From the sequence record DRR723986_4815: a stretch of DNA of 64,000 nt; one strand, written 5' to 3'. Under the pieces are notes generated by a model. That model did not search any database. It was not told the DNA's origin and saw only the letters and a program-made list of their open reading frames with translations. Positions within the stretch are counted from its first letter, which is position 1; every line of letters starts with the position of its first letter. A program made the translations under genes and the position numbers. Positions 1-64,000 of this stretch are shown piece after piece.

Positions 1-37
1 TGCAGCGTTCTTTGCAGCGGCTTTGCAGCGGCTTTGC
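1..37. repeat. short 11-bp tandem repeat (CTTTGCAGCGG)
   Basis: Exact copies at 10-20 and 21-31, a partial copy at 32-37 and a degenerate one at 1-9. May extend beyond the window. Confidence 0.7.
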
Positions 38-54
38 CTAGAGCGCGAGTGAGA

Positions 55-1377
55 CTATTGGCTGTCGCTGATACAGAACAAGTGGTTCTCACCGCGAATG
101 AACAATTGTGAATCGGCGGCGGCAGGCGTCGCATCGACACCTTCGCCGACATCGTTTACTGAAACGATCTCGAGTTTCCCTGCATCTTTCAAAACCACAG
201 TTTTACCGCCGCGGCCAGTTGCAAATACATATCCACCCGCAGCGATGGGCGATGCGTAGGTGCTCCTAATTTCAGGTAGTCGGCTTCGAGCGAACAATGG
301 TTTTCCGGTTGAAGCGTCAAGGCACGTCAAGATTCCCGTCTTCTCCTTGTGGTAATACAAGCGGTTGCCACTGAGTAAGAGTGATGCGATATCGGGTGTA
401 TCTTGCGTGACTGTCCAGCTAACGCTTTCACTTCCACGAATGTCGCCCTCTGCGTCCAGCTTAAACGCACCCAAGAACGAGCCGCGGAAACCGCTTCCCA
501 CGAAAACAGTGTCTTCGTTTGCAACTGGTGTTGCTACGGGTCGCTGGGTTTGTCCGCTGCAGCGCCACAGCTCCTTACCCGAATTGAGGTCGTAGCCTCG
601 GGCGTAGTTCTGCCCATTCATAACGATCTGCTTTGAGGCTTTGCTACCACGTGACACAATCAATGGTGTCGCCCATCCGGTCGGCTCGTTGCGTTTGATT
701 TCCCAGATCGTCTTTCCAGTAGCCTTGTTGAGAGCGTACAGAGCAGATTGTCCTTCGTGGTCAAAGGGAACGATGATTTTGTCGCCAGCGATGGTCGGAG
801 AGCTTCCTTCGCCGAACATGTTTCGAGTCTGCATCTTGCCGAAGTTCGTGCGACTCCACTTGAGTTCGCCGCCCATCGTGTAGCAGAATAGCCCGCGTGA
901 ACCAAAGTGTGCGTAAACGTGCGATCCGTCTGTGCAGGGTGAAGCGGACGCAAAGCCGTTGGTCTGGTGCGTACCTTCATGGGGAGTTGCGGTGACGGCC
1001 AGCTTGTCCCAGAGCTTCTCACCAGTGTTTCGATCAAAGCAAAGCACGCGGAATTCAAGCTCAGTCAATCGTGGGGCCGCTCGTCCACGTCGCCCACGCT
1101 GCGAGCTTGAGGGCGCGGTAGAGCCCTTTCCGGTTTCAACGGCGGTTACGGCAAAGACGCGATCTTCCCAAACGACAGGTGAGCCAGAGCTGCGACCTGG
1201 AATGAAGGTTTTCCAAGCGATGTTTTTCGTCGGACTCCAGGTCGTTGGCGGGGTCGCGGTTTCAGATGTGCCATTGCCGGTTGGACCGCGCCAGTGCGGC
1301 CAATTATCCGCGAGGGCCAGCGAGCAATGCACCGCTTGAAGTGATGTCGCGGCAAGGAGCAGGAGTAGAAGTCGCAT
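55..1377 (-). CDS. secreted PQQ-binding-like beta-propeller repeat protein (BamB-like, planctomycete family)
   Basis: Signal peptide, WPHWRGPTGNG start motif, repeated SSP/ATP blades with GxxxW, ending LFIRGENHLFCI. Confidence 0.9.
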   Translation of the reverse strand: MRLLLLLLAATSLQAVHCSLALADNWPHWRGPTGNGTSETATPPTTWSPTKNIAWKTFIPGRSSGSPVVWEDRVFAVTAVETGKGSTAPSSSQRGRRGRAAPRLTELEFRVLCFDRNTGEKLWDKLAVTATPHEGTHQTNGFASASPCTDGSHVYAHFGSRGLFCYTMGGELKWSRTNFGKMQTRNMFGEGSSPTIAGDKIIVPFDHEGQSALYALNKATGKTIWEIKRNEPTGWATPLIVSRGSKASKQIVMNGQNYARGYDLNSGKELWRCSGQTQRPVATPVANEDTVFVGSGFRGSFLGAFKLDAEGDIRGSESVSWTVTQDTPDIASLLLSGNRLYYHKEKTGILTCLDASTGKPLFARSRLPEIRSTYASPIAAGGYVFATGRGGKTVVLKDAGKLEIVSVNDVGEGVDATPAAADSQLFIRGENHLFCISDSQ

Positions 1378-1483
1378 TTGAGTCTTCCGGTAGTAAATTC
1401 AAACTGATTAAAGCGTAACAACTGGGCACAGAATGTGAGCCTGTGTAGAAATATTAGAGCAGTGAAGTGTGTAGTCAGCTCGC

Positions 1484-3031
1484 TCAAGGCCTGCTTCGCC
1501 CTGAGGCGAGAGAGTCTTCCAGCAGAGCACGCATCTCGCTCGCAACCTTTGGGAATTTTTCAACAAGGTTCTGTGTCTCGCCCGGATCATTCTCCAAGTC
1601 GAAGAGTTGGCCCGGAGTGTCTGGTGCCGTGTCGGGCAAGGCATATTGCTTGAGCATGGCGTGCTTCTCGTAGTTGTTGCCGCCCGAGCCTTTGTGGGCA
1701 AGATACTTCCACTTCCCACGGCGGATTGCGAGCCATCGTTTTCCGCCAAATCCTTGTTGTAGCAAGTAGGGGCGAACCGGTTCGGACTGGCTTCCCTTTA
1801 GTGTACTGAGCAAGCTAAAGCTGTCTTCTGCTGCGTTGTGTGGCAACGGCGTTTCAACGGTCTCAGCAACGGTGGCAAAGAGGTCGCACAGCGAAACGAT
1901 TTGATCTGAGTCGCTGCCGGGTGAGCAGACTTCAGGCCAGCGAACAATGAAAGGCACCCTGTGGCCGCCCTCCCAATTATCTCGCTTGACTCCACGCCAT
2001 GGTCTGGCACCATCGTGGTCATGATCTTGACGCATGTGGTAGATCGTCGGAACCTCCGGGCCGTTGTCGCTGGTAAATACGACCATTGTATTGTCTGCTA
2101 AATCGAGTTCTTCGAGCGTCTTCATCAGTTCGCCGACAATCCAATCGAGCTCAAAAATAAAATCGCCATGCGGTCCCGAGTTGGTCTTTCCCTTGAATCG
2201 GTCGGCAGGGAACGAGGGAAGGTGGACGGCCTGGGTGCTGTGAAAAAGGAAGAATGGCTTATCAGGTGATTCGGCAACATGCCGCTTCAAGAACTGTTGG
2301 CTCTTCTGCAAGAACTTCAGGTCGACCGCTTCGAGATCGAAGTCAGGCGCGTGCCAACCGCGACGATTGTCGTTGGCGTAGGGATGCTTAGGAAGGTTGG
2401 TCTTGTCAAGTAATGCAGTCGGCTGCACCGGGATTCCCGTGCCATCAATGAAAGCGTAGAGATAGTCGGTCGTTGGGCAGCAGGCCGTGCCAAAGAAGTG
2501 GTCGAAGCCGCAGTCGATCGGTCCACCATCGATACGCCTAGAGTAATCGATTCTCTTGACATCATCTGGCCCGCCTTTGTGGATTGGTTTGCCATCGGAA
2601 TCATAGAACGTCAAACCGATGTGCCACTTACCGAAGCAGGCTGTTGAGTAGCCTTTCTGTTGCAACAGTTTTGGTAGAGTTAACCGGTCTTTGGCGATCA
2701 GTGATGGCCCCCCTGCCCCGCTGAACACTCGGCCGCCGCCAGGTACTCTGAATGCCATCTGTCCTGTTAGCAGGCTGTATCGAGTTGGCGTGCATACGGT
2801 GCAAGGGCTGTGAGCGTCGGTGAAACGCATTCCCTGGCTAGCCAGCCGATCGAGATTAGGAGTCGGGATCTTCGATTCGGCGTTGTAGCAGCTAACATCA
2901 CCGTAACCGAGGTCATCGGCCAAAATAACCAGGATGTTGGGCTGGGACGCGGAGCAGCGAGTTGTGCTCAGGACAGCGACCGTGAGGACGCAAGCAAACA
3001 CTGAGTAGGATCGGGGCGACCGGAGGTGCAT
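1484..3031 (-). CDS. arylsulfatase (family S1, Cys-type)
   Basis: PNILVILADDLGYGD, CTPTR formylglycine motif, GKWHIG, FTSDNG, WEGGHRVP, LFDLENDPGE. Start placed at ATG 3031 before a signal peptide; the ORF extends to 3121. Confidence 0.93.
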   Translation of the reverse strand: MHLRSPRSYSVFACVLTVAVLSTTRCSASQPNILVILADDLGYGDVSCYNAESKIPTPNLDRLASQGMRFTDAHSPCTVCTPTRYSLLTGQMAFRVPGGGRVFSGAGGPSLIAKDRLTLPKLLQQKGYSTACFGKWHIGLTFYDSDGKPIHKGGPDDVKRIDYSRRIDGGPIDCGFDHFFGTACCPTTDYLYAFIDGTGIPVQPTALLDKTNLPKHPYANDNRRGWHAPDFDLEAVDLKFLQKSQQFLKRHVAESPDKPFFLFHSTQAVHLPSFPADRFKGKTNSGPHGDFIFELDWIVGELMKTLEELDLADNTMVVFTSDNGPEVPTIYHMRQDHDHDGARPWRGVKRDNWEGGHRVPFIVRWPEVCSPGSDSDQIVSLCDLFATVAETVETPLPHNAAEDSFSLLSTLKGSQSEPVRPYLLQQGFGGKRWLAIRRGKWKYLAHKGSGGNNYEKHAMLKQYALPDTAPDTPGQLFDLENDPGETQNLVEKFPKVASEMRALLEDSLASGRSRP

Positions 3032-3338
3032 GGACGAGGCTCGTGCAAGGGGGAGGTTGGTTCTGCGTGTAACCGCGTGAGACCAGCCTACATGACTTGC
3101 CGACTTCGTGCACCCGGTCATCGAGTCCGTGGGCCGCTCGCGCCTTGGTTGTTTACGGAACGGTAAGGGAAGCTATCGCGGGGCACGGGACCGGGGACCT
3201 GGCGTTGATAAGACTTCTCTTAGGCTGGTGCTAAGCCCCCCTCGCAGGCCTATCGCCCGAACTTCGCCAAGCGGTCAGAAGGCTAGCGATAGATGTCCAA
3301 CTTGCGAAAGCCCACAGCCCTGAATAGAGGCCCGTTGG

Positions 3339-4691
3339 CTAGTACTGCCAGTTACCGGTAGGTGGACCAAAGAGCTTTCGCGACCCGCTCGTGCGAGCGA
3401 CTGGCCCCTGTCCAGCAGCGCTGTGGTTTGGTGCAGGCTGTTGATTAGCTTGCCTAGCGTTGGACGCGGGGGCCGCTGGCAGCGAATGAGGATCAGAATG
3501 AGGGTGGCTGGCACCAATCCCGGGAACAGCTCCGCCTTGTCCCCACTGTTGAACTTGAACCTGGACGGACTGAGGACTGCTTGGTCGGGCACTGCGGCTG
3601 GTTTTGGCCACGCCGCCAGCAATCGGCATGCTTGAACTCCCTTGGGGGCGTCCGTTGTATTTAGGAGGTTGTTCGCCAGTGATTTCAGTCAGTCGTCGGC
3701 TATACCACCCAAGCGGCGCACCAGATGCAGGCTGGCCGTTGCTGGGGAGTTCGCGTGATGCAACTGCAAATTGAACCGGAGTGCCCGAGCTGGCTTCTCC
3801 AGTAGAGCTGACCAGACCAATGCTTCCACTGGGCGTGTTCGCCGCCAAGGCAGTCGGACTTTCACCGCGATCTCGCAATAGGGGGGCGTACTGGGTCAGT
3901 TCAATTGGTGATCCATCTTCTAACCATTGGTTCCAACTGACCTGGAATTCACCAATCGATTCATAGGAGTAGATTGTGTTGAGAGCTTGTTGCCAATTCT
4001 CGCTGGCCATCCCCAGCTCAACAAACTTGATGAACTGTCGCGGTCCTGCTTGGCTGATTAAGAACTGAACCGCCGAGTGCCCCTGGGCATACAACGGGAG
4101 GATGTCATCTGGATATTCCTTGAGTCGGAACATCAGATTGAAAGGCAGCCCGCGGCCGGTCATCAAGAACTCTTTTAGAAAGTGGCGGTGCTTTCGTTTT
4201 TCCGCTTCGTGCTCAACCGTCGTGCAGGCGCCTTCATCAGCCCAGCGCGGCATGTATTTGTTCATTGGCGCAAAGTGGGTGGCAAAAACCGTGTGCGAGA
4301 TCTCGTGGGGCAGTACACTGTCCATGATCCGCTCGCGAGTTCCTTGAACCATCATTTGCCAGTCGACTACGCTGCCGCGATTGAATCGAAATTGCGTTTC
4401 ACCGCTTGCCGGAGCATTTCGGTGGTCGTGGACATGCAGTGGACAGCGTTGACGCCACGGCGGCAGCTCTTTGCCCAACCAGTGGAGTGCTAGATCGCGA
4501 CGGTACTGCTCGGCTGCTTGTGCAACCTCTTCGGCAAAGGCTTTGCTGGATGCAAAGACGACGAAGTTTCGAGATCCGACCGCAGCGCTAGGATGTGCTA
4601 GCCGCTGGGCGAAACTGGCGGTTGGCGCCGCGAGTAGGAAGACACTGGCTACGCAAGCGCGCAGCGATACACTGAAGAAGCGAGCATCCAT
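3339..4691 (-). CDS. secreted gluzincin-type zinc metallopeptidase-like protein with low-complexity C-terminus
   Basis: Signal peptide, HEISH motif followed by PRWADEG (third-ligand Glu), and a Pro/Ser/Gln-rich tail. Confidence 0.7.
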   Translation of the reverse strand: MDARFFSVSLRACVASVFLLAAPTASFAQRLAHPSAAVGSRNFVVFASSKAFAEEVAQAAEQYRRDLALHWLGKELPPWRQRCPLHVHDHRNAPASGETQFRFNRGSVVDWQMMVQGTRERIMDSVLPHEISHTVFATHFAPMNKYMPRWADEGACTTVEHEAEKRKHRHFLKEFLMTGRGLPFNLMFRLKEYPDDILPLYAQGHSAVQFLISQAGPRQFIKFVELGMASENWQQALNTIYSYESIGEFQVSWNQWLEDGSPIELTQYAPLLRDRGESPTALAANTPSGSIGLVSSTGEASSGTPVQFAVASRELPSNGQPASGAPLGWYSRRLTEITGEQPPKYNGRPQGSSSMPIAGGVAKTSRSARPSSPQSVQVQVQQWGQGGAVPGIGASHPHSDPHSLPAAPASNARQANQQPAPNHSAAGQGPVARTSGSRKLFGPPTGNWQY

Positions 4692-4995
4692 GCCCTGGGC
4701 TCCTGATTCGGTGTGAGACTTTGTTCAGTGTGCTTGAAGCGAAAGTCTACTAGGTGAGCCGCTCAAGAAATTCCATTCTCAAGTAGCCGACTGGATCGTT
4801 TCGCCAACGACTTCTTGCAAGCAAACGTTTTCCTCCAAAACCGTAGGCTCACATCGTTGGCACAAAACCGTGTCAGCTTGCATCTCCGGCCAACACTCGA
4901 GGGAGTCTAGAGAACCGTATTTACCGCCGATAGGGCAATCGTTCCGCTAGCAATACCGCGGAATTCGGTTAATGACTCAACCGATGGTTAGATGA

Positions 4996-6198
4996 TTAAG
5001 GCCGGGCGACAAAGACGGTCCACAGGAGATAGCGCCAAACGACATCGGTGTTTGAGAAGCCGGATGTCCGCAGCTTTTCAAAGAGTTCGCTGACCGACTC
5101 GTGGTGGTCGCACTCCGCCTGGTGTTGCATCCACAGTTGCCATTCTTCGTCCGAGGCACCTGCGCTGCGCGAAATCGTTTCCCAAGTCCGATGATGCTGC
5201 TCGGTAGAAGAGGCGGTACTACCGGAGCACTGATCACCGAAAACCATGATGCCGTCGCTAGACAGCCATCGGCGGCAGTTGTCAAAAAGGCGTTGTTTGT
5301 CGCTGGCATCAAGGTGATGGATGGCAATCGTCGACACAATCACATCAACGGAGCCTTCGGGCAAATCGACGCTCGCCATGTCGCTGCAGAGCAACTCTCG
5401 GTCGCTCGCTCGAGGTAAGCGGCTGTCGGCAATCCGCAGTGATTCTTCTGACAGATCGACAAGCGTGAAGCTACTGCTCGGGAACTTCTTGGCCAACATG
5501 CTTGCTAGCGTGCCGCTTCCACACCCAAGATCCACAATTCTGCGCGGCGAGGATTGCGGGATATAGTCCGCAACCGTTTGTAGTAACTCGGGGTACCGCG
5601 GAAAGCAGCGGAGGATCGCTTCGTCATATTCGCTGGCGATGCCATCAAAGAACTTTGCAAGTCCCTCGTGCGCCTCGGACTGAGAAGAGCCCGATGGTTT
5701 GCCCCAAGGTTCTTGCTGGCCAGTCGGTTGTTCCTGCTCGACGGGAGTGCGCGGCATAATCGCTGAAAACTTCTCCGTAGGAGGCAGCGTCCAGCAGGAC
5801 GGGTGCTGGTGCATGCCGATGTGTGGGTAGTATTCGCGCGCAGCAGGGGCCGAGAGTAGAATTAGCGTCGTCGCTAGTCCAGCATGCTCGTGTGTCTCGG
5901 AGATCAGGCGTCGGCCAATTCCCAGTCGCTGGTACTGCGTGTCGACCGCCAAGTCCGACAGGTATGTGCAGTAAGCGTGATCGGTGACGGCGCGTGTGAC
6001 TCCAATCAACAGGTTCTCTTCGCTTGAGCAATCTCGGGCGGTAACGATGAGATTCGACCCTCGAAGCATTGCCTCAATTTGACTGGGCGTGTCAACCGGA
6101 CGTCGCGCATCCAGGCCGCTCCGACGTAAGACTTCGCAATACTCTTGAGCACGAAGATTTGGTTCGATCCGGAATTTGATTTGATCGACGTCAGGCAT
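4996..6198 (-). CDS. GNAT acetyltransferase fused to class I SAM methyltransferase (CmoA-like)
   Basis: N-half has YLSDLAVDTQYQRLGIGRRLI (GNAT motif A). C-half has IVDLGCGSG, VDLS and STIAIHHL. Confidence 0.85.
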   Translation of the reverse strand: MPDVDQIKFRIEPNLRAQEYCEVLRRSGLDARRPVDTPSQIEAMLRGSNLIVTARDCSSEENLLIGVTRAVTDHAYCTYLSDLAVDTQYQRLGIGRRLISETHEHAGLATTLILLSAPAAREYYPHIGMHQHPSCWTLPPTEKFSAIMPRTPVEQEQPTGQQEPWGKPSGSSQSEAHEGLAKFFDGIASEYDEAILRCFPRYPELLQTVADYIPQSSPRRIVDLGCGSGTLASMLAKKFPSSSFTLVDLSEESLRIADSRLPRASDRELLCSDMASVDLPEGSVDVIVSTIAIHHLDASDKQRLFDNCRRWLSSDGIMVFGDQCSGSTASSTEQHHRTWETISRSAGASDEEWQLWMQHQAECDHHESVSELFEKLRTSGFSNTDVVWRYLLWTVFVARP

Positions 6199-6235
6199 GG
6201 AAGAACTCGATTCGTGCTGGAAATAAATCGTTCAA

Positions 6236-7057
6236 CTAGTCGGGTTCGCAATTCCACGTCTCAAGCAACTGCTCAACGACTTGCATCAACTTAGGGCCCG
6301 CTGAATTGCCGATGTCGACTACTTCGTCGTGCGATGTCGCAACGGGCACGATTGTTGAAGCAACGTTGGTAATCACGGAGAACCCAGCAACTCGCATTCC
6401 TAGTTTCCGTGCTTGCAATGCTTCAGCGGAGGTGCTCATGCCAACTGCATCGCCCCCCAGCGAGCGAAACATTGCGTACTCAGACCGAGTTTCATAAGTT
6501 GGCCCAAGTGTTGCGATGTAAGTTCCCTGGTGCATGGTGACGCCATGCTTTCTTGCGATCGATAGGGCTCGCTGAACGGTTGCGTAATCGTATACGGCCG
6601 CCGGCGTCATGACTCCATGTCCTGACTCGCTTGCAGTTGTGTCCCACAGGAAGTCAATCTGGCTATCGATGGCCATCAAGTCGCCCTGCAGGTAACGTCC
6701 ATTCAAACCACCTGCCGCGTTGGTTACGATCAGATTTGTTGCACCGAGCGCCGCCATGACTTGGACCGGAAAACGCACGTGCAGGTTCGACCAGCCTTCA
6801 TATCGGTGGGCCCGGCCCTGCATTAGCACAACGGGTAGGCCGGACAGGAAGCCTAGAATGAGCCGACCTGCGTGGCCGCTGGCGTGGACCTGCGGGAAAC
6901 CCGGAATGTCTTCGTAAGGGATACTGGTAGGATGCTCGACGGCTTCGGCCAATCCACCCAAACCGCTGCCGAGGATGATTGCAACGGCTGGTTGGTGAAG
7001 TCGGATGTTTAGTATTGCATCGCGAGCGGCGTCAACGGATTGAGTTTGGTTTGCCAT
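6236..7057 (-). CDS. punA: purine nucleoside phosphorylase, trimeric family, Asn-type
   Basis: IILGSGLG, GHAGRL, GRAHRYEG, TNAAGG, GPTYET, VGMST, SVITN. Start at ATG 7057. Confidence 0.9.
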   Translation of the reverse strand: MANQTQSVDAARDAILNIRLHQPAVAIILGSGLGGLAEAVEHPTSIPYEDIPGFPQVHASGHAGRLILGFLSGLPVVLMQGRAHRYEGWSNLHVRFPVQVMAALGATNLIVTNAAGGLNGRYLQGDLMAIDSQIDFLWDTTASESGHGVMTPAAVYDYATVQRALSIARKHGVTMHQGTYIATLGPTYETRSEYAMFRSLGGDAVGMSTSAEALQARKLGMRVAGFSVITNVASTIVPVATSHDEVVDIGNSAGPKLMQVVEQLLETWNCEPD

Positions 7058-7194
7058 CAGAACGCCAAGCCCTTTCAAGCTGCTGGCAGTTGGCCGTTAG
7101 AAGGTGCTTCGCGGCTTGGCAGTCCTCGGGGCAGCGGCACTGCGCCAGACGACTGCTTGGCCGCGCAGTCGACTTTCCGATCCGTCCCCAATCG

Positions 7195-8028
7195 TTACGA
7201 GTTGGCTTTCTCGTGCTCAAGGATGCCGGTCACCATAGCTCGCAAACTGGGTTCGGCTGCACCGGCCGTTGCGATAATTTTGTCCACGTTGGCTGGTTCT
7301 AGCGCGTCCGGAAGGCACATGTCGGTGATCACCGAAAATGCGACTGTTCGCAATCCCGCGTGAACAGCCGTGATGACTTCGGGGACGGTGGACATGCCAA
7401 CCACATCAGCGCCGATGGTTCTGAGGAACCTGTATTCGGCACGTGTTTCGAGATTGGGACCCGCTACCGCAACGAAAACGCCCTTGTGAGCAACGATGTC
7501 GTTTTTCCGTGCGATTCCAAGCGCTGCATCGACTAGTTTTAAGTCGTATGGTTCGCACATATCAGGGAATCGTGGGCCAAGGCGATCGTCATTGATACCG
7601 ATAAGCGGGTTGTCGCCCATCAGGTTGATATGATCTTCGATAACGACGATGTCGCCGTCGCTAAAATACGGATTCATTCCGCCGGCCGCATTGGATGCGA
7701 TCAGCAGTTCCGCTCCCATGGCCTTCATAACGCGTACGGGAAGCGTTATCTGCTTCAGCGGATAACCCTCGTACATATGAAAACGGCCTTCCATGGCCAT
7801 TACCGGCAACCCGCAAAGATTGCCGCATACCAACCGTCCACGGTGGCTGGTCGCCGTTGATTTCGGAAAATTAGGAATCGCTTCGTATTCAATCGAAGCT
7901 TCCACGTCTATCTGCTCGGCCAATGGGCCTAGGCCGGTTCCAAGAATGATTCCGGCATGCGGAGTCTTATCCCAAGACTTGCGGATTTCTGCACAAGCTT
8001 CTTCAATTTGGCCGAAGAGTTCCAGCAT
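7195..8028 (-). CDS. purine nucleoside phosphorylase, trimeric family, Asp-type paralogue
   Basis: IILGTGLG, GRFHMYEG, SNAAGG, GPRFPDM, GPNLETRAE, VGMSTVPE, SVITD. Confidence 0.92.
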   Translation of the reverse strand: MLELFGQIEEACAEIRKSWDKTPHAGIILGTGLGPLAEQIDVEASIEYEAIPNFPKSTATSHRGRLVCGNLCGLPVMAMEGRFHMYEGYPLKQITLPVRVMKAMGAELLIASNAAGGMNPYFSDGDIVVIEDHINLMGDNPLIGINDDRLGPRFPDMCEPYDLKLVDAALGIARKNDIVAHKGVFVAVAGPNLETRAEYRFLRTIGADVVGMSTVPEVITAVHAGLRTVAFSVITDMCLPDALEPANVDKIIATAGAAEPSLRAMVTGILEHEKANS

Positions 8029-8250
8029 TTTCAGTGCTCAAGGAAGGTGGTCGTTGCGCATGAGTTGCGCTGATGGATCAGAGTAGTTTCTTAACTGAGT
8101 CGCATTAAAGCATGTCCAACCTTGGTGTACAACATGACATCAGAGAGTGGTTCGTGATTGTTGGCAAAGTTCGTCGCCAGCGGGGCAGGCCAATTGCGGC
8201 AATCACGCGAAGTAGAAGCAACCTAAGACTCGCAATTTTGGAACGATATA

Positions 8251-9288
8251 ATGCAGCGGAGAGTGATCGGCCAGTCGGGGATATCGGTGACCGACATTTG
8301 CATGGGCACGATGACGTTCGGTAGCCAGTGTGATGAATCGTTATCGTTCCAGATTATGGATCGGGCACGTGAGGCAGGAATTGATTTCTTCGATGCGGCC
8401 GAAATGTATCCTGTACCTCCGAAAGCGGAAACTTTTGGCATCACCGAGGAAATCGTTGGGCGGTGGCTGAAGACCCAATGTCGCGACGAAATCATTGTGG
8501 CAACGAAAATAACCGGCCCTGGACATGGTTGGTTTTCTCCACCGGTGCGTGGTGGGCGAACGGCTCTGGATGCACACCAGATCAAGCGCGCTGTCGAAGA
8601 CAGTTTGTCGCGTTTGCAGACCGATTACATTGACTTGTACCAAACACATTGGCCCGACCATTCGATGCGGTACGGAGATACCCTTGATGCTCTTGGGCGA
8701 TTGATTGAAGCGGGTAAGGTCCGTGCGATCGGGTGCAGCAACGAAACCTCGTGGGGTGTGATGAAGAGTCTGTGGGCTGCTGAGAAATCGGGTTGCCGCC
8801 GCTACGACTCGATCCAGAACAACTTCAGTCTGATCAATCGTCGCTGTGAAAGTGAGCTGGCGCAGGTCTGCCGTCAGGAGAAGATCAGCCTCCTGCCCTA
8901 TTCACCTCTCGGCGGCGGAGTGTTGACTGGGAAGTACTGCGAGGGCCTACCGGCTGACGGTCGATTCACTGAGTACCTAGAAAATGGCGGCCCGCGACAG
9001 AAATCCATGGCGCAGCGGTTTGTGAATGAGCGTTCGATCGAAGCGACTCGTCGGTTCGCCAAAATTGCGCAGGACATTGGTGTGTCGCTTACCGCTATGG
9101 CCCTGGCGTGGAGCCGACAGCATGACTTTGTCGCATCCACGATTGTTGGCGCAACCACGATAGACCAACTAAACGAATCGCTTGAAGCAGTAGATTTGAT
9201 CCTGGACCAGGAAACTCTAGACAGGATCGATGAAGTCGAGGTGGATATTCCGAATCCATTGAGGGAAGACGGTCTGCGTCGACTGTAG
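8251..9288 (+). CDS. aldo/keto reductase (Tas-like)
   Basis: [53 protein letters not shown]. Confidence 0.92.
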
Positions 9289-9366
9289 AGGAGCGTCTTC
9301 CGGAATCCGTGGTTAGCGGAATGCTTCGTGATCACATTCACCAACCTCTCGGTCGAGGGCAATCAC

Positions 9367-10344
9367 ATGTCGGAAATCAAACGCGTTCTGGTCACCGGTG
9401 GTGCGGGCTTCTTGGGATCTCATATCTGCGAGCGTTTGGTCGCTGACGGGCACGACGTTATTTGCCTAGATAACTTTTTCACCAGTCAGAAGTCGAACGT
9501 TGCGCATTTGCTTGGCAACCCAAATTTTGAGCTGATTCGCCACGACGTCACATTGCCAGTATTTTTGGAGGTGGATCAGGTCTACCACATGGCTTGCCCG
9601 GCGGCACCCGGACACTACCAATTCAACCCCATCAAGACGATGAAGACGAGTGTAATGGGGTCGATCAATATGCTGGGCATGGCAAAACGCTGTGGTGCCC
9701 GGATTTTGCTCGCAAGTACATCGGAAGTATACGGCGATCCAGAGGTCCACCCTCAGCCCGAGTCGTACCGTGGCAGTGTCAATCCAATCGGGCCGCGAGC
9801 ATGCTATGACGAAGGGAAGCGAGCCGCCGAAACACTGTTCATGGATTATCACCGAATGAACAGCGTCCAGGTGAAGATTGTGCGGATCTTCAATACTTAC
9901 GGACCACGGATGCATCCGTATGATGGACGCGTCGTTTCGAACTTTATTCGCCAGGCACTCACTGGTGAAGATATCACCATATTCGGCGACGGTTCGCAGA
10001 CGCGTTCGTTCTGCTATCGCGACTGCTTGGTTGAGGGGATCATGCGGTTGATGAATTCTCCGGTCGAGCTGACTGGACCGGTCAATATTGGCAATCCCAG
10101 CGAGTTCACGATTCGAGAACTTGCTGAGCTGGTGATTGAACTGACCGGTGCCGATGTGAAGTTGATCGAGCGACCGCTGCCAGCCGATGATCCGACCCGA
10201 CGTAAGCCAGACATTACGCTGGCAAAGAAAGAGCTAGGTTGGGAGCCCAGCGTTGAACTTCGCCAGGGGTTGGAGGAAACGATCAAGTGGTTCAAATCGG
10301 TTGACTTGTCGCATTTTCGTCCGCCAACACCGAATTACGTCTGA
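9367..10344 (+). CDS. uxs: UDP-glucuronate decarboxylase (UDP-xylose synthase)
   Basis: [58 protein letters not shown] at 9367. Confidence 0.93.
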
Positions 10345-10349
10345 TCGTG

Positions 10350-12185
10350 CTACGCCGAGCCGCTAAGGGATTCGAGTTCTTCCCAGCGGGCGTAGTCGGT
10401 GGCTAGTTGCTTCTCCAGCTCTTGCAGCTCAGCTTGCACTTTTGCGATTTCGCCGCCTTCCTTCTTGTAGAAGGACTCTTTGCCCATTTCTTCGTGAATA
10501 ACGGCGATCTTGGCCTCCGTTGCTTCAATCGATTCAGGCAACTGCTCAAGTTCACGCTGTTGTTTGAAGCTTAGTTTCTTAGCCTTGCTTGCCGTCTTCG
10601 GTTCTGGCGGTTGCGCAGAAACCTTCTCTGGTGACGGTTGCTTTGACGTGGGTTTTGTTCGTTGTGAGGCAATTCGTTGCCAGTCGTCGTATCCGCCAAC
10701 ATACTCACGGACTGCGTAGGGGCCATCTGGTTCATCGCGTTCAAAAACGATGGTGCTAGTTACCACGTTGTTCAGGAATTCACGGTCGTGACTTACGACC
10801 AGCATGGTGGCTTTGCTTTCCACGAGCCGCGATTCGAGCAATTCCAGGGTTTCCGCATCCAAGTCGTTGGTTGGTTCGTCAAGCACGATGAGGTTGGCTG
10901 GCTTGGCGAATAGTTTGGCAAGTAGAACTCGATTGCGTTCTCCGCCGCTAAGGTATTTGATCTGGCTGCGCGCACGATCGGGCGTGAACAAGAAATCCTG
11001 AAGGTAACCAAGAACGTGCCGTTTGTTGCCGGCAATCTCGATAGTTTGATACCCGTCGGACACATCTTCTTCGACTGTCTTGGATTCGTCCAGTTGTTCG
11101 CGATTCTGCGAGAAGTATGCGATGTCCAGGTTGGTGCCTAGGCGTGTTGTCCCTTCGGACGGTTGAAGTTCGCCAAGCAATAGTTTGAGCAGTGTACTCT
11201 TCCCGGCGCCGTTGGCTCCGATCACCCCGACTTTGTCGCCGCGCATGATCGTCGTTGAGAAGCCTTCTATGATTGGTGGGCTGCCCGGGTGAGCAAAATG
11301 GATATCACTGGCTTGCAGCACGAGATTTCCACTGCGCTGTTCGTCTTGGATCTGAAGCTGCACGGAGCCAACTTTGTTGCGGCGCTGCTGGCGGACGCGG
11401 CGAAGCTCCTCAAGAGCCCGGACGCGTCCTTCATTGCGCGTTCGGCGGGCCTTGATGCCCTGCCGGATCCAAGCTTCTTCCTCGGCTAATTTTTTGTCAA
11501 AGAGCGCATTTTGCTTCTCTTCGGCTAAGATAGCCTCTTCTTTCCGGCGAAGGAACGTGTCATAGTCGCATGTCCAATCGAAGAGCTTGCCGCCTTCGAT
11601 TTCCAGGATGCGGTTCGCCAGTTTGCGCAAGAAACGCCTATCGTGCGTAATGAACATGAACGCTGTCTTTTGGCGAGCAAGGAAGTCCTCAAGCCAAGTA
11701 ATTGCTTCAACGTCCAGGTGGTTCGTTGGTTCATCTAGTAGTAATAGGTCCGGGTCGTTGACTAGGGCTCGGGCAAGTAGAACTCGCCGCTTCATTCCGG
11801 TGGAGAGCTTCTCGAATTGCAACGCTGGGTCGAGATCCATCCGCGACAGGATTTGGTCGGTGTTGTGAGTCGCTTCCCAGTCGTCAACGCTGGATTGCTC
11901 GCCTGTGCCCTTTGCGGAACGAAGCACCAGCTCGTGGGCGGTGCCTGACAGTCCGCTGGGAACGTCCTGAGGCAGCATGGCAATGCTGCGTCCGGCTTCG
12001 AGGGCAATCGTGCCGCTGTCCTGTGTGATTTCGCCGGTTAACAAACGTAGGAATGTCGATTTGCCTGCGCCGTTGCGTCCGAGTAGACCGATTCTCTGCC
12101 CCGCTTGGATCGTTGTGGAGACTTCCTCGAGCAGAGCTGGGCCCTTGAACCCGATTGTGAGGTCGTCAATTTTCACCAAAGGCAA
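10350..12185 (-). CDS. uup: ABC-F ATPase Uup
   Basis: Two ABC domains (GRNGAGKST/LDEPTNHLD and GANGAGKST/LSGGE/LDEPTNDLD), the WIRQGIKARRTRNEGRVRAL linker and a KLSFKQQRELEQLP coiled-coil CTD. TTG start at 12185 follows AAGGA. Confidence 0.92.
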   Translation of the reverse strand: MPLVKIDDLTIGFKGPALLEEVSTTIQAGQRIGLLGRNGAGKSTFLRLLTGEITQDSGTIALEAGRSIAMLPQDVPSGLSGTAHELVLRSAKGTGEQSSVDDWEATHNTDQILSRMDLDPALQFEKLSTGMKRRVLLARALVNDPDLLLLDEPTNHLDVEAITWLEDFLARQKTAFMFITHDRRFLRKLANRILEIEGGKLFDWTCDYDTFLRRKEEAILAEEKQNALFDKKLAEEEAWIRQGIKARRTRNEGRVRALEELRRVRQQRRNKVGSVQLQIQDEQRSGNLVLQASDIHFAHPGSPPIIEGFSTTIMRGDKVGVIGANGAGKSTLLKLLLGELQPSEGTTRLGTNLDIAYFSQNREQLDESKTVEEDVSDGYQTIEIAGNKRHVLGYLQDFLFTPDRARSQIKYLSGGERNRVLLAKLFAKPANLIVLDEPTNDLDAETLELLESRLVESKATMLVVSHDREFLNNVVTSTIVFERDEPDGPYAVREYVGGYDDWQRIASQRTKPTSKQPSPEKVSAQPPEPKTASKAKKLSFKQQRELEQLPESIEATEAKIAVIHEEMGKESFYKKEGGEIAKVQAELQELEKQLATDYARWEELESLSGSA

Positions 12186-12468
12186 AGCTTTATTCCTTGT
12201 GATTGTGTCTTTTGCGACTTGTTGCTCTTCCGTCTGGTGACCAGTAATCGGTCGCGGCTGAGCGAGAAATGCGAATGTTAATTTCGGGCAGCTAGTGGCG
12301 TCCATTTGCTCGCTGGCACCGCCTAGTGGTGGTCCTGTGTGCGAGTTCATCGCAGTGGGAGACTTCTTCAATTGTTAACAGTTCAGGGACTTCGTCTATA
12401 GCTGCAAGTGACGATCATGTTGACTCTCAACTGTCCTTGAATCCTGAAATTCCTGTTGGAGGCGTACT

Positions 12469-13515
12469 ATGCGCACGAAATCGCGGCCAGCCTTTACGCT
12501 GGTTGAACTGTTGGTGGTTATCGCCATTATCGGCATTCTGGTTGGCCTGCTTTTGCCTGCCGTCCAGGCAGCTCGGGAAGCTGCACGCCGAATGCAGTGT
12601 TCGAACAACCTCAAGCAAATGGGACTCGCGCTGCTCAACTACGAGAGCACTTTCAAGCGGTTCCCGCTGGCGATCATGAGCCACCCGGAACGTAACTGCA
12701 GCAATGGTCCCGACTGCGGTAGTTCTCGCTACGACGATGACGGCTTTGGCTGGCAAGCGGCAATTCTGCCTTACATCGAGCAAGGCAATCTTTACAACCA
12801 ACTGCAGACGATTGTCATGCCCGACGGTCGTCCCCTGCCCTACGGCACATACGGGGCGCTTGAGATTTACGCGGACGTCGCAGGTCGTGGAAATCCAATT
12901 CCAGGTGGTGAAACGGAAATTCCTTCTTATCTGTGTCCAAGCTCCGCTATGCCGACGGTTGTGCCAAACGAGTTTGGTATTCCAGGTGCGACCGCAGGAA
13001 GTATCGTTGGACGAGATCAAGCCGTCGGCTATGGAACCAGTAGCTACAAGACTGCAGGCGGAAGCTGCCTTGGTGATTTTGGCTTGATGCACAAGCACAA
13101 CGAGAGTCGCGAAGGTGGGCGTAGGATCGCCAGCGTGACTGACGGAACCTCGAACACTCTTGCCGTCTGTGAGTCGGTTTATGTTACCGGCAGCACCTCG
13201 GTCCGCTGGGGTGGTGGGGCGACACCGGACAACCCAGGCGTTGTTCAAGACTGGCCAATTTGGATCGGAGCACCTGGCGACGACGAAAGTGTTCGAACCA
13301 ACGGTCGCACCAATCGCCCTATCAATGCTCGCACAACTCCCAACAACATGTTTGATGCAATCGGTGATGACTGTGCATTCAGCTACCACACAGGTGGTGC
13401 TCAGTTCTCGTTTGTCGATGGTTCGGTTCACTTCCTGAGTGAGAATCTCGACATGGAAACGTACTGCAACCTGCACGACATGCGGGACGGCAATGTGCTA
13501 GGCCCTTGGGAGTGA
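12469..13515 (+). CDS. DUF1559 prepilin-type N-terminal cleavage/methylation protein
   Basis: AFTLVELLVVIAIIGILVGLLLPAVQAAREAARRMQCSNNLKQ, TDGTSNT and C-terminal H-X9-DG (YHTGGAQFSFVDGSV). GGAGG RBS. Confidence 0.95.
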   Translation: MRTKSRPAFTLVELLVVIAIIGILVGLLLPAVQAAREAARRMQCSNNLKQMGLALLNYESTFKRFPLAIMSHPERNCSNGPDCGSSRYDDDGFGWQAAILPYIEQGNLYNQLQTIVMPDGRPLPYGTYGALEIYADVAGRGNPIPGGETEIPSYLCPSSAMPTVVPNEFGIPGATAGSIVGRDQAVGYGTSSYKTAGGSCLGDFGLMHKHNESREGGRRIASVTDGTSNTLAVCESVYVTGSTSVRWGGGATPDNPGVVQDWPIWIGAPGDDESVRTNGRTNRPINARTTPNNMFDAIGDDCAFSYHTGGAQFSFVDGSVHFLSENLDMETYCNLHDMRDGNVLGPWE

Positions 13516-13566
13516 TCTCGGGCCGATTGCTTGAACTTTATAAAGTTATCTCAGGTGAGGTTTGAA

Positions 13567-14022
13567 GTGAAAACGAAGCTTTTTGGCTGGGTCGCCCTGG
13601 CAGTATGTCTGGCCGCCGTTTCGGGGTGCGGTGGAATCGAGAAATTCGACACCGCTCCGACAAAAGGTGTTGTTATGTGCAACGGCAAGCCCGTTGCGGG
13701 CGCCATTGTGTTCTTCGAGCCGTTGAAGACAGCCGACAGTGGTTTGGTCGGAAAGTCTGCGGTTGCGGTGACCGATGCCAACGGTGAATTCGTTTTGACC
13801 ACCTACGATGATGGAGACGGGGCAGTTGTCGCTCGTCACCGTGTTCGCGTTGGTGCACCTGAGGTGAGTGGTTGGGAGTGCGATTGCCAGACCAATTCAG
13901 AGTTCGATCTCATGGAAGTTGATATCACGGTTGACGGTGATAACAACTACACAATTGAACTTCCGAAGAAGGATCGTCGCACGCGTTCGCTTGACGATGA
14001 TCCGGATGAAGATGAAGACTAG
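13567..14022 (+). CDS. carboxypeptidase-regulatory-like lipoprotein (usual DUF1559 partner)
   Basis: Lipobox VSG-C, GVVMCNGKPVAGAIVFFEP, TDANGEFVLTTYDDGDGAV and an acidic tail. GTG start after GAGG. Confidence 0.85.
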   Translation: MKTKLFGWVALAVCLAAVSGCGGIEKFDTAPTKGVVMCNGKPVAGAIVFFEPLKTADSGLVGKSAVAVTDANGEFVLTTYDDGDGAVVARHRVRVGAPEVSGWECDCQTNSEFDLMEVDITVDGDNNYTIELPKKDRRTRSLDDDPDEDED

Positions 14023-14128
14023 TCGCAATTTGTTGTGATGGTCTTACTGCTTAGCCCCTGCGGCGCGATTGCTTCGGGGGCAAAGCTCGTGTTCTCGTTG
14101 GCGTCTTTTTGGGCGGAATTTTCGCATC

Positions 14129-15637
14129 ATGGACACCTTCCCTAACGACTCGACGGCGGATGATTCTGGCTTCAGAGGCGTCATTGCCAGTTGTCAGTCG
14201 TATTACAGAGTTGCATTCAAGCCGGTAGACAATTCCAGCATTACGTTCTTTCGCATTGCGTTTGGGCTGATGATGGCGGCCTGGGCTTGGGATTACCTGC
14301 AGTCGGGGCGAGTCACGGAGCTTTACGCCACACCGGAGTTTCACTTCAGTTACTTCGGTTTTGGTTGGGTGACCGCGGATCCTCCTTGGGGGATCTACAT
14401 CCACTTCTTGATGATTGCCGCAGCGGCGTTGGCCGTTGCTGCTGGGTGGATGTACCGCATCTCGGCAACCGTCTTGGCGTTGTTGTTTACCTACTTTTTC
14501 TTGATCGAGCGAACCAACTACCAGAACCACTACTACCTGCTAATGCTGTTCTGCTGGTGGCTGCCGCTTTTGCCGCTACATAGAAACGTTTCTCGCGATG
14601 CAGCGGTTGGCCGGGTCGAGCGCTCGCAGACGACACCTGCTATTGTGCGGTGGATACTGTTGTTCCATGTGGCAGTGCCATATTTCTTCGGGGGCGTCGC
14701 AAAACTGACCACCGACTGGCTCTTGGGTCAGCCGTTGGGAGTGATGCTCTCTCGATTGGGTCAGTTTCCGGTCGTTGGGCAGTGGTTGGTGTGGGAGCCG
14801 ACGGCCATGTTGTTCGGGTACTTTGCCTTGTTCTTCGACCTTGGAATCGTTCCCGCGCTGTTGTGGCGGAAAACGAGGGCAGTTGCTTACTGCTTCGCCC
14901 TACTCTTCCACTTGGGGAATTCGATATTCTTCAGTATCCATGTGTTCCCTTGGTTTATGATTGTCGCTACGACGCTATTTTTCGAGCCTGATTGGGTGCG
15001 ACGAGCAATGGGGGGCAAAGCGGTTGAATCTGCGCAGCAATGGGCGGTCTCGAAAACGGTTTTTGCGAGAACTGCTGCCGCTTGCATAGTCGTTTACTGC
15101 GTGTTCCATTGCGTCTGGCCGCTTCGGCATAACTTGTACGTCGGCGAGACGAGCTGGAATGAGCGTGGCCATGTATTTGCATGGCGGATGATGTTGCGTG
15201 GAAAAGAGGTCGGGATCGGTTACGCTCTACGCGATCCGAGCAACGGGCGAATTGTCAATGTCGACCACAAGCAATTTGTTGCTGCTGAGCAGGCGGAGAA
15301 GTTTCCGCGCGATCCCGAGATGATCTTGCACATGGCACACTTTATCGCGGACAAGTTCGAGGGAGATACCGGTCGGCGTCCGGAAGTGTATGCATTCGCG
15401 CTGGCGAGTCTTAATGGGAGAAAGCCCGAGTTCTTAGTTGACCCGAACCAGGATTTAGCATCAGTACCTAGAGGGATCTACTTCCACCGCGACTGGGTAC
15501 CGCCCGTGACCGAGCCGCTGCGGTGGCCGGCGTGGGATATTCCCGTGCAGCAGTGGCGAGACCACGTCGAAATGCCAGAAATCAAATTCTTAGAAGACAT
15601 GAAGAAACAAGCTCAGGAGCAATCAGTTGAAAGCTAA
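14129..15637 (+). CDS. HTTM-domain / vitamin K-dependent gamma-carboxylase-like membrane protein
   Basis: PVDNSSITFFRIAFG, YQNHYYL, YFFGGVAKLTTDWL, FHLGNSIFFSIHVFPW, FAWRMMLR, SLNGR...VDPNQDL, with several TM helices. Confidence 0.9.
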   Translation: MDTFPNDSTADDSGFRGVIASCQSYYRVAFKPVDNSSITFFRIAFGLMMAAWAWDYLQSGRVTELYATPEFHFSYFGFGWVTADPPWGIYIHFLMIAAAALAVAAGWMYRISATVLALLFTYFFLIERTNYQNHYYLLMLFCWWLPLLPLHRNVSRDAAVGRVERSQTTPAIVRWILLFHVAVPYFFGGVAKLTTDWLLGQPLGVMLSRLGQFPVVGQWLVWEPTAMLFGYFALFFDLGIVPALLWRKTRAVAYCFALLFHLGNSIFFSIHVFPWFMIVATTLFFEPDWVRRAMGGKAVESAQQWAVSKTVFARTAAACIVVYCVFHCVWPLRHNLYVGETSWNERGHVFAWRMMLRGKEVGIGYALRDPSNGRIVNVDHKQFVAAEQAEKFPRDPEMILHMAHFIADKFEGDTGRRPEVYAFALASLNGRKPEFLVDPNQDLASVPRGIYFHRDWVPPVTEPLRWPAWDIPVQQWRDHVEMPEIKFLEDMKKQAQEQSVES

Positions 15638-17009
15638 TCGTCGTTCTTTTGTAGGTGGATTGGTCAGAGGCGTCACTGCGGCTTCGATCGTCGGCGCGTT
15701 TTCAGAGTTCAACGCCCGGGCTGCGGTCAGCAGCAGTAACACTGTTGGCTTTGGGCCCCTGAGTCCAGCAAAATGTCAGGAAACCGGCTTGGAGTTGATC
15801 CAGTTGCCCGAGGGCTTTCGCTACCTGTCGTACGGTTGGACCGGTCAGCCGCTATCGGATGGTTCACCAACGCCGAGCGACCACGATGGTATGGCAGTCA
15901 TCGATGAGCAGGATGGCGTGGTTACGATCTGCCGCAATCATGAGATCGGTAGCCCACAAAAAAACAAGAACGAGCGCCAGAGTATCTACGATCGTTTTGC
16001 TGGTGGCGGGTGCAGCAACCTGAAATTTGACCGAAAGCAAGAGAAGTTTGTTTCCGCCGAGCTTAGTTTGGCGGGTACTGCGAAGAACTGCGCCGGTGGA
16101 GCGACACCCTGGAAGTCATGGCTCAGTTGCGAAGAGACGGTCGATGACCCAACGACGACGCTCGAAGACGATGAAGTCAATACATTCACTCGCCCGCATG
16201 GTTTTGTTTTTGACGTGCCCGCGGCCGGGACAAGCAACCAAGATCCAAAGCCGATCGAATCACTCGGTCGCTTTGTTCATGAAGCTGTTTGCATTGATCC
16301 AGCAAGTGGCACTGTGTACCTGACGGAAGATCGCGGGACGGCTGGTCTGTATCGGATGGTACCCAATACTCCGGGCGATTTGCACGCTGGTGGTAAGTTC
16401 CAGATGCTTGCTTGTGAAAAGACTAGTGATGTGCGAAAGGGTGTGCAGGAAGGTTTTCAAGCCGACGTTCACTGGGTGGACATCGAAGACAGGTTGCGAC
16501 CTCACTCCCCAGGTACACAGGACTGTTTGGGAGTATATTCGCAAGGTAAGGCTCTTGGAGCGTTGACCTTCGCCCGGCTCGAGGGCTGCGCGATGCACGA
16601 CGGCAAAGTCTTCATAACTGCAACTAGCGGAGGCGACGCTTCCTCTGGACAGGTTTGGATGTATGACCCAAAGGCTGAACGATTAAGTTTGGTGTACGAA
16701 TCTCCCGCGTCGGAAGTGCTGGACATGCCCGACAATATGGCGGTCAGTCCACGTGGCGGTATTCTGCTGTGCGAAGACGGTGATTACATTCCGCAGCGAC
16801 TGCAAGTCTTGACCGAGAGTGGGACGCTGTTTCCTTTTGCGGCCAACAATATGCGACTGAACGGCGTGTGGGGACATACTGGAGATTTTCGTGGCAGCGA
16901 GTGGGCTGGTGCGACCTTCACTGCCGATGGTGAGTGGCTGTTTGTCAATCTGCAAACACCCGGTGTGACGTTGGCGATCACCGGACCATGGCAAAATTCC
17001 CTGATTTAG
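15627..17009 (+). CDS. phoX: PhoX-family (DUF839) alkaline phosphatase, Tat-exported
   Basis: NRRSFV Tat motif, LPEGFRY, HDGM, RNHE, NCAGGATPWKSWLSCEE, GRFVHEA, PDN, CED, SEWAGATF. TTG start overlaps the upstream stop, with AGGAG RBS. Confidence 0.9.
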   Translation: MKANRRSFVGGLVRGVTAASIVGAFSEFNARAAVSSSNTVGFGPLSPAKCQETGLELIQLPEGFRYLSYGWTGQPLSDGSPTPSDHDGMAVIDEQDGVVTICRNHEIGSPQKNKNERQSIYDRFAGGGCSNLKFDRKQEKFVSAELSLAGTAKNCAGGATPWKSWLSCEETVDDPTTTLEDDEVNTFTRPHGFVFDVPAAGTSNQDPKPIESLGRFVHEAVCIDPASGTVYLTEDRGTAGLYRMVPNTPGDLHAGGKFQMLACEKTSDVRKGVQEGFQADVHWVDIEDRLRPHSPGTQDCLGVYSQGKALGALTFARLEGCAMHDGKVFITATSGGDASSGQVWMYDPKAERLSLVYESPASEVLDMPDNMAVSPRGGILLCEDGDYIPQRLQVLTESGTLFPFAANNMRLNGVWGHTGDFRGSEWAGATFTADGEWLFVNLQTPGVTLAITGPWQNSLI

Positions 17010-17089
17010 ACTCTGTTGGCGAGTCATTGAAGTAATGTAGCGTTCGCGAAGGTTCGTCGGGCGGTCTGTTTGATAATGAGGGGTGTGGG

Positions 17090-18565
17090 ATGACAGAAGT
17101 GTTTGGGTTCGCGGGGCGACTGCAGCAATTGACTCGTTCGTTGTTCGCCGTCGGCTTCTTCGTGGCGGCTCTGGTAGTAGCAAGTCGTTGTTCCGTAGCG
17201 CACGACGGTGATCATTCGCATGATGTTCCGAAGGTGGGCCACGCGGAGATGTACGCGCCGACCGCGATTCCCGATCGCGTAGTGCTGACCTGGGAAGGTG
17301 ACACGGCAACGTCGCAGTCAGTTACCTGGCGTACAAGCACTCAAGTCAAGAAGTCCTGGGCCGAAATCGCGATTGCTGGTGATGGGCCAGCGTTTCCTCA
17401 AACGGCAAAGCAAGTGCCAGCAGAAACAACGTTCCTGAAAACGGACATCAACGAAGCCCATTTTCATACCGCTCGGTTTGAGAAGCTGACTCCAGGTACC
17501 GTCCACGCGTATCGCGTTGGTGATGGTACCAACTGGAGTGAGTGGTTCCAGTTCAGAACTGCGCCAGCCGAGTTTCAGCCCTTCTCGTTCGTGTACTTCG
17601 GTGACGCTCAGAATAACCTACGTTCGATGTGGTCCAGGGTTATTCGTGAAGCGCATCGAGATGCACCCAAGATGGCTTTCTTGCTGCACGCTGGCGACCT
17701 TGTGAACAAGGCCGAGGCTGACGGCGAGTGGGGCGAGTGGTTCGGGGCGGGTGCATGGCTGAATGCGATGATTCCAAATATCGCTGTTCCAGGCAACCAC
17801 GAGCACGCGAAGAATAAAGATGGTACTCGTCGCCTGACGCACCATTGGAAGCCAACGTTTGCGTTTCCAACCAACGGTCCGGCCGGATTGGAAGAATCCT
17901 GTTACACGTTGACGTATCAGAATCTTCGGATCATTTGCCTGAACAGTACGTCGATGCAGGAAGAACAAGCAAAGTGGATGGAAGGGGTGTTGAAGGACAA
18001 TACGCATCCTTGGGTCGTTTGTTCGTTCCACCATCCGCTGTTTTCCACGGGCAAGGACCGAGACAATCCTGAACTGCGGGCGATGTGGAAACCAATCTTT
18101 GATCGCTACAAGGTCGACTTGGTGCTGCAGGGGCACGATCATACATACGGAAGAACCGGATTTGTTGTTCCCGACGACGGTGTGAGTCAAATGAAGGATG
18201 GTTCTGCTGCTTCGGGCACGGGCAAGGACGACTCTGAGCTGGTTGCGCATCGCAACGTTGCATCGGGAGTGCAGAACTTTGACGAGAAGGCAGGTACCGT
18301 TTACGTGGTGTCGGTCAGCGGGCCCAAAATGTACAACAACAATCGCAAGTGGTTTATGCGAAAGCTGGCCGAGGATACGCAGCTCTATCAGATTATCCGC
18401 GTCCACGAACGCCGGCTGATCTTCGAAGCTCGAACCGCCACAGGTAAGCTTTATGACTCATTCGAGCTTGCCAAGCGTCCCGGTGAAATCAACGAGCTAA
18501 TCGAGACCGGAGCCGCGATGCCCGAGCGGCTTCGCCCGGAAGAGCCCGAATCCGACAAAGAGTAG
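17090..18565 (+). CDS. purple acid phosphatase-like metallophosphoesterase with N-terminal FN3 domain
   Basis: Signal peptide, YRVGDGTNWSEWFQFRTAP, and FGDAQ / GDLV / GNHE / FHHP / GHDH metal motifs. Confidence 0.9.
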   Translation: MTEVFGFAGRLQQLTRSLFAVGFFVAALVVASRCSVAHDGDHSHDVPKVGHAEMYAPTAIPDRVVLTWEGDTATSQSVTWRTSTQVKKSWAEIAIAGDGPAFPQTAKQVPAETTFLKTDINEAHFHTARFEKLTPGTVHAYRVGDGTNWSEWFQFRTAPAEFQPFSFVYFGDAQNNLRSMWSRVIREAHRDAPKMAFLLHAGDLVNKAEADGEWGEWFGAGAWLNAMIPNIAVPGNHEHAKNKDGTRRLTHHWKPTFAFPTNGPAGLEESCYTLTYQNLRIICLNSTSMQEEQAKWMEGVLKDNTHPWVVCSFHHPLFSTGKDRDNPELRAMWKPIFDRYKVDLVLQGHDHTYGRTGFVVPDDGVSQMKDGSAASGTGKDDSELVAHRNVASGVQNFDEKAGTVYVVSVSGPKMYNNNRKWFMRKLAEDTQLYQIIRVHERRLIFEARTATGKLYDSFELAKRPGEINELIETGAAMPERLRPEEPESDKE

Positions 18566-18631
18566 TTTGTCTGGTTGGTGAAAGGTCCTCTGGGACGCGT
18601 GAGAGGGTGGCTGTCTTCTCATTCTGCCCGT

Positions 18632-18654
18632 TGGCCCAGTTTGGGCCATCTTTT
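18632..18654 (+). terminator. probable intrinsic terminator after the phosphatase gene run
   Basis: Perfect TGGCCCA-GTT-TGGGCCA stem followed by TCTTTT, about 67 nt after the stop. Could alternatively be a 7-3-7 operator for amt. Confidence 0.45.
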
Positions 18655-18867
18655 CGGCAGTGGCTCTGGCGCTGTGCAGAAATGCTCAGCCAACAGGAAT
18701 AATGCCCAGCTTTCGCGCTTGCCTGCCCTTTTCTGCACCTCGCATTTCTCCACTGGCGTCCAACTCTGACCAGGAAGCTCATGGGTGGGGGTGGGGGCGA
18801 AGTCAGTTTTGGGGTAAATTTTAGGCCAATTCAGGGGAAGGGGCTGACCCTTCCAGCGTGGTTGCGA

Positions 18868-18883
18868 CGGCCACTGCATTGCG
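18868..18883 (+). promoter_or_regulatory. possible sigma54 -24/-12 promoter of amt
   Basis: CGGCCACTGCATTGCG has GG-N10-GC with TTGC at -12, 35 nt upstream of the GTG start. The -24 match is imperfect. Confidence 0.35.
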
Positions 18884-18917
18884 AAACATCCCATCCGAAG
18901 GCGGAGCGACCCATATC

Positions 18918-20465
18918 GTGTCTCTTACCCTTGCTCTACGACCACGGCTAGATCTCGTCGCCGTGCTTGCGTTCTTAATTTTGCTCAGTCCATCTCAATT
19001 GACCTACGGGCAAGAAGGAGACCAGACGGCCTCCGAGGTAGGTTCGAGTGATTCGGCCGAGGTTGAGTCCGGTGAAGTCGCCGAAGATGCCGCCCCTGAA
19101 GGGGATGCTGAGGCTGGAGATGCTGAAGCGGCCGAAGCAGAGGACCCGGGTACTCCGCCAATGTCCGATGAATATCTGGCGGGTTCAGATTCAGCATCGC
19201 ACAATGCGTGGATGCTCGTTTGTTGTGCTCTCGTGTTGTTCATGACGGCCCCTGGATTGGCACTGTTCTACGGCGGCCTTGTCCGCAAGAAGAACGTTTT
19301 GAGTGTCATGATGCAGTGTGTCTTCTTGATGGGATTGATGACCGTCTTGTGGGCGCTTTACGGTTACTCGCTAGCGTTTGGATCAGGGAACGCCTTCATT
19401 GGAGGAACCGAGTTCTTGTTCATGAACGGAGTCGGTCGTTACTGGGATGAAGCGGCCGGGGTCGGGATGACTCCGATGTACTCCGCTGAATTGCCGCGAT
19501 TGACGCATATGCTATTCCAAGGCATGTTCTTCATCATTACGCCAGCACTCATCTGTGGTGCTTTTGCCGAGCGGATGAAGTTCAGTGCGATGGCCATCTT
19601 TTCGGTGATTTGGGGAACAGTTGTTTACTGTCCACTCGCTCACTGGGTTTGGGGTGGCGGTATTCTGGCTTTCGGAGAAGACCATGCGATCGCGGGTGGT
19701 GCTCTGGATTTTGCTGGTGGAACCGTCGTTCACATTAGTTCCGGTGTAACAGCCCTGGTGGCAGCCTTTGTTATTGGACCACGTATTGGCCATGGTCGAG
19801 AGCCCATGCCGCCACACAACTTGACCTACACCGCTCTCGGTGCATCCATGCTGTGGGTTGGCTGGTTCGGCTTCAACGCTGGCAGTGAGTTGATGGTCGA
19901 TGGGGTAACCTCAAGTGCGTTCGCGGTCACGCATTTCTCTGCGGCAGCAGGCGCGGTTGCTTGGGCACTGATCGAATGGATGCGAACTGGCAGGCCTTCC
20001 GTGCTTGGAGCAAGCTCGGGAGCGGTTGCTGGCTTGGTCTGCATTACGCCGGCTGCCGGGCACGTCGGAATGATGTCGTCCCTCATTATGGGAGCCGCCG
20101 GTGGACTGGCCTGTTATCTTGGTTGTTCCACTCTGAAGAATAAGCTCGGTTACGATGATTCGTTGGATGCTTTCGGCGTGCACGGTGTTGGTGGTACGCT
20201 GGGAGCGATCCTAACGGGCGTATTCGCAAGCCGTGCCATCTGGGATGTCAACTCGAAAGAGCCTCTAGGGATCATCGAGGGCAATTATTCCACGATCGTT
20301 GGTCAGGTTGCTGCGACGGGCGTGACGTTTGTTTTTGCTGGTGTTGCCAGCTTCATCCTCCTGAAGATCCTGGATCTCACCATCGGATTGCGAGTTGAAG
20401 CAACGGCCGAGCGTCAGGGCTTGGATATCACTGAGCACGGCGAAGAGGGTTACATTTTCATGTAA
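18918..20465 (+). CDS. amtB: ammonium transporter with signal peptide and acidic N-terminal extension
   Basis: LVLFMTAPGLALFYGG, DFAGGTVVH, LWVGWFGFNAGS, DDSLDAFGVHG, GLDITEHGEEGY. GTG start at 18918 after GGAG. Confidence 0.95.
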   Translation: MSLTLALRPRLDLVAVLAFLILLSPSQLTYGQEGDQTASEVGSSDSAEVESGEVAEDAAPEGDAEAGDAEAAEAEDPGTPPMSDEYLAGSDSASHNAWMLVCCALVLFMTAPGLALFYGGLVRKKNVLSVMMQCVFLMGLMTVLWALYGYSLAFGSGNAFIGGTEFLFMNGVGRYWDEAAGVGMTPMYSAELPRLTHMLFQGMFFIITPALICGAFAERMKFSAMAIFSVIWGTVVYCPLAHWVWGGGILAFGEDHAIAGGALDFAGGTVVHISSGVTALVAAFVIGPRIGHGREPMPPHNLTYTALGASMLWVGWFGFNAGSELMVDGVTSSAFAVTHFSAAAGAVAWALIEWMRTGRPSVLGASSGAVAGLVCITPAAGHVGMMSSLIMGAAGGLACYLGCSTLKNKLGYDDSLDAFGVHGVGGTLGAILTGVFASRAIWDVNSKEPLGIIEGNYSTIVGQVAATGVTFVFAGVASFILLKILDLTIGLRVEATAERQGLDITEHGEEGYIFM

Positions 20466-20653
20466 CGTGTCGCTCTTGCGGCTCTTGCTTCGCAAATGGC
20501 GTGAATGCGATAGAGCATTAACGAGAATTGCAAACTGAGCTGCATCGACCGAGGCGACTTGCCGATCCTACTGCTGAACGCAGAACTGCGTGTAAATGCT
20601 TGCATTGCTAGCGTGAATGCTGGCAATGCAGCCGCTTTAGCAGAGGGATGGCC

Positions 20654-21658
20654 ATGGTTCGCAGAGCGCTGATTACTGGAATTACTGGGCAAGTTGGCTC
20701 GTATCTTTCGGAGCACCTCATAGCCAAGGGTTATGAGGTTGCGGGTACCTATCGTCGCAGCAGTACGCCCAGCTTCGCGCGGATTGAGCATCTGCTCGGC
20801 GATCTTGAACTTCACGAAAGTGATCTGACCGATGAAGCGTCGCTGTACCGTCTGATCGACGATGTGCGTCCTGACGAGATTTACAACTTGGCTGCGCAGA
20901 GTTCTGTGGCTACAAGTTGGAAGCAAGTGATTGCAACCGGTGACGTCACCGGTTTGGCAGTTGGGCGGTTGTTGGAAGCGATTCGGCAAGTTGACGCGTC
21001 GATTCGCTTCTTCCAAGCAAGTAGCAGTGAGATGTTCGGAGACGTCGACACGCCACTTTGCGATGAATTGACGCCGTTTCGACCCAAGAGTCCCTACGGT
21101 GTTGCGAAGCTCTACGCTCACCAAATCACTTCAAGCTACCGAGATGCTTACGGCATGTTCGCTTGTTGTGGTATTGCATTTAACCATGAATCGCCTCGCC
21201 GAGGGTTCGAGTTTGTGACTCGCAAGATTACTCGAGCGGCCGCGCGGTTAAAGGTTGGCTTGCAGGACGAACTGCGGCTGGGCAATACGGAATTGAAACG
21301 CGATTGGGGCTATGCTTCCGATTTCGTGGATGCAATGTGGCGGATGTTGCAGCAAGATGAACCAAAAGACTACGTGATTGGGACTGGTCAATGTGTCAGC
21401 GTCTGGGATTTTGCTAAGCAGGCGTTTGAACAGGTCGATCTAGATCCGTTTCGTTATGTTGTCACTGATGAGCAACTGTTTCGGCCGAGTGACCATGATG
21501 CACTTCGGGCGGATCCGCGGGCGGCGAACGAACAATTGGGCTGGTCACCAGAGACGAGTCTCGAGCAGTTGGTCGAATTGATGGTCGACAATGATCTTGC
21601 TTTGGCAGAACAAGAAGCGGCCAGCCAACCGCGTCTGACGGTACGTCGAGCGGCTTGA
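20654..21658 (+). CDS. gmd: GDP-mannose 4,6-dehydratase
   Basis: ALITGITGQVGSYL, YNLAAQS, QASSSEMFG, SPYGVAK, FNHESPRRG, FVTRKI, RDWG. Start is 20648 or 20654. Confidence 0.92.
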   Translation: MVRRALITGITGQVGSYLSEHLIAKGYEVAGTYRRSSTPSFARIEHLLGDLELHESDLTDEASLYRLIDDVRPDEIYNLAAQSSVATSWKQVIATGDVTGLAVGRLLEAIRQVDASIRFFQASSSEMFGDVDTPLCDELTPFRPKSPYGVAKLYAHQITSSYRDAYGMFACCGIAFNHESPRRGFEFVTRKITRAAARLKVGLQDELRLGNTELKRDWGYASDFVDAMWRMLQQDEPKDYVIGTGQCVSVWDFAKQAFEQVDLDPFRYVVTDEQLFRPSDHDALRADPRAANEQLGWSPETSLEQLVELMVDNDLALAEQEAASQPRLTVRRAA

Positions 21659-21811
21659 TTGAGTGGAACGTGCTCTGACCTTGCACAATGGAAGCAAGGG
21701 CGTCATCCTTTACACCACATAACTCCTTGTCCGGAGCAAGCTCGCTCCCGACTTTATTCTACGCACCATCGGTCAGGTCTTTTGTAGGGATCTGGCATAG
21801 GAGACACCATT

Positions 21812-24004
21812 ATGGTTTCTGTACAGCTTCCCGACGGAACTCTTGTCGATCACCCCGACCAAGCCACCGCGCTGGACGTCGCTGAGAAAATTGGCTCCCG
21901 ATTGGCGAAAGCCGTCGTTGCGGCTGATGTGGATGGAAGTATCGTCGACGCAATGCGTCCTCTGAAAGACGTTACCGACGCAAGTCCGATACCGCTGCGG
22001 TTGTTGACCAATCGCGACCCGGAGGCACTCGGTGTGCTCCGCCACTCATGCGCTCACGTCATGGCTCGAGCTGTCATGCGGCTTTACGACGGCGTTTCGT
22101 TGGCATTTGGTCCGACGATCGATAATGGCTTCTACTACGACTTTGAACTGGATAAGAAGCTGAGCTTGGATGATTTCGAAGCCATTGAGAAAGAAATGGC
22201 GATGATTATTGAGCAGGCGGAACCGTTCGAGCGATTTGCGTTGTCCCGTGACGAAGCTTTGAGCTTGTGTGGTGATTTGAACCAATCGTTGAAGGTCGAG
22301 CATATTGAGACCGGATTGGCCGATCATGACGCATTGGGTTTCTATCGCCAAGGAGAGTTTGTTGATCTGTGTCGTGGGCCGCATATCCCCGATGCAAGTA
22401 AAATCAAGGCGTTCAAGTTGCTCAGTGTTGCGGGCGCGTACTGGAAGGGTGATTCAAAGGGCAAGCAACTTCAGCGGCTGTACGGAACTGCTTGGTTTAG
22501 CCCGAAGGACCAGAAAAAGTATCTCGACCAGCTTGAAGAGGCGCGTCGCCGCGACCACCGGGAGCTTGGCAAGAAACACGGCTTGTTCAAGATCAACCCC
22601 GACGTTGGCGGTGGCCTTTGTCTATGGTTGCCCAAGGGAGCTCGTGTGCGCGTGCTGCTGGAGGACTTTCTTCGAAACGAGCTATTGCGGCGGGGTTACG
22701 AGCCCGTCTACAGCCCTCACATTGGTCGCGTAGAACTGTACGAAACCAGTGGCCACTTCCCCTACTACCGCGACAGCCAGTTTCCACCTCTGTTTGTTGA
22801 GCAGGCCGGCGGCTTGGTGGACGCCTGGGTTGACCGACTGCAGAGCGAGGATGGGATCTCACCAGAAGAAGAGCAGAAGCTTGCATCGGCAGCGAAGGTG
22901 CTTGGAGCCGAGCTTGAGGGGTATGATCCAGCAGCAAGCAAGGAAGAACGCGTTGCAGCACTTCAGAAATGGCAACGTGGCAATGAACGGTATCTCGTCA
23001 AGCCGATGAATTGCCCGCACCACGCTCAAATTTTTAAGGCACAACCGAGATCCTACAAACAGTTGCCGCTCCGGTTGATGGAATTCGGTACAGTTTATCG
23101 TTACGAGCAAACGGGCGAACTCAACGGAATGCTGCGAGTTCGCGGGCTGACGCAGGATGACGCGCACATTTTCTGCACTCCGGAGCAGGTGGAAGAAGAG
23201 TTTCGCAATACGATCGAACTGACGCGATTCGTGCTCGAAAGTGTTGGGCTCGACGACTACCGCGTTCAGCTTTCTCTTCGCGATCCGAATAGCGACAAAT
23301 ACGTTGGTAGCGAAGAAAATTGGCAGAAGGCGGAAGCGGCCCTGCGTCGCGTGTTGGAGGAGAGTGGCTTAGAGTTCAACGCCGAAGAGGGCGAAGCTGC
23401 CTTCTACGGGCCCAAAGCGGACTTTATGGTGCGGGACTGCATCGGTCGGAGTTGGCAGCTCGGCACGGTTCAGCTCGACTACAACTTGCCCGAGCGATTC
23501 AAGCTCGAGTACGTTGGCAATGACAACGATATGCATCGCCCTGTCATGATCCACCGAGCACCGTTTGGTTCGATGGAACGCTTTGTTGGTATGCTGATCG
23601 AGCACTTCGCGGGCGCGTTTCCGATGTGGTTGGCTCCGGAGCAAGTTCGGATTCTCCCGCTCAGTGAGAAGACAAACGACTATGCCCTTGAGTTGGAAGC
23701 CAAGATGACCGCTGCTGGGCTGCGTGTTTCCTCCGACCTTCGTGGTGCGAAGGTGCAGGCAAAGATTCGCGATGCACAGCTCGAACTGATTCCGTACATG
23801 GCAGTCGTTGGCCCTAAAGAGGCCGAGTCGGGAGCCATCGCGCTGCGGGATCGCATTGATGGCGACCTGGGTGCGATGCCTGTAGACGATGTGATGAAGA
23901 AGTTGCTTGACGAAGTCAACAATCGGACGATCCGGCAAGTCGCTAAGAAGAATGAGGCGGCGGCCACGCCCGAGACTTCTTCGGCAAGCGGCCACGAGTA
24001 TTAA
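21812..24004 (+). CDS. thrS: threonine--tRNA ligase
   Basis: TGS domain, RHSCAH and DLCRGPH editing motifs, [29 protein letters not shown]. Confidence 0.98.
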
Positions 24005-24041
24005 TCGTGATTGACTTGTCAGTGTTCCGGAGGAAAGGTCT

Positions 24042-25304
24042 ATGGCTGTAGAAAATCACAAGGATCTGGCGGTCCGGCTATTCAAGACGCCGAAGCAGAT
24101 GCTCGCTTGGCTGAAGCGCTTCGGCAAGCCCGATAGCGAAAGCATCTGGATCAAGATCGCCAAGAAAGGCTCTGGCAGGACTTCCGTCACCTACGAACAA
24201 GCCCGTGAGACAGCCATTCGTTATGGTTGGATCGACGGGCTGATCAATAAGTACGACGATGAGTACTACTTGATTAAGTTCTCGCCGCGACGCCCCAGGA
24301 GTGGCTGGTCCAAGATCAATCGTGGTATCGCCGAAGGGTTGATTCGCGATGGCAAGATGGAGCCGCCGGGCCAGGTGCAAGTCGATGCAGCCAAGGCGGA
24401 TGGACGGTGGGACGCAGCCTACGACTCACCGCGAACAATCCAGGTGCCCAGCGATTTGAAAGCTCTGCTTGCGAAAGACTCTCAAGCGGCCGAGACATTC
24501 GCTGCTCTTAGTTCAGCCGACCGGTACGCATTTCTGGTCCGTTTGCAGACTGCAAAAACCGACTCAACAAGAACGCGTCGGCTGAAGGACACGATCGATA
24601 AATTGTCCCGCGGTGAATCGTTTAGTACTGACGGGCAGGCCGCGCAGAAGCGGACCAAGAAGCCTGCGAGTAAGAAGCCTGCATCGAAGAAAGTCGTTGC
24701 CAAGCGCGGGGCCGAAAAAAAGGCAACGTCGACCGTCAAAGCGGCCTCCAAACCGCAGTCGGCAGGCAAGAAGACTCGTTACGCTGTGCTGCTGCGAGGC
24801 ATTAATGTGGGAGGGCATCGAGTTGTAAAGATGCCTGAGCTGAAACGGGCACTCTCCGATGCTGGCTTGGAAGGCGTTTCGACCTACATTCAGTCTGGCA
24901 ACATCGTCTGTACCTCGACGCTCGGCGGAAGCGAAATTGCTGAGCTGGTGCGCGGCGTGATCCAGACCAAGTGGACTTTTGACGTCGCGGTTCAAGCCTA
25001 TGGTCGAACTGTTTGGAAGCGGATGCTGACGCAGTGTCCATTCGATGAGCCGTCAAAAATCCTCAACTTTGTCTTTCTTGATAAAGCGGCTCCCAAGGCG
25101 AAAATCGAGAGCCTTGTGGCTGAGATGCTGCGACCAAATGACCAGTTTGAGGTCCGTGGCCGGGTGATTTACTTGCTGTGTCCCGACGGCTTAGGCAAAT
25201 CGCGATTTAGCCTGGACACCCTTGAAAAGAAGTTGGGGCTGCGAGCGACCAGTCGGAATTGGAATACGGTCGATCGCATGATGCACATGCTTTCTGACGG
25301 CTGA
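24042..25304 (+). CDS. YdeI/OmpD-associated domain fused to DUF1697 through a Lys-rich linker
   Basis: N-half has YGWIDG, FSPRRPRSGWSKIN and AKADGRWDAAY. C-half has LLRGINVGG, TYIQSGN and TSRNWNTV. Confidence 0.85.
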   Translation: MAVENHKDLAVRLFKTPKQMLAWLKRFGKPDSESIWIKIAKKGSGRTSVTYEQARETAIRYGWIDGLINKYDDEYYLIKFSPRRPRSGWSKINRGIAEGLIRDGKMEPPGQVQVDAAKADGRWDAAYDSPRTIQVPSDLKALLAKDSQAAETFAALSSADRYAFLVRLQTAKTDSTRTRRLKDTIDKLSRGESFSTDGQAAQKRTKKPASKKPASKKVVAKRGAEKKATSTVKAASKPQSAGKKTRYAVLLRGINVGGHRVVKMPELKRALSDAGLEGVSTYIQSGNIVCTSTLGGSEIAELVRGVIQTKWTFDVAVQAYGRTVWKRMLTQCPFDEPSKILNFVFLDKAAPKAKIESLVAEMLRPNDQFEVRGRVIYLLCPDGLGKSRFSLDTLEKKLGLRATSRNWNTVDRMMHMLSDG

Positions 25305-25668
25305 ACCGCCAATACTGTGACAAGTTGGGTCGGTTTTGGTGCCAACAACAGCGGGCCATGACAGACAATTAGCTACCGTAGGGCAATTCTGCTGGCGGCT
25401 AAGGCTTCTCGCCCAGCGAGCCTCGCTTGGATCGCCAACGCCTGGCGGCGAAGTGAGTGGCGGCGGCATACGGTTTGCTTCGCTGTTGTTGGGCTGCCAG
25501 TTTAGCCGGTTGCAATCGCAAGCAACTTGCAGCAATTCGCCGTCAAATAGCCTCCTAGAAGGGTGCCGGGGTGCTACTTTGGCAATAATCTGACTAGGAA
25601 ACGAATAACCCTTGGTTCCGAAATGCTTTTCAAAACGAACTGGAAACACCCTAGCCGCGAGGCATGTG

Positions 25669-27993
25669 ATGTTCTCACAGCGTGAGTTCACTCGACCCAA
25701 AGATCCATTTGCCGATTGTGATCCTGCAAACAGCTTCTCGAAAAAGCTTGCCTGTTGGTCGCCGGTCTTGGTCTGCGCCCTGACGGTTCTTACTTGCCCG
25801 CCGTGGGGTCTGGCTAAGAGCTCGGCTCAGGATGCAGCCCCTCAGGCAACTGGTTCCGCGGCGGTCGGTGCTGGGGAGAATGATGACGCATCCAGTGGTA
25901 GGCCTGCCGGGTTGCGGCAAGGCTTTGTGATCAACGTTGACCTCCCGTTGGTGGGGGCTCGCGACGACCAAGTGCGTCAGCAGATCAGTCAGCTTCTCAG
26001 TCGGGAGGCGAATGCACAGGTGCGTCCAGTAGTTGTGCTGCGTTTCCGCACGGTTGCAAGTAGCGAAGAAGACGGTGGCTCCCGCGGTTCACAGTTCGAG
26101 CGCAGCCTATCGTTGGCGAGATTCTTGGTGCGACCGTCAGTTAGCAGGCTGCGGTTGGTCGCCTACTTGCCGGAGTCCGTCGAGGGGCACGCTGTGCTAC
26201 CAGTCTTGGCTTGCGAAGACATTGTAACGGGCCCTACAGTTGAATTTGGTGCCGCGGCCATCGATGAGCCCGCCGACGCGTTCGTTGTTTCCACCTATCG
26301 CGACTTGGTGGCGGGGCGATCTCAATTTCCAGAAGCTGCTGTTGAGGCGATGCTCAAGCCGGATACCGAAGTAGTTCAGGTGCAAGAAGTTGGCACGGGC
26401 GTCACGCAGGTTGTCGACGGCGTCCAGCTTGCGAAACTCCGTGAAGAGGGCAAGGTTGGCTCGGAGGATAGCATATGGCCAGGAGGCGGTTTGGCTCGTT
26501 ACTCAGCGGAAGCGATGAAGCGTCGGCGTTGGACGATTGGCACGGTCGAGACCACAGAGCAACTGGCGGATTTGTTGCGAACCAAGTCATTGCAAGAAAT
26601 GGATCGATTGCCAGGTGACTGGAAAGGTGTCTCGGTCGTCTTGTCGGGTGAGCTCGGCACGGCAGGCGTTAACCAGTTGGTGCGTTCGCTAACGGCAGAG
26701 ATTTCAAACGACGGAAAGAATTTGGTCGTCATTGAAGTGCAGCCAACGGTGGCAACCGCTTCAACTGCCATTCGTTTGGCTGAGTTCTTAGTGGCGCTTG
26801 AGTCGCAGGATGTGTTCACCATCTCGGTCGTCAATGGCGACGTTCGAGGACCAGTCGTAGCGGTTGCAGCAGCCTGTAGTGAGGCGGTCTTGCTGGACAG
26901 TAGTTCGGTGGGCCCCCTGCCTAAGGATGTGGCAGATGAAATCGGTTTGGAAAGTCCCGAAGCGATTCATCGGATACTGGATGATTTGTGCCAGGATTCC
27001 GGCCGGCCACTTCCGCTGTTGGCCGCCGCGACGCACCATGATGTTCTCGTCAAAGAATACGTACAGCAGGAGATGGGGCAGAAGTCGCTATTCACTGACT
27101 GGCAGATTTCCCAGCAGGCGGATCGCGATCTGTGGCTGGAGAAGCGGGTGGTGGCAGGCGACGGCAAGCTGGATAACGATCTGCTTGTACGTTACCGCCT
27201 GTTCGACGACACGCAGAAAGACATGACCAGCGCAATGGCAAGTTTGGGTATCGACGCACAGCCGCCGCTGCTCAAGCTGTCTTGGGTAGACTCTGCGATA
27301 CAGGTTCTCGTCACGCAGAGCTGGTTGCCACGAGTGCTGCTGATGATTGCCTTTTTCTCGCTCCTAGCTGAGCTTGGGAATCCGGGGATAGGAGTTGGCG
27401 GCTTTCTCTCTGCCCTATGCTTCACAGGCTTCTTTTGGATTGAGGGCCTGAATGGAAATGTCGAATCGCTCGAGATCATCCTCTTCATCTTCGGGATTAT
27501 TGCCCTGCTGATGGAGGTGTTTGTTATTCCAGGATTTGGAATATTCGGGATCGGCGGATTGTTAATGCTGCTTGTGTCTGTAGTTTTGGCCAGCCAGACA
27601 TTCGTGTGGCCGACGAACAGTGCGCAGTTGAGCGAAGTTGCTGTGAATCTATTTTGGGTGGCCTGCTTGGCACTCGGCGGGATGATCGGGCTGTTGTTCA
27701 TGCACAAACAACTTGAACGATCTCCTCTGCTGCGTTGGGTGACGCTCGACCCAGTTGCGCCAGAAGAACTCGATAGTCTCGAAATGCGCGAAACAACGGC
27801 TCATCGAGAGCATCTATATGGACAGCAAGGCCTCACTACAACTCGGCTGAACCCGTCTGGCAAAGCTCAGTTTGGTGGCGACATCGTTTCCGTTGTTGGG
27901 ACGGGCAAGTTGATTGGCAAAGGTGTGCCGATTCAAGTGGTTGAAGTTCGCGGGCCGTTGGTCATCGTAGAAGAATTGGATTTGAACCAATGA
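25669..27993 (+). CDS. nfeD: long NfeD-family membrane protein (two ClpP/crotonase-like domains, TM region, OB-fold C-terminus)
   Basis: LACEDIV...FGAA, ELGNPGIGVGG, EVFVIPGFGIFGIGG, TTRLNPSGKA, VVEVRG. Start uncertain (25612-25669). Confidence 0.8.
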   Translation: MFSQREFTRPKDPFADCDPANSFSKKLACWSPVLVCALTVLTCPPWGLAKSSAQDAAPQATGSAAVGAGENDDASSGRPAGLRQGFVINVDLPLVGARDDQVRQQISQLLSREANAQVRPVVVLRFRTVASSEEDGGSRGSQFERSLSLARFLVRPSVSRLRLVAYLPESVEGHAVLPVLACEDIVTGPTVEFGAAAIDEPADAFVVSTYRDLVAGRSQFPEAAVEAMLKPDTEVVQVQEVGTGVTQVVDGVQLAKLREEGKVGSEDSIWPGGGLARYSAEAMKRRRWTIGTVETTEQLADLLRTKSLQEMDRLPGDWKGVSVVLSGELGTAGVNQLVRSLTAEISNDGKNLVVIEVQPTVATASTAIRLAEFLVALESQDVFTISVVNGDVRGPVVAVAAACSEAVLLDSSSVGPLPKDVADEIGLESPEAIHRILDDLCQDSGRPLPLLAAATHHDVLVKEYVQQEMGQKSLFTDWQISQQADRDLWLEKRVVAGDGKLDNDLLVRYRLFDDTQKDMTSAMASLGIDAQPPLLKLSWVDSAIQVLVTQSWLPRVLLMIAFFSLLAELGNPGIGVGGFLSALCFTGFFWIEGLNGNVESLEIILFIFGIIALLMEVFVIPGFGIFGIGGLLMLLVSVVLASQTFVWPTNSAQLSEVAVNLFWVACLALGGMIGLLFMHKQLERSPLLRWVTLDPVAPEELDSLEMRETTAHREHLYGQQGLTTTRLNPSGKAQFGGDIVSVVGTGKLIGKGVPIQVVEVRGPLVIVEELDLNQ

Positions 27994-28874
27994 AGATAGG
28001 TCGTCTCGGTGGAATCGATCTCCACATTCACTGGTCGTTCTGGTTGCTGGTGCTGTTTTACCTGCTGTCAGCCATTTCCACCGGTGGTTTGATGGTTGGT
28101 CTCGAACAGGCCCTTTTCGTGATCAGTGTCTTTGCGTGCATCGTGGCGCATGAATACGGTCATGCGGCTGCGGCCAAACGCTATGGCATTACGACCTCCA
28201 ACATCACCATTCTTGCGTTTGGCGGTATTGCGCGACTGACGCGAATGCCATCCAAGCCGATGCAGGAGTTTGTGATTGCAGTTGCTGGGCCACTGGTAAA
28301 TGTAGCGATCGCGGTCTTGCTGCTCGCGTTGATGGTCGTCGGGCTCCTGCCAAGCGGGGGACTTGCCGAAGGCGCTGAGCTGACGTTTTTCGATTTGCTC
28401 CTGGCTGCAAATGTTGTCTTGGTGTTGTTCAATATGTTGCCAGCTTTCCCGATGGATGGCGGGCGAGTTCTCCGCAGTCTGCTGGCGATGAGAACAGGTC
28501 ATTTGAGGGCGACGGAAATAGCGGCGCGGATTGGCCGGTGGATGGCGCTAGTATTCGGAATTTATGGCTTGTTCTACTCCCTACCCATGCTCTTGATCGC
28601 TGGGTTTGTTTTCTTTGCGGGGACTGCCGAGTTGATGCAAGCCCGTGTTCGAGCGGCTCAGCAAGCGCAGCGTTCGCCGTTCGGAGCTGGAGGGCCGTTT
28701 GCGGCCGCGTTTAACGGTCGTTTTCCTGGCGGATTTCAGTTCCAGACTGGCGGCTGGCCGCAGCAGTATCCGTCGCCGGACGGAGGATCGGCTGCAGGGG
28801 CCTATGACGACGGCGCCGCTCCGGCCGAAGGTGACTCGGTTATCGATGCCGTCGACGTCCGACGAATTGACTAA
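27990..28874 (+). CDS. site-2 protease (peptidase M50), no CBS domains
   Basis: HEYGH, AVAGPLVN, FNMLPAFPMDGGR. ATGA overlap with nfeD. Confidence 0.92.
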   Translation: MKIGRLGGIDLHIHWSFWLLVLFYLLSAISTGGLMVGLEQALFVISVFACIVAHEYGHAAAAKRYGITTSNITILAFGGIARLTRMPSKPMQEFVIAVAGPLVNVAIAVLLLALMVVGLLPSGGLAEGAELTFFDLLLAANVVLVLFNMLPAFPMDGGRVLRSLLAMRTGHLRATEIAARIGRWMALVFGIYGLFYSLPMLLIAGFVFFAGTAELMQARVRAAQQAQRSPFGAGGPFAAAFNGRFPGGFQFQTGGWPQQYPSPDGGSAAGAYDDGAAPAEGDSVIDAVDVRRID

Positions 28875-28892
28875 AGAGTACCGACAATTGAG

Positions 28893-30524
28893 TCACTTTG
28901 CTGATTGTTGATCAGTGATTGATTGCCAGGTGAGATCGAATTTGGCAAGGTACTTCCGCAACCGGTCGGCGTCGTTGGCCTTTTGCTTGGCCAGTCGCGA
29001 CTGGGCGAAGAGCTTTCGTCCTGCCTCAGAAAGTGAATGACTCTTGCGGCAGACAGCAATGACGTCGCTCAACTGGACGAGGTCAAAACGGTCAAGCTGG
29101 CTTGCTTTCTCGGTCGGTAGCACCGACGCAACAGTTTGAATTGCGTTTGCCAGTGAGCCGCCTGCGTCAACTTGGCGATTCTCGCACGCGCCGCGGAGAC
29201 GTACGAGTTCTTGGTCTACGTCGCCTTTGGTGATTCGCCCTGATTCAGCCAGAGTGGCCATTCTCGTGATTGAGCTGCTGAGGTCACGGAAGTTGCCTGG
29301 CCAGGTAGCGGCCGCGCTGGTGGCGTATCGCAAGTAGGCTTCACGAGCTTCTTTGTTGATGGTCACCTTGCGATTTTGTGTCTGCGCGAACCGGTCGAGT
29401 TCAAAGTCGACGTTGGGGTCGATGTCTTCGCGGCGATCGACCAGGCCAGGTAATTCAAATTGCCAGAGGTTGATTCTTGCGAGGAGGTCGTCGCGGAACC
29501 TGCCCGAAGCAACTTCACGTTCTAGGTTCCGATTGGTCCCGCAGATAAGTTGGAAGTCACTCTCGGCGGGATGGTCAGAGCCAACTGGCCAAAACGTTTT
29601 CTCCTCAATGGCCTTTAGTAGCATGGCTTGTTCGTCCAGGCCCAGTTCTCCGATTTCATCCAGGAAGAGTACACCGCCTGATGCAGTCAGAAGCAGGCCG
29701 GCGCGGTCTTGGTCTGCGCCAGTGAACGCTCCTTGTTTGTGGCCGAACAGCGTGGACATGGCTTGTTCGCCACGTAGCGTGGCGCAGTTGACTTCGACAA
29801 ACTGTCCTTCGACCAGATTTCGATTTGCTTTGAGTTTGTAGATTCGTTTTGCAAGGTGACTCTTCCCGGCCCCTGTCGGACCGGTAAGCAAAATTGGTGA
29901 ACGAGTGAGCAAGCAGACCTTTTCAATTTGTTCAATCAGTGCATTGAAGTTCTGGTTCTTGGTCGAGATACCACCCTTCAGCAAGGCGACACTTTGTTGA
30001 ATCTGATCTTGGAAACGCGTCGCCAGGGCATCGTACTTGGAAAGGTCCAAATCGATCGTCTTGATCGTTCCGTGCGCTGGGCCAGTGGATCGCCGCGAAG
30101 GGGATGACTGCAGCAGTTTGCCAGGCAAGTGCCGGGATTCGGTCAGTAGAAAGAGGCAGATCTGGGCTACGTGTGTCCCGGTAGTGATATGAACCAGGTA
30201 GTCTTCTTCGTCGACATCGAACTCGTAGTCGCTAGCGAAGTCGAGCAAGGAAGCAAAGACTTCTTCAAAGTCCCATGGATCGCGGAAGCTGGTTTCGTGA
30301 GCTCGGACCAGTGTCTCTGGCGAGGTTGCTTCGATGTCCGTTTGAATCTGTGCGAGCAGCTTCTCGTGCTTCGCGTCGTAGAGCAACTCAAGCCGGTCAA
30401 CAACGAAATCCTCGTGCTGGCAGATCGCGACACTCGGCCGCCATGCCAGCCAGCGATCACCTCGTTTGGGCGACCTATCGAGAGTCGGCCCCAGTAATCC
30501 AATGACAACAGTAGGTTTAGGCAT
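28893..30524 (-). CDS. rtcR: RNA repair transcriptional activator RtcR (CARF-like domain + sigma54 AAA+)
   Basis: RWLAWRPSV, DPWDFEEV, YLVHITTGTHVAQIC, GPTGAGKS, GAFTGA, NDADRLRKYLAKF. Confidence 0.96.
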   Translation of the reverse strand: MPKPTVVIGLLGPTLDRSPKRGDRWLAWRPSVAICQHEDFVVDRLELLYDAKHEKLLAQIQTDIEATSPETLVRAHETSFRDPWDFEEVFASLLDFASDYEFDVDEEDYLVHITTGTHVAQICLFLLTESRHLPGKLLQSSPSRRSTGPAHGTIKTIDLDLSKYDALATRFQDQIQQSVALLKGGISTKNQNFNALIEQIEKVCLLTRSPILLTGPTGAGKSHLAKRIYKLKANRNLVEGQFVEVNCATLRGEQAMSTLFGHKQGAFTGADQDRAGLLLTASGGVLFLDEIGELGLDEQAMLLKAIEEKTFWPVGSDHPAESDFQLICGTNRNLEREVASGRFRDDLLARINLWQFELPGLVDRREDIDPNVDFELDRFAQTQNRKVTINKEAREAYLRYATSAAATWPGNFRDLSSSITRMATLAESGRITKGDVDQELVRLRGACENRQVDAGGSLANAIQTVASVLPTEKASQLDRFDLVQLSDVIAVCRKSHSLSEAGRKLFAQSRLAKQKANDADRLRKYLAKFDLTWQSITDQQSAK

Positions 30525-30634
30525 AGCTAAAATTATAACAAGCTCGAAGAATATCTAGCAATCGGCCGTGGTTAGTTTTGGGTGGTTTTGCGTAAGTTGT
30601 TGTGCAGAAACGGTTTGTGGTTTCTGAGCAAGTT

Positions 30635-30650
30635 TGGCACACTAGCTGCA
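30635..30650 (+). promoter_or_regulatory. sigma54 -24/-12 promoter of rtcBA
   Basis: TGGCAC-ACTAG-CTGCA with exact GG-N10-GC spacing, between divergent rtcR and rtcB. Inverted repeat CAGAAAC...GTTTCTG lies just upstream at 30605-30626. Confidence 0.85.
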
Positions 30651-30876
30651 GATGTAGCTGTGCCAGATACGGCAGACACATTATGAATGTCGCTCGATTC
30701 TCCGAATCGTGTGCGTTTTCGACTCACAGTGTCGAACGATACTGCGGGCGTCGATCATGTTGGGCTCGGAGGGAACCGCACGCTAGCGCGATGCGGCTGA
30801 TGGGTTCCAATGCGGCGCGCCATCTGCATTCAGAAACGAAACGGCTGCCGGTAGACTGGCTAATCAGGAGAAAACC

Positions 30877-32424
30877 ATGACGACGACGCAACAGCCCGCA
30901 AACAGCTCACCCGAATGCATGACCGCCGAAGAGACGGCGCGACGACTTGGTCGATTCGTGGCGACCGGTGAGGCAACGGCGATGTTGCCGACGCAATCAA
31001 CCAAGCCGATTACGGTAGTCGGTACCGAGGCGATCCGAGCGACCTTTGACGACAAGTGTATTCAGCAAGCGATCAATTCTCGCTTGGCTCCCGGCGTTAC
31101 CGACGTGGTGCTGAATCCAGACGCGCACTGTGGATATGGTGCGCCGGTTGGATGTGTCATGGTTTCGCCAACGCACATCTATCCCGGACCTGTCGGAGTG
31201 GACATCAAGTGCTCGATGAGTTTGCTGCAGTTGGATATTCCCGCTGAAGAGGTCGACGATCGTCGCGTGCGTCGCGAGCTTATTTCGGCTATCTGTCAGC
31301 GTACGCCAACTGGTGCGGGCCGTGGTCAGCGAAGTGTGCCGAAGGCTCGTCACGTCAACCGAACGATTGGACGGCAGGTCGTTGTGGAAGGTGCGAGTGA
31401 ATCGGTCTGCGAGCAACTCGGGATTCCGGCTCATTGGGCAACACGTTGTGAAGACGCGTTTCATGTCGGACACGATGGGACTCCCGATGCTCTGGCGAAC
31501 CGTTTGGACTGGCTCCTTCAGCAGCGCTGGATGGATAACTTCACTAACAAGGTCGCCCAACTGGGGTCCTACGGTGGTGGGAATCACTTTGGCGAGTGCG
31601 AAGTGGTACAAGTTGGCGACGGAGAGCGGGAGCGATCCGTGGCGGAGGCTTTCGGGCTACACGATGGAAAGCTTGCGTTTCTATCGCACTGTGGATCCCG
31701 TGGACTCGGACACAAACTTGCATCAGGGCAATTCAAGACGCTTCAAGGAAAGTTCAAGAAGTGGGATATCCCATTGCCGGGAGAGGATCGTGAGTTGGTT
31801 TACGCGCCGCTTGGGACGCCTGAGGCGAATGCCTACATCGACGATATGTCGCTAGGGGCGAACTTTGCGACGGTGAACCACCTCTTGATCAATGCCCTCG
31901 TTTTGGAAGCATTTCAAGAAGTGATTCCTGGGACGAAGGGAGAGTTGGTCTACTTCATCAGCCACAATATCGCGCGACGTGAGATTGTGGACGGAAAGCG
32001 ATCGTGGGTCCACCGAAAGGGCGCAACGCGTGCTTATCCGGCTGGGCACCCTGGGCTGGCAGAGACACCATTTGCCGATACGGGGCACCCAATCCTTCTG
32101 CCGGGGAACCCGCGTGATGGATCTGCGGTCATGGTGGCTGACCCGGGCGCAGAAAAGTCCTGCTTCAGCGTGAACCATGGTGCGGGTCGCATTATGGGGC
32201 GAAAGCAGGCGATTCGTTCACTTGATCAATCGGTGATCGATTCGGAACTGGATAGTCACGACATCCTAAGCAACTGCCGTCAGTATCCGATGGATGAGGC
32301 GCCAGCAGCTTACAAGGATTTCAATGAAGTGCTTCGGAGCGTCAAGCAAGCTGAACTGGCTAGCGAAGTCGCTCGACTGAAAGCACGATTTGTGATCAAG
32401 GATGGTAGCAAGGCTGATGATTGA
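30877..32424 (+). CDS. rtcB: RNA 2',3'-cyclic phosphate--5'-OH ligase RtcB
   Basis: PDAHCGYG, GVDIKC, GGGNHF, HCGSRGLG, SHN, HRKGATRA, HGAGR, DEAPAAYKD. AGGAG RBS. Confidence 0.95.
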   Translation: MTTTQQPANSSPECMTAEETARRLGRFVATGEATAMLPTQSTKPITVVGTEAIRATFDDKCIQQAINSRLAPGVTDVVLNPDAHCGYGAPVGCVMVSPTHIYPGPVGVDIKCSMSLLQLDIPAEEVDDRRVRRELISAICQRTPTGAGRGQRSVPKARHVNRTIGRQVVVEGASESVCEQLGIPAHWATRCEDAFHVGHDGTPDALANRLDWLLQQRWMDNFTNKVAQLGSYGGGNHFGECEVVQVGDGERERSVAEAFGLHDGKLAFLSHCGSRGLGHKLASGQFKTLQGKFKKWDIPLPGEDRELVYAPLGTPEANAYIDDMSLGANFATVNHLLINALVLEAFQEVIPGTKGELVYFISHNIARREIVDGKRSWVHRKGATRAYPAGHPGLAETPFADTGHPILLPGNPRDGSAVMVADPGAEKSCFSVNHGAGRIMGRKQAIRSLDQSVIDSELDSHDILSNCRQYPMDEAPAAYKDFNEVLRSVKQAELASEVARLKARFVIKDGSKADD

Positions 32425-32570
32425 TCCGTCGTGAGACGGGCGGAATGTCTGCGACACTGGGTGGTTTTGGCCGAGGGTACTCGGGCGACTACCTGGTGTT
32501 GCGGTTCGTTCGGTGTATTTGTTGTTTACACGACCGGGAAAACGCGACTTAGGCGGATACATTGCACACT

Positions 32571-33605
32571 ATGACGGATGCGATACTCATCGACGGTGCC
32601 AAGGGCGAGGGAGGTGGGCAGGTTCTGCGAACGTCGCTCTCGTTGAGTATGTTGACGGGGCGTCCCGTCCGATTAATCAACATTCGTTCCGGGCGCAAGA
32701 AGCCCGGGCTCATGCGGCAGCACTTGACGTGTGTAAAGGCGGCCGCGCAGATATCGTCCGCCAAAGTTCAGGGCGATGCGTTGAATTCGAAAGAGCTGAT
32801 ATTTGAACCAGGGGAAGTAGCTGCTGGCGAGTACTCCTTTCGAATCGGCTCCGCTGGAAGTACGAGCTTGGTTTTGCAGACGGTCTTCCCGGCTCTCGCG
32901 GCCTGCAAGGTGCCCAGCAAGGTGCATCTGGAGGGCGGAACACACAATCCGTTGGCTCCGAGTGCAGACTTCTTAATTGATGTCTTCGCGCCAAGTGCGG
33001 CTCGGTTTGGATTTCCAATTGACGTTGTCCTGCACCGCCATGGTTTCATACCTGCAGGCGGCGGATCGATCAGTGCAACGATTCATCCAGCTAGTGCTCG
33101 CGGCGTGACGCTGCTCCAGCGCGACGGAACGGCGCAGTACTCGTCCAGAGTTCTCCTCTCCCAGTTGGATCGCTCCATCGCCACGCGTGAGATCAAAACG
33201 CTTGTTCGCAGACTGGCGATTGACGAGGATCTGGCCACGATCGAAATGGTTGAGTCCAGTGGGCCAGGGAACGTTGTTCTCGTGGGTGTTCGTTACGATA
33301 ACTGCGCAGAACTGGTTTGCGAGGCTGGGCGGATCGGCATGAAGGCTGAACGAGTTGCCCGGTCGGCAACGGTGGCGCTGCGTAAGTACATTGCCAGCAT
33401 CGCTCCGATTGGCGAGCACTTGGGAGACCAATTGATGTTGCTCGCCGCAATCGCCGCCGGTCAGGGCGAGTCATCAGAGTTGTTGATTCAGCAGTGGACA
33501 AGCCACTGTGAAACGCACCAAATCGTTCTCGAAGCTTTCTTGCCTGTCAGGTTCGAAAGACACGAGCAAGATTCTGCCGTGCGGCTGGTCGTTTCGCCAT
33601 CTTGA
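32571..33605 (+). CDS. rtcA: RNA 3'-terminal phosphate cyclase
   Basis: IDGAKGEGGGQVLRTSL, NIRSGRKKPGLMRQHL, GSTSLVLQ, EGGTHNP, EHLGDQL (adenylylated His). Confidence 0.96.
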   Translation: MTDAILIDGAKGEGGGQVLRTSLSLSMLTGRPVRLINIRSGRKKPGLMRQHLTCVKAAAQISSAKVQGDALNSKELIFEPGEVAAGEYSFRIGSAGSTSLVLQTVFPALAACKVPSKVHLEGGTHNPLAPSADFLIDVFAPSAARFGFPIDVVLHRHGFIPAGGGSISATIHPASARGVTLLQRDGTAQYSSRVLLSQLDRSIATREIKTLVRRLAIDEDLATIEMVESSGPGNVVLVGVRYDNCAELVCEAGRIGMKAERVARSATVALRKYIASIAPIGEHLGDQLMLLAAIAAGQGESSELLIQQWTSHCETHQIVLEAFLPVRFERHEQDSAVRLVVSPS

Positions 33606-34049
33606 CGATCTAAAGCTGGCGAGCAACGCCGCCCATGGCACAAGGTAACTAATTCTGACAGACCCAGGAAATAGTTGCGGTGGCTTGATTTTCTGCAGAA
33701 AAGCCAGTGGCGTTGCGTTGACCGGGTGGACGCATCGTCGTGTGTTGCATCCAGCGCCCGCGAGTGACACTCAGGTGTTTTGTGATGCGATAATCGCCGG
33801 CAGAGAATTCTCTGCGTGCTCCGTCCCCCTTGTTCGGTGGTTTTTTTAGTGCTGGAGATTTGTTATTCTCCGGTGCAAAGGCGAGCGGTCGCTGGAGTGT
33901 GAAATTGTCAGGGTGTCAACTGACCGGGTCTGGGGTCCAATCGATGCAAGTGTGTGTCGGGTATGTGGTTCAGCAAGGTTTGCCACGTGTTGCGACTGAG
34001 ACCTTCGGTCGGCCCATGTGTTGTTGAGCACACGGTGGAGGAATAAGAA

Positions 34050-34076
34050 ATGCTGCATAATGCTGCATAATGCTGC
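34050..34076 (+). repeat. 10-bp tandem repeat (ATGCTGCATA x2.7) spanning a start codon
   Basis: ATGCTGCATA ATGCTGCATA ATGCTGC read directly. Confidence 0.85.
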
Positions 34077-35055
34077 GACGCGAGCTTGGCTTTTCGCGGT
34101 GATTCTGTGCGGAGCGACAGCCGTAACACGGGCGCAATCGACAGAACACAGGTTGAACGACTTTTTTCTGGAGACTAGCGAACACGCTCGCGTTTGCAGC
34201 TTTCTGGTTCACGAAAAAACTGTTGAGGAAACGGGCGGGGATACGCCTAGAATCCATTTCGTCGAGCGAACATTCAGGAAGGTAATCGATAGGGATAAGA
34301 AACTCCTGCGTATCGATTCTCAAACGGAGCAACCAAGCTTAACACCAGGGCAATTCCTGCAGGAGCATTTCCTGGATGTTGGTGAACTGCAGATTAGCGC
34401 AACTGATTTGGACCGTGTCGGCAATATTCGTTCCAGTGTAAAGTCCAATATGGTCGCTCCTTCTGCGGTGCGCTGTAACTTTCTCCATTTGCCTGTCAAT
34501 GCGCAAACGCTGTTTGCAGCTGGAACCCGGATCTCCAACTTCTCAAACGTGGTTCCCATCTTTGACAGAATGCAATCAGATCGGCGACTACAAGGCTATT
34601 TCGCAGCTAAGGGGCTGAGCGATGGTTGTCGTATCACCTTTTCTCGCGAGCCGCATTGGTTGGTTGAGGAGATTGAATTCTTGAAAGGCTCAGAGGATAT
34701 CGATGAGTATTCTCCAAGCCAAGGTCCGCCGTCCAGGGCGCAAATTGAGAAATGGACTTCATACGGCAAAACTGTCACACGGTGGGACAAGGTCGGGAAG
34801 TGGTGGGTGCCCGTGTACATCAGTATGTCAAGTCGGACAGCTTCAATGGAAAATGGAATGAGTCGACCTTTGGAAGGAAGCAGTGAGTTGTTCTTGACTG
34901 ACTGGCGATTCGGCGATGATGTTGACCGTCGCCTCTTGGATAAAGACAATTTCACTGCGGAAAAAATATCAGCAAGCGTCGACTTTGATGCGTGGAATGA
35001 AGAACTTCGCAAGCAGGCGAAGGACCTGATGAAGAAACGGGTAAGACGGCGATAG
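34060..35055 (+). CDS. hypothetical secreted protein
   Basis: Long ORF with a signal-peptide-like start MLHNAATRAWLFAVILCGATAVTRA. No motif recognised. Confidence 0.65.
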   Translation: MLHNAATRAWLFAVILCGATAVTRAQSTEHRLNDFFLETSEHARVCSFLVHEKTVEETGGDTPRIHFVERTFRKVIDRDKKLLRIDSQTEQPSLTPGQFLQEHFLDVGELQISATDLDRVGNIRSSVKSNMVAPSAVRCNFLHLPVNAQTLFAAGTRISNFSNVVPIFDRMQSDRRLQGYFAAKGLSDGCRITFSREPHWLVEEIEFLKGSEDIDEYSPSQGPPSRAQIEKWTSYGKTVTRWDKVGKWWVPVYISMSSRTASMENGMSRPLEGSSELFLTDWRFGDDVDRRLLDKDNFTAEKISASVDFDAWNEELRKQAKDLMKKRVRRR

Positions 35056-35273
35056 CCGCGCTCCAGGCCCTGGCGTGGTAGCTCTTTTCCCCAATTCTGT
35101 TTCGCGACTAAGCAAATCTGTTGGCGAATCGAATACGCGGCCGGAAACCAATTCGTGCAGGTTGACTTTGGGTTGTCCAAGGTTCTATAGTGCCAAATCT
35201 TAGATGATGAATTTGTGAGCGTTGTGGCTCGCGATACGATGGCTACTGTCGGCATGAATAGAGGAATCGCAGA

Positions 35274-35747
35274 ATGAAGAGTTTGAAATACGTTGTTGCT
35301 GGCGTTTTGTTGGTTGGGCTGACGACGAGCATGGCTGTTGCTGGCGGTGCGGTTTCGCTGGAAGGTGTTAAATGCCTGATGGTCGCTAAGAAGGATGCGA
35401 ACAAAGATAAGAAGTCGAAGTGGAAGGACGGCAACGTTTACTTCTGCTGCGACGGCTGTCTCGGCAAATATGAAAAGATGAGCAAGGAAGAGAAAAAGAA
35501 GATTGCTCACAAGGCGAATCATCAGTTGGTTGCAACAAAGCAGTACGTCCAAGGCGGTTGCCCCTTTTCTGGCGGCAAGGTGGACAAAGAGCAGACCATC
35601 AAAGTTATGGGAGCCGAAGTTAGCTTCTGCTGCAGTGGTTGCAAATCGAAAGCGGAGAGCATGAAAGAAGAGCAGCAGCTCACTAAGTTGTTCAGTGAAG
35701 AAGCATTCAAGAAAGCCAAATTTGCGCTCGCAAAGTCTAAGAAGTAA
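35274..35747 (+). CDS. small secreted Lys-rich protein with two YHS/TRASH-like Cys motifs
   Basis: Signal peptide, then KCLM...VYFCCDGC and GCPFSG...VSFCCSGC. Confidence 0.8.
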   Translation: MKSLKYVVAGVLLVGLTTSMAVAGGAVSLEGVKCLMVAKKDANKDKKSKWKDGNVYFCCDGCLGKYEKMSKEEKKKIAHKANHQLVATKQYVQGGCPFSGGKVDKEQTIKVMGAEVSFCCSGCKSKAESMKEEQQLTKLFSEEAFKKAKFALAKSKK

Positions 35748-36187
35748 TGCCGCCGTTCATTGATAGAGTCGGTTTGCCGGATGGCAAGCCGGCTCGTTAG
35801 ACCGAACGAGCTAGTAAGTTGATGGCCGCCAATCAAGTCGATGGCTATCCAGTCGGGGCGAAAGCTATCCAGCCGAGTCTGCCAAGTAAGTTTTGGCAGT
35901 GAAGTGTTCGGTTGTGGTTATTGGGCTCGTTCTCTTGGTTTTTCGGGTTCTTGATTCGATCTTGTGGGCCCGCCGTTGTGCTCTTTTGACCTCGATGGCC
36001 ATTTGGCGAGACCATCGAATGGACTCATTCTGAGTTCGCTTGATTCCTGGGCTAAGCGATTGTCAATTGACCGTTTTGTTGACGCTTCTCTGAGAGACAA
36101 CTAAACTCGACCAGGTTATCTTCGCCCGGGATAACGATTGGCTTCTCTCTTTCTCGTCGCGTTTGAGTCCTTCTTGGGTAGTGTTTC

Positions 36188-39100
36188 ATGCAGCCACGTA
36201 AGCGCTTGCGCGGTTCGAAGGTCTCGACGAAGAGTCGCCGTTGCCGGCTGTTTGAACGTCTTGAACCTCGGGTGGTGCTCGCCGCAGGTGTGGCCGTAGC
36301 CGACTTCCAATTCACCAACCATGGGCTGAACGGCCAGACCGAGCTCTTCTCTCGCGACAGCCACGCGGCAAGTGTAGCCAGTGATATCTCGTCGCCATTG
36401 CCTCTTGGTAGTACCGGCAACGGTGAACCTCCGCGTGGGCTCGCGCTTGGAGGTGCCTTCAACGAGACGAGCGAGCCGACACCAGCCAACAATACCTCAG
36501 ACTATTTCACGTTCACCATCGCACCTGAAACGGGGGAGTCGCTGGACCTCCACGACCTGTCGTTTTCGGTGCGACGTAATGATCCTGATTCAAAGAATAG
36601 TTTTGCAGTCTACTTCGACGAAGATCCCGGCGCGAGCGGAGATAACTTTGCTACCAAACTGTTTGCAGGCGTAGTCACCAGCGAAGATCGATTTGAAAGG
36701 TTCACCGTCCCGCTTGAGGGGATTGCGGAGTTCACCGCGCTGACTCAACCGTTCACGTTCCGCTACTACGCCTGGGGTACCGAAGGCGTTGGGACGCAGC
36801 GAATTGATAATGTTCGCGTTCGTGCTGTTGCAGAAACAGTATCATCCAGCGAGTTCGCCTACTATGGCGACAGCGGTCGATTGATCAATCCGCTTGATGC
36901 ACGCGGCAATCGCATTGCAGATTTCTCAGCCGCCGGCTACCACAACGGTGAGCGGCCAATCCCAAACGTTCTCGAACTGGTTGATGCGTCGCGAGTAGTA
37001 CAGGTCGCTCCGGTTGCTGGCGATGACACGGCTCACATCCAAGCTGCCATTGATCAAGTGGCAGCGATGCCGGTCAATGCGTCCGGGTTTCGCGGTGTCG
37101 TGCAGTTGTCGGCAGGCGAGTTTCAGGTCAGTGGCACATTGGAGATCCTTGAAAGTGGAATCCTATTGCAGGGCGCAGGCGATGGTGACGATCCTGCAAC
37201 TAGCACTATCTTGCGAGGAACTGGAACGGAGCAGCGTTCGCTCCTGCGAATCGGTCAGGCCTCTGGGTTTGCTTCCGGAACGGGAGGTAGCCGCAACATA
37301 TTGGACAAGTATGTTCCGGTTGGCGCGACCAGCTTTCGAGTAGACTCCACGACTAACTGGGATGTGGGCGATAAGATCATTGTCCGTCGACCAAGCACTG
37401 CGGAGTGGATTGCAGCGCTTGGAATGGACCAGATACCACCGCGAAGTGATGGTGGAGAAGTCCGGCAGTGGCAAGCGGGCGATTATGACGAGTTATACGA
37501 AAGGGTTATCACGCGGATTGACGGAAACCTGGTGCACATCAATGCTCCGCTTCACTCTGCATTGGACCAGGAGTACGGTGGTGGTACGGCGTTCGAGTAT
37601 GTTTTTCCGCGGATTCGCGAAGTTGGTGTGGAGGGTATTCGTGGTGTGTCAGATTTCGCTTCTGATACGGACGAAGACCATGCTCGCACCTTCATCGAAC
37701 TGCAGGCGGTAGAAGATGCTTGGGTTAAAAATGTCACTGGGCAACACTTTGTTTATGCAACGGTCCACGCAACCGGTCGGTCGATACGAGTTACCGTTGA
37801 TGACGCGGAGAGTCTTGATCCCAAATCGTTGATTACCGGCGCGCGGAGGTATCCGTTCGTAATCGATGGTCAGTTCATCTTGATGCGGAATCTCTACTCA
37901 GAAGAAGGTCGGCATGACTTCGTAAACAACTCGCGGTATCGGAATCGCGGTCCCAACGTTTTCCTTGACGGTGTTGCGGTCAATTCGCATTCGTCCACTG
38001 GCCCACACCAGCGATTTTCGACGGGCACTTTGTATGACACAATCACGACCGACAACGAAACGGAAGCTCGCAACCGTGGCAACTTCGGATCAGGCCATGG
38101 TTGGGGCGGAGCCAACATGGTGTTCTGGAACAATATCGCGACTCGTTACCGCGTGCAGAATCCTCCAACGGCACAGAATTGGCTGATCGGTTCAGTTGGA
38201 ACGATTGTTGACGAGCAGCGTTTCGGCCCTCAGCCGCCGCCGACGGTTGACGCTCACGGAACTCCGATTGACTTCGGTGATCCTAGGAATCCGACAAGTA
38301 GTCTTTACGTTGCGCAGAGAAACAGAGCAGATGACGACAACGCTCTGGGCCTTAGTCGCCGCGAATACGTACTTGGTGATTTTGACCTAGGACAATTTGA
38401 TGGACTGGCAAGTGATGACAGCGTTTTTGTGGATGCCACCTGGATGAGTCAGGTTGCAGGCATCGCTGGAAGTCTTCCTGTCGAAGTCTCGGATCAAAGC
38501 ACCGATGGGCACGTTGTCCCGTTAAGTTTTGAGTTCCCGCTCGGGCAGCAGCAGAGCGTTTTTGCGGCGGTGCTAACGCTTGGGCTTAGGGGCACGGGAG
38601 GGCCAACCGCGGACGATACTTTGTACTTCGATAGTCTGGGTGACGCTCGTACCTTGCAATCACTGGGTGCTAGTCAGCTTGCAGTTGGAACCACCACGCC
38701 GCTGACTGTTGAACTGACCGGCGAAGATCTAGTCTTGCTGGACGACGGACTGCTCAACCTGGCAATCTCTGGAAACACCGCCCTCGATTGGGCGCATCTA
38801 GATCTGCGCGTCGGTATTCAGCAATCGCTTTCTTTGGATCTGTCGGCAGACACGGTTCGTGAAAATGGTAGCGTTTCAGGAAGAGTCACCATCGATCGAG
38901 CTGTGGACTATCCGGTCGTAGTTTCGTTAACGAGCAGCAACATCCAAGAGGCGTCGGTGCCGGCGACCGTAGAGATTCCCGCCGGGCAAACTCAATCGGC
39001 CGAGTTCGCGATTCTTGGTGTTGATGAGGGGCGATTCGATGCAGTTGAATCTGTCACCATCACTGCGACCGCCGCGCAGCACACGCTGGCAAGCAGCACG

Positions 39101-41677
39101 ATCTCTGTAGTTGACTCTTTGCTGCATCGAACGAGTGAGTTGGTCGTCCGCGTTGTCGATGCGGAAGGGAATCCGGTTCCCGATGCTACGGTCGATGTTG
39201 CGATGGATCGACATGCGTTCAAGTTTGGGACTCAGGTTCGCGATCGCATGTTTGCAATCACCGAGGCTGAATTTGAGGCGCTCAGCGATGTCCAGCGGCA
39301 GAATCTTCTGCCCAACTTAGAAGCAAGTTTTGGTATTCCGCGAGTCACACCGACTTGGCAAGACGTCCTCAATTATCGCGGTGCAGTCTTACGAGAGTTT
39401 AACCACGTTGTGCCAACCACCGGCATGCAGTGGGTTTCATTGCGCAACAACGGGCCCAGCGCAGTGGATGCCGCCCTTGAACTGGCACAAGACCATGGCC
39501 TTACTACCACAGGTGCATCGGTTGTTTGGCAGCGTGATCGCTGGCCGACGCCGCCGGAGTTTCGTTCCAGTGCGAGCCCGGACGCTGCTGTATTTCATGA
39601 CGCACTAATCCGCGATCGGTTAGCCTCCGGTGGTGTGCTGAGCCGCTTTAGCGATCTCGGCGACGGTCCGGCGGTCAGCGATTGGAAGCTGCTGAACGAA
39701 CCACTGCACGAGAGTTACTATGCGGACACTTTTGTAGCCGCGGGAATCTACCAGTCTGAAGTTGAGGCCCTGGTGGATTACTTCGCAAGAGCTCGGCAAG
39801 TGCGGCCCGAGGCGACGCTTTCGATCAATGAATTCAATATTCTCAACGCACCAAATGACTTGGCCGCCATCGAGTATCGAGACTTTGTGAACGATCTGCT
39901 CGACGCCGGGGCGTCAATTGACCGTATCGGTGTGCAGGCTCACATTTCACGCAGAGACCTGACGAAAGAAGATCTCGTTCGCCGGCTCGACATCCTGGCC
40001 GAAACGGGGTTGGCCATCGAGATCAGTGAATTCGATTCACGTGACGATGCAGGGCAGCTCAACGCCGCGCAGCAACAGCAAGTTTTTTCGGACCTCCTTG
40101 AAGCAGCGTTTGAGCACCCAGCCGTTGATGGGTTCATCATGTGGGGAGTTTGGGATACAGCGCATTGGAGAGGCAACGCTCCACTTTATGACGCAGATTG
40201 GAATGTAAAGGACGAAGCTGCTCCTTGGTTTGATCTGGTGCGAGGTGAGTGGATGACTGGCGTTGATGGCGCGGAGGTCGACCAGAGCGGGCAGTGGCAG
40301 AGTGACGAACGGCTGGTCGACGGTACCTATACTGTCACGGCTCGATCCGCCGATGGTCGTCAGCAGACTCAAGTGTATGAGCTGACCGACGACGGTGTGC
40401 TGACGATTGAACTTGAGAATCCCGAGCTGTTTTTGTCGATCGCAGCCGATTCGATTCAGGAAAATGGCGGTACAGCGGATGTGACTCTTTCGCGCACCGG
40501 GGATAAAAGTAGTCCTTTGCAGGTAATGTTGCGATCTAGCGACACTGGTGAGGCGACGGTTCCGGCGACCGTCGTAATACCAGCCGGGCAAAGTGAAGTT
40601 CAGTTTTCGGTCAGCCCCGCAGATGATCAGATCGTCGATGGAACACAAACGGCTACCGTTTTTGCTTCTGCGACCGGATATCAGCAAGCTTCCGATAGTA
40701 TTTTGGTGCAGGACGACGACGTTGCAGCGCTGGAGCTTTCAATTGAAAAGACCGTGCTCCAAGAAAACAGCTCCGCTTCACTGGCCAGGGTTACTCGCAA
40801 TGTCAATTTCGGCGATGAATTGATAGTGTCGCTTTCCTCGAGTGATACTACCGAGGCGACCGTGCCTGCGACGGTGTTGATTCCAGCGGGCGAGACCTTC
40901 GTTGAATTTCAGGTTCTTCCAGTTGATGATCTTTTGGCCGATGGTTCACAGATGGTAACAATTGGCGCGAGCGCGACGGGATACGACTCCGACGCAGCAG
41001 ACATCCAAGTGGATGATAATGACGAAGCCAAGCTGATACTGGTCGTTGATGTCAGCCGTCTTGATGAGAACGGTGGCCGTGGTCAAGCAACCATTTTCCG
41101 AAATACGCCTGCCACGGAAGCGCTAGTCGTTCAGCTTCAGAGTGATGTTGATGAGCGACTGCAGTACCCGACGGAGGTTACAATTCTTCCAGGTGAGTCG
41201 TCGGCTTCGTCCGAGATTCAAGCAATTGATAACGACTTGGTTGATGGTGATGTCGCAATCAAGCTGACGGCGACAGCCAACTCGCACTTGGCAGACAGCG
41301 AGACTTTGCAGGTAACCGACGACGATCGTTGGGGCTGGACGAATCTCATCGATCGGCTGGATGTCAACAATGATGGGTTTGTCGCACCTGGCGATGTCCT
41401 ATTGATTATCAACTATATCAACTCAGGTGCACCTGCTTTGCTACCTGAACTAACATCCGCGGCCCCCGCCCTGTACGACGTCAATGCGGACGGTTTTGCA
41501 ACGCCACTAGATGCTCTGCTGATTATCAACGATCTCAATAGCACTGCCGAAGGCGAATCGTCGCCAATTGGAATTGGGGTGCCGAGGTATTTGACTGAAT
41601 CTTTCCCGGCGCTGTCCGATGACGAGCTTCACAAACGACGCCTGCGATGGCTCGACGACTACTTTGCAGATTATTAG
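36188..41677 (+). CDS. large secreted multidomain carbohydrate-active protein: pectin-lyase-like beta-helix, GH10-like domain, Calx-beta repeats, dockerin-like C-terminus
   Basis: ERLEPRVVLAA N-terminus; DFSAAGY...GDDTAHIQAAID...SGILLQGAG; LNEP, IGVQAH, ISEFD, WGVWD; repeated SSDTxEATVPATVxIPAG; LDVNNDGFVAPGDVL/YDVNADGFATPLDAL. Confidence 0.88.
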   Translation: MQPRKRLRGSKVSTKSRRCRLFERLEPRVVLAAGVAVADFQFTNHGLNGQTELFSRDSHAASVASDISSPLPLGSTGNGEPPRGLALGGAFNETSEPTPANNTSDYFTFTIAPETGESLDLHDLSFSVRRNDPDSKNSFAVYFDEDPGASGDNFATKLFAGVVTSEDRFERFTVPLEGIAEFTALTQPFTFRYYAWGTEGVGTQRIDNVRVRAVAETVSSSEFAYYGDSGRLINPLDARGNRIADFSAAGYHNGERPIPNVLELVDASRVVQVAPVAGDDTAHIQAAIDQVAAMPVNASGFRGVVQLSAGEFQVSGTLEILESGILLQGAGDGDDPATSTILRGTGTEQRSLLRIGQASGFASGTGGSRNILDKYVPVGATSFRVDSTTNWDVGDKIIVRRPSTAEWIAALGMDQIPPRSDGGEVRQWQAGDYDELYERVITRIDGNLVHINAPLHSALDQEYGGGTAFEYVFPRIREVGVEGIRGVSDFASDTDEDHARTFIELQAVEDAWVKNVTGQHFVYATVHATGRSIRVTVDDAESLDPKSLITGARRYPFVIDGQFILMRNLYSEEGRHDFVNNSRYRNRGPNVFLDGVAVNSHSSTGPHQRFSTGTLYDTITTDNETEARNRGNFGSGHGWGGANMVFWNNIATRYRVQNPPTAQNWLIGSVGTIVDEQRFGPQPPPTVDAHGTPIDFGDPRNPTSSLYVAQRNRADDDNALGLSRREYVLGDFDLGQFDGLASDDSVFVDATWMSQVAGIAGSLPVEVSDQSTDGHVVPLSFEFPLGQQQSVFAAVLTLGLRGTGGPTADDTLYFDSLGDARTLQSLGASQLAVGTTTPLTVELTGEDLVLLDDGLLNLAISGNTALDWAHLDLRVGIQQSLSLDLSADTVRENGSVSGRVTIDRAVDYPVVVSLTSSNIQEASVPATVEIPAGQTQSAEFAILGVDEGRFDAVESVTITATAAQHTLASSTISVVDSLLHRTSELVVRVVDAEGNPVPDATVDVAMDRHAFKFGTQVRDRMFAITEAEFEALSDVQRQNLLPNLEASFGIPRVTPTWQDVLNYRGAVLREFNHVVPTTGMQWVSLRNNGPSAVDAALELAQDHGLTTTGASVVWQRDRWPTPPEFRSSASPDAAVFHDALIRDRLASGGVLSRFSDLGDGPAVSDWKLLNEPLHESYYADTFVAAGIYQSEVEALVDYFARARQVRPEATLSINEFNILNAPNDLAAIEYRDFVNDLLDAGASIDRIGVQAHISRRDLTKEDLVRRLDILAETGLAIEISEFDSRDDAGQLNAAQQQQVFSDLLEAAFEHPAVDGFIMWGVWDTAHWRGNAPLYDADWNVKDEAAPWFDLVRGEWMTGVDGAEVDQSGQWQSDERLVDGTYTVTARSADGRQQTQVYELTDDGVLTIELENPELFLSIAADSIQENGGTADVTLSRTGDKSSPLQVMLRSSDTGEATVPATVVIPAGQSEVQFSVSPADDQIVDGTQTATVFASATGYQQASDSILVQDDDVAALELSIEKTVLQENSSASLARVTRNVNFGDELIVSLSSSDTTEATVPATVLIPAGETFVEFQVLPVDDLLADGSQMVTIGASATGYDSDAADIQVDDNDEAKLILVVDVSRLDENGGRGQATIFRNTPATEALVVQLQSDVDERLQYPTEVTILPGESSASSEIQAIDNDLVDGDVAIKLTATANSHLADSETLQVTDDDRWGWTNLIDRLDVNNDGFVAPGDVLLIINYINSGAPALLPELTSAAPALYDVNADGFATPLDALLIINDLNSTAEGESSPIGIGVPRYLTESFPALSDDELHKRRLRWLDDYFADY

Positions 41678-41707
41678 GCCGCAACTATCACAAGTCGCGA
41701 CCATTTT

Positions 41708-41758
41708 TAGACGGCGACTGCTTCTAGACGGCGACTGCTTCTAGAGGGCGACTGCTTC
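41708..41758. repeat. 17-bp tandem repeat x3 (TAGACGGCGACTGCTTC)
   Basis: Copies at 41708, 41725 and 41742 (one mismatch in the third), with no spacers, between convergent genes. Confidence 0.9.
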
Positions 41759-41785
41759 TTGAGAGCAACGTCGCGTGGACAATCG

Positions 41786-42211
41786 CTAGTCTTTGTTGAT
41801 GTGTTCGGTAATCCAGCTTTCCAGTTCCCCCCAATCCACGGGCGGCAACTGGGAAAGGTCGGGCCGCAGCTTCACTGCATCATGGATATAGACGTGGTGA
41901 ATCTCGCTCTGGGCTTTTTCTGTATTCCAGTGGAGCATGATACGGATGCACATTGGCAGCGAACCGGGCACCTCGATTTCGTAGCCGCACAGCAGCGGTA
42001 CTTCGATCCAGCCAAGCTGGCGAGCAGCAAGGGCCGGGAATTCAGCGTCCAAGTCTCGCGTGACGGTAAAGGTAGCACTGGCCACATCGCTGGATTCAAT
42101 ACCGTTTCGGCGAATGATTAGTGCCAGCATCTGCCGGGTCGCCAGGAGAATTTCCTCACGAGTATTGCTCTTAACCGTGGTGGCACCACGCACTCCGCGG
42201 CAGAAGTTCAT
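41786..42211 (-). CDS. aroH: chorismate mutase, AroH class
   Basis: [34 protein letters not shown]...LRPDL. ATG at 42211. Confidence 0.93.
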
Positions 42212-42456
42212 GGGATTTTCCTCGTGAAAACTTTGCAAAGCGACCGATTGTCAGGCATTGGGACTAAGGTGGGGCCCATTCTCTCCGACGGTTGTCAGCT
42301 CTAAAATATCTGTCACGCAAAATTAACCCACCCATGGAGGATATACCAGTCCTCCACCGGCTTTAGGGACGTTTTGGCGGTTTACCTGCATTCGACTTCA
42401 CCCCGCGCGACCGCGCGGCCAATTTGCGACTCGACCGAAATCCACGCACTAGCACT

Positions 42457-43932
42457 ATGGCCAACGAAGAGACCCTGGATCAAGAGTCCGGAATCGACCC
42501 GAAGGAATTCTCCGTACTGGTCGTCGATAACGACAAGGCGCATGCGCGTGCGATGACCGAAAGTCTGGAGAGATTGGGATACCGATGCACAGTGGCAACC
42601 GGTGGGCCCGAAGGAGTCCAAGCGCTCGACAAGGGTAATTACAACGTCGTCGTCACGGATTTGGTGATGAACGATGTGGATGGCATGGGAGTTTTGCGGA
42701 AAGCAAAGAGCGTGTTGCCAGACGCAGAGGTTGTCATGGTGACTGGTCACGCCACGGTGCCTACGGCGGTTGAGGCGATGCAGCACGGCGCGTTCAACTT
42801 CTTGGAAAAGCCGATCACTCCCGCTCGACTAAGGGCGGTAACTGCCAAAGCGGCCGAAGCGTGCCTCCTGAGACAGACGAACACAGAGCTGCGGCAGAGG
42901 CTGGACGAAAAATTTGGCTTCGAAGGGATTATCTACGCCAGTCCCAAGATGCAAGAAGTCATCGACCGACTCAAACGTATCGCTCCGACCGATGCGACGG
43001 TGCTGATAACCGGCGAGAGTGGTACGGGTAAGGAAATGATTGCCCAGGCGATCCACCAGAACTCGCCGCGCAAGAACAAACGCATGAAAGCGCTCAACGT
43101 GCGTGCGGTCTCGGAAACGCTGGTGGAAAGCGAGTTATTCGGGCACATCAAAGGCGCGTTTACAGATGCAGCCAGCGACCGAGTGGGCGCGTTCGAATAC
43201 GCCGATGGCGGTACGCTCTTTCTGGATGAGGTCGGCGATATGCCGATGAACACCCAGATTAAGTTGCTGCGAGTGCTGGAGGAGCATCGAATCACGCGTG
43301 TTGGCGACAACAAATCCATCAAAGTAAATTGTCGGTTGCTGAGTGCGACGAATCGACCGCTCGAGGAGATGGTCGAAGAAGGAACGTTTCGCAACGACCT
43401 TTACTATCGACTGAATATCGTGACGGTGCATCTTCCTGCTTTGCGTGAGCGTCCCGAAGACGTCGTGCCTTTGATGGACCACTTTCGCAAGATGTTTATT
43501 CGCCGTCATGGGAAGGCTCAGTGTGCTTTCGCTCCTGCGGTGACGCGTCGTTTTTACTCCTACCAGTGGCCGGGCAACATTCGGCAGTTACGCAACTTCG
43601 TAGAGACCATGGTTGTCCTCGACACAGACGGAGTGCTTGATGTCGACGATTTGCCACCAGAATTGTCCGAGGCGGGTGACAGTGGTTCCAGCGATCAGAG
43701 TGATGCGGCTGCATTGCCCGCTGCCGCCGAGACCAATTTGATCGGTCGGCCGATGGCTGAGATCGAAAGATGGGCTATTGAAGAGACCCTCAGTCTTACG
43801 GCAGGCAATCGCGAGGAAGCTGCTAAAATTCTGGGAATCGGTTCTCGGACGCTCTACAGGAAACTGGACAAGTACAAGCAAGAGGCGGATGAGCAGCCCG
43901 CCGAGGATGGTCAGTCGGACGCAGACGCTTGA
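42457..43932 (+). CDS. sigma54-dependent response regulator (NtrC/AtoC family)
   Basis: Receiver domain (VLVVDND, VTDLVM, FLEKP), GESGTGKE, ESELFGH, GAFTDA, LFLDE, WPGNIRQL and a Fis-type HTH. Confidence 0.93.
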   Translation: MANEETLDQESGIDPKEFSVLVVDNDKAHARAMTESLERLGYRCTVATGGPEGVQALDKGNYNVVVTDLVMNDVDGMGVLRKAKSVLPDAEVVMVTGHATVPTAVEAMQHGAFNFLEKPITPARLRAVTAKAAEACLLRQTNTELRQRLDEKFGFEGIIYASPKMQEVIDRLKRIAPTDATVLITGESGTGKEMIAQAIHQNSPRKNKRMKALNVRAVSETLVESELFGHIKGAFTDAASDRVGAFEYADGGTLFLDEVGDMPMNTQIKLLRVLEEHRITRVGDNKSIKVNCRLLSATNRPLEEMVEEGTFRNDLYYRLNIVTVHLPALRERPEDVVPLMDHFRKMFIRRHGKAQCAFAPAVTRRFYSYQWPGNIRQLRNFVETMVVLDTDGVLDVDDLPPELSEAGDSGSSDQSDAAALPAAAETNLIGRPMAEIERWAIEETLSLTAGNREEAAKILGIGSRTLYRKLDKYKQEADEQPAEDGQSDADA

Positions 43933-44042
43933 GGTTTAAGCGTTTAGCGTGGGTGGCCGTTGGAAGTGGTCGCCGAAGTGGAATCATAGCTCGGAGCCAA
44001 GCTGTTTAAGGCTGCTCCAATCATTATCCGTAGGGAAGCACG

Positions 44043-46070
44043 ATGCCGACTATTCGTCAGTTGCCACAGAGTTTGATCAACAAGATCGCTGCTGGTGAAG
44101 TGATCGAACGACCAGCGAGCGTCGTCAAAGAGCTACTGGAAAATAGCGTCGATTCAGGCGCGACAGCCATCGAGCTGACCATCGAGGGTGGCGGCATCGA
44201 CATGATCCGGATTTCGGATAACGGCTGTGGGATTTCTGAAGAGCAGATTCCGTTAGCCATCGCCAGCCACGCGACCAGCAAATTGGAGTCGGCCGACGAT
44301 CTCTTTGATGTCCATACACTTGGTTTTCGTGGAGAAGCACTTGCGTCGATTTCAGAGGTTAGCCACCTGACCCTGAAGACGCGGACCGAGAAAGATGACG
44401 CTGGCAACGAGATCTCCGTTCGCGGAGGCGAGCGGACACCCATTGTGCCGTGCGGTTGTCCAGTTGGGACGAGCATCGAAGTCAGGCATCTGTTCTTTAA
44501 CACTCCGGTGCGGCGAAAGTTCTTGAAGACGCCGCAGACGGAAGCTGGGCACATTACAGAGGCCTTTACGCGAATCGCACTGGCATTTCCAAGTGTCGCG
44601 TTTGTGATGAAGAGTGGGAATCGCGTTTCATACGACTTGCCAGCGACTGATTCGTGGAAGGATCGCATCCGAGCCTTCTTTGGCGATGAAATTGCCAATT
44701 CCTTGATGGCCGTCGAAAGCGCTCAAGCGGAGTCCAGCTTGTCGGGCTACGTGGCCGATCCAACGGTCAGTCGCAGCAATAACCGGATGCAGTACATTTT
44801 CTTGAACGGCCGTCACATTAAGGACCGTTCACTTCAACACGCGCTTGCGGAAGCCTATCGCGGGCTCTTGATGGTTGGTCGCTTCCCAGTTTGCTTCCTG
44901 CGTCTAGAAGTGCCACCGGATCAGGTGGATGTTAACGTTCACCCGACCAAGATGGAAGTTCGTTTCCAAGAGAGTGGCAAGCTTTACAGTCAGTTGCTCA
45001 AGACGCTGCGCCATGAATTCTTGACCACGGATTTGACGGCTCGCGCTCGCCACGTTCCTGGTCCAGTGCCAAAGGGGCTGAGGCCTGAGGAAGACAAGAC
45101 TTCCGGTAGTGCCAGCGAATCGAAGTCAGCCGATGTCGTGGTGCCACCGTCGGTATCCAGCGAAGATAGCCGTTGGAATTCACACGCAGAATCTATATCG
45201 CAGGTTCAGCCCGCGGCGTCAGGCTCGCCTGCTGTTGGAGGTGACCTGGGGTTAAAAGACGCCGTTCCCCCTTTCCGCCCGTTCGAGCAGACTCCACCGC
45301 GTATCCAAGGACACTCAATTCCACCGGGAGCCAGAGAGTGGTCAGCAGATCAACCCGTTGGGACGCTCGACTTGCCGCCGATTCCTGCGGCTGGTGACGA
45401 GACTGAGGCTTCTAGCCAGACTTCGCAAGAAACAGACGCTCTAGGCCCCGCGCCTGCATTGGTTGGCGATGCAGCTCATGCTGACGACAGCTCTGAAGCA
45501 AGCCATTTGGGTTACCAGGTTCACAATCGATATTTGATCACTCAAGACGAAGACGGCATGGTCGTCGTCGACCAGCACGCGCTGCATGAACGGATTCTGT
45601 ATGAGCAGTTGCGTCATAAGACCGAGACGAAGACGCTTGAGAGTCAGCGATTGCTTGTGCCAGAACCGCTGGATTTGACACCAAGCGAAGCTGCCGCAGC
45701 CGTCGAACACCAAGAGATTCTCAAGACCATCGGAATCGAGATCGAACCCTTTGGCGGCGATACCATTCTGATGACCAGCTACCCTGCGATGCTGGCGAAC
45801 ATGAGGCCAATTGAGGTTCTGCGGCAAGTGCTTGAGCCGCTGATGAGCGGTGGCAAGAAACCGGATGCTCGCGAGCTGCTCGATGAACTGCTGAACATGC
45901 TTGCCTGCAAGGCGGCAATCAAGGCGGGCGATAAACTTTCCGGCGATGAGATTACCGCGCTGCTTGAACAGCGCTATCATTACAATGATACTCACCATTG
46001 TCCGCACGGTAGGCCCACTGCCCTGCACTTCAGCCGCGAACAGCTCGACAAGATGTTCAAGCGCACCTAG
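44043..46070 (+). CDS. mutL: DNA mismatch repair endonuclease MutL
   Basis: IAAGEVIERPASVVKELLENS, GFRGEAL, DVNVHPTK, DQHALHERILYE, ACK, CPHGRP. Confidence 0.98.
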   Translation: MPTIRQLPQSLINKIAAGEVIERPASVVKELLENSVDSGATAIELTIEGGGIDMIRISDNGCGISEEQIPLAIASHATSKLESADDLFDVHTLGFRGEALASISEVSHLTLKTRTEKDDAGNEISVRGGERTPIVPCGCPVGTSIEVRHLFFNTPVRRKFLKTPQTEAGHITEAFTRIALAFPSVAFVMKSGNRVSYDLPATDSWKDRIRAFFGDEIANSLMAVESAQAESSLSGYVADPTVSRSNNRMQYIFLNGRHIKDRSLQHALAEAYRGLLMVGRFPVCFLRLEVPPDQVDVNVHPTKMEVRFQESGKLYSQLLKTLRHEFLTTDLTARARHVPGPVPKGLRPEEDKTSGSASESKSADVVVPPSVSSEDSRWNSHAESISQVQPAASGSPAVGGDLGLKDAVPPFRPFEQTPPRIQGHSIPPGAREWSADQPVGTLDLPPIPAAGDETEASSQTSQETDALGPAPALVGDAAHADDSSEASHLGYQVHNRYLITQDEDGMVVVDQHALHERILYEQLRHKTETKTLESQRLLVPEPLDLTPSEAAAAVEHQEILKTIGIEIEPFGGDTILMTSYPAMLANMRPIEVLRQVLEPLMSGGKKPDARELLDELLNMLACKAAIKAGDKLSGDEITALLEQRYHYNDTHHCPHGRPTALHFSREQLDKMFKRT

Positions 46071-46123
46071 CTATCACGCACTCACTGCGTCATTTTCGCG
46101 GTAGTGCAGGAATGTATGCTCCA

Positions 46124-47212
46124 ATGAATCCAAAATTTATCCTGATCGGTGGTTTTCTCGGTGCGGGCAAATCGACAACCGTAGCCAGGTTGGCAAAGCA
46201 TTACCAAGACCAGGGAAAACAGGTCGGAATCATTACCAACGATCAGACCAACGATTTGGTCGATACGCACTCGCTGGAAAACCAGGGCTTTGAGGTTGGT
46301 GAAGTTGCCGGTGCTTGTTTTTGTTGTAGTTTCAACGAGTTGACGGGGACGGTCGAGCAGCTTTCTAGCGAGCAACTGCCCGACGTGATTATTGCCGAGC
46401 CCGTGGGTAGTTGCACGGACTTAGTCGCCACTGTCATCAAGCCACTGCAAAGTGTCTATGAGCGACCGCTGGATATTGCGCCTTATGGTGTCATCTTGAA
46501 GCCAAGCCACGGGCAACGCATTCTGAGCGATACCGGCAGCGGATTCTCACCAAAGGCTGCATATATTTTTCGCAAGCAGATCGAAGAGTCGGACTTTGTC
46601 GTCGTTAACCGAATTGATGAGCTGTCCGATGAACAAGTTGGTGAACTGAAGCGGATGGTCCAGGCGGAGTACCCCGGACGGAAGGTAGTGCTGATGTCGG
46701 CGAAGACCGGTGAGGGCTTTGATCAGTACGTTCAGCAGATCAGCCAGCCATTGGAATCACGGACACGCGTTCTTGAGATGGACTACGACGTGTACGCTGA
46801 GGGGGAGGCCGAGTTGGGGTGGCTGAATAGTCAGGTGCACCTAGAGGCTTCGGCGGAATTTGAATTGGACGAGCAATTGTTGTGGATTGTTCACAGTTTG
46901 CACTCCAAAATGGTTGCTGGCGAAACGGAAGTCGCTCACCTGAAAGCGATCGGCATGTGGGATGGCAGCTACGCTGTCGCAAACGCGGTCTCTAATTTTA
47001 CCGCCCCAGAGCTTTCTTTGGCATCGGATATTACAACGCAAAGGGCCGACATCGTCGTCAACGCCCGCGTCGCCGCCGCTCCGGAGCTATTGCAGCAGCA
47101 CGTCCGGGCGACTCTGGAGGAGCTGGCGGAGAATGTCGGTGGGCAGATTGAAATCAAGACGATGCAGAGCTTTCGCCCAGGACGGCCCGAACCGACGCAC
47201 CGAATTGTCTAG
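46124..47212 (+). CDS. CobW/COG0523-like G3E GTPase (putative metallochaperone)
   Basis: GGFLGAGKST, ITND, GACFCC, AEPVGSC, NRID, SAKTGEG. Start is 46112 or 46124. Confidence 0.85.
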   Translation: MNPKFILIGGFLGAGKSTTVARLAKHYQDQGKQVGIITNDQTNDLVDTHSLENQGFEVGEVAGACFCCSFNELTGTVEQLSSEQLPDVIIAEPVGSCTDLVATVIKPLQSVYERPLDIAPYGVILKPSHGQRILSDTGSGFSPKAAYIFRKQIEESDFVVVNRIDELSDEQVGELKRMVQAEYPGRKVVLMSAKTGEGFDQYVQQISQPLESRTRVLEMDYDVYAEGEAELGWLNSQVHLEASAEFELDEQLLWIVHSLHSKMVAGETEVAHLKAIGMWDGSYAVANAVSNFTAPELSLASDITTQRADIVVNARVAAAPELLQQHVRATLEELAENVGGQIEIKTMQSFRPGRPEPTHRIV

Positions 47213-47317
47213 AGAACCGCTCTAGTCGGAAGAAACAGCTTGCCTGGCGGCCGCACATCGTGCCCCAGTTGCAGACACTGCGATGCTCCGGGCCAGTCTG
47301 CCGCAATGCTTAAAGTG

Positions 47318-48838
47318 TTAGGCGGCTGCGGAGGTGGTTGTCTTTTCCACGTTGAACTTCTGGGGCCGCTTGCGACGGTTCTTAACAACTGTCGTTGCGA
47401 CTCGGTCATCCAGATTGGGGCGGAAGATAGTAAGCAGCGTGAACGGCAAGAACCAAGACATGTAGAGTCCGCCACCATTGCCGTGCCAGAACTGAGCTGC
47501 CAGCATGATGGCTGAAGTGCAGCACATCAATGTTCCCAGGTGTTTACGGGAAGGCCAAAAGACGAACGATACGCTCAGGAGGATGAACCCCACCAGAACC
47601 GGTAGGCGAAAATCCGGCGGGATTCCATCTGCGCCCCAAATCCCTTCAAGGCCACCCATGCGAGGTCGCCAGAGTCCGAACATCCACCGGACATGCACAA
47701 TGAAGGCATCGAATCCTTGCAGCAGGAGCAAGCCAGAAAGCAGTGTGAGACTACCGCTGATCCCGGTAAGCAGTCGCGCTAGACCTCGGTGCCAGTAAAA
47801 GCTGATCCAAAGTGGCAGCAGAAACAGTGGGTAGTACACCAGTCCGGCAGCTAACCCCAGCAGGCTTCCCGATATCAGCGGTTGTCGATACGCCAGCATC
47901 GCCAGGATGAGTAAAGCAGCCGGAAGTACGTGCTGAAGGTTACCGGTCATTTGAGCCGTGTAAGGCAGCAGCAAATACATCACGGCACAGCCAATACCGG
48001 TTTGGACATTATCGAAGTGCCAATAGCCGACGCCAACAATTCCAAGCACGATGGCCAGGTTGGAAACAATGGCAAGAATCCTGGCTACGTTTGATACCCA
48101 GGGTGCTTGTGCCGTTGATGCAGCCTTCTGTTCTTCGGTCAGATCGCTAGAGTCTTGTGCCTTTCGCTCAAGCTTATCCGGTGTCGTGGGCAGGTTGGGT
48201 AGCATGTTAAGTAGTGCATAACCTGGTCCCAATCGCGGCCCTCGGAGTTCTTGTTCGTCTGGCGAACTGGTGATCACATTAGCCATCAGGAAGATGAACA
48301 ACGATACACCTATAAACGTCAGGCCGCCGATCGACAGATTCGGAACCAGTAGTGGCCGCCTGTTTAGGGCTGGATCCAGCAGCATCCGCAGCATGATCAG
48401 CCCGCAGGCGATCAGCAGCGCGACAAAGCCGTAGAACTCCATGCGTGTTCCAGCCGCTGCCGTGACCATTGGTGCAGCAGCATCTGCTGTCGTGCTCGGC
48501 TCCGATTCGCTCGCCACGTTGTCTGCGTTTGGAAGCGGGCTTGCTAAGTTGGAAGCTGTATCTGGTTCACGCTCGGCATCTAGATTGGCGAGCTGGGCAT
48601 CTTCCGGATTTTGCGAGGCGATCGGCGATTGGGCTGCGACGGACGATTCGGCCTGCTGTCGCCGACCTTCGTAAACCATCATCAATCCTGGTGACAGGAG
48701 GATGAGGAGGATAAGGTCAAGATTGCGAATACTGAAGAAGCGGTGAAAGACGAAATACAGACCAAGCAGGAGAAACGACGAATGGAAGACCCAAGTCGCC
48801 GGTTCAGGTCGCTGATAGTATAGAAGTAAGTCGCTCAT
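47318..48838 (-). CDS. multi-pass membrane protein, possibly GT-C fold glycosyltransferase-like
   Basis: Many hydrophobic segments; YLLLPYT, LLGLAAGLVYYP, QFWH...YMSWFLP resemble GT87-like proteins. Function uncertain. Confidence 0.6.
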   Translation of the reverse strand: MSDLLLYYQRPEPATWVFHSSFLLLGLYFVFHRFFSIRNLDLILLILLSPGLMMVYEGRRQQAESSVAAQSPIASQNPEDAQLANLDAEREPDTASNLASPLPNADNVASESEPSTTADAAAPMVTAAAGTRMEFYGFVALLIACGLIMLRMLLDPALNRRPLLVPNLSIGGLTFIGVSLFIFLMANVITSSPDEQELRGPRLGPGYALLNMLPNLPTTPDKLERKAQDSSDLTEEQKAASTAQAPWVSNVARILAIVSNLAIVLGIVGVGYWHFDNVQTGIGCAVMYLLLPYTAQMTGNLQHVLPAALLILAMLAYRQPLISGSLLGLAAGLVYYPLFLLPLWISFYWHRGLARLLTGISGSLTLLSGLLLLQGFDAFIVHVRWMFGLWRPRMGGLEGIWGADGIPPDFRLPVLVGFILLSVSFVFWPSRKHLGTLMCCTSAIMLAAQFWHGNGGGLYMSWFLPFTLLTIFRPNLDDRVATTVVKNRRKRPQKFNVEKTTTSAAA

Positions 48839-49272
48839 TCGGCCCTTTTACAAGCGTTGCCACAGAGTCATTTGCCAGCACGGCAAGGGATGCTTCCCTG
48901 GTCCAGTGGCAGGTTGCGTTTGAGGGACGACTGTCCCCGTCATCGCTTCCTAGTACTCAGTGACGTTTTAGCTCGTACCTCCTGCAGTGGTTGGAATCGC
49001 TCTCTGGGAGCGGGGCGATTCCCGGCATGTGCGGGTGAGGTTTGCTCAAGAACAGCAAACTTCCATTCGAAGGCGATCATCACGTTAGGATACGGTAAGA
49101 ACCCAATCGTTCAAGGGTTTAATGATTGCCATAGCGGAAGAAATTTCGCCACTAGCGCGAATGTGTACCGAAAGCAGCCTCTGGGGCGCAGTTGGGGCAA
49201 GCCGATTGCCATTAACGGCTGAAAAGGCATTTACGTATTCTTTGACAAAGTGATTCTTTGCCGATGGCGCAC

Positions 49273-49299
49273 AAAAAAACCGGCTCGAAAGAGCCGGTT
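49273..49299 (-). terminator. intrinsic terminator
   Basis: On the minus strand: AACCGGCTC-TTTC-GAGCCGGTT followed by a T run, 32 nt after the stop of the small gene. Confidence 0.85.
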
Positions 49300-49331
49300 C
49301 ATGTCTGAATTCTCAGGTTTTCGCCTGTTGG

Positions 49332-49559
49332 TTACTCGCGAGGGCGAATAACTCCGGTCAGGCCAGCGTAATCAACGCGGTCATCTCGGTGCCAAAGCGG
49401 TTGGCCTAGGTCTACACGTCGGCGAAGTACTTCGATCTTCTCGCTCGAGCCAGCAGGGGCGTCGGTAGGCAGAAAGTCGTCATTTACTTCTGGATCAAAG
49501 TCCTCGTCATGGCCGTACTTAAGAATTGCTTCGAAGACGTTCTTGCAAACATCGCTCAT
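49332..49559 (-). CDS. small hypothetical protein (75 aa)
   Basis: Has its own promoter-like sequence, RBS (AAAGGG) and terminator. Motif PTDAPAGSSEKIEVLRRRVDLGQPLWHRDD resembles a small planctomycete family. Confidence 0.75.
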   Translation of the reverse strand: MSDVCKNVFEAILKYGHDEDFDPEVNDDFLPTDAPAGSSEKIEVLRRRVDLGQPLWHRDDRVDYAGLTGVIRPRE

Positions 49560-49771
49560 CAAAATGCCCTTTCGGAACAAATAAATATGGATCAATTATT
49601 TATAAGTGTGCCCAGGGTAATGATCGAAGGTGTCGCTGGCCCTGATCGCCACAGCGAATGGCTCGACAGGTTCGTACCTGGGTTAACATGGCGAAAGTTC
49701 GGTGCGGAAACACCGCTGGAGGAGAGAGACCACTCGGTCTGGACCGATGCCCCCCTGCTCAATTCACGAGC

Positions 49772-49800
49772 GATTATTCACGGCTCGAGGGTGAAGTCAA
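49772..49800 (-). promoter_or_regulatory. sigma70-like promoter of the small gene
   Basis: TTGACT-16 nt-AATAAT on the minus strand. Confidence 0.5.
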
Positions 49801-50221
49801 GAAAATTCCGTGAAAACTACCGGCGTCTAGGCGGTTTTGCCATTGGCAAACGGATGTAAATGACCTAGGGCAAATTGGGGCTGCTGCGTTGGGTTTGGCG
49901 GTTGTACGACAGTCGATCGCGTTGCTGCAGCAGAATGCCCCCTTAACTGCTTTTAATGCGGTCCCAAATGGCTCAACGGGAGAATCTCCCAAGTGCTCGC
50001 TCGCGACCTCCGCCAGTCATTTAGAACAGTTTGATGTGGCTGGGCTTGTAGAAAAAAATTTACGCGTTACTCGACAGCTCAGGCGTTCTAGTGGACATTT
50101 GGGCATCTGCAGGGCTGTGCTTTATGGCGTTTTGTGACCCTCTTTACAGTTGCCGGGTAGCCCTGCCGGCGATTTCGGCTCGGGGCAGAGCCAGCCGCTT
50201 TCGTTATTAGGAGTCGGATGA

Positions 50222-50641
50222 GTGTGGATTCAGAAGCAAGTTGCCTTGAAAGCTCGCCCGCGCGGCTTCCACCTTGTCACTGCTGAAATCGAAGAGGCGA
50301 TCCCGGAGCTGGATGGGTTCCGGGTCGGTATTGCTCATTTGTTTATCATGCATACCAGCGCCAGCCTGAGCATTAACGAGAATGCTGACCCTGACGTTCG
50401 GGTGGACATGGAAACCTACTTCAATCGCATCGTCCCCGAACAGGGGCTGCCGCTACTACATACTCTTGAGGGGCCCGACGACATGCCCGCGCACGTCAAA
50501 GCGAGTATGCTGGGGGCAAGTCAGACCATTCCAATCAAAGATGGCCGGTTTGCACTTGGCACCTGGCAGGGAATTTATCTGTGCGAGCATCGTAATCGCG
50601 GTGGTTCCCGGCGTCTGACCGTTACCCTGCACGGCGAATAG
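50222..50641 (+). CDS. yjbQ: YjbQ/UPF0047 family protein
   Basis: RGFHLVT, HTSASLSINENADPDV, EGPDDMPAHVK, LGTWQGIYLCEHR. AGGAG RBS. Confidence 0.93.
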   Translation: MWIQKQVALKARPRGFHLVTAEIEEAIPELDGFRVGIAHLFIMHTSASLSINENADPDVRVDMETYFNRIVPEQGLPLLHTLEGPDDMPAHVKASMLGASQTIPIKDGRFALGTWQGIYLCEHRNRGGSRRLTVTLHGE

Positions 50642-50706
50642 GCCTCTGCAGAGCTCGTGTGTGCCAGCGGTTTTAGTTTCAAATGCCTTCTTCAAGGTTA
50701 TCTGGT

Positions 50707-51306
50707 GTGACTGCCAAGAGCCGAATACTTAACAAACTTCGCAAGCAAATAGTCGATCAAGTAGATCTGCCCAGCTCTACTACCAGCGGGGAGGCTCCGT
50801 GGATCCAGTATGAGGACCGCAAAGCAAAGTTCTCAGAAATGGTTGCCACAGCCGGTGGCCAGTGCTTTGAAGTGCCCGACTGGGCCGCCGTTGAGGCAAA
50901 GCTCGCTGAGTTTACCGAATGGCAACAAGGCAAGCACAAGCTCTCGTTGACCAGCGAAGTTTCCTGTGAGGTCGATATCACGCAAATTGAAGATCCTCAC
51001 GACCTTGAGAACCTCGACTTTGTTATCGCCAAGGGCCGGCTTGCGGTTGCAGAGAATGGCGCGATTTGGGTGAACGATACTGATTTGAAGCATCGTGTTG
51101 TGTATTTCATCACCCAGTTTCTCGTTCTGGTCGTTGATGCGGCCGACATCGTCAACAACATGCACGAAGGTTACTCGCAAATTCAGATTCCCCAGCCGGG
51201 GTTCGGGCTCTGGGTCTCCGGACCCAGCAAGACAGCCGACATCGAACAGTCGCTCGTCATCGGAGCACACGGCTGCCGCGAACTGACCGTCTTTGTTGTT
51301 GGCTGA
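50707..51306 (+). CDS. lutC: LUD domain protein (LutC/YkgG)
   Basis: AVAENGAIW and SGPSKTADIEQSLVIGAHG. Start is 50683 or 50707. Confidence 0.88.
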   Translation: MTAKSRILNKLRKQIVDQVDLPSSTTSGEAPWIQYEDRKAKFSEMVATAGGQCFEVPDWAAVEAKLAEFTEWQQGKHKLSLTSEVSCEVDITQIEDPHDLENLDFVIAKGRLAVAENGAIWVNDTDLKHRVVYFITQFLVLVVDAADIVNNMHEGYSQIQIPQPGFGLWVSGPSKTADIEQSLVIGAHGCRELTVFVVG

Positions 51307-51377
51307 CCCGTTAGCAGTCTCCGAACCGATCGCCGTTCTCGGATTTACGTCGTAGTTAGAACTCTGTTGCCAAGAAC

Positions 51378-52163
51378 ATGAATACTTCAACAAAACCTGC
51401 CGCCGATGAATCAAGCGTCGGCGATTCGTCGACATCCAGTCCGCGCGAAGGTGTTGATAAGACAGGTCACAAAGTACAGGAGATGTTTGCCCAGATCGCT
51501 CCGCGTTACGACTTGATGAATCACGTGCTGTCGCTGGGGATCGATATTCGGTGGCGGCACCGAGTGATTAAGGAGATGGGCTTTCGCGATTCTACATCGT
51601 CGGATCCGGTTTTGGATTGTTGCACGGGAACGGGAGATCTTGCGATCCTGATTGCGAAGGCAGCGGCAGGGAGGTTCGAAGTTGAAGCAACAGATTTTTG
51701 TGCGCCGATGCTTGAGCAGGCTGAGCGAAAGCGTGTCTCGGCGGGGCTAGAGGGAGTTAAATTCCAGGAAGCAGATTCGATGAGCCTGCCGTTCCCCGAC
51801 GACCACTTCCAAGCCGTTACGTGTGCATTTGGCCTGAGGAATATCCAGGATACTGAGCAAGGCCTCAAAGAAATGGCCCGGGTTTGCAAGCCGGGCGGAC
51901 AAGTCGGCATTCTTGAGTTTTCGCATCCAACTGCACCGGTACTGAAGCAGAGCTATCAAGCTTACTTCAAGCACGTTCTGCCGCGAATCGGCCAAGCTGT
52001 GGCCCGCAACGATAAATCTGCCTACGAGTATTTGCCCAACAGCGTCAGCGAGTTTCCAAGTGGCCAAGCTTTAGCAGAGGTGATGAAGAATTGTGGTTAC
52101 CGAAGCGTCGATTTGTTTCCGATGACTCTTGGAGTTGCCACTCTGTATCTCGGCCGGGTTTAG
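51378..52163 (+). CDS. menG: demethylmenaquinone methyltransferase
   Basis: [50 protein letters not shown]. Confidence 0.95.
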
Positions 52164-52523
52164 ATCTCAGCCGGAAGGCTGTCAGGCTTGCCGGTCGCGA
52201 CGAGAACCGCCGCACATAGTGTGTTGGTCGACGATTATCTTTGTCCTGGCTTCGTCGTGCAGGCAGCCTGCCTGCAACCAGGTTGTGTCGCAGCAAGCTA
52301 GATCTTAATGATGGTGGGGGTCATGGTGCTACTGTCAAGAATCTGGTTTTCGGTGGGTTAGCACCCACCCTACTTTCATCTGTGCCCGCAATGCAGAGGT
52401 TACACTGCGGTGAGGCTTGGAATCCGAATTCTCGTTGTTCTCGATGCTTTGGTGTGATTGCGAGTTGGAAAGAACGGGTGCTACTAATGGGCCAAACGAT
52501 ACATCAGACGGGATAATTCTGTA

Positions 52524-53198
52524 ATGACCAAGTTTGTAGGGAACGATGAGCTGCCGGTTGTGATGGCGATTACCGGCGCAAGTGGGGCCGTTTACGCGGC
52601 TGGCTTGCTCGATGCGTTGCTGGCCGCCGACGTGCCGGTTCATTTGACTGTTAGTGAGTCTGGCCGGGCTGTCGTAAAGCAAGAGCTCGACGTGAACTTA
52701 AAAGCGAATGCAGAGTCTGTCTGTGAGTTTCTTTCAGCGTCAGACCGACTGCTGGCACTCGACACCGACCAGGAAAAGCGGCTCGCGCGGGCGGCTGCGA
52801 TTGAGAAGAGGGTTTCTCTACACCAACCGAACGACTACTTCACCCCCATCGCCAGCGGTTCTCACCTGACTCGGGGCATGGTGATCTGCCCGTGTTCGGG
52901 GAGCACCTTAAGCGGGATTGCTCGAAGTGCGACTTCTAACTTGATCCAACGCGCCGCCGAGGTGCATCTGAAGGAGAGCCGCAAGCTGATCATCGTGCCG
53001 CGCGAGACGCCGCTTAGCGTTTTTCAGCTCGAGAATATGCACCGCCTCGCCCAAGCTGGAGTGGTCGTCTTGCCAGCGGCACCAGGCTGGTACCATGGTG
53101 TTACCGGTTTGTCAGACCTTGTTGACTTTGTCGTTGGCCGCATCTTGGACCAGTTGGGCATGAAGAATAGCCAGATTAATCGCTGGGCGTCAAACTAA
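52524..53198 (+). CDS. ubiX: flavin prenyltransferase UbiX
   Basis: AITGASG, IASGS, PCS, LKESRKLIIVPRETP, DFVVGRILD. Confidence 0.95.
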   Translation: MTKFVGNDELPVVMAITGASGAVYAAGLLDALLAADVPVHLTVSESGRAVVKQELDVNLKANAESVCEFLSASDRLLALDTDQEKRLARAAAIEKRVSLHQPNDYFTPIASGSHLTRGMVICPCSGSTLSGIARSATSNLIQRAAEVHLKESRKLIIVPRETPLSVFQLENMHRLAQAGVVVLPAAPGWYHGVTGLSDLVDFVVGRILDQLGMKNSQINRWASN

Positions 53199-53219
53199 TC
53201 ATGCCGCGCCTGAAAGCGG

Positions 53220-54362
53220 CTATGCTTCAGATGCGACAAGCTGTTCACCAACGGACCACTTCCTGAAGTCCTCGGGATCCCGATGAATGGCTCTGTAGAG
53301 CGTGTCTCGCTCTACCGGCTGATGACCAGTTTCACGAATCAGCTCTTTAATTCTCTCAACCGACAGCATTTGCGGTGTGGTGGCGCCGGCATCGTGATAA
53401 ATCAACTCGTGCCGGACGGTGCCATCGATATCATCCGCGCCGTAGTGCAATGCGACTTGCGCCGTTTCGATGCCCAGCATGATCCAGTAGGCTTTCACGT
53501 GTGGGATGTTATCCAGCATCAAGCGCGCGACGGCCATGTTGCGGAGATCGGCAAGTGCTGTCGGCTTCTTGATGTTGTCGAGTTTTGTGTTTTCCGGGTG
53601 GAACGCCAGCGGGATGAACGTCTGGAATCCCCCTGTTGCATCTTGTAGTTCACGAAGGCGAAGCAGATGATCTACACGGTGGTAGGCTTCCTCAAGATGC
53701 CCGTACAACATAGTGCAATTGCTGCGCAGTCCAATTTCATGAGCGTTTCTATGGACTTCGAACCACTTGTGCGAATCCGCTTTGTGTTCGCAAATCTGAT
53801 CGCGGACTTCAGAGTGGAAAATCTCGGCACCACCGCCAGGTAAAGAGCCCAGGCCGGCATCACGTAAGTCTTCAAGCACTTCACGGACGCCTCGCTTGGT
53901 CAGGAATTCAAACCAGCCGACTTCTACCGGAGTCCAAGCCTTCAGGTGAATCGTCGGGAATGCTTCGCTCAGTTGCGACAAGATTCCGCGATACCACTCA
54001 TATTCCATCTTGTGGTGCAGACCGCCAACGATGTGCATTTCGGTGCATCCGTTGTCATAGGCTTCCTGGCCGCGGGCGTGAATCTGTTCGGGGCTCATCA
54101 CGTAGCCCTTAGGGTCACGCAAATCGCTTCGGAAGGCACAGAAGCGACAACGATAGATGCAAACGTTGGTCGGGTTCAGGTGCGTGTTGATGTTGAAGTA
54201 AGCAACGTCACCATGCATTCGCCGCCGAACCATATTGGCAAGTTCGCCGACTTCCTGCAGTGGAACGGAAGGGTCGTATAGCGCCAATCCATCATCGAAA
54301 TCCAGGCGCTGCCCTGATTCGACTTTGCGTTTGATTTCAGTGAAGCGATCTTGAGCGTTCAT
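53220..54362 (-). CDS. mqnE: aminofutalosine synthase (radical SAM)
   Basis: NPTNVCIYRCRFCAF, HIVGG, HLKAWT, PGGGAEIF, FIPLAFHP and HVKAYW (MqnE-type rather than MqnC-type). ATG at 54362. Confidence 0.92.
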   Translation of the reverse strand: MNAQDRFTEIKRKVESGQRLDFDDGLALYDPSVPLQEVGELANMVRRRMHGDVAYFNINTHLNPTNVCIYRCRFCAFRSDLRDPKGYVMSPEQIHARGQEAYDNGCTEMHIVGGLHHKMEYEWYRGILSQLSEAFPTIHLKAWTPVEVGWFEFLTKRGVREVLEDLRDAGLGSLPGGGAEIFHSEVRDQICEHKADSHKWFEVHRNAHEIGLRSNCTMLYGHLEEAYHRVDHLLRLRELQDATGGFQTFIPLAFHPENTKLDNIKKPTALADLRNMAVARLMLDNIPHVKAYWIMLGIETAQVALHYGADDIDGTVRHELIYHDAGATTPQMLSVERIKELIRETGHQPVERDTLYRAIHRDPEDFRKWSVGEQLVASEA

Positions 54363-54836
54363 GGACGCGATCCGGTGACTTTGGTGTTGGATAAAGTGTG
54401 TTCGCTGGCATTGGTGCGAGCGTGGGCGACGACTGTTACGCTCGATCGGCGGTAGGCGATTGTCTCTGCTGCGGTGTTGCCCTAAAAAAAAGACGACAGT
54501 CGAGTCGCAACTGCGGTGAGGCACGATCTGTGGCTGTTATGATCCTTGGCAGGCTCTGCCGTCGCAATGCATTATCGTTGTAGCTTCGTTTTCGGCGAGT
54601 CCTGATCGGAGCTCAGTCTTGGTACAGGATAGAGCAGTATGCAGTCAGGGGCTGCAGGTCGGCTGAGTCAGTATGCTCGTTCGCCGCAGTTAGCGTACTT
54701 CTGTCGTCCATTTGGTAACCGCTATTGTGATGTGTTTGTAACGTGGTTCGGTATAGCCTTGGGCTGGCGTGGTTGGATTCGCTTAGAGTGACTCGCAATT
54801 GTATGGCGTTCGGGCACTTTGGTTTTGGGGTTATCT

Positions 54837-55865
54837 ATGAAGGTTGAATGCCTAGAGTTCGATTTGAAGTTGGCCGAACCCTTCACGATCTCGCGCGGGA
54901 CGGTGACGACTCAGCCGACTTTGATTGTCCGCGTCGAATACCAGGGCCTGGTTGGATTGGGCGAGGCGACGACGAATCCTTTCTACGGAGTCACGCTCGA
55001 GTCGATGCGTCGAGCTATTGAGCAGGTGCAGCCCAAATTGCAGGGATATCGATTGGAGAACCCAGCAGAGCTGTGGGCCGACTTGGATTCGCAGCTTTCA
55101 TCGAGTCGGTTTGCCCAGTGTGCCTTGGACTGCGCAGTGTGGGATATCTACGCACAGATGCACAGTAAACCCCTTTTCGAATTGTGGGGTTTTCGCCGCG
55201 AGGATCCTCGGCCACTCACTTCGTTCACGATCGGGATCGCTAGCGTTGAAGAAATGGTGCGAAAACTCGGTGAGCACGCGGGCTGGCCAATTTACAAGGT
55301 CAAGTTGCCAGCCGATGGTCCCGTCGATCTAGTTCGGGCCCTTCGCCAGCATTCGGAAGCGGTTTTTCGGGTTGATGCCAACTGCGCCTGGCAAAAAGAA
55401 GACGTACTGCAGATCTCCGAAGAGCTTTCATGTCTGGGCGTTGAGCTCATTGAGCAGCCGCTCGGCGCGAGCGAGTACGAGGCGATGGCTGGTCTAAAGG
55501 GTACGAGTCCGATTCCTTTGTTTGCTGACGAGAGCTGTCAGGTGGAATCCGACATCGACCGCTGTATCGACTCATTTGATGGCGTAAATGTCAAACTAGT
55601 CAAATGTGGTGGCATCACTCCCGCCCGAAGGATGTTGACTCGGGCTAGGCAGAACGGATTGAAGACCATGCTAGGCTGCATGACGGAATCGAGCGTCGGA
55701 ATTGCTGCTGGTGCACATATGCTGCCGCTCCTTGATTTTGCTGACCTGGATGGTGCTCTGCTGCTGGAGGCAGACATTGCGTCAGGTCTGCATTGGGACG
55801 CGGGGTACTGCCAATTGTCAGCTCAGCCAGGTCTAGGTGTTTCTCTGAATGCCCAGAGTCTCTGA
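54837..55865 (+). CDS. dipeptide epimerase (L-Ala-D/L-Glu epimerase, enolase superfamily)
   Basis: PFTISRG, YKVKL, RVDAN, IEQP, ADES, NVKLVKCGG, GCMTES, DLDG. Confidence 0.9.
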   Translation: MKVECLEFDLKLAEPFTISRGTVTTQPTLIVRVEYQGLVGLGEATTNPFYGVTLESMRRAIEQVQPKLQGYRLENPAELWADLDSQLSSSRFAQCALDCAVWDIYAQMHSKPLFELWGFRREDPRPLTSFTIGIASVEEMVRKLGEHAGWPIYKVKLPADGPVDLVRALRQHSEAVFRVDANCAWQKEDVLQISEELSCLGVELIEQPLGASEYEAMAGLKGTSPIPLFADESCQVESDIDRCIDSFDGVNVKLVKCGGITPARRMLTRARQNGLKTMLGCMTESSVGIAAGAHMLPLLDFADLDGALLLEADIASGLHWDAGYCQLSAQPGLGVSLNAQSL

Positions 55866-56347
55866 CCGCCGCGGATCGCTGATTTCAGCATCGGTGTCGA
55901 AGCGCGGGCGATTCTTGTGCTTTAGTAATAATCAACGCGCCCTTCAGTGCGTCGTAAGTCGTTTTGTAGTAATGGCTTAATGCTGGTGCGGAGCCGCGAT
56001 GAGCCGCCTCCGCCGATGCCCCGGGCAAATCATCTATGTAGTTCATCTATGCAGTGCGTACGTCGAAACAGCCGTGATCGCGACATCCAAGTGAGTCGGT
56101 CCTTGAGACTCATGGACGTGGAGATGCGCTGTATGGGGGGATTGCTCTACGTTATCTAGTTGCGACGGGGAACTTCGACAGGGGGTGTGCGTCCAAAGGG
56201 CTACACCTTGGTGGTCGGAAGACCTTCCATCGATGAGTTCAGCTTGGAGAGCGGCCGTTGTTGGCCGCTTTTTCAGGACAATCGGAAGTTGCTAGCGTGA
56301 TAAAAAGCGCTGATTGGGCTATTTGGGTGCCCTGCCACCCGTCGGAA

Positions 56348-56376
56348 TTTGCAACCCAAATGGCCGCAACTATAAT
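56348..56376 (+). promoter_or_regulatory. sigma70-like promoter of the giant gene
   Basis: TTGCAA-16 nt-TATAAT, about 185 nt upstream of ATG 56562. Confidence 0.6.
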
Positions 56377-56561
56377 CGACTCCCGTGTTTTCCTCGGTCC
56401 AGACGGCACAAATTGCGTTGTCTGCGGGGTTAGAACAGCTCCTCGATGGTGGTTCTACCGCGTCGCATAATGCGGCAAAAGCGTTCGTTACGCGCCTTCA
56501 TTCCCTGTTTAAGGGGGTGAATTTTCGCTGAAGCTCACCTGCATGCTCTAAGGGTTGGTTA

Positions 56562-59500
56562 ATGGCCATCCGTAAGTCACAGTCGGCAAAATCTTCTCGC
56601 AAATCCCTCACAGGTCAGGCTCGCAAGCAGGCCAAGCAACGTATGCGCAATATGTTGCTGGAAAACCTTGAGCAGCGTCAGCTACTCACGGTTGCTCCGC
56701 AGTTGATTGGGATTCAGCCCAACAACAGCGACTTGCTTGCCGACGGTGATATCCGCGACCAGTCGCCTCGGGAGCTGGTCTTCCGCTTCGACGATCTGCA
56801 GCAGATTGATCCTGGCACGTTGGACGGCATTCGTGTCACCAGTGCAGGTGGTGACGGGACGTTCGGTCTAGCGTCGGCCAGCAGCGATTTCGGCAGCAAC
56901 GGTGGTGCGAACATTCGCCTGACCGCTTCTGTTGAAGGCGAGACTTGGGCCATTGATGTCACGCACGCTGTCATGCCTGCGGGCACCGCGCCCACGATTT
57001 CAACCAATGGGGTAAGTGTCTCCATCACACTGAACTCCAATCCGGCCGCGCCGACGACGGCTGGCGAGCTCGTTGATGCGATCAACAACTCCCCTGCGCT
57101 CATCGATCGTTTGCAGGCGGAAATCGATGGCGGTTTGGAAGATGCTGCTCTTGCGCAACGTCCTGCGAGTGAGTACGCGCCGATTGCGGTGGATCAAACC
57201 AATGACGAAATCCTGACTCCGGGTGCAGTGCTTGTTGGGCAAGCCCCTGATGAGAACGAGGTGACGTTCCGATTCGCAGAGACTCTCAAGGACGACGACT
57301 ATCGCGTCGAGGTCTTCGGCTTCGATGATCCGAATCTGGGGATCGTTGGCCTGCGAAACCTCCAGGAGTCGGTTGGCTCGGAAGGCATGCTCTTCCAGCC
57401 TACAGATGAAACTACTCGTAAAGACACTATTGACTTCCGGCTTGATCTCGGTCCTCAAGTCATCGCAGTCGTTCCTCAGCCTGTTGTGCGCACGGCGACT
57501 GGTCTAGAGCAGCAGCGAGACACGATCGTTGTGCACTTTGACTCAGACAAGTTGCTCGTCGAGAACGACGCATTCGGTCAGCCTACGGCGCGATCGGTTG
57601 AGAATCCTGAATTCTATCAGTTGATCTACACATCCGATACGATTCGCAACACCGATGATTTGGTCTTCTTGCCAGCTCGGGTAGCGTACAACGCGGCGAC
57701 AAACGCAGCGACGCTTACCTTTGGCGGCGACATCAACGAGTTGCCTGGATCAGCCGCTGGGCCAGCAACATACAGGCTGCGAATCGGAACACGTGAAACC
57801 ACCCCTGCTGCGCCGACTCGCAGTGAAGCTGCAGCAACAGCTATCACTGACTTGAACACAGATGGTGCGGTCACGTTGAAGTTGACAGCTCGCGAAGTAG
57901 GCGAGTCGGGAAGTGGCATTCAAGTCAACTTTGTGAACTCAAACAGTGGTACTGAAGTTGCAACGGTGGCTGGCCGAGTCGTTACGGTCGATTTAGGGCG
58001 TCCGGACATTACTGCGGCTGAGTTGGTTGACTTGCTCCGCAATTCGTCCGCTGCATCTGATTTGTTCTCTGTAGATTTCGAGCCTGGCAGTGATCCAAAC
58101 ACCATTGTTGGTGATACCAATCTGGCGTTCTCGCCTGTTACCCTGGTTGGCCTAGGCAGTTCGTTTGACACGGCGATGGACTTGGGTGTTATTGGATCGA
58201 GCGATGAGTCGTTGACCAGCTTGATCCTTTCGTCGGCCATTGACGCTGAGCCTTTCGTGTTGGATCTGCCGGGTGCAAGTGACGACGTCGCACACCGTCA
58301 GCTTCCGCAGAACGTGGCGGGTTCATTTGAAGATCATGTCAACGAGAATTTTGGTGCCGACTCGACAGATGGTATCACGACCATTTACTACAACTTCCGC
58401 GAGTTGTATTCGTTCGACTCGGCTGGCAATCCGTTAACGAACGCGATTGACGAAACCCAGAAAGCGCGGGCTCGAGAGGTGTTGAGCCTGTGGTCCAACT
58501 ACATCGGGGTGCAGTTTGTTGAAACAGCCGAGTCTGGCCTAACCATTGCGACTGGCTCGATTGATGGGCTGCGTCCACAGGTTGGAACGCAAATTGAAGT
58601 TCATCCGGAATTCTCTAGCGATTTCGGTGTTCGTATTGACCCAACTTTTGAGAACTCGCTAGTGGTCCTGTCGGCTGCGAATTCGTGGGGGCTCGACTAC
58701 GGTGAAAGCTACAGCCGCAACATGGCTGCGGCAGTCGGCATGGCGTTGGGGCTTGAGCACGCGGGCAATCTTCCCGAGTCCACGCTAATGCGATTGGACC
58801 CTGAGTTCCTGGCCGCAATCGATACGCTCAATGATGGGAACGACGCCGTCCTGGATGCCAGTGATGAGCGTTATGAGCCTGTTTTGCCGGGCAATCAGGA
58901 TATTCTCCACGGTCGATATCTCTACCGAAACGACAGCACTGATATTGATCTCTATCGTTTTGAAGTTGACTTCGGCGGAGACGATCGAGTTGGCGTGCTG
59001 ACGGCTGAAACATACGCACAGCGACTAACCAACAGCAGCCCGCTGAACACGAACCTCGAGTTGTTCCGTGAGGTGCAGGCTTCTGCAACGACCTCCTTCG
59101 GTGCTGGCGAAGCAGTTTCATTGGCATTCGAGGCGGTGAAGCCAGGTGCTCTTGGCAATCAGCTTCAGGTGTTCTTCACACAAACGGATCGCGGAGATGC
59201 ATCGAAGCCAACGGTCCGCACTTTCCCGAACGCTATTGCTGTCGACCTGAACTCTACGTCAGGCAGCGAGAGCACTGTCCAGGATGTAATTGATGCTCTA
59301 GAGGCATCTACGGCTGCTAGTTCACTGGTTCGAGTTTCGCTTGAAGCGGGTGACGCGAGCGAGGCCATTGGCGGCAACCGCCTTACACAGAATCCAGTTG
59401 TTCTCAACGGTGGTCGAGTCGAGCTGGTTTCGCAGAACGATGACTACTTCTCGCAAGATAGTGTTGTTCGGCAGTCCCTTACAACTGGTGTGTACTACAT

Positions 59501-62500
59501 CGGTGTAAGTGCAAGCGGCAATGATGACTACGACGCGTCAATTCAGGGCACTGGATTTGGCGGTGATTCGCAGGGTGACTATGAGCTGCGCGTCACATTC
59601 CGTGCCGCCGTGGATACGACTGATACGATCCAGGATCTCGCAATCTCCGACAATGCGGTAGGGTTCGATGGAGACGGCGATGGAGTTCCCGGTGGAACTT
59701 ATGATTTCTGGTTCCAAACGCGGCCGCTGAATCGCGGGCTGAACTTCAATGCGGGGGCTGTGCCGAATCTTGAAGGGCGGACGCTGACTGTCACGGGTGC
59801 GGATGGAACAATCCGTATTTTTGAATTCAGCACAGATCCGTTCGTGAGTCCCGGGCGGATTCCGATCCTTTACAACGCCGGTGCAACAGCAGGCGATTTG
59901 GCCAATGCGGTAGCCGCTTCGATCGTCAGTCGAGGCGAATTGGCTGTCGGGGCGACTGCCAACGGAACCCGAGTTGAGTTGGACGGCGAACGCTCGATTG
60001 AGCTCGATCCGTTGCTGACGAATCTAGACGTCGAAGGGAAGACCATCTTCGTCGACAAGGCGGCTGGTCCAGACGCCGATGGTACTCTTGAGAATCCATT
60101 CAATAACATCTCGGCCAATGGTGTTCCGAACGCATTTGCTGCAGCTCATCCTGGTGACATTGTTCGAATCGTCGGAAACGGTGGAGCGGATCAAGACATC
60201 ACGACAGTAGACGACAATTTCGCGTACGAGATTGGTGCAGGTCTACTTGCCGGAACGACGTTGGAAGACGGCGCGACGATGGAGGTGCCTCAGGGCGTCA
60301 CAGCGATGATTGACGCTGGTGCTGTCTTTAAGTTGCGACGCGCACGCATCGGCGTGGGTAGCTCGAACTTGAATATCGACCGCTCTGGTGCATCGCTTCA
60401 AGTACTCGGTGCTCCACTGTTGACCGACGCGAATGGCAATGCACTCCGGTCGCCATCGGGAGATCAGGTGCCAGGTAGTGTGTTCTTCACGTCATGGCTT
60501 GATGAGTCGATTGGCCTGGATAGCTTTGCTCCTCAAACGACTCCGACACCCGGCGATTGGGGTGGGATTTCGTTCCGGCGTGACGTGGACAACGCGGCTG
60601 GTCGCCGAGACCTTGAGAACGAGGGGATTTTCCTTCGTTACGTGAATCATGCTGACATTCGATTTGGTGGCGGCACGGTTATTGTCGATTCAGTTCAACA
60701 AACCGTGAATCCAATTCAAATGTTGGACACCCGGCCAACTGTCACTGATAACATCATCACCGGCAGTTCGAACGCAGCGATGAGTGCGTTGCCGAACAGT
60801 TTCGAGGAAACGAACTTCCACGAGCCGCGGTTCCAATTGAGCGGTTCTTTTACAAGCGATTACGATCGAGTTGGTCCGCAGATTCGTCGTAACACGTTGC
60901 TCGACAACTCAGTCAACGGTCTGTTTGTTCGCGTCGACACGCCAGCGGACGGCAGCACTCAGACGCTGACAGTTCCTGGGCGCTTGGACGACATCGACAT
61001 CGTTCACCTGTTGACCGAGAATGTCGAAGTGACGGGCGTAGCCGGTGGTTCGCTTCTGGACAGCACAACGCCACAGAGCCAGCTCATTACCGTTGCACCT
61101 GCCGTTGGCGGAACCTTGCTACCAGGTTTCTACAATTACAAGGTGACGTTTGTAGATCGCTCAGGCTACGAAAGTGTTCCATCCGATGCATCGGTGACTC
61201 TCGAGTTGCTGGCCAATCAGACGGCCGTTTCTCTTGCGGGTATCCCAGGTGCAACTGGTGACTATGTCGTTCGCCGCTTGTACCGTAGTGGTCCTGATGG
61301 CACTGGACCGTACGAGCTGGTTGACGTTCTTGACCGAAGTTCAGCGACTTACGTTGACACCGGTAGTAGCTTGGGTGGCACGCTGTCACGTGATCGAGCT
61401 GACGTTTCCGATGTGACGCTGACGCCGGGCGTTGGTGGTTCCCTGGAAGTTGGGCAGTACTCGTATCGAGTCGTCATGGTAGACGGTGGCGGTCGCGAGG
61501 GACTTGCGTCCAATGCGACAGCCACGGTTGATGTTGCAGTTGTCGGCGATGTGACGCTTGGTAATTTACCACTGACTCTGGATGGTTACGTCGGACGCCG
61601 TATTTATCGAAGTGCCGATGGTGGGCTGTCTCCATACGTGCTGATTGCTGACCTTCCTGATGGTAGCTCTGCGGGCGTTCGTAGCATTATTGATGATGGT
61701 TCTGATCTAGGAACAACGCTACAAGCAGAGAGCTTGGGAGTGAAGCGTCCCCGCTTGAATGCATCCTTGGTGGTTGATCCAGGTGCAGTGATCAAGCTCG
61801 AAGGCGCTCGCATCGAAGCCACCTTTGGTGCAAACATTATTGCCGAAGGAACCGACGGCTTGCCTGTTGTGTTCACCAGTCGTCTCGACGACACGATTGG
61901 TGCCGGTGGTACTTTTGACACGAACAACAACGGTAGCTCTACATTGCCATCGCCTCGTGATTGGGGTGGCATCTATATGGCTCCAACGTCGCGGCTTAGT
62001 GTGGATCACGCTCGCTTTGCTTACGCTGGTGGTGTGACTCGACTAGAGGGTACCTTCAAAGCGTTCAATACGATTGAGCTGCATCAAGCGGAAGCTCGTA
62101 TTGCGAACACGCTGTTTGAGAACAATGCCGATGGTCAAGGTGGTCAAGGGCCTGGCACTCGACTTGGGCGTCTAAGCAACTCTCCAGCGACGATCTTCGT
62201 TCGTGGGGCTCAGCCGACGATCATCGACAACGTTTTCCGTGACAACGCGGGCAGTGTGATTGATATCGACGCCAACAGCATGATTGATGATTCGCAGCCC
62301 GATCAAGGTCGTCAAACTGGTGCGGCTGATAGCGACCCAGCGTACCTGGCCAACCGTGGCCCGTTGATTCGAAACAATCGTCTCGAGAACAACGAGCTGA
62401 ATGGTTTGGAAGTGCGTGGAGATACGCTGACGACCGCGAGCGTTTGGGATGACACAGACATCGCTCACGTAGTGTTTGACGGGATCTTCACTGGGAACAT

Positions 62501-64000
62501 TGAGCACGAAGGTGGACTTCGGCTGCAGAGCGCTCCCGACGAGTCCTTGGTAGTTAAATTCGACGGTTATGGTTCGAACTTCAACGACAACCTAGGAGCG
62601 GGTATTACGGCAAACGGTCAGTTTGCTACGACAACAGGTCGCGTCGGTGGTACTCTGCACGTCTTGGGGCAGCCTGGTTTCCCTGTCATCCTGACCAGCC
62701 TCTTCGACGACACTGTCGGTGCGGGGCTTCGTCCTGATGGGCAGCCTCAGGCTGATACTAACAACGATGGTATTGGCTCGGTACCTCAAGCGGCTGACTG
62801 GCGTGGGTTATTCCTGGATCAGGATTCGAACGACCGCAACGTTGGCATTGTTCTTGAAACGGAAGATTTCACAGCGGCAGCTCCGGGGCCAAATGGTTCA
62901 ACATTGTCCGCTCAAGTGTTGGGCGACCTGGCTAGCACGGTGAATTCAAGCAATGAAAATCGTCGACTTGGCTTCATCGTTGAAGGCGTGTTGAGTCAGA
63001 ACGAAGACGTTGACGTATACAGCTTCTCAGGGGCTGCGGGGTCCGAGATTTGGTTAGACGTTGACAACACGAACAACAACTTGGACCTAGTGCTTGAGCT
63101 GTTGGATGCGAACGGCAATCTGCTTGCTCGCAGTGACAACAGCACCGAAGAGGCGATGGATCCTTCGTTGATCGTTCGCTCCGCTTTGGTAGATCCGAGC
63201 AGTATCAATCCGTTGGCGACTCGAGTCAGCAGTACTCGTTTGTCGTCGGCTGGCGAAGTCAAGGAAGACGGCACGACCAACCCGCTTGATCCAGGGTTGC
63301 GAGTCCGGTTGCCAGGTTCTGCTGGTGCACGAAGTAATTTCTTCTTCCGAATTCGGTCCGCAAGTACGAATAGTGATGCCTCTGGGGCAGGGCTTACTAA
63401 AGGTTCATATCAGGTCCAGCTTCGAATGCAAGAGGAGCAGGAGTGGGCCGGATCGACCATTAACTACGCAGACATTCGGTACGCAACAAATGGTGTCCAT
63501 CTCAAGGGACTTCCGGGCGAATCGCCTCTACTTGGTGAAGTAGCGGAAGATGAAGGGGCGCCGGGTGGAACAACGGAAGCAGACAACGGCGTTGCGATCG
63601 GCCGGGGGCGTACAACATTCCCGCTTGACCCGAATCGCGGAACGACGTTCTTTGGCGAACGCCAGACTGGCAATCGCCCTCAGTACGTTGGGAATATTCT
63701 TGATACCGCAAAGGGTGCAATAAGCATTGCCGGCGAAATTTCGCGTCCCGACGATCTCGATTTCTACATGATCGATATCACGCCAGAAGACTTGGTGGAT
63801 CCCAGCGATTTCTTGAACTCCTATGCTTCTCTCGTGTTTGACCTCGATTACGCAGACGGCTTCAACCGTGCTGATACGTCAATCAATATTTTCCGAGAAG
63901 AATTTTCTGACAGTATCTTCTATCAGGGTGAAAACCAGTACCGCCTGATTTACACCTCGGACAGCAGCAACATCGTTGAGGATCAGCCAAGACCATTGTC
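56562..64000 (+). CDS. giant secreted multidomain surface protein, partial (>2479 aa, runs off the window end)
   Basis: Not in the ORF track because no stop is reached. Translates MAIRKSQSAK...LLENLEQRQLLT, and the same frame still reads at the end (...DSSNIVEDQPRPL). The track shows no closed ORF in this frame. Contains metzincin-like, PPC-like (DIDLYRF, QNDD, YYIGVS; EDVDVYSF) and beta-helix (GDWGG-like x3) segments. Confidence 0.9.
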   Translation, partial: MAIRKSQSAKSSRKSLTGQARKQAKQRMRNMLLENLEQRQLLTVAPQLIGIQPNNSDLLADGDIRDQSPRELVFRFDDLQQIDPGTLDGIRVTSAGGDGTFGLASASSDFGSNGGANIRLTASVEGETWAIDVTHAVMPAGTAPTISTNGVSVSITLNSNPAAPTTAGELVDAINNSPALIDRLQAEIDGGLEDAALAQRPASEYAPIAVDQTNDEILTPGAVLVGQAPDENEVTFRFAETLKDDDYRVEVFGFDDPNLGIVGLRNLQESVGSEGMLFQPTDETTRKDTIDFRLDLGPQVIAVVPQPVVRTATGLEQQRDTIVVHFDSDKLLVENDAFGQPTARSVENPEFYQLIYTSDTIRNTDDLVFLPARVAYNAATNAATLTFGGDINELPGSAAGPATYRLRIGTRETTPAAPTRSEAAATAITDLNTDGAVTLKLTAREVGESGSGIQVNFVNSNSGTEVATVAGRVVTVDLGRPDITAAELVDLLRNSSAASDLFSVDFEPGSDPNTIVGDTNLAFSPVTLVGLGSSFDTAMDLGVIGSSDESLTSLILSSAIDAEPFVLDLPGASDDVAHRQLPQNVAGSFEDHVNENFGADSTDGITTIYYNFRELYSFDSAGNPLTNAIDETQKARAREVLSLWSNYIGVQFVETAESGLTIATGSIDGLRPQVGTQIEVHPEFSSDFGVRIDPTFENSLVVLSAANSWGLDYGESYSRNMAAAVGMALGLEHAGNLPESTLMRLDPEFLAAIDTLNDGNDAVLDASDERYEPVLPGNQDILHGRYLYRNDSTDIDLYRFEVDFGGDDRVGVLTAETYAQRLTNSSPLNTNLELFREVQASATTSFGAGEAVSLAFEAVKPGALGNQLQVFFTQTDRGDASKPTVRTFPNAIAVDLNSTSGSESTVQDVIDALEASTAASSLVRVSLEAGDASEAIGGNRLTQNPVVLNGGRVELVSQNDDYFSQDSVVRQSLTTGVYYIGVSASGNDDYDASIQGTGFGGDSQGDYELRVTFRAAVDTTDTIQDLAISDNAVGFDGDGDGVPGGTYDFWFQTRPLNRGLNFNAGAVPNLEGRTLTVTGADGTIRIFEFSTDPFVSPGRIPILYNAGATAGDLANAVAASIVSRGELAVGATANGTRVELDGERSIELDPLLTNLDVEGKTIFVDKAAGPDADGTLENPFNNISANGVPNAFAAAHPGDIVRIVGNGGADQDITTVDDNFAYEIGAGLLAGTTLEDGATMEVPQGVTAMIDAGAVFKLRRARIGVGSSNLNIDRSGASLQVLGAPLLTDANGNALRSPSGDQVPGSVFFTSWLDESIGLDSFAPQTTPTPGDWGGISFRRDVDNAAGRRDLENEGIFLRYVNHADIRFGGGTVIVDSVQQTVNPIQMLDTRPTVTDNIITGSSNAAMSALPNSFEETNFHEPRFQLSGSFTSDYDRVGPQIRRNTLLDNSVNGLFVRVDTPADGSTQTLTVPGRLDDIDIVHLLTENVEVTGVAGGSLLDSTTPQSQLITVAPAVGGTLLPGFYNYKVTFVDRSGYESVPSDASVTLELLANQTAVSLAGIPGATGDYVVRRLYRSGPDGTGPYELVDVLDRSSATYVDTGSSLGGTLSRDRADVSDVTLTPGVGGSLEVGQYSYRVVMVDGGGREGLASNATATVDVAVVGDVTLGNLPLTLDGYVGRRIYRSADGGLSPYVLIADLPDGSSAGVRSIIDDGSDLGTTLQAESLGVKRPRLNASLVVDPGAVIKLEGARIEATFGANIIAEGTDGLPVVFTSRLDDTIGAGGTFDTNNNGSSTLPSPRDWGGIYMAPTSRLSVDHARFAYAGGVTRLEGTFKAFNTIELHQAEARIANTLFENNADGQGGQGPGTRLGRLSNSPATIFVRGAQPTIIDNVFRDNAGSVIDIDANSMIDDSQPDQGRQTGAADSDPAYLANRGPLIRNNRLENNELNGLEVRGDTLTTASVWDDTDIAHVVFDGIFTGNIEHEGGLRLQSAPDESLVVKFDGYGSNFNDNLGAGITANGQFATTTGRVGGTLHVLGQPGFPVILTSLFDDTVGAGLRPDGQPQADTNNDGIGSVPQAADWRGLFLDQDSNDRNVGIVLETEDFTAAAPGPNGSTLSAQVLGDLASTVNSSNENRRLGFIVEGVLSQNEDVDVYSFSGAAGSEIWLDVDNTNNNLDLVLELLDANGNLLARSDNSTEEAMDPSLIVRSALVDPSSINPLATRVSSTRLSSAGEVKEDGTTNPLDPGLRVRLPGSAGARSNFFFRIRSASTNSDASGAGLTKGSYQVQLRMQEEQEWAGSTINYADIRYATNGVHLKGLPGESPLLGEVAEDEGAPGGTTEADNGVAIGRGRTTFPLDPNRGTTFFGERQTGNRPQYVGNILDTAKGAISIAGEISRPDDLDFYMIDITPEDLVDPSDFLNSYASLVFDLDYADGFNRADTSINIFREEFSDSIFYQGENQYRLIYTSDSSNIVEDQPRPL

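Follow-up and report, generated by a model that had tools for sequence, protein, structure and literature searches.

Human GGCX, the vitamin K-dependent carboxylase (VKGC), is a glutamate carboxylase, and the occurrence of a homologue among genes for exported proteins raises the question whether this grouping is more than chance and what the enzyme does there. The window analysed here is a stretch of 64,000 nucleotides from sequence record DRR723986_4815. A preliminary description had placed five co-directional genes on its plus strand at positions 12469-18565, and all five are present there. No published description of this five-gene module was found. The features of the locus, in window coordinates, are the following.

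12372..12379, plus strand: octamer TTGTTAAC, single copy, 90 nt 5' of the DUF1559 ATG
12469..13515, plus strand: DUF1559 prepilin-type protein gene, 348 aa, Pfam N_methyl and DUF1559/SBP_bac_10
13531..14022, plus strand: small lipoprotein gene, 163 aa, lipobox VSGC
14129..15637, plus strand: VKGC homologue gene (full-length HTTM/VKGC), ATG at 14129, 502 aa, Pfam HTTM and VKGC_lumenal_dom
15615..15619, plus strand: AGGAG within the 3' end of the VKGC gene, 7 nt 5' of the PhoX start
15627..17009, plus strand: PhoX gene, short-form alkaline phosphatase, 460 aa, Pfam PhoX
17090..18565, plus strand: gene for an exported PAP-like metallophosphoesterase, 491 aa, Pfam Pur_ac_phosph_N and Metallophos
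18632..18658, plus strand: terminator-like hairpin with T-run, 7-bp stem with 5 G-C pairs

An alternative TTG start of the VKGC homologue gene at 14069 gives a 522-aa form. The overlap with the PhoX gene that had been noted earlier amounts to 11 nt, from the PhoX TTG start at 15627 to the stop codon TAA at 15635-15637, and the internal AGGAG is present. The hairpin described after the PAP-like gene was likewise found, 67 nt past the last stop codon; a terminator scan gave 5 sites overall against 8.0 in shuffles, which is no excess, and the hairpin at 18632-18658 is argued from its position alone.

The VKGC homologue has the domain order of the VKGC/GGCX family, HTTM (PF05090, 2e-72, residues 50-309 of the 522-aa form) followed by the lumenal domain (PF22777, 7.5e-34, residues 337-481 of the same form), and human GGCX chains match it at 5.7e-24. 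The motifs NHYYL, YFFGGVAKL, FHLGN and AWRMM, on which the preliminary description had based its comparison, occur in the translation and align to His160, Lys218, His287 and Trp399/Met401 of human GGCX. The equivalents of Asn159, His160, Lys218, Trp223, Asp263, His287, Phe299, Trp390, Trp399 and Met401 are invariant in 67/67 orthologues, and the window protein is identical to human GGCX at all ten. In the available text of PMC12647623, Lys218 is the catalytic base together with Trp223 and Asp263, Phe299 belongs to the CO2 site, Asn159 and His160 hold the Glu carboxylate, and Met401 is also given a role, so that catalytic or substrate-contact roles are published there for seven of the ten residues. 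The segment matching GGCX residues 374-418, called essential for carboxylation in the part of PMC13486548 consulted, is present as well. The protein differs from human GGCX in length (502 against 758 aa) and at three further positions: the Glu-contacting Tyr395 is replaced by His in 67/67 orthologues, as is common to most other Planctomycetota VKGC clades, Leu394 corresponds to Gly in the same alignment, and the position of the substrate-positioning Arg436 is variable (Lys in 38, Arg in 26 and Ser in 3 of the 67). By homology, the enzyme is predicted to have its active side turned towards the extracytoplasmic compartment, to which its neighbours are exported.

Conservation of the neighbourhood was assessed at 68 related Planctomycetota loci with a VKGC gene; these loci were retrieved with the VKGC protein as the query, and the main counts therefore presuppose its presence. 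The lipoprotein gene lies directly upstream of VKGC on the same strand in 62/66 loci with sufficient flank, the exceptions including one locus in which the two overlap (L015) and two in which they are adjacent but divergent (L030 and L041). DUF1559 lies upstream of VKGC in 56/59 loci. Linkage of the three genes is kept in loci with the rearranged order VKGC-DUF1559-lipoprotein (L091 and L092) and in others with a divergent arrangement (L093 and L094). The VKGC start overlaps the lipoprotein stop in 12/63 loci, and identity across the related loci ranges from 37 to 84%. An independent sample of 301 Planctomycetota genomes, drawn evenly over the phylum, held a VKGC homologue in 23 genomes; DUF1559 and the lipoprotein adjoin it at 6 of the 26 places fetched from this sample, plus G001. 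When the 301 genomes were searched with a lipoprotein profile, the best four matches (158-181 bits) all adjoined VKGC, the next scoring 111 bits. More distant Planctomycetota VKGC clades have large secreted proteins as neighbours instead. The conserved unit is the trio DUF1559-lipoprotein-VKGC. Since the gene set was found again both in related genomes and in the even sample of the phylum, its grouping goes beyond chance. The earlier expectation that the neighbourhood is conserved across Planctomycetota was borne out, with the trio as the constant part and PhoX and the PAP-like protein as facultative ones.

The DUF1559 protein has the features of its family, an N-terminal cleavage/methylation motif (PF07963, N_methyl; TIGR02532 also matched), the DUF1559/SBP_bac_10 domain (PF07596, 5.8e-51) and a C-terminal H-X9-DG motif (NCBIfam TIGR04294, 5e-9). 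Its N-terminus matches the GspG pseudopilin model at 2e-8 in addition to the prepilin cleavage domain, with Ala rather than Gly at position -1 of the cleavage site. DUF1559 matches number about 90 per genome and, among those examined, mostly do not adjoin exported enzymes; DUF1559-lipoprotein pairs are very common too (about 7/20 sampled DUF1559 genes in G001). The window protein shares 50-93% identity with the trio copies of relatives, versus 27-35% with the other DUF1559 copies of the same loci, and about 40 subfamily-specific conserved positions divide the trio DUF1559 from 20 paralogues. The invariant acidic residues among the subfamily-specific ones are D90, E212, D261, D272, E273 and D300/D301. 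By these sequence comparisons, the window DUF1559 is a member of a specialised group of orthologues that accompanies the VKGC homologue. Generic Planctomycetota pairs (PF07596, H-X9-DG) share gene order and both families with the locus, whereas the trio proteins are specialised subfamilies tied to VKGC.

The lipoprotein consists of the lipobox with Cys33, a beta-sandwich at residues 45-143 with weak transthyretin/CarboxypepD_reg-like fold matches, and a basic-then-acidic tail, KKDRRTRSLDDDPDEDED (about nt 13966-14019), which ends in DDDPDEDED. Its AF2 model has a pLDDT of 86.4, the tail being of low confidence. Among the 61/68 orthologues that fit the anchor pattern, the tail past the last strand has a median of 22 residues and a median of 6 Asp plus Glu. 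Seven paralogous DUF1559-partner lipoproteins from a single genome (G001) are without a tail and end about 10 residues or less beyond the last strand; against these seven, the acidic tail, proposed earlier as a candidate substrate, is specific to the VKGC-linked lipoproteins, which are further set apart by extra Cys residues and by a CxC motif in a shortened loop. Four divergent trio variants carry the acidic cluster in an internal loop and not in a tail. The tail sequence is not conserved, and Asp (179) and Glu (176) are about equally frequent; within the last 25 residues three orthologues are without Glu and two without Asp, and 26/68 lipoproteins have fewer than four acidic residues in the last 12 positions. 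No Gla-domain match was found among the module genes with Pfam. The system would differ from GGCX, with its propeptide/Gla-domain substrates, in having a short mixed Asp/Glu tail as the candidate.

PhoX (PF05787, 4.2e-70) carries a twin-arginine RRSF signal, and the Tat motif is found in 13/14 clustered orthologues. It matches Pseudomonas fluorescens PhoX structures weakly (6.5e-5), only the NCAGGxTPW..CEE segment being aligned. The last protein of the operon (PF16656, Pur_ac_phosph_N, 3.2e-20; PF00149, Metallophos, 3.1e-16) is closest among solved structures to sweet potato PAP (1xzw, 3.1e-10), and the five metallophosphoesterase motifs GD, GD, GNHE, H and GHDH as well as six ligand positions are invariant in 43/43 orthologues. 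The tyrosine of the GDxxY motif is the Fe(III) ligand that gives purple acid phosphatases their colour. This motif reads GDLVN in the window, with Asn at the tyrosine position in 42/43 orthologues. The earlier label of purple acid phosphatase had to be dropped, and the protein is named PAP-like because the Tyr ligand is replaced by Asn. A PAP-like gene lies 3' of the trio in 41/55 loci, PhoX occurs at about 15/69 loci, DUF1501 at 33 loci and a beta-propeller phytase (PF02333) at four loci, in three different positions. PAP-like copies also stand alone (6/6 fetched), and no phosphohydrolase was found within 8 kb of the trio in L002, L024, L030 and L031. The PhoX and PAP-like genes are, on this distribution of sequences, facultative attachments to the trio.

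Upstream of the operon, the octamer TTGTTAAC sits in a block conserved with L001, and it recurs unchanged as the first of the tandem units that precede pstS in the closest relative genome. The window holds 4 octamers of the TTSTTAAC type versus 2.1 expected, and the single octamer is not significant. No 11-bp-spaced pair was found on either strand in the whole window, and the operon's own promoter is without a tandem Pho box. In relatives, the repeat CTTAAC-N5-CTTAAC (at most one mismatch per unit) occurs in the upstream regions of 13/53; every case is on the coding strand with a spacing of 11 bp, and different spacings or the opposite strand give 0-1. Over 1.29 Mb of loci there were 40 CTTAAC pairs of this kind, versus 5-18 at different spacings or on the opposite strand. 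The clade in which PhoX leads has no such box except in L055 and L061. As a control, the motif was found upstream of pstS in 3/6 genomes. The repeat matches the cyanobacterial SphR box, given as CTTAACCT, 8 bp plus a 3-bp linker, in the accessible part of PMC1906773. The locus shares with Pho-regulon phosphatase operons a Tat-exported PhoX and, in relatives, the tandem CTTAAC units at 11 bp that are also seen at pstS, but differs from them in the missing tandem box of the window and in three non-hydrolase genes within the operon. The proposal of a phosphorus-scavenging operon was upheld in part, by the recruitment of four phosphohydrolase families and the Pho-box-like repeats of relatives, and not by the window's own promoter.

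The preliminary description had pointed to menaquinone genes in the same window. Three, of the futalosine pathway, are present.

51378-52163: MenG/UbiE
52524-53198: UbiX
53220-54524: MqnE

They are, however, unlinked housekeeping genes more than 32 kb from the operon. VKOR (PF07884) was found in 1/5 module genomes; most bacterial VKORs are without epoxide reductase activity, according to the excerpted text of PMC4555120. The locus would depart from GGCX systems in that menaquinone would be the quinone, and it does so in that VKOR was mostly not found and the context is a phosphatase operon.

Bacterial relatives of the enzyme offer several comparisons. Rishavy et al. (2005) reportedly dealt with the activity of a Leptospira VKGC orthologue, for which we know of no reports of conserved partner genes. 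It shares with the window protein its orthology to the animal enzyme and the lack of a known natural substrate, but the trio comes with conserved partners and with a physiological context. The existence of the Leptospira orthologue is documented in the portion of PMC4555120 used here. MloH from the Streptomyces malonomycin pathway (Law et al. 2018), also a bacterial full-length VKGC homologue, carboxylates an aspartyl residue of a small-molecule polyketide-peptide intermediate, as presented in the parts seen of PMC12647623 and bioRxiv 10.64898/2026.08.19.745780. The family can thus act on Asp, which is relevant to the Asp-rich tails. MloH lies in a polyketide/non-ribosomal-peptide cluster, whereas no biosynthetic genes are linked here and the neighbours are exported proteins. 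As far as the preprint text available goes (bioRxiv 10.64898/2026.08.19.745780), SdpB/SdpA, DUF5819-HTTM and linaridin LinG likewise place an HTTM enzyme beside small exported or membrane partners, presumed to be targets or co-actors; unlike the window protein, these enzymes are without a fused VKGC lumenal domain, or have a separate DUF5819 protein instead, and the partners of such HTTM-only systems are peptide precursors rather than a lipoprotein and a pilin-like protein.

We consider the chances about even that the locus is one version of a Planctomycetota-specific phosphorus-scavenging envelope module that includes VKGC carboxylation of an exported partner. The enzyme would most likely carboxylate the acidic tail of the lipoprotein, its putative substrate. 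The module would have a constant core of the specialised DUF1559 protein, the tailed beta-sandwich lipoprotein and a VKGC homologue with intact catalytic residues, and exported phosphohydrolases that differ by lineage, here PhoX and the Tyr-less PAP-like protein and elsewhere DUF1501 or beta-propeller phytase. Phosphate limitation would switch the operon on, and the hydrolases would free phosphate outside the cytoplasm. The VKGC homologue, its lumenal domain in the periplasm, would draw on menaquinol, O2 and CO2/bicarbonate and carboxylate acidic side chains of an exported partner protein, most likely those of the lipoprotein tail. Malonate-type, Ca2+-chelating side chains would result; they could help to retain Ca-bound phosphate substrates or provide Ca2+ for Ca-dependent hydrolases such as PhoX and phytase. 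Several observations speak against this reading: the tails mix Asp and Glu although GGCX is a Glu carboxylase, Tyr395 is replaced, VKOR was found in 1/5 module genomes, the tandem box is missing from the window and present in 13/53 relatives, PAP-like copies also stand alone, and four trio loci have no phosphohydrolase nearby. A more specific form of this reading is rather doubtful: a phosphate-starvation-induced lipoprotein whose tail is carboxylated by the menaquinol-driven enzyme to Gla and/or beta-carboxy-Asp would grip Ca2+, calcium-phosphate or Ca-phytate surfaces as the Gla residues of osteocalcin do, so that the pilin-like partner and the Ca-dependent hydrolases (PhoX, phytase) could mine mineral-bound phosphorus. 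In that case the lipoprotein would be the first protein to be recognised as a natural substrate of a vitamin K carboxylase from bacteria.

Alternative readings concern the grouping itself and the chemistry. The commonness of DUF1559-lipoprotein pairs would fit five neighbours without shared function, a generic pair beside an unrelated VKGC and two phosphatases. Yet the DUF1559 and lipoprotein of the trio form orthologue groups of their own, which lie beside VKGC across families of the phylum and through rearrangements, the start/stop overlaps recur, and the identity range argues against one recently transferred island; this reading is very improbable and largely refuted. In Pseudomonas aeruginosa, Pho-regulated type II secretion exports alkaline phosphatase (Hxc/LapA). 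By analogy, DUF1559 and the lipoprotein could be a pseudopilin-plus-pilotin-like export device for periplasmic phosphatases, with VKGC as an accessory maturation factor. The GspG-like N-terminus, the constancy of the trio while hydrolases vary, and the further step that a Tat-exported periplasmic PhoX would need to get outside all fit such a device, but neither a secretin nor an ATPase gene is linked, the many other DUF1559 proteins are mostly not beside exported enzymes, and four trio loci are without a nearby hydrolase, which leaves it quite unlikely.

It is also improbable that the enzyme acts on another exported protein, either DUF1559 before folding or assembly or one encoded elsewhere, the tail being a docking or regulatory element or a charged spacer. 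DUF1559 is linked as tightly as the lipoprotein and has invariant subfamily-specific acidic residues, the tail varies in sequence and Asp/Glu content, and distant VKGC clades adjoin large secreted proteins. DUF1559, however, lacks a flexible segment rich in Glu and has its conserved acidic residues within the folded domain, and the acidic segment of the lipoprotein is the only compositional mark of the linked proteins. Finally, the enzyme could carboxylate no protein and act as a menaquinol epoxidase, its strong base or redox chemistry serving a lipid or small molecule under phosphate stress. MloH, the only homologue from bacteria whose substrate is named in the consulted parts of the cited papers, uses a small-molecule intermediate (PMC12647623; bioRxiv 10.64898/2026.08.19.745780), and giant-virus epoxidase-desaturase fusions are proposed to drive lipid desaturation in the text available from PMC13486548; the replaced Tyr395, the variable Arg436 and the failure to find an epoxide-recycling VKOR in 4/5 genomes point the same way. 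Unlike the viral proteins, as far as that source describes them (PMC13486548), the window protein keeps the lumenal domain, the 374-418 segment and Asn159/His160. Moreover, no lipid or secondary-metabolite gene is linked, all conserved neighbours being exported proteins, and we regard the epoxidase reading as unlikely.

Carboxylation of the lipoprotein tail within a phosphorus-scavenging module remains the preferred reading. The conserved grouping of partners points to a possible role of VKGC-type enzymes in bacteria.

At 12469–18565 of the window, five genes follow one another head to tail:

12469–13515, + strand: DUF1559 protein, 348 aa, with a prepilin-type N-terminal motif, a DUF1559/SBP_bac_10 match (5.8e-51) and an H-X9-DG motif
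13531–14022, + strand: lipoprotein, 163 aa, with lipobox VSGC
14129–15637 (or from a TTG at 14069), + strand: homologue of vitamin-K-dependent carboxylase (VKGC homologue), with HTTM (2e-72) and VKGC lumenal (7.5e-34) domains
15627–17009, + strand: PhoX, a Tat-exported alkaline phosphatase, 460 aa (4.2e-70), with a twin-arginine signal
17090–18565, + strand: PAP-like protein, with a purple-acid-phosphatase N-domain and a metallophosphoesterase domain
18632–18658, + strand: hairpin and T-run, 3' of the fifth gene

The spacers are, in order, 15 nt, 46–106 nt, an 11-nt overlap with an AGGAG just 5' of it, and 80 nt, and the set lies between a divergent ABC-F gene on its upstream side and a gene for an ammonium transporter on its downstream side. 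This layout fits one predicted operon. The preliminary description of the five genes was correct in its coordinates, domains, overlap, AGGAG and hairpin, and the menaquinone genes that it reported in the same window are present (futalosine pathway) but lie 33–40 kb away. In the DUF1559 protein, the site of prepilin cleavage (12469–12500) reads RPA/FTLVE, with Ala at position -1 instead of the usual Gly of the family consensus; the close relative L001 also has Ala. Elsewhere, the window holds a complete RNA-repair set (28893–33605), in which the sigma-54 activator RtcR (minus strand, 4.5e-236) is divergent from an RtcB-family ligase and the 3'-phosphate cyclase RtcA, two tandem purine-nucleoside phosphorylase paralogues that match the same NCBIfam model (6236–8028, minus strand; 5.1e-81 and 1.5e-105), and an ORF of 1829 aa without an NCBIfam match (36188–41677).

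The preliminary description had proposed to examine whether the gene order is conserved across Planctomycetota. One genome per species was scanned with the VKGC protein as bait, yielding 69 loci (L numbers below) with VKGC relatives of 37–84% identity; going by the record titles, almost all belong to Planctomycetota, with one labelled Chitinophaga and two only "bacterium". Neighbours were counted by tblastn and ORF clustering, and the VKGC gene was found in 68 loci. The lipoprotein gene is situated directly upstream of it, in the same orientation, in 62 of the 66 loci with enough flank, the four exceptions being an overlap missed by the rule (L015), two adjacent but divergent genes (L030 and L041) and a gene fragment (L068). 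The DUF1559 gene lies 5' of the lipoprotein gene in 56/59 loci, and in 12 of 63 the VKGC gene has an in-frame start that overlaps the stop codon of the lipoprotein gene. The order is thus kept for these three genes, hereafter the trio. The proposed conservation of phoX and PAP with the HTTM gene held only in part: a PAP-like gene is present within 2.2 kb downstream of the VKGC gene in 41/55 loci, but the phosphatases are optional, and in L002, L024, L030 and L031, all four with long flanks, the trio stands alone with unrelated genes adjoining. PhoX separates the VKGC gene from the PAP-like gene in 5 loci and is situated upstream of DUF1559 in 8/47. Remnants comprising only the last 50–60 residues of PhoX directly 3' of the VKGC gene (L005:9768–9953 and L024:9451–9606) suggest that PhoX was lost from this position in these two lineages.

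Other genes are attached to the trio as well. A downstream extension encodes a 243-aa protein, a DUF1501 protein, a PPC-domain protein and a DUF1549 protein, found in 31, 33, 25 and 23 loci, respectively; none of the four is present in the window. The 243-aa protein is exported and belongs to no Pfam family, with a weak match to the disaggregatase repeat. An example of the block is L003:6065–12412, with a PPC-domain protein of 820 aa and a DUF1549/PSCyt2 protein as the last; some 30 other loci are alike. Furthermore, a beta-propeller phytase (PF02333, 8.7e-36) has been recruited at three different positions:

L028:6787–7845 and L054:1392–2447: phytase between the lipoprotein and VKGC genes
L026:9642–10553: phytase after the VKGC gene
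L093:14547–15479: phytase after the PAP-like gene or fused to it

In L093 the phytase and PAP-like domains share one long ORF (13131–15503), a possible PAP-phytase fusion.

Since this main set was VKGC-baited, 301 evenly drawn Planctomycetota genomes were added as an independent sample, 23 of which encode a VKGC homologue. At six of the 26 fetched places (L090–L094 and L096) the DUF1559 and lipoprotein genes adjoin the VKGC gene, in three different arrangements, and one relative's genome, G001, adds a seventh. At the remaining 20 places the pair is lacking and the VKGC homologues are mostly more distant (31–40% identity to the window protein, 41–43% in two), often beside large ORFs. This suggests that different VKGC clades have different protein partners. 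Such large ORFs were seen at L095:683–7972, L102:3757–7833 and L103:10195–15660; the product of one, of 2429 aa, gave dockerin and lectin-like matches. No fused extra domain was recognised in the long VKGC homologues of other clades. When a profile of the lipoprotein was searched over the 301 genomes, the four top matches (158–181 bits) all adjoined a VKGC gene, the next match scoring 111 bits. A PAP-like protein is encoded in 12 of the 301 genomes, seven of them also with a VKGC homologue, and at six further PAP-like places that were fetched the gene stands alone. Because of the locus counts and this independent sample, the trio is the conserved unit, to which phosphatases are often but not always attached. 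The idea that the HTTM protein matures the PAP-like enzyme was rejected in view of the six solitary copies and of four trio loci without a PAP-like gene within 8 kb.

The lipoprotein is modelled as a confident beta-sandwich (pLDDT 86.4; strands 45–143) followed by a low-confidence tail, KKDRRTRSLDDDPDEDED. In a Foldseek search of the PDB with this model nothing reached E ≤ 1e-3, the weak matches being to transthyretin, CnaB and Ole e 1-like beta-sandwiches, and a protein atlas search matched only unnamed Planctomycetota clusters. The DUF1559-lipoprotein pair as such is generic: there are about 90 DUF1559 matches in G001, and behind about 7 of 20 sampled genes lies one for a small lipoprotein from this fold family. 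Compared with these paralogues, the VKGC-linked lipoprotein has one extra invariant Cys, a shortened loop with an invariant CxC and a C-terminal extension with a median of 22 residues, basic then acidic, and a median of 6 Asp plus Glu (from the 61 of 68 lipoproteins matching the anchor pattern). Seven G001 paralogues end at most about 10 residues past the last strand. The tail is conserved in composition only, with Asp and Glu about equal (179 vs 176), three tails having no Glu and two no Asp; at least four acidic residues occur in the last 12 in 42/68 lipoproteins. In the divergent trio variants L091, L092, L096 and L116 the tail is non-acidic and an internal loop is acidic. Hydrophobic-acidic dipeptides were found in 60/68 tails vs 49 in shuffles, an enrichment that is not relied on because the 25-residue stretch used takes in the last strand.

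The only PDB matches of the VKGC homologue in a phmmer search were chains of the human carboxylase GGCX (5.7e-24). With alignment numbering converted to native GGCX numbering (offset verified at Leu394, His404 and Lys218), the window protein is identical to GGCX at Asn159, His160, Lys218, Trp223, Asp263, His287, Phe299, Trp390, Trp399 and Met401, all ten invariant in 67/67 orthologues. The sections of PMC12647623 consulted assign roles to seven of them and none to His287, Trp390 and Trp399: Asn159 and His160 contact the Glu carboxylate, Lys218 (Lys192 in the 502-aa form of the window protein) is the catalytic base, acting with Trp223 and Asp263, Phe299 belongs to the CO2 site, and Met401 is also given a role. 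The homologue retains the lumenal domain as well as a counterpart of GGCX 374–418, a segment described as essential for carboxylation and absent from epoxidase-only viral homologues (PMC13486548). It differs from human GGCX in having His for Tyr395 (67/67 orthologues) and Gly for Leu394, while Lys, Arg or Ser occupies the position of Arg436. The Gly-His pair is not special to the module, since most other VKGC clades of the phylum share it. The residue at the Arg436 position showed no pattern with the Asp/Glu content of the lipoprotein tail. A VKOR is present in one of five module-carrying genomes; its lack in the others is a caveat, not a refutation, because epoxide reductase activity is mostly absent from bacterial VKORs (PMC4555120).

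Both phosphatases are atypical. PhoX is a divergent short form, alignable to the solved enzyme of Pseudomonas fluorescens over the NCAGGxTPW..CEE segment only. The PAP-like protein keeps six metal-ligand positions in 43/43 orthologues, with Asn at the position of the Fe(III)-binding Tyr of purple acid phosphatases in 42/43. By these residues the fifth gene product, which the preliminary description had called a purple acid phosphatase, is a predicted PAP-like metallophosphoesterase that would not be purple. A His-rich stretch (HDGDHSHD) after its signal (17090–17230) is a possible extra metal-binding segment.

Upstream of the trio in the relatives, the octamer TTCTTAAC is over-represented. Pairs of CTTAAC (at most one mismatch each; spacings of 6 to 17 compared on both strands) occur in 13/53 upstream regions, solely at 11-bp spacing and solely on the coding strand; at most one pair was seen at any other spacing or on the opposite strand. 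In the 1.29 Mb of fetched loci there are 40 pairs of this spacing and strand vs 5–18 for the others, five of the 40 being discounted because they represent a single conserved stretch within the terminal part of the PAP-like gene. By site, the pairs were distributed as follows:

Upstream of DUF1559: 14 loci
243-aa gene: L005 and L007, where the extension block is preceded by its own repeats
PhoX: L055 and L061
PAP-like gene: L038

The tandem motif also precedes pstS in three of six genomes, including the genome closest to the window, in which its sequence is TTGTTAAC-acg-TTCTTAAC. Its architecture is that of the cyanobacterial SphR Pho box, CTTAACCT, with 8-bp units and a 3-bp linker, and its sequence is nearly the same (PMC1906773). 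A three-unit Pho-box pattern was uninformative over five genomes (two matches, near accA and upstream of an MFS gene). The window has one such octamer (12372–12379), in a block conserved with L001. Phosphate regulation of the window locus itself is unproven, because it has no tandem pair and the single octamer is not significant.

The safest reading, which we consider very probable, is a phosphorus-scavenging envelope module built round the constant trio. The VKGC homologue is likely an active quinol-dependent enzyme on the periplasmic side, and all its conserved neighbours are exported proteins. That it modifies the acidic tail of the lipoprotein is a tentative proposal, possible but doubtful. 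The tail ranks first among substrates because the acidic segment is the sole compositional feature that separates the linked proteins from their paralogues. A calcium-chelating product is attractive because PhoX and beta-propeller phytases depend on Ca2+. The tail also ranks first because MloH, the VKGC homologue of Streptomyces malonomycin biosynthesis, shows that the family is able to carboxylate Asp (PMC12647623; bioRxiv 10.64898/2026.08.19.745780). A complex predicted for the VKGC homologue and the mature lipoprotein, run without alignments, gave ipSAE values of 0.00 and 0.00, which speak neither for nor against an interaction.

A rival explanation is that the enzyme acts on another protein substrate such as DUF1559. 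In at least 90% of the linked DUF1559 proteins, about 40 positions share a residue, in many cases Asp, Glu, Arg or Asn, that is rare among 20 paralogues; the function of DUF1559 is given as unknown in the portions of PMC10632474 and PMC2754498 consulted. The enzyme might instead perform non-protein chemistry: MloH, the only bacterial VKGC homologue with a named substrate in the literature searched, acts on a small molecule. Alternatively, the pilin-like protein and lipoprotein might have an export role; the prepilin-type motif is seen in the former. Modification of the lipoprotein tail remains the first-ranked proposal among these.

No description of the module was found in the literature searched; in the part of PMC12647623 consulted, a "Planctomycetia bacterium" VKGC orthologue is listed in an alignment legend only. 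The module offers a conserved exported partner pair, in which one member bears an acidic segment specific to the partnership, and phosphate limitation as the likely inducing condition. It also offers a carrier, Schlesneria sp. T3-172 (L022/L116), whose record is labelled as a named strain's complete genome. With these, mass spectrometry and genetics could directly address the role of bacterial VKGC homologues. For DUF1559, a very large family with about 90 matches per genome, the module provides a defined physiological context. Finally, it points to a way of reaching calcium-bound phosphorus by means of proteins, one that gene surveys of the phosphorus cycle would miss.
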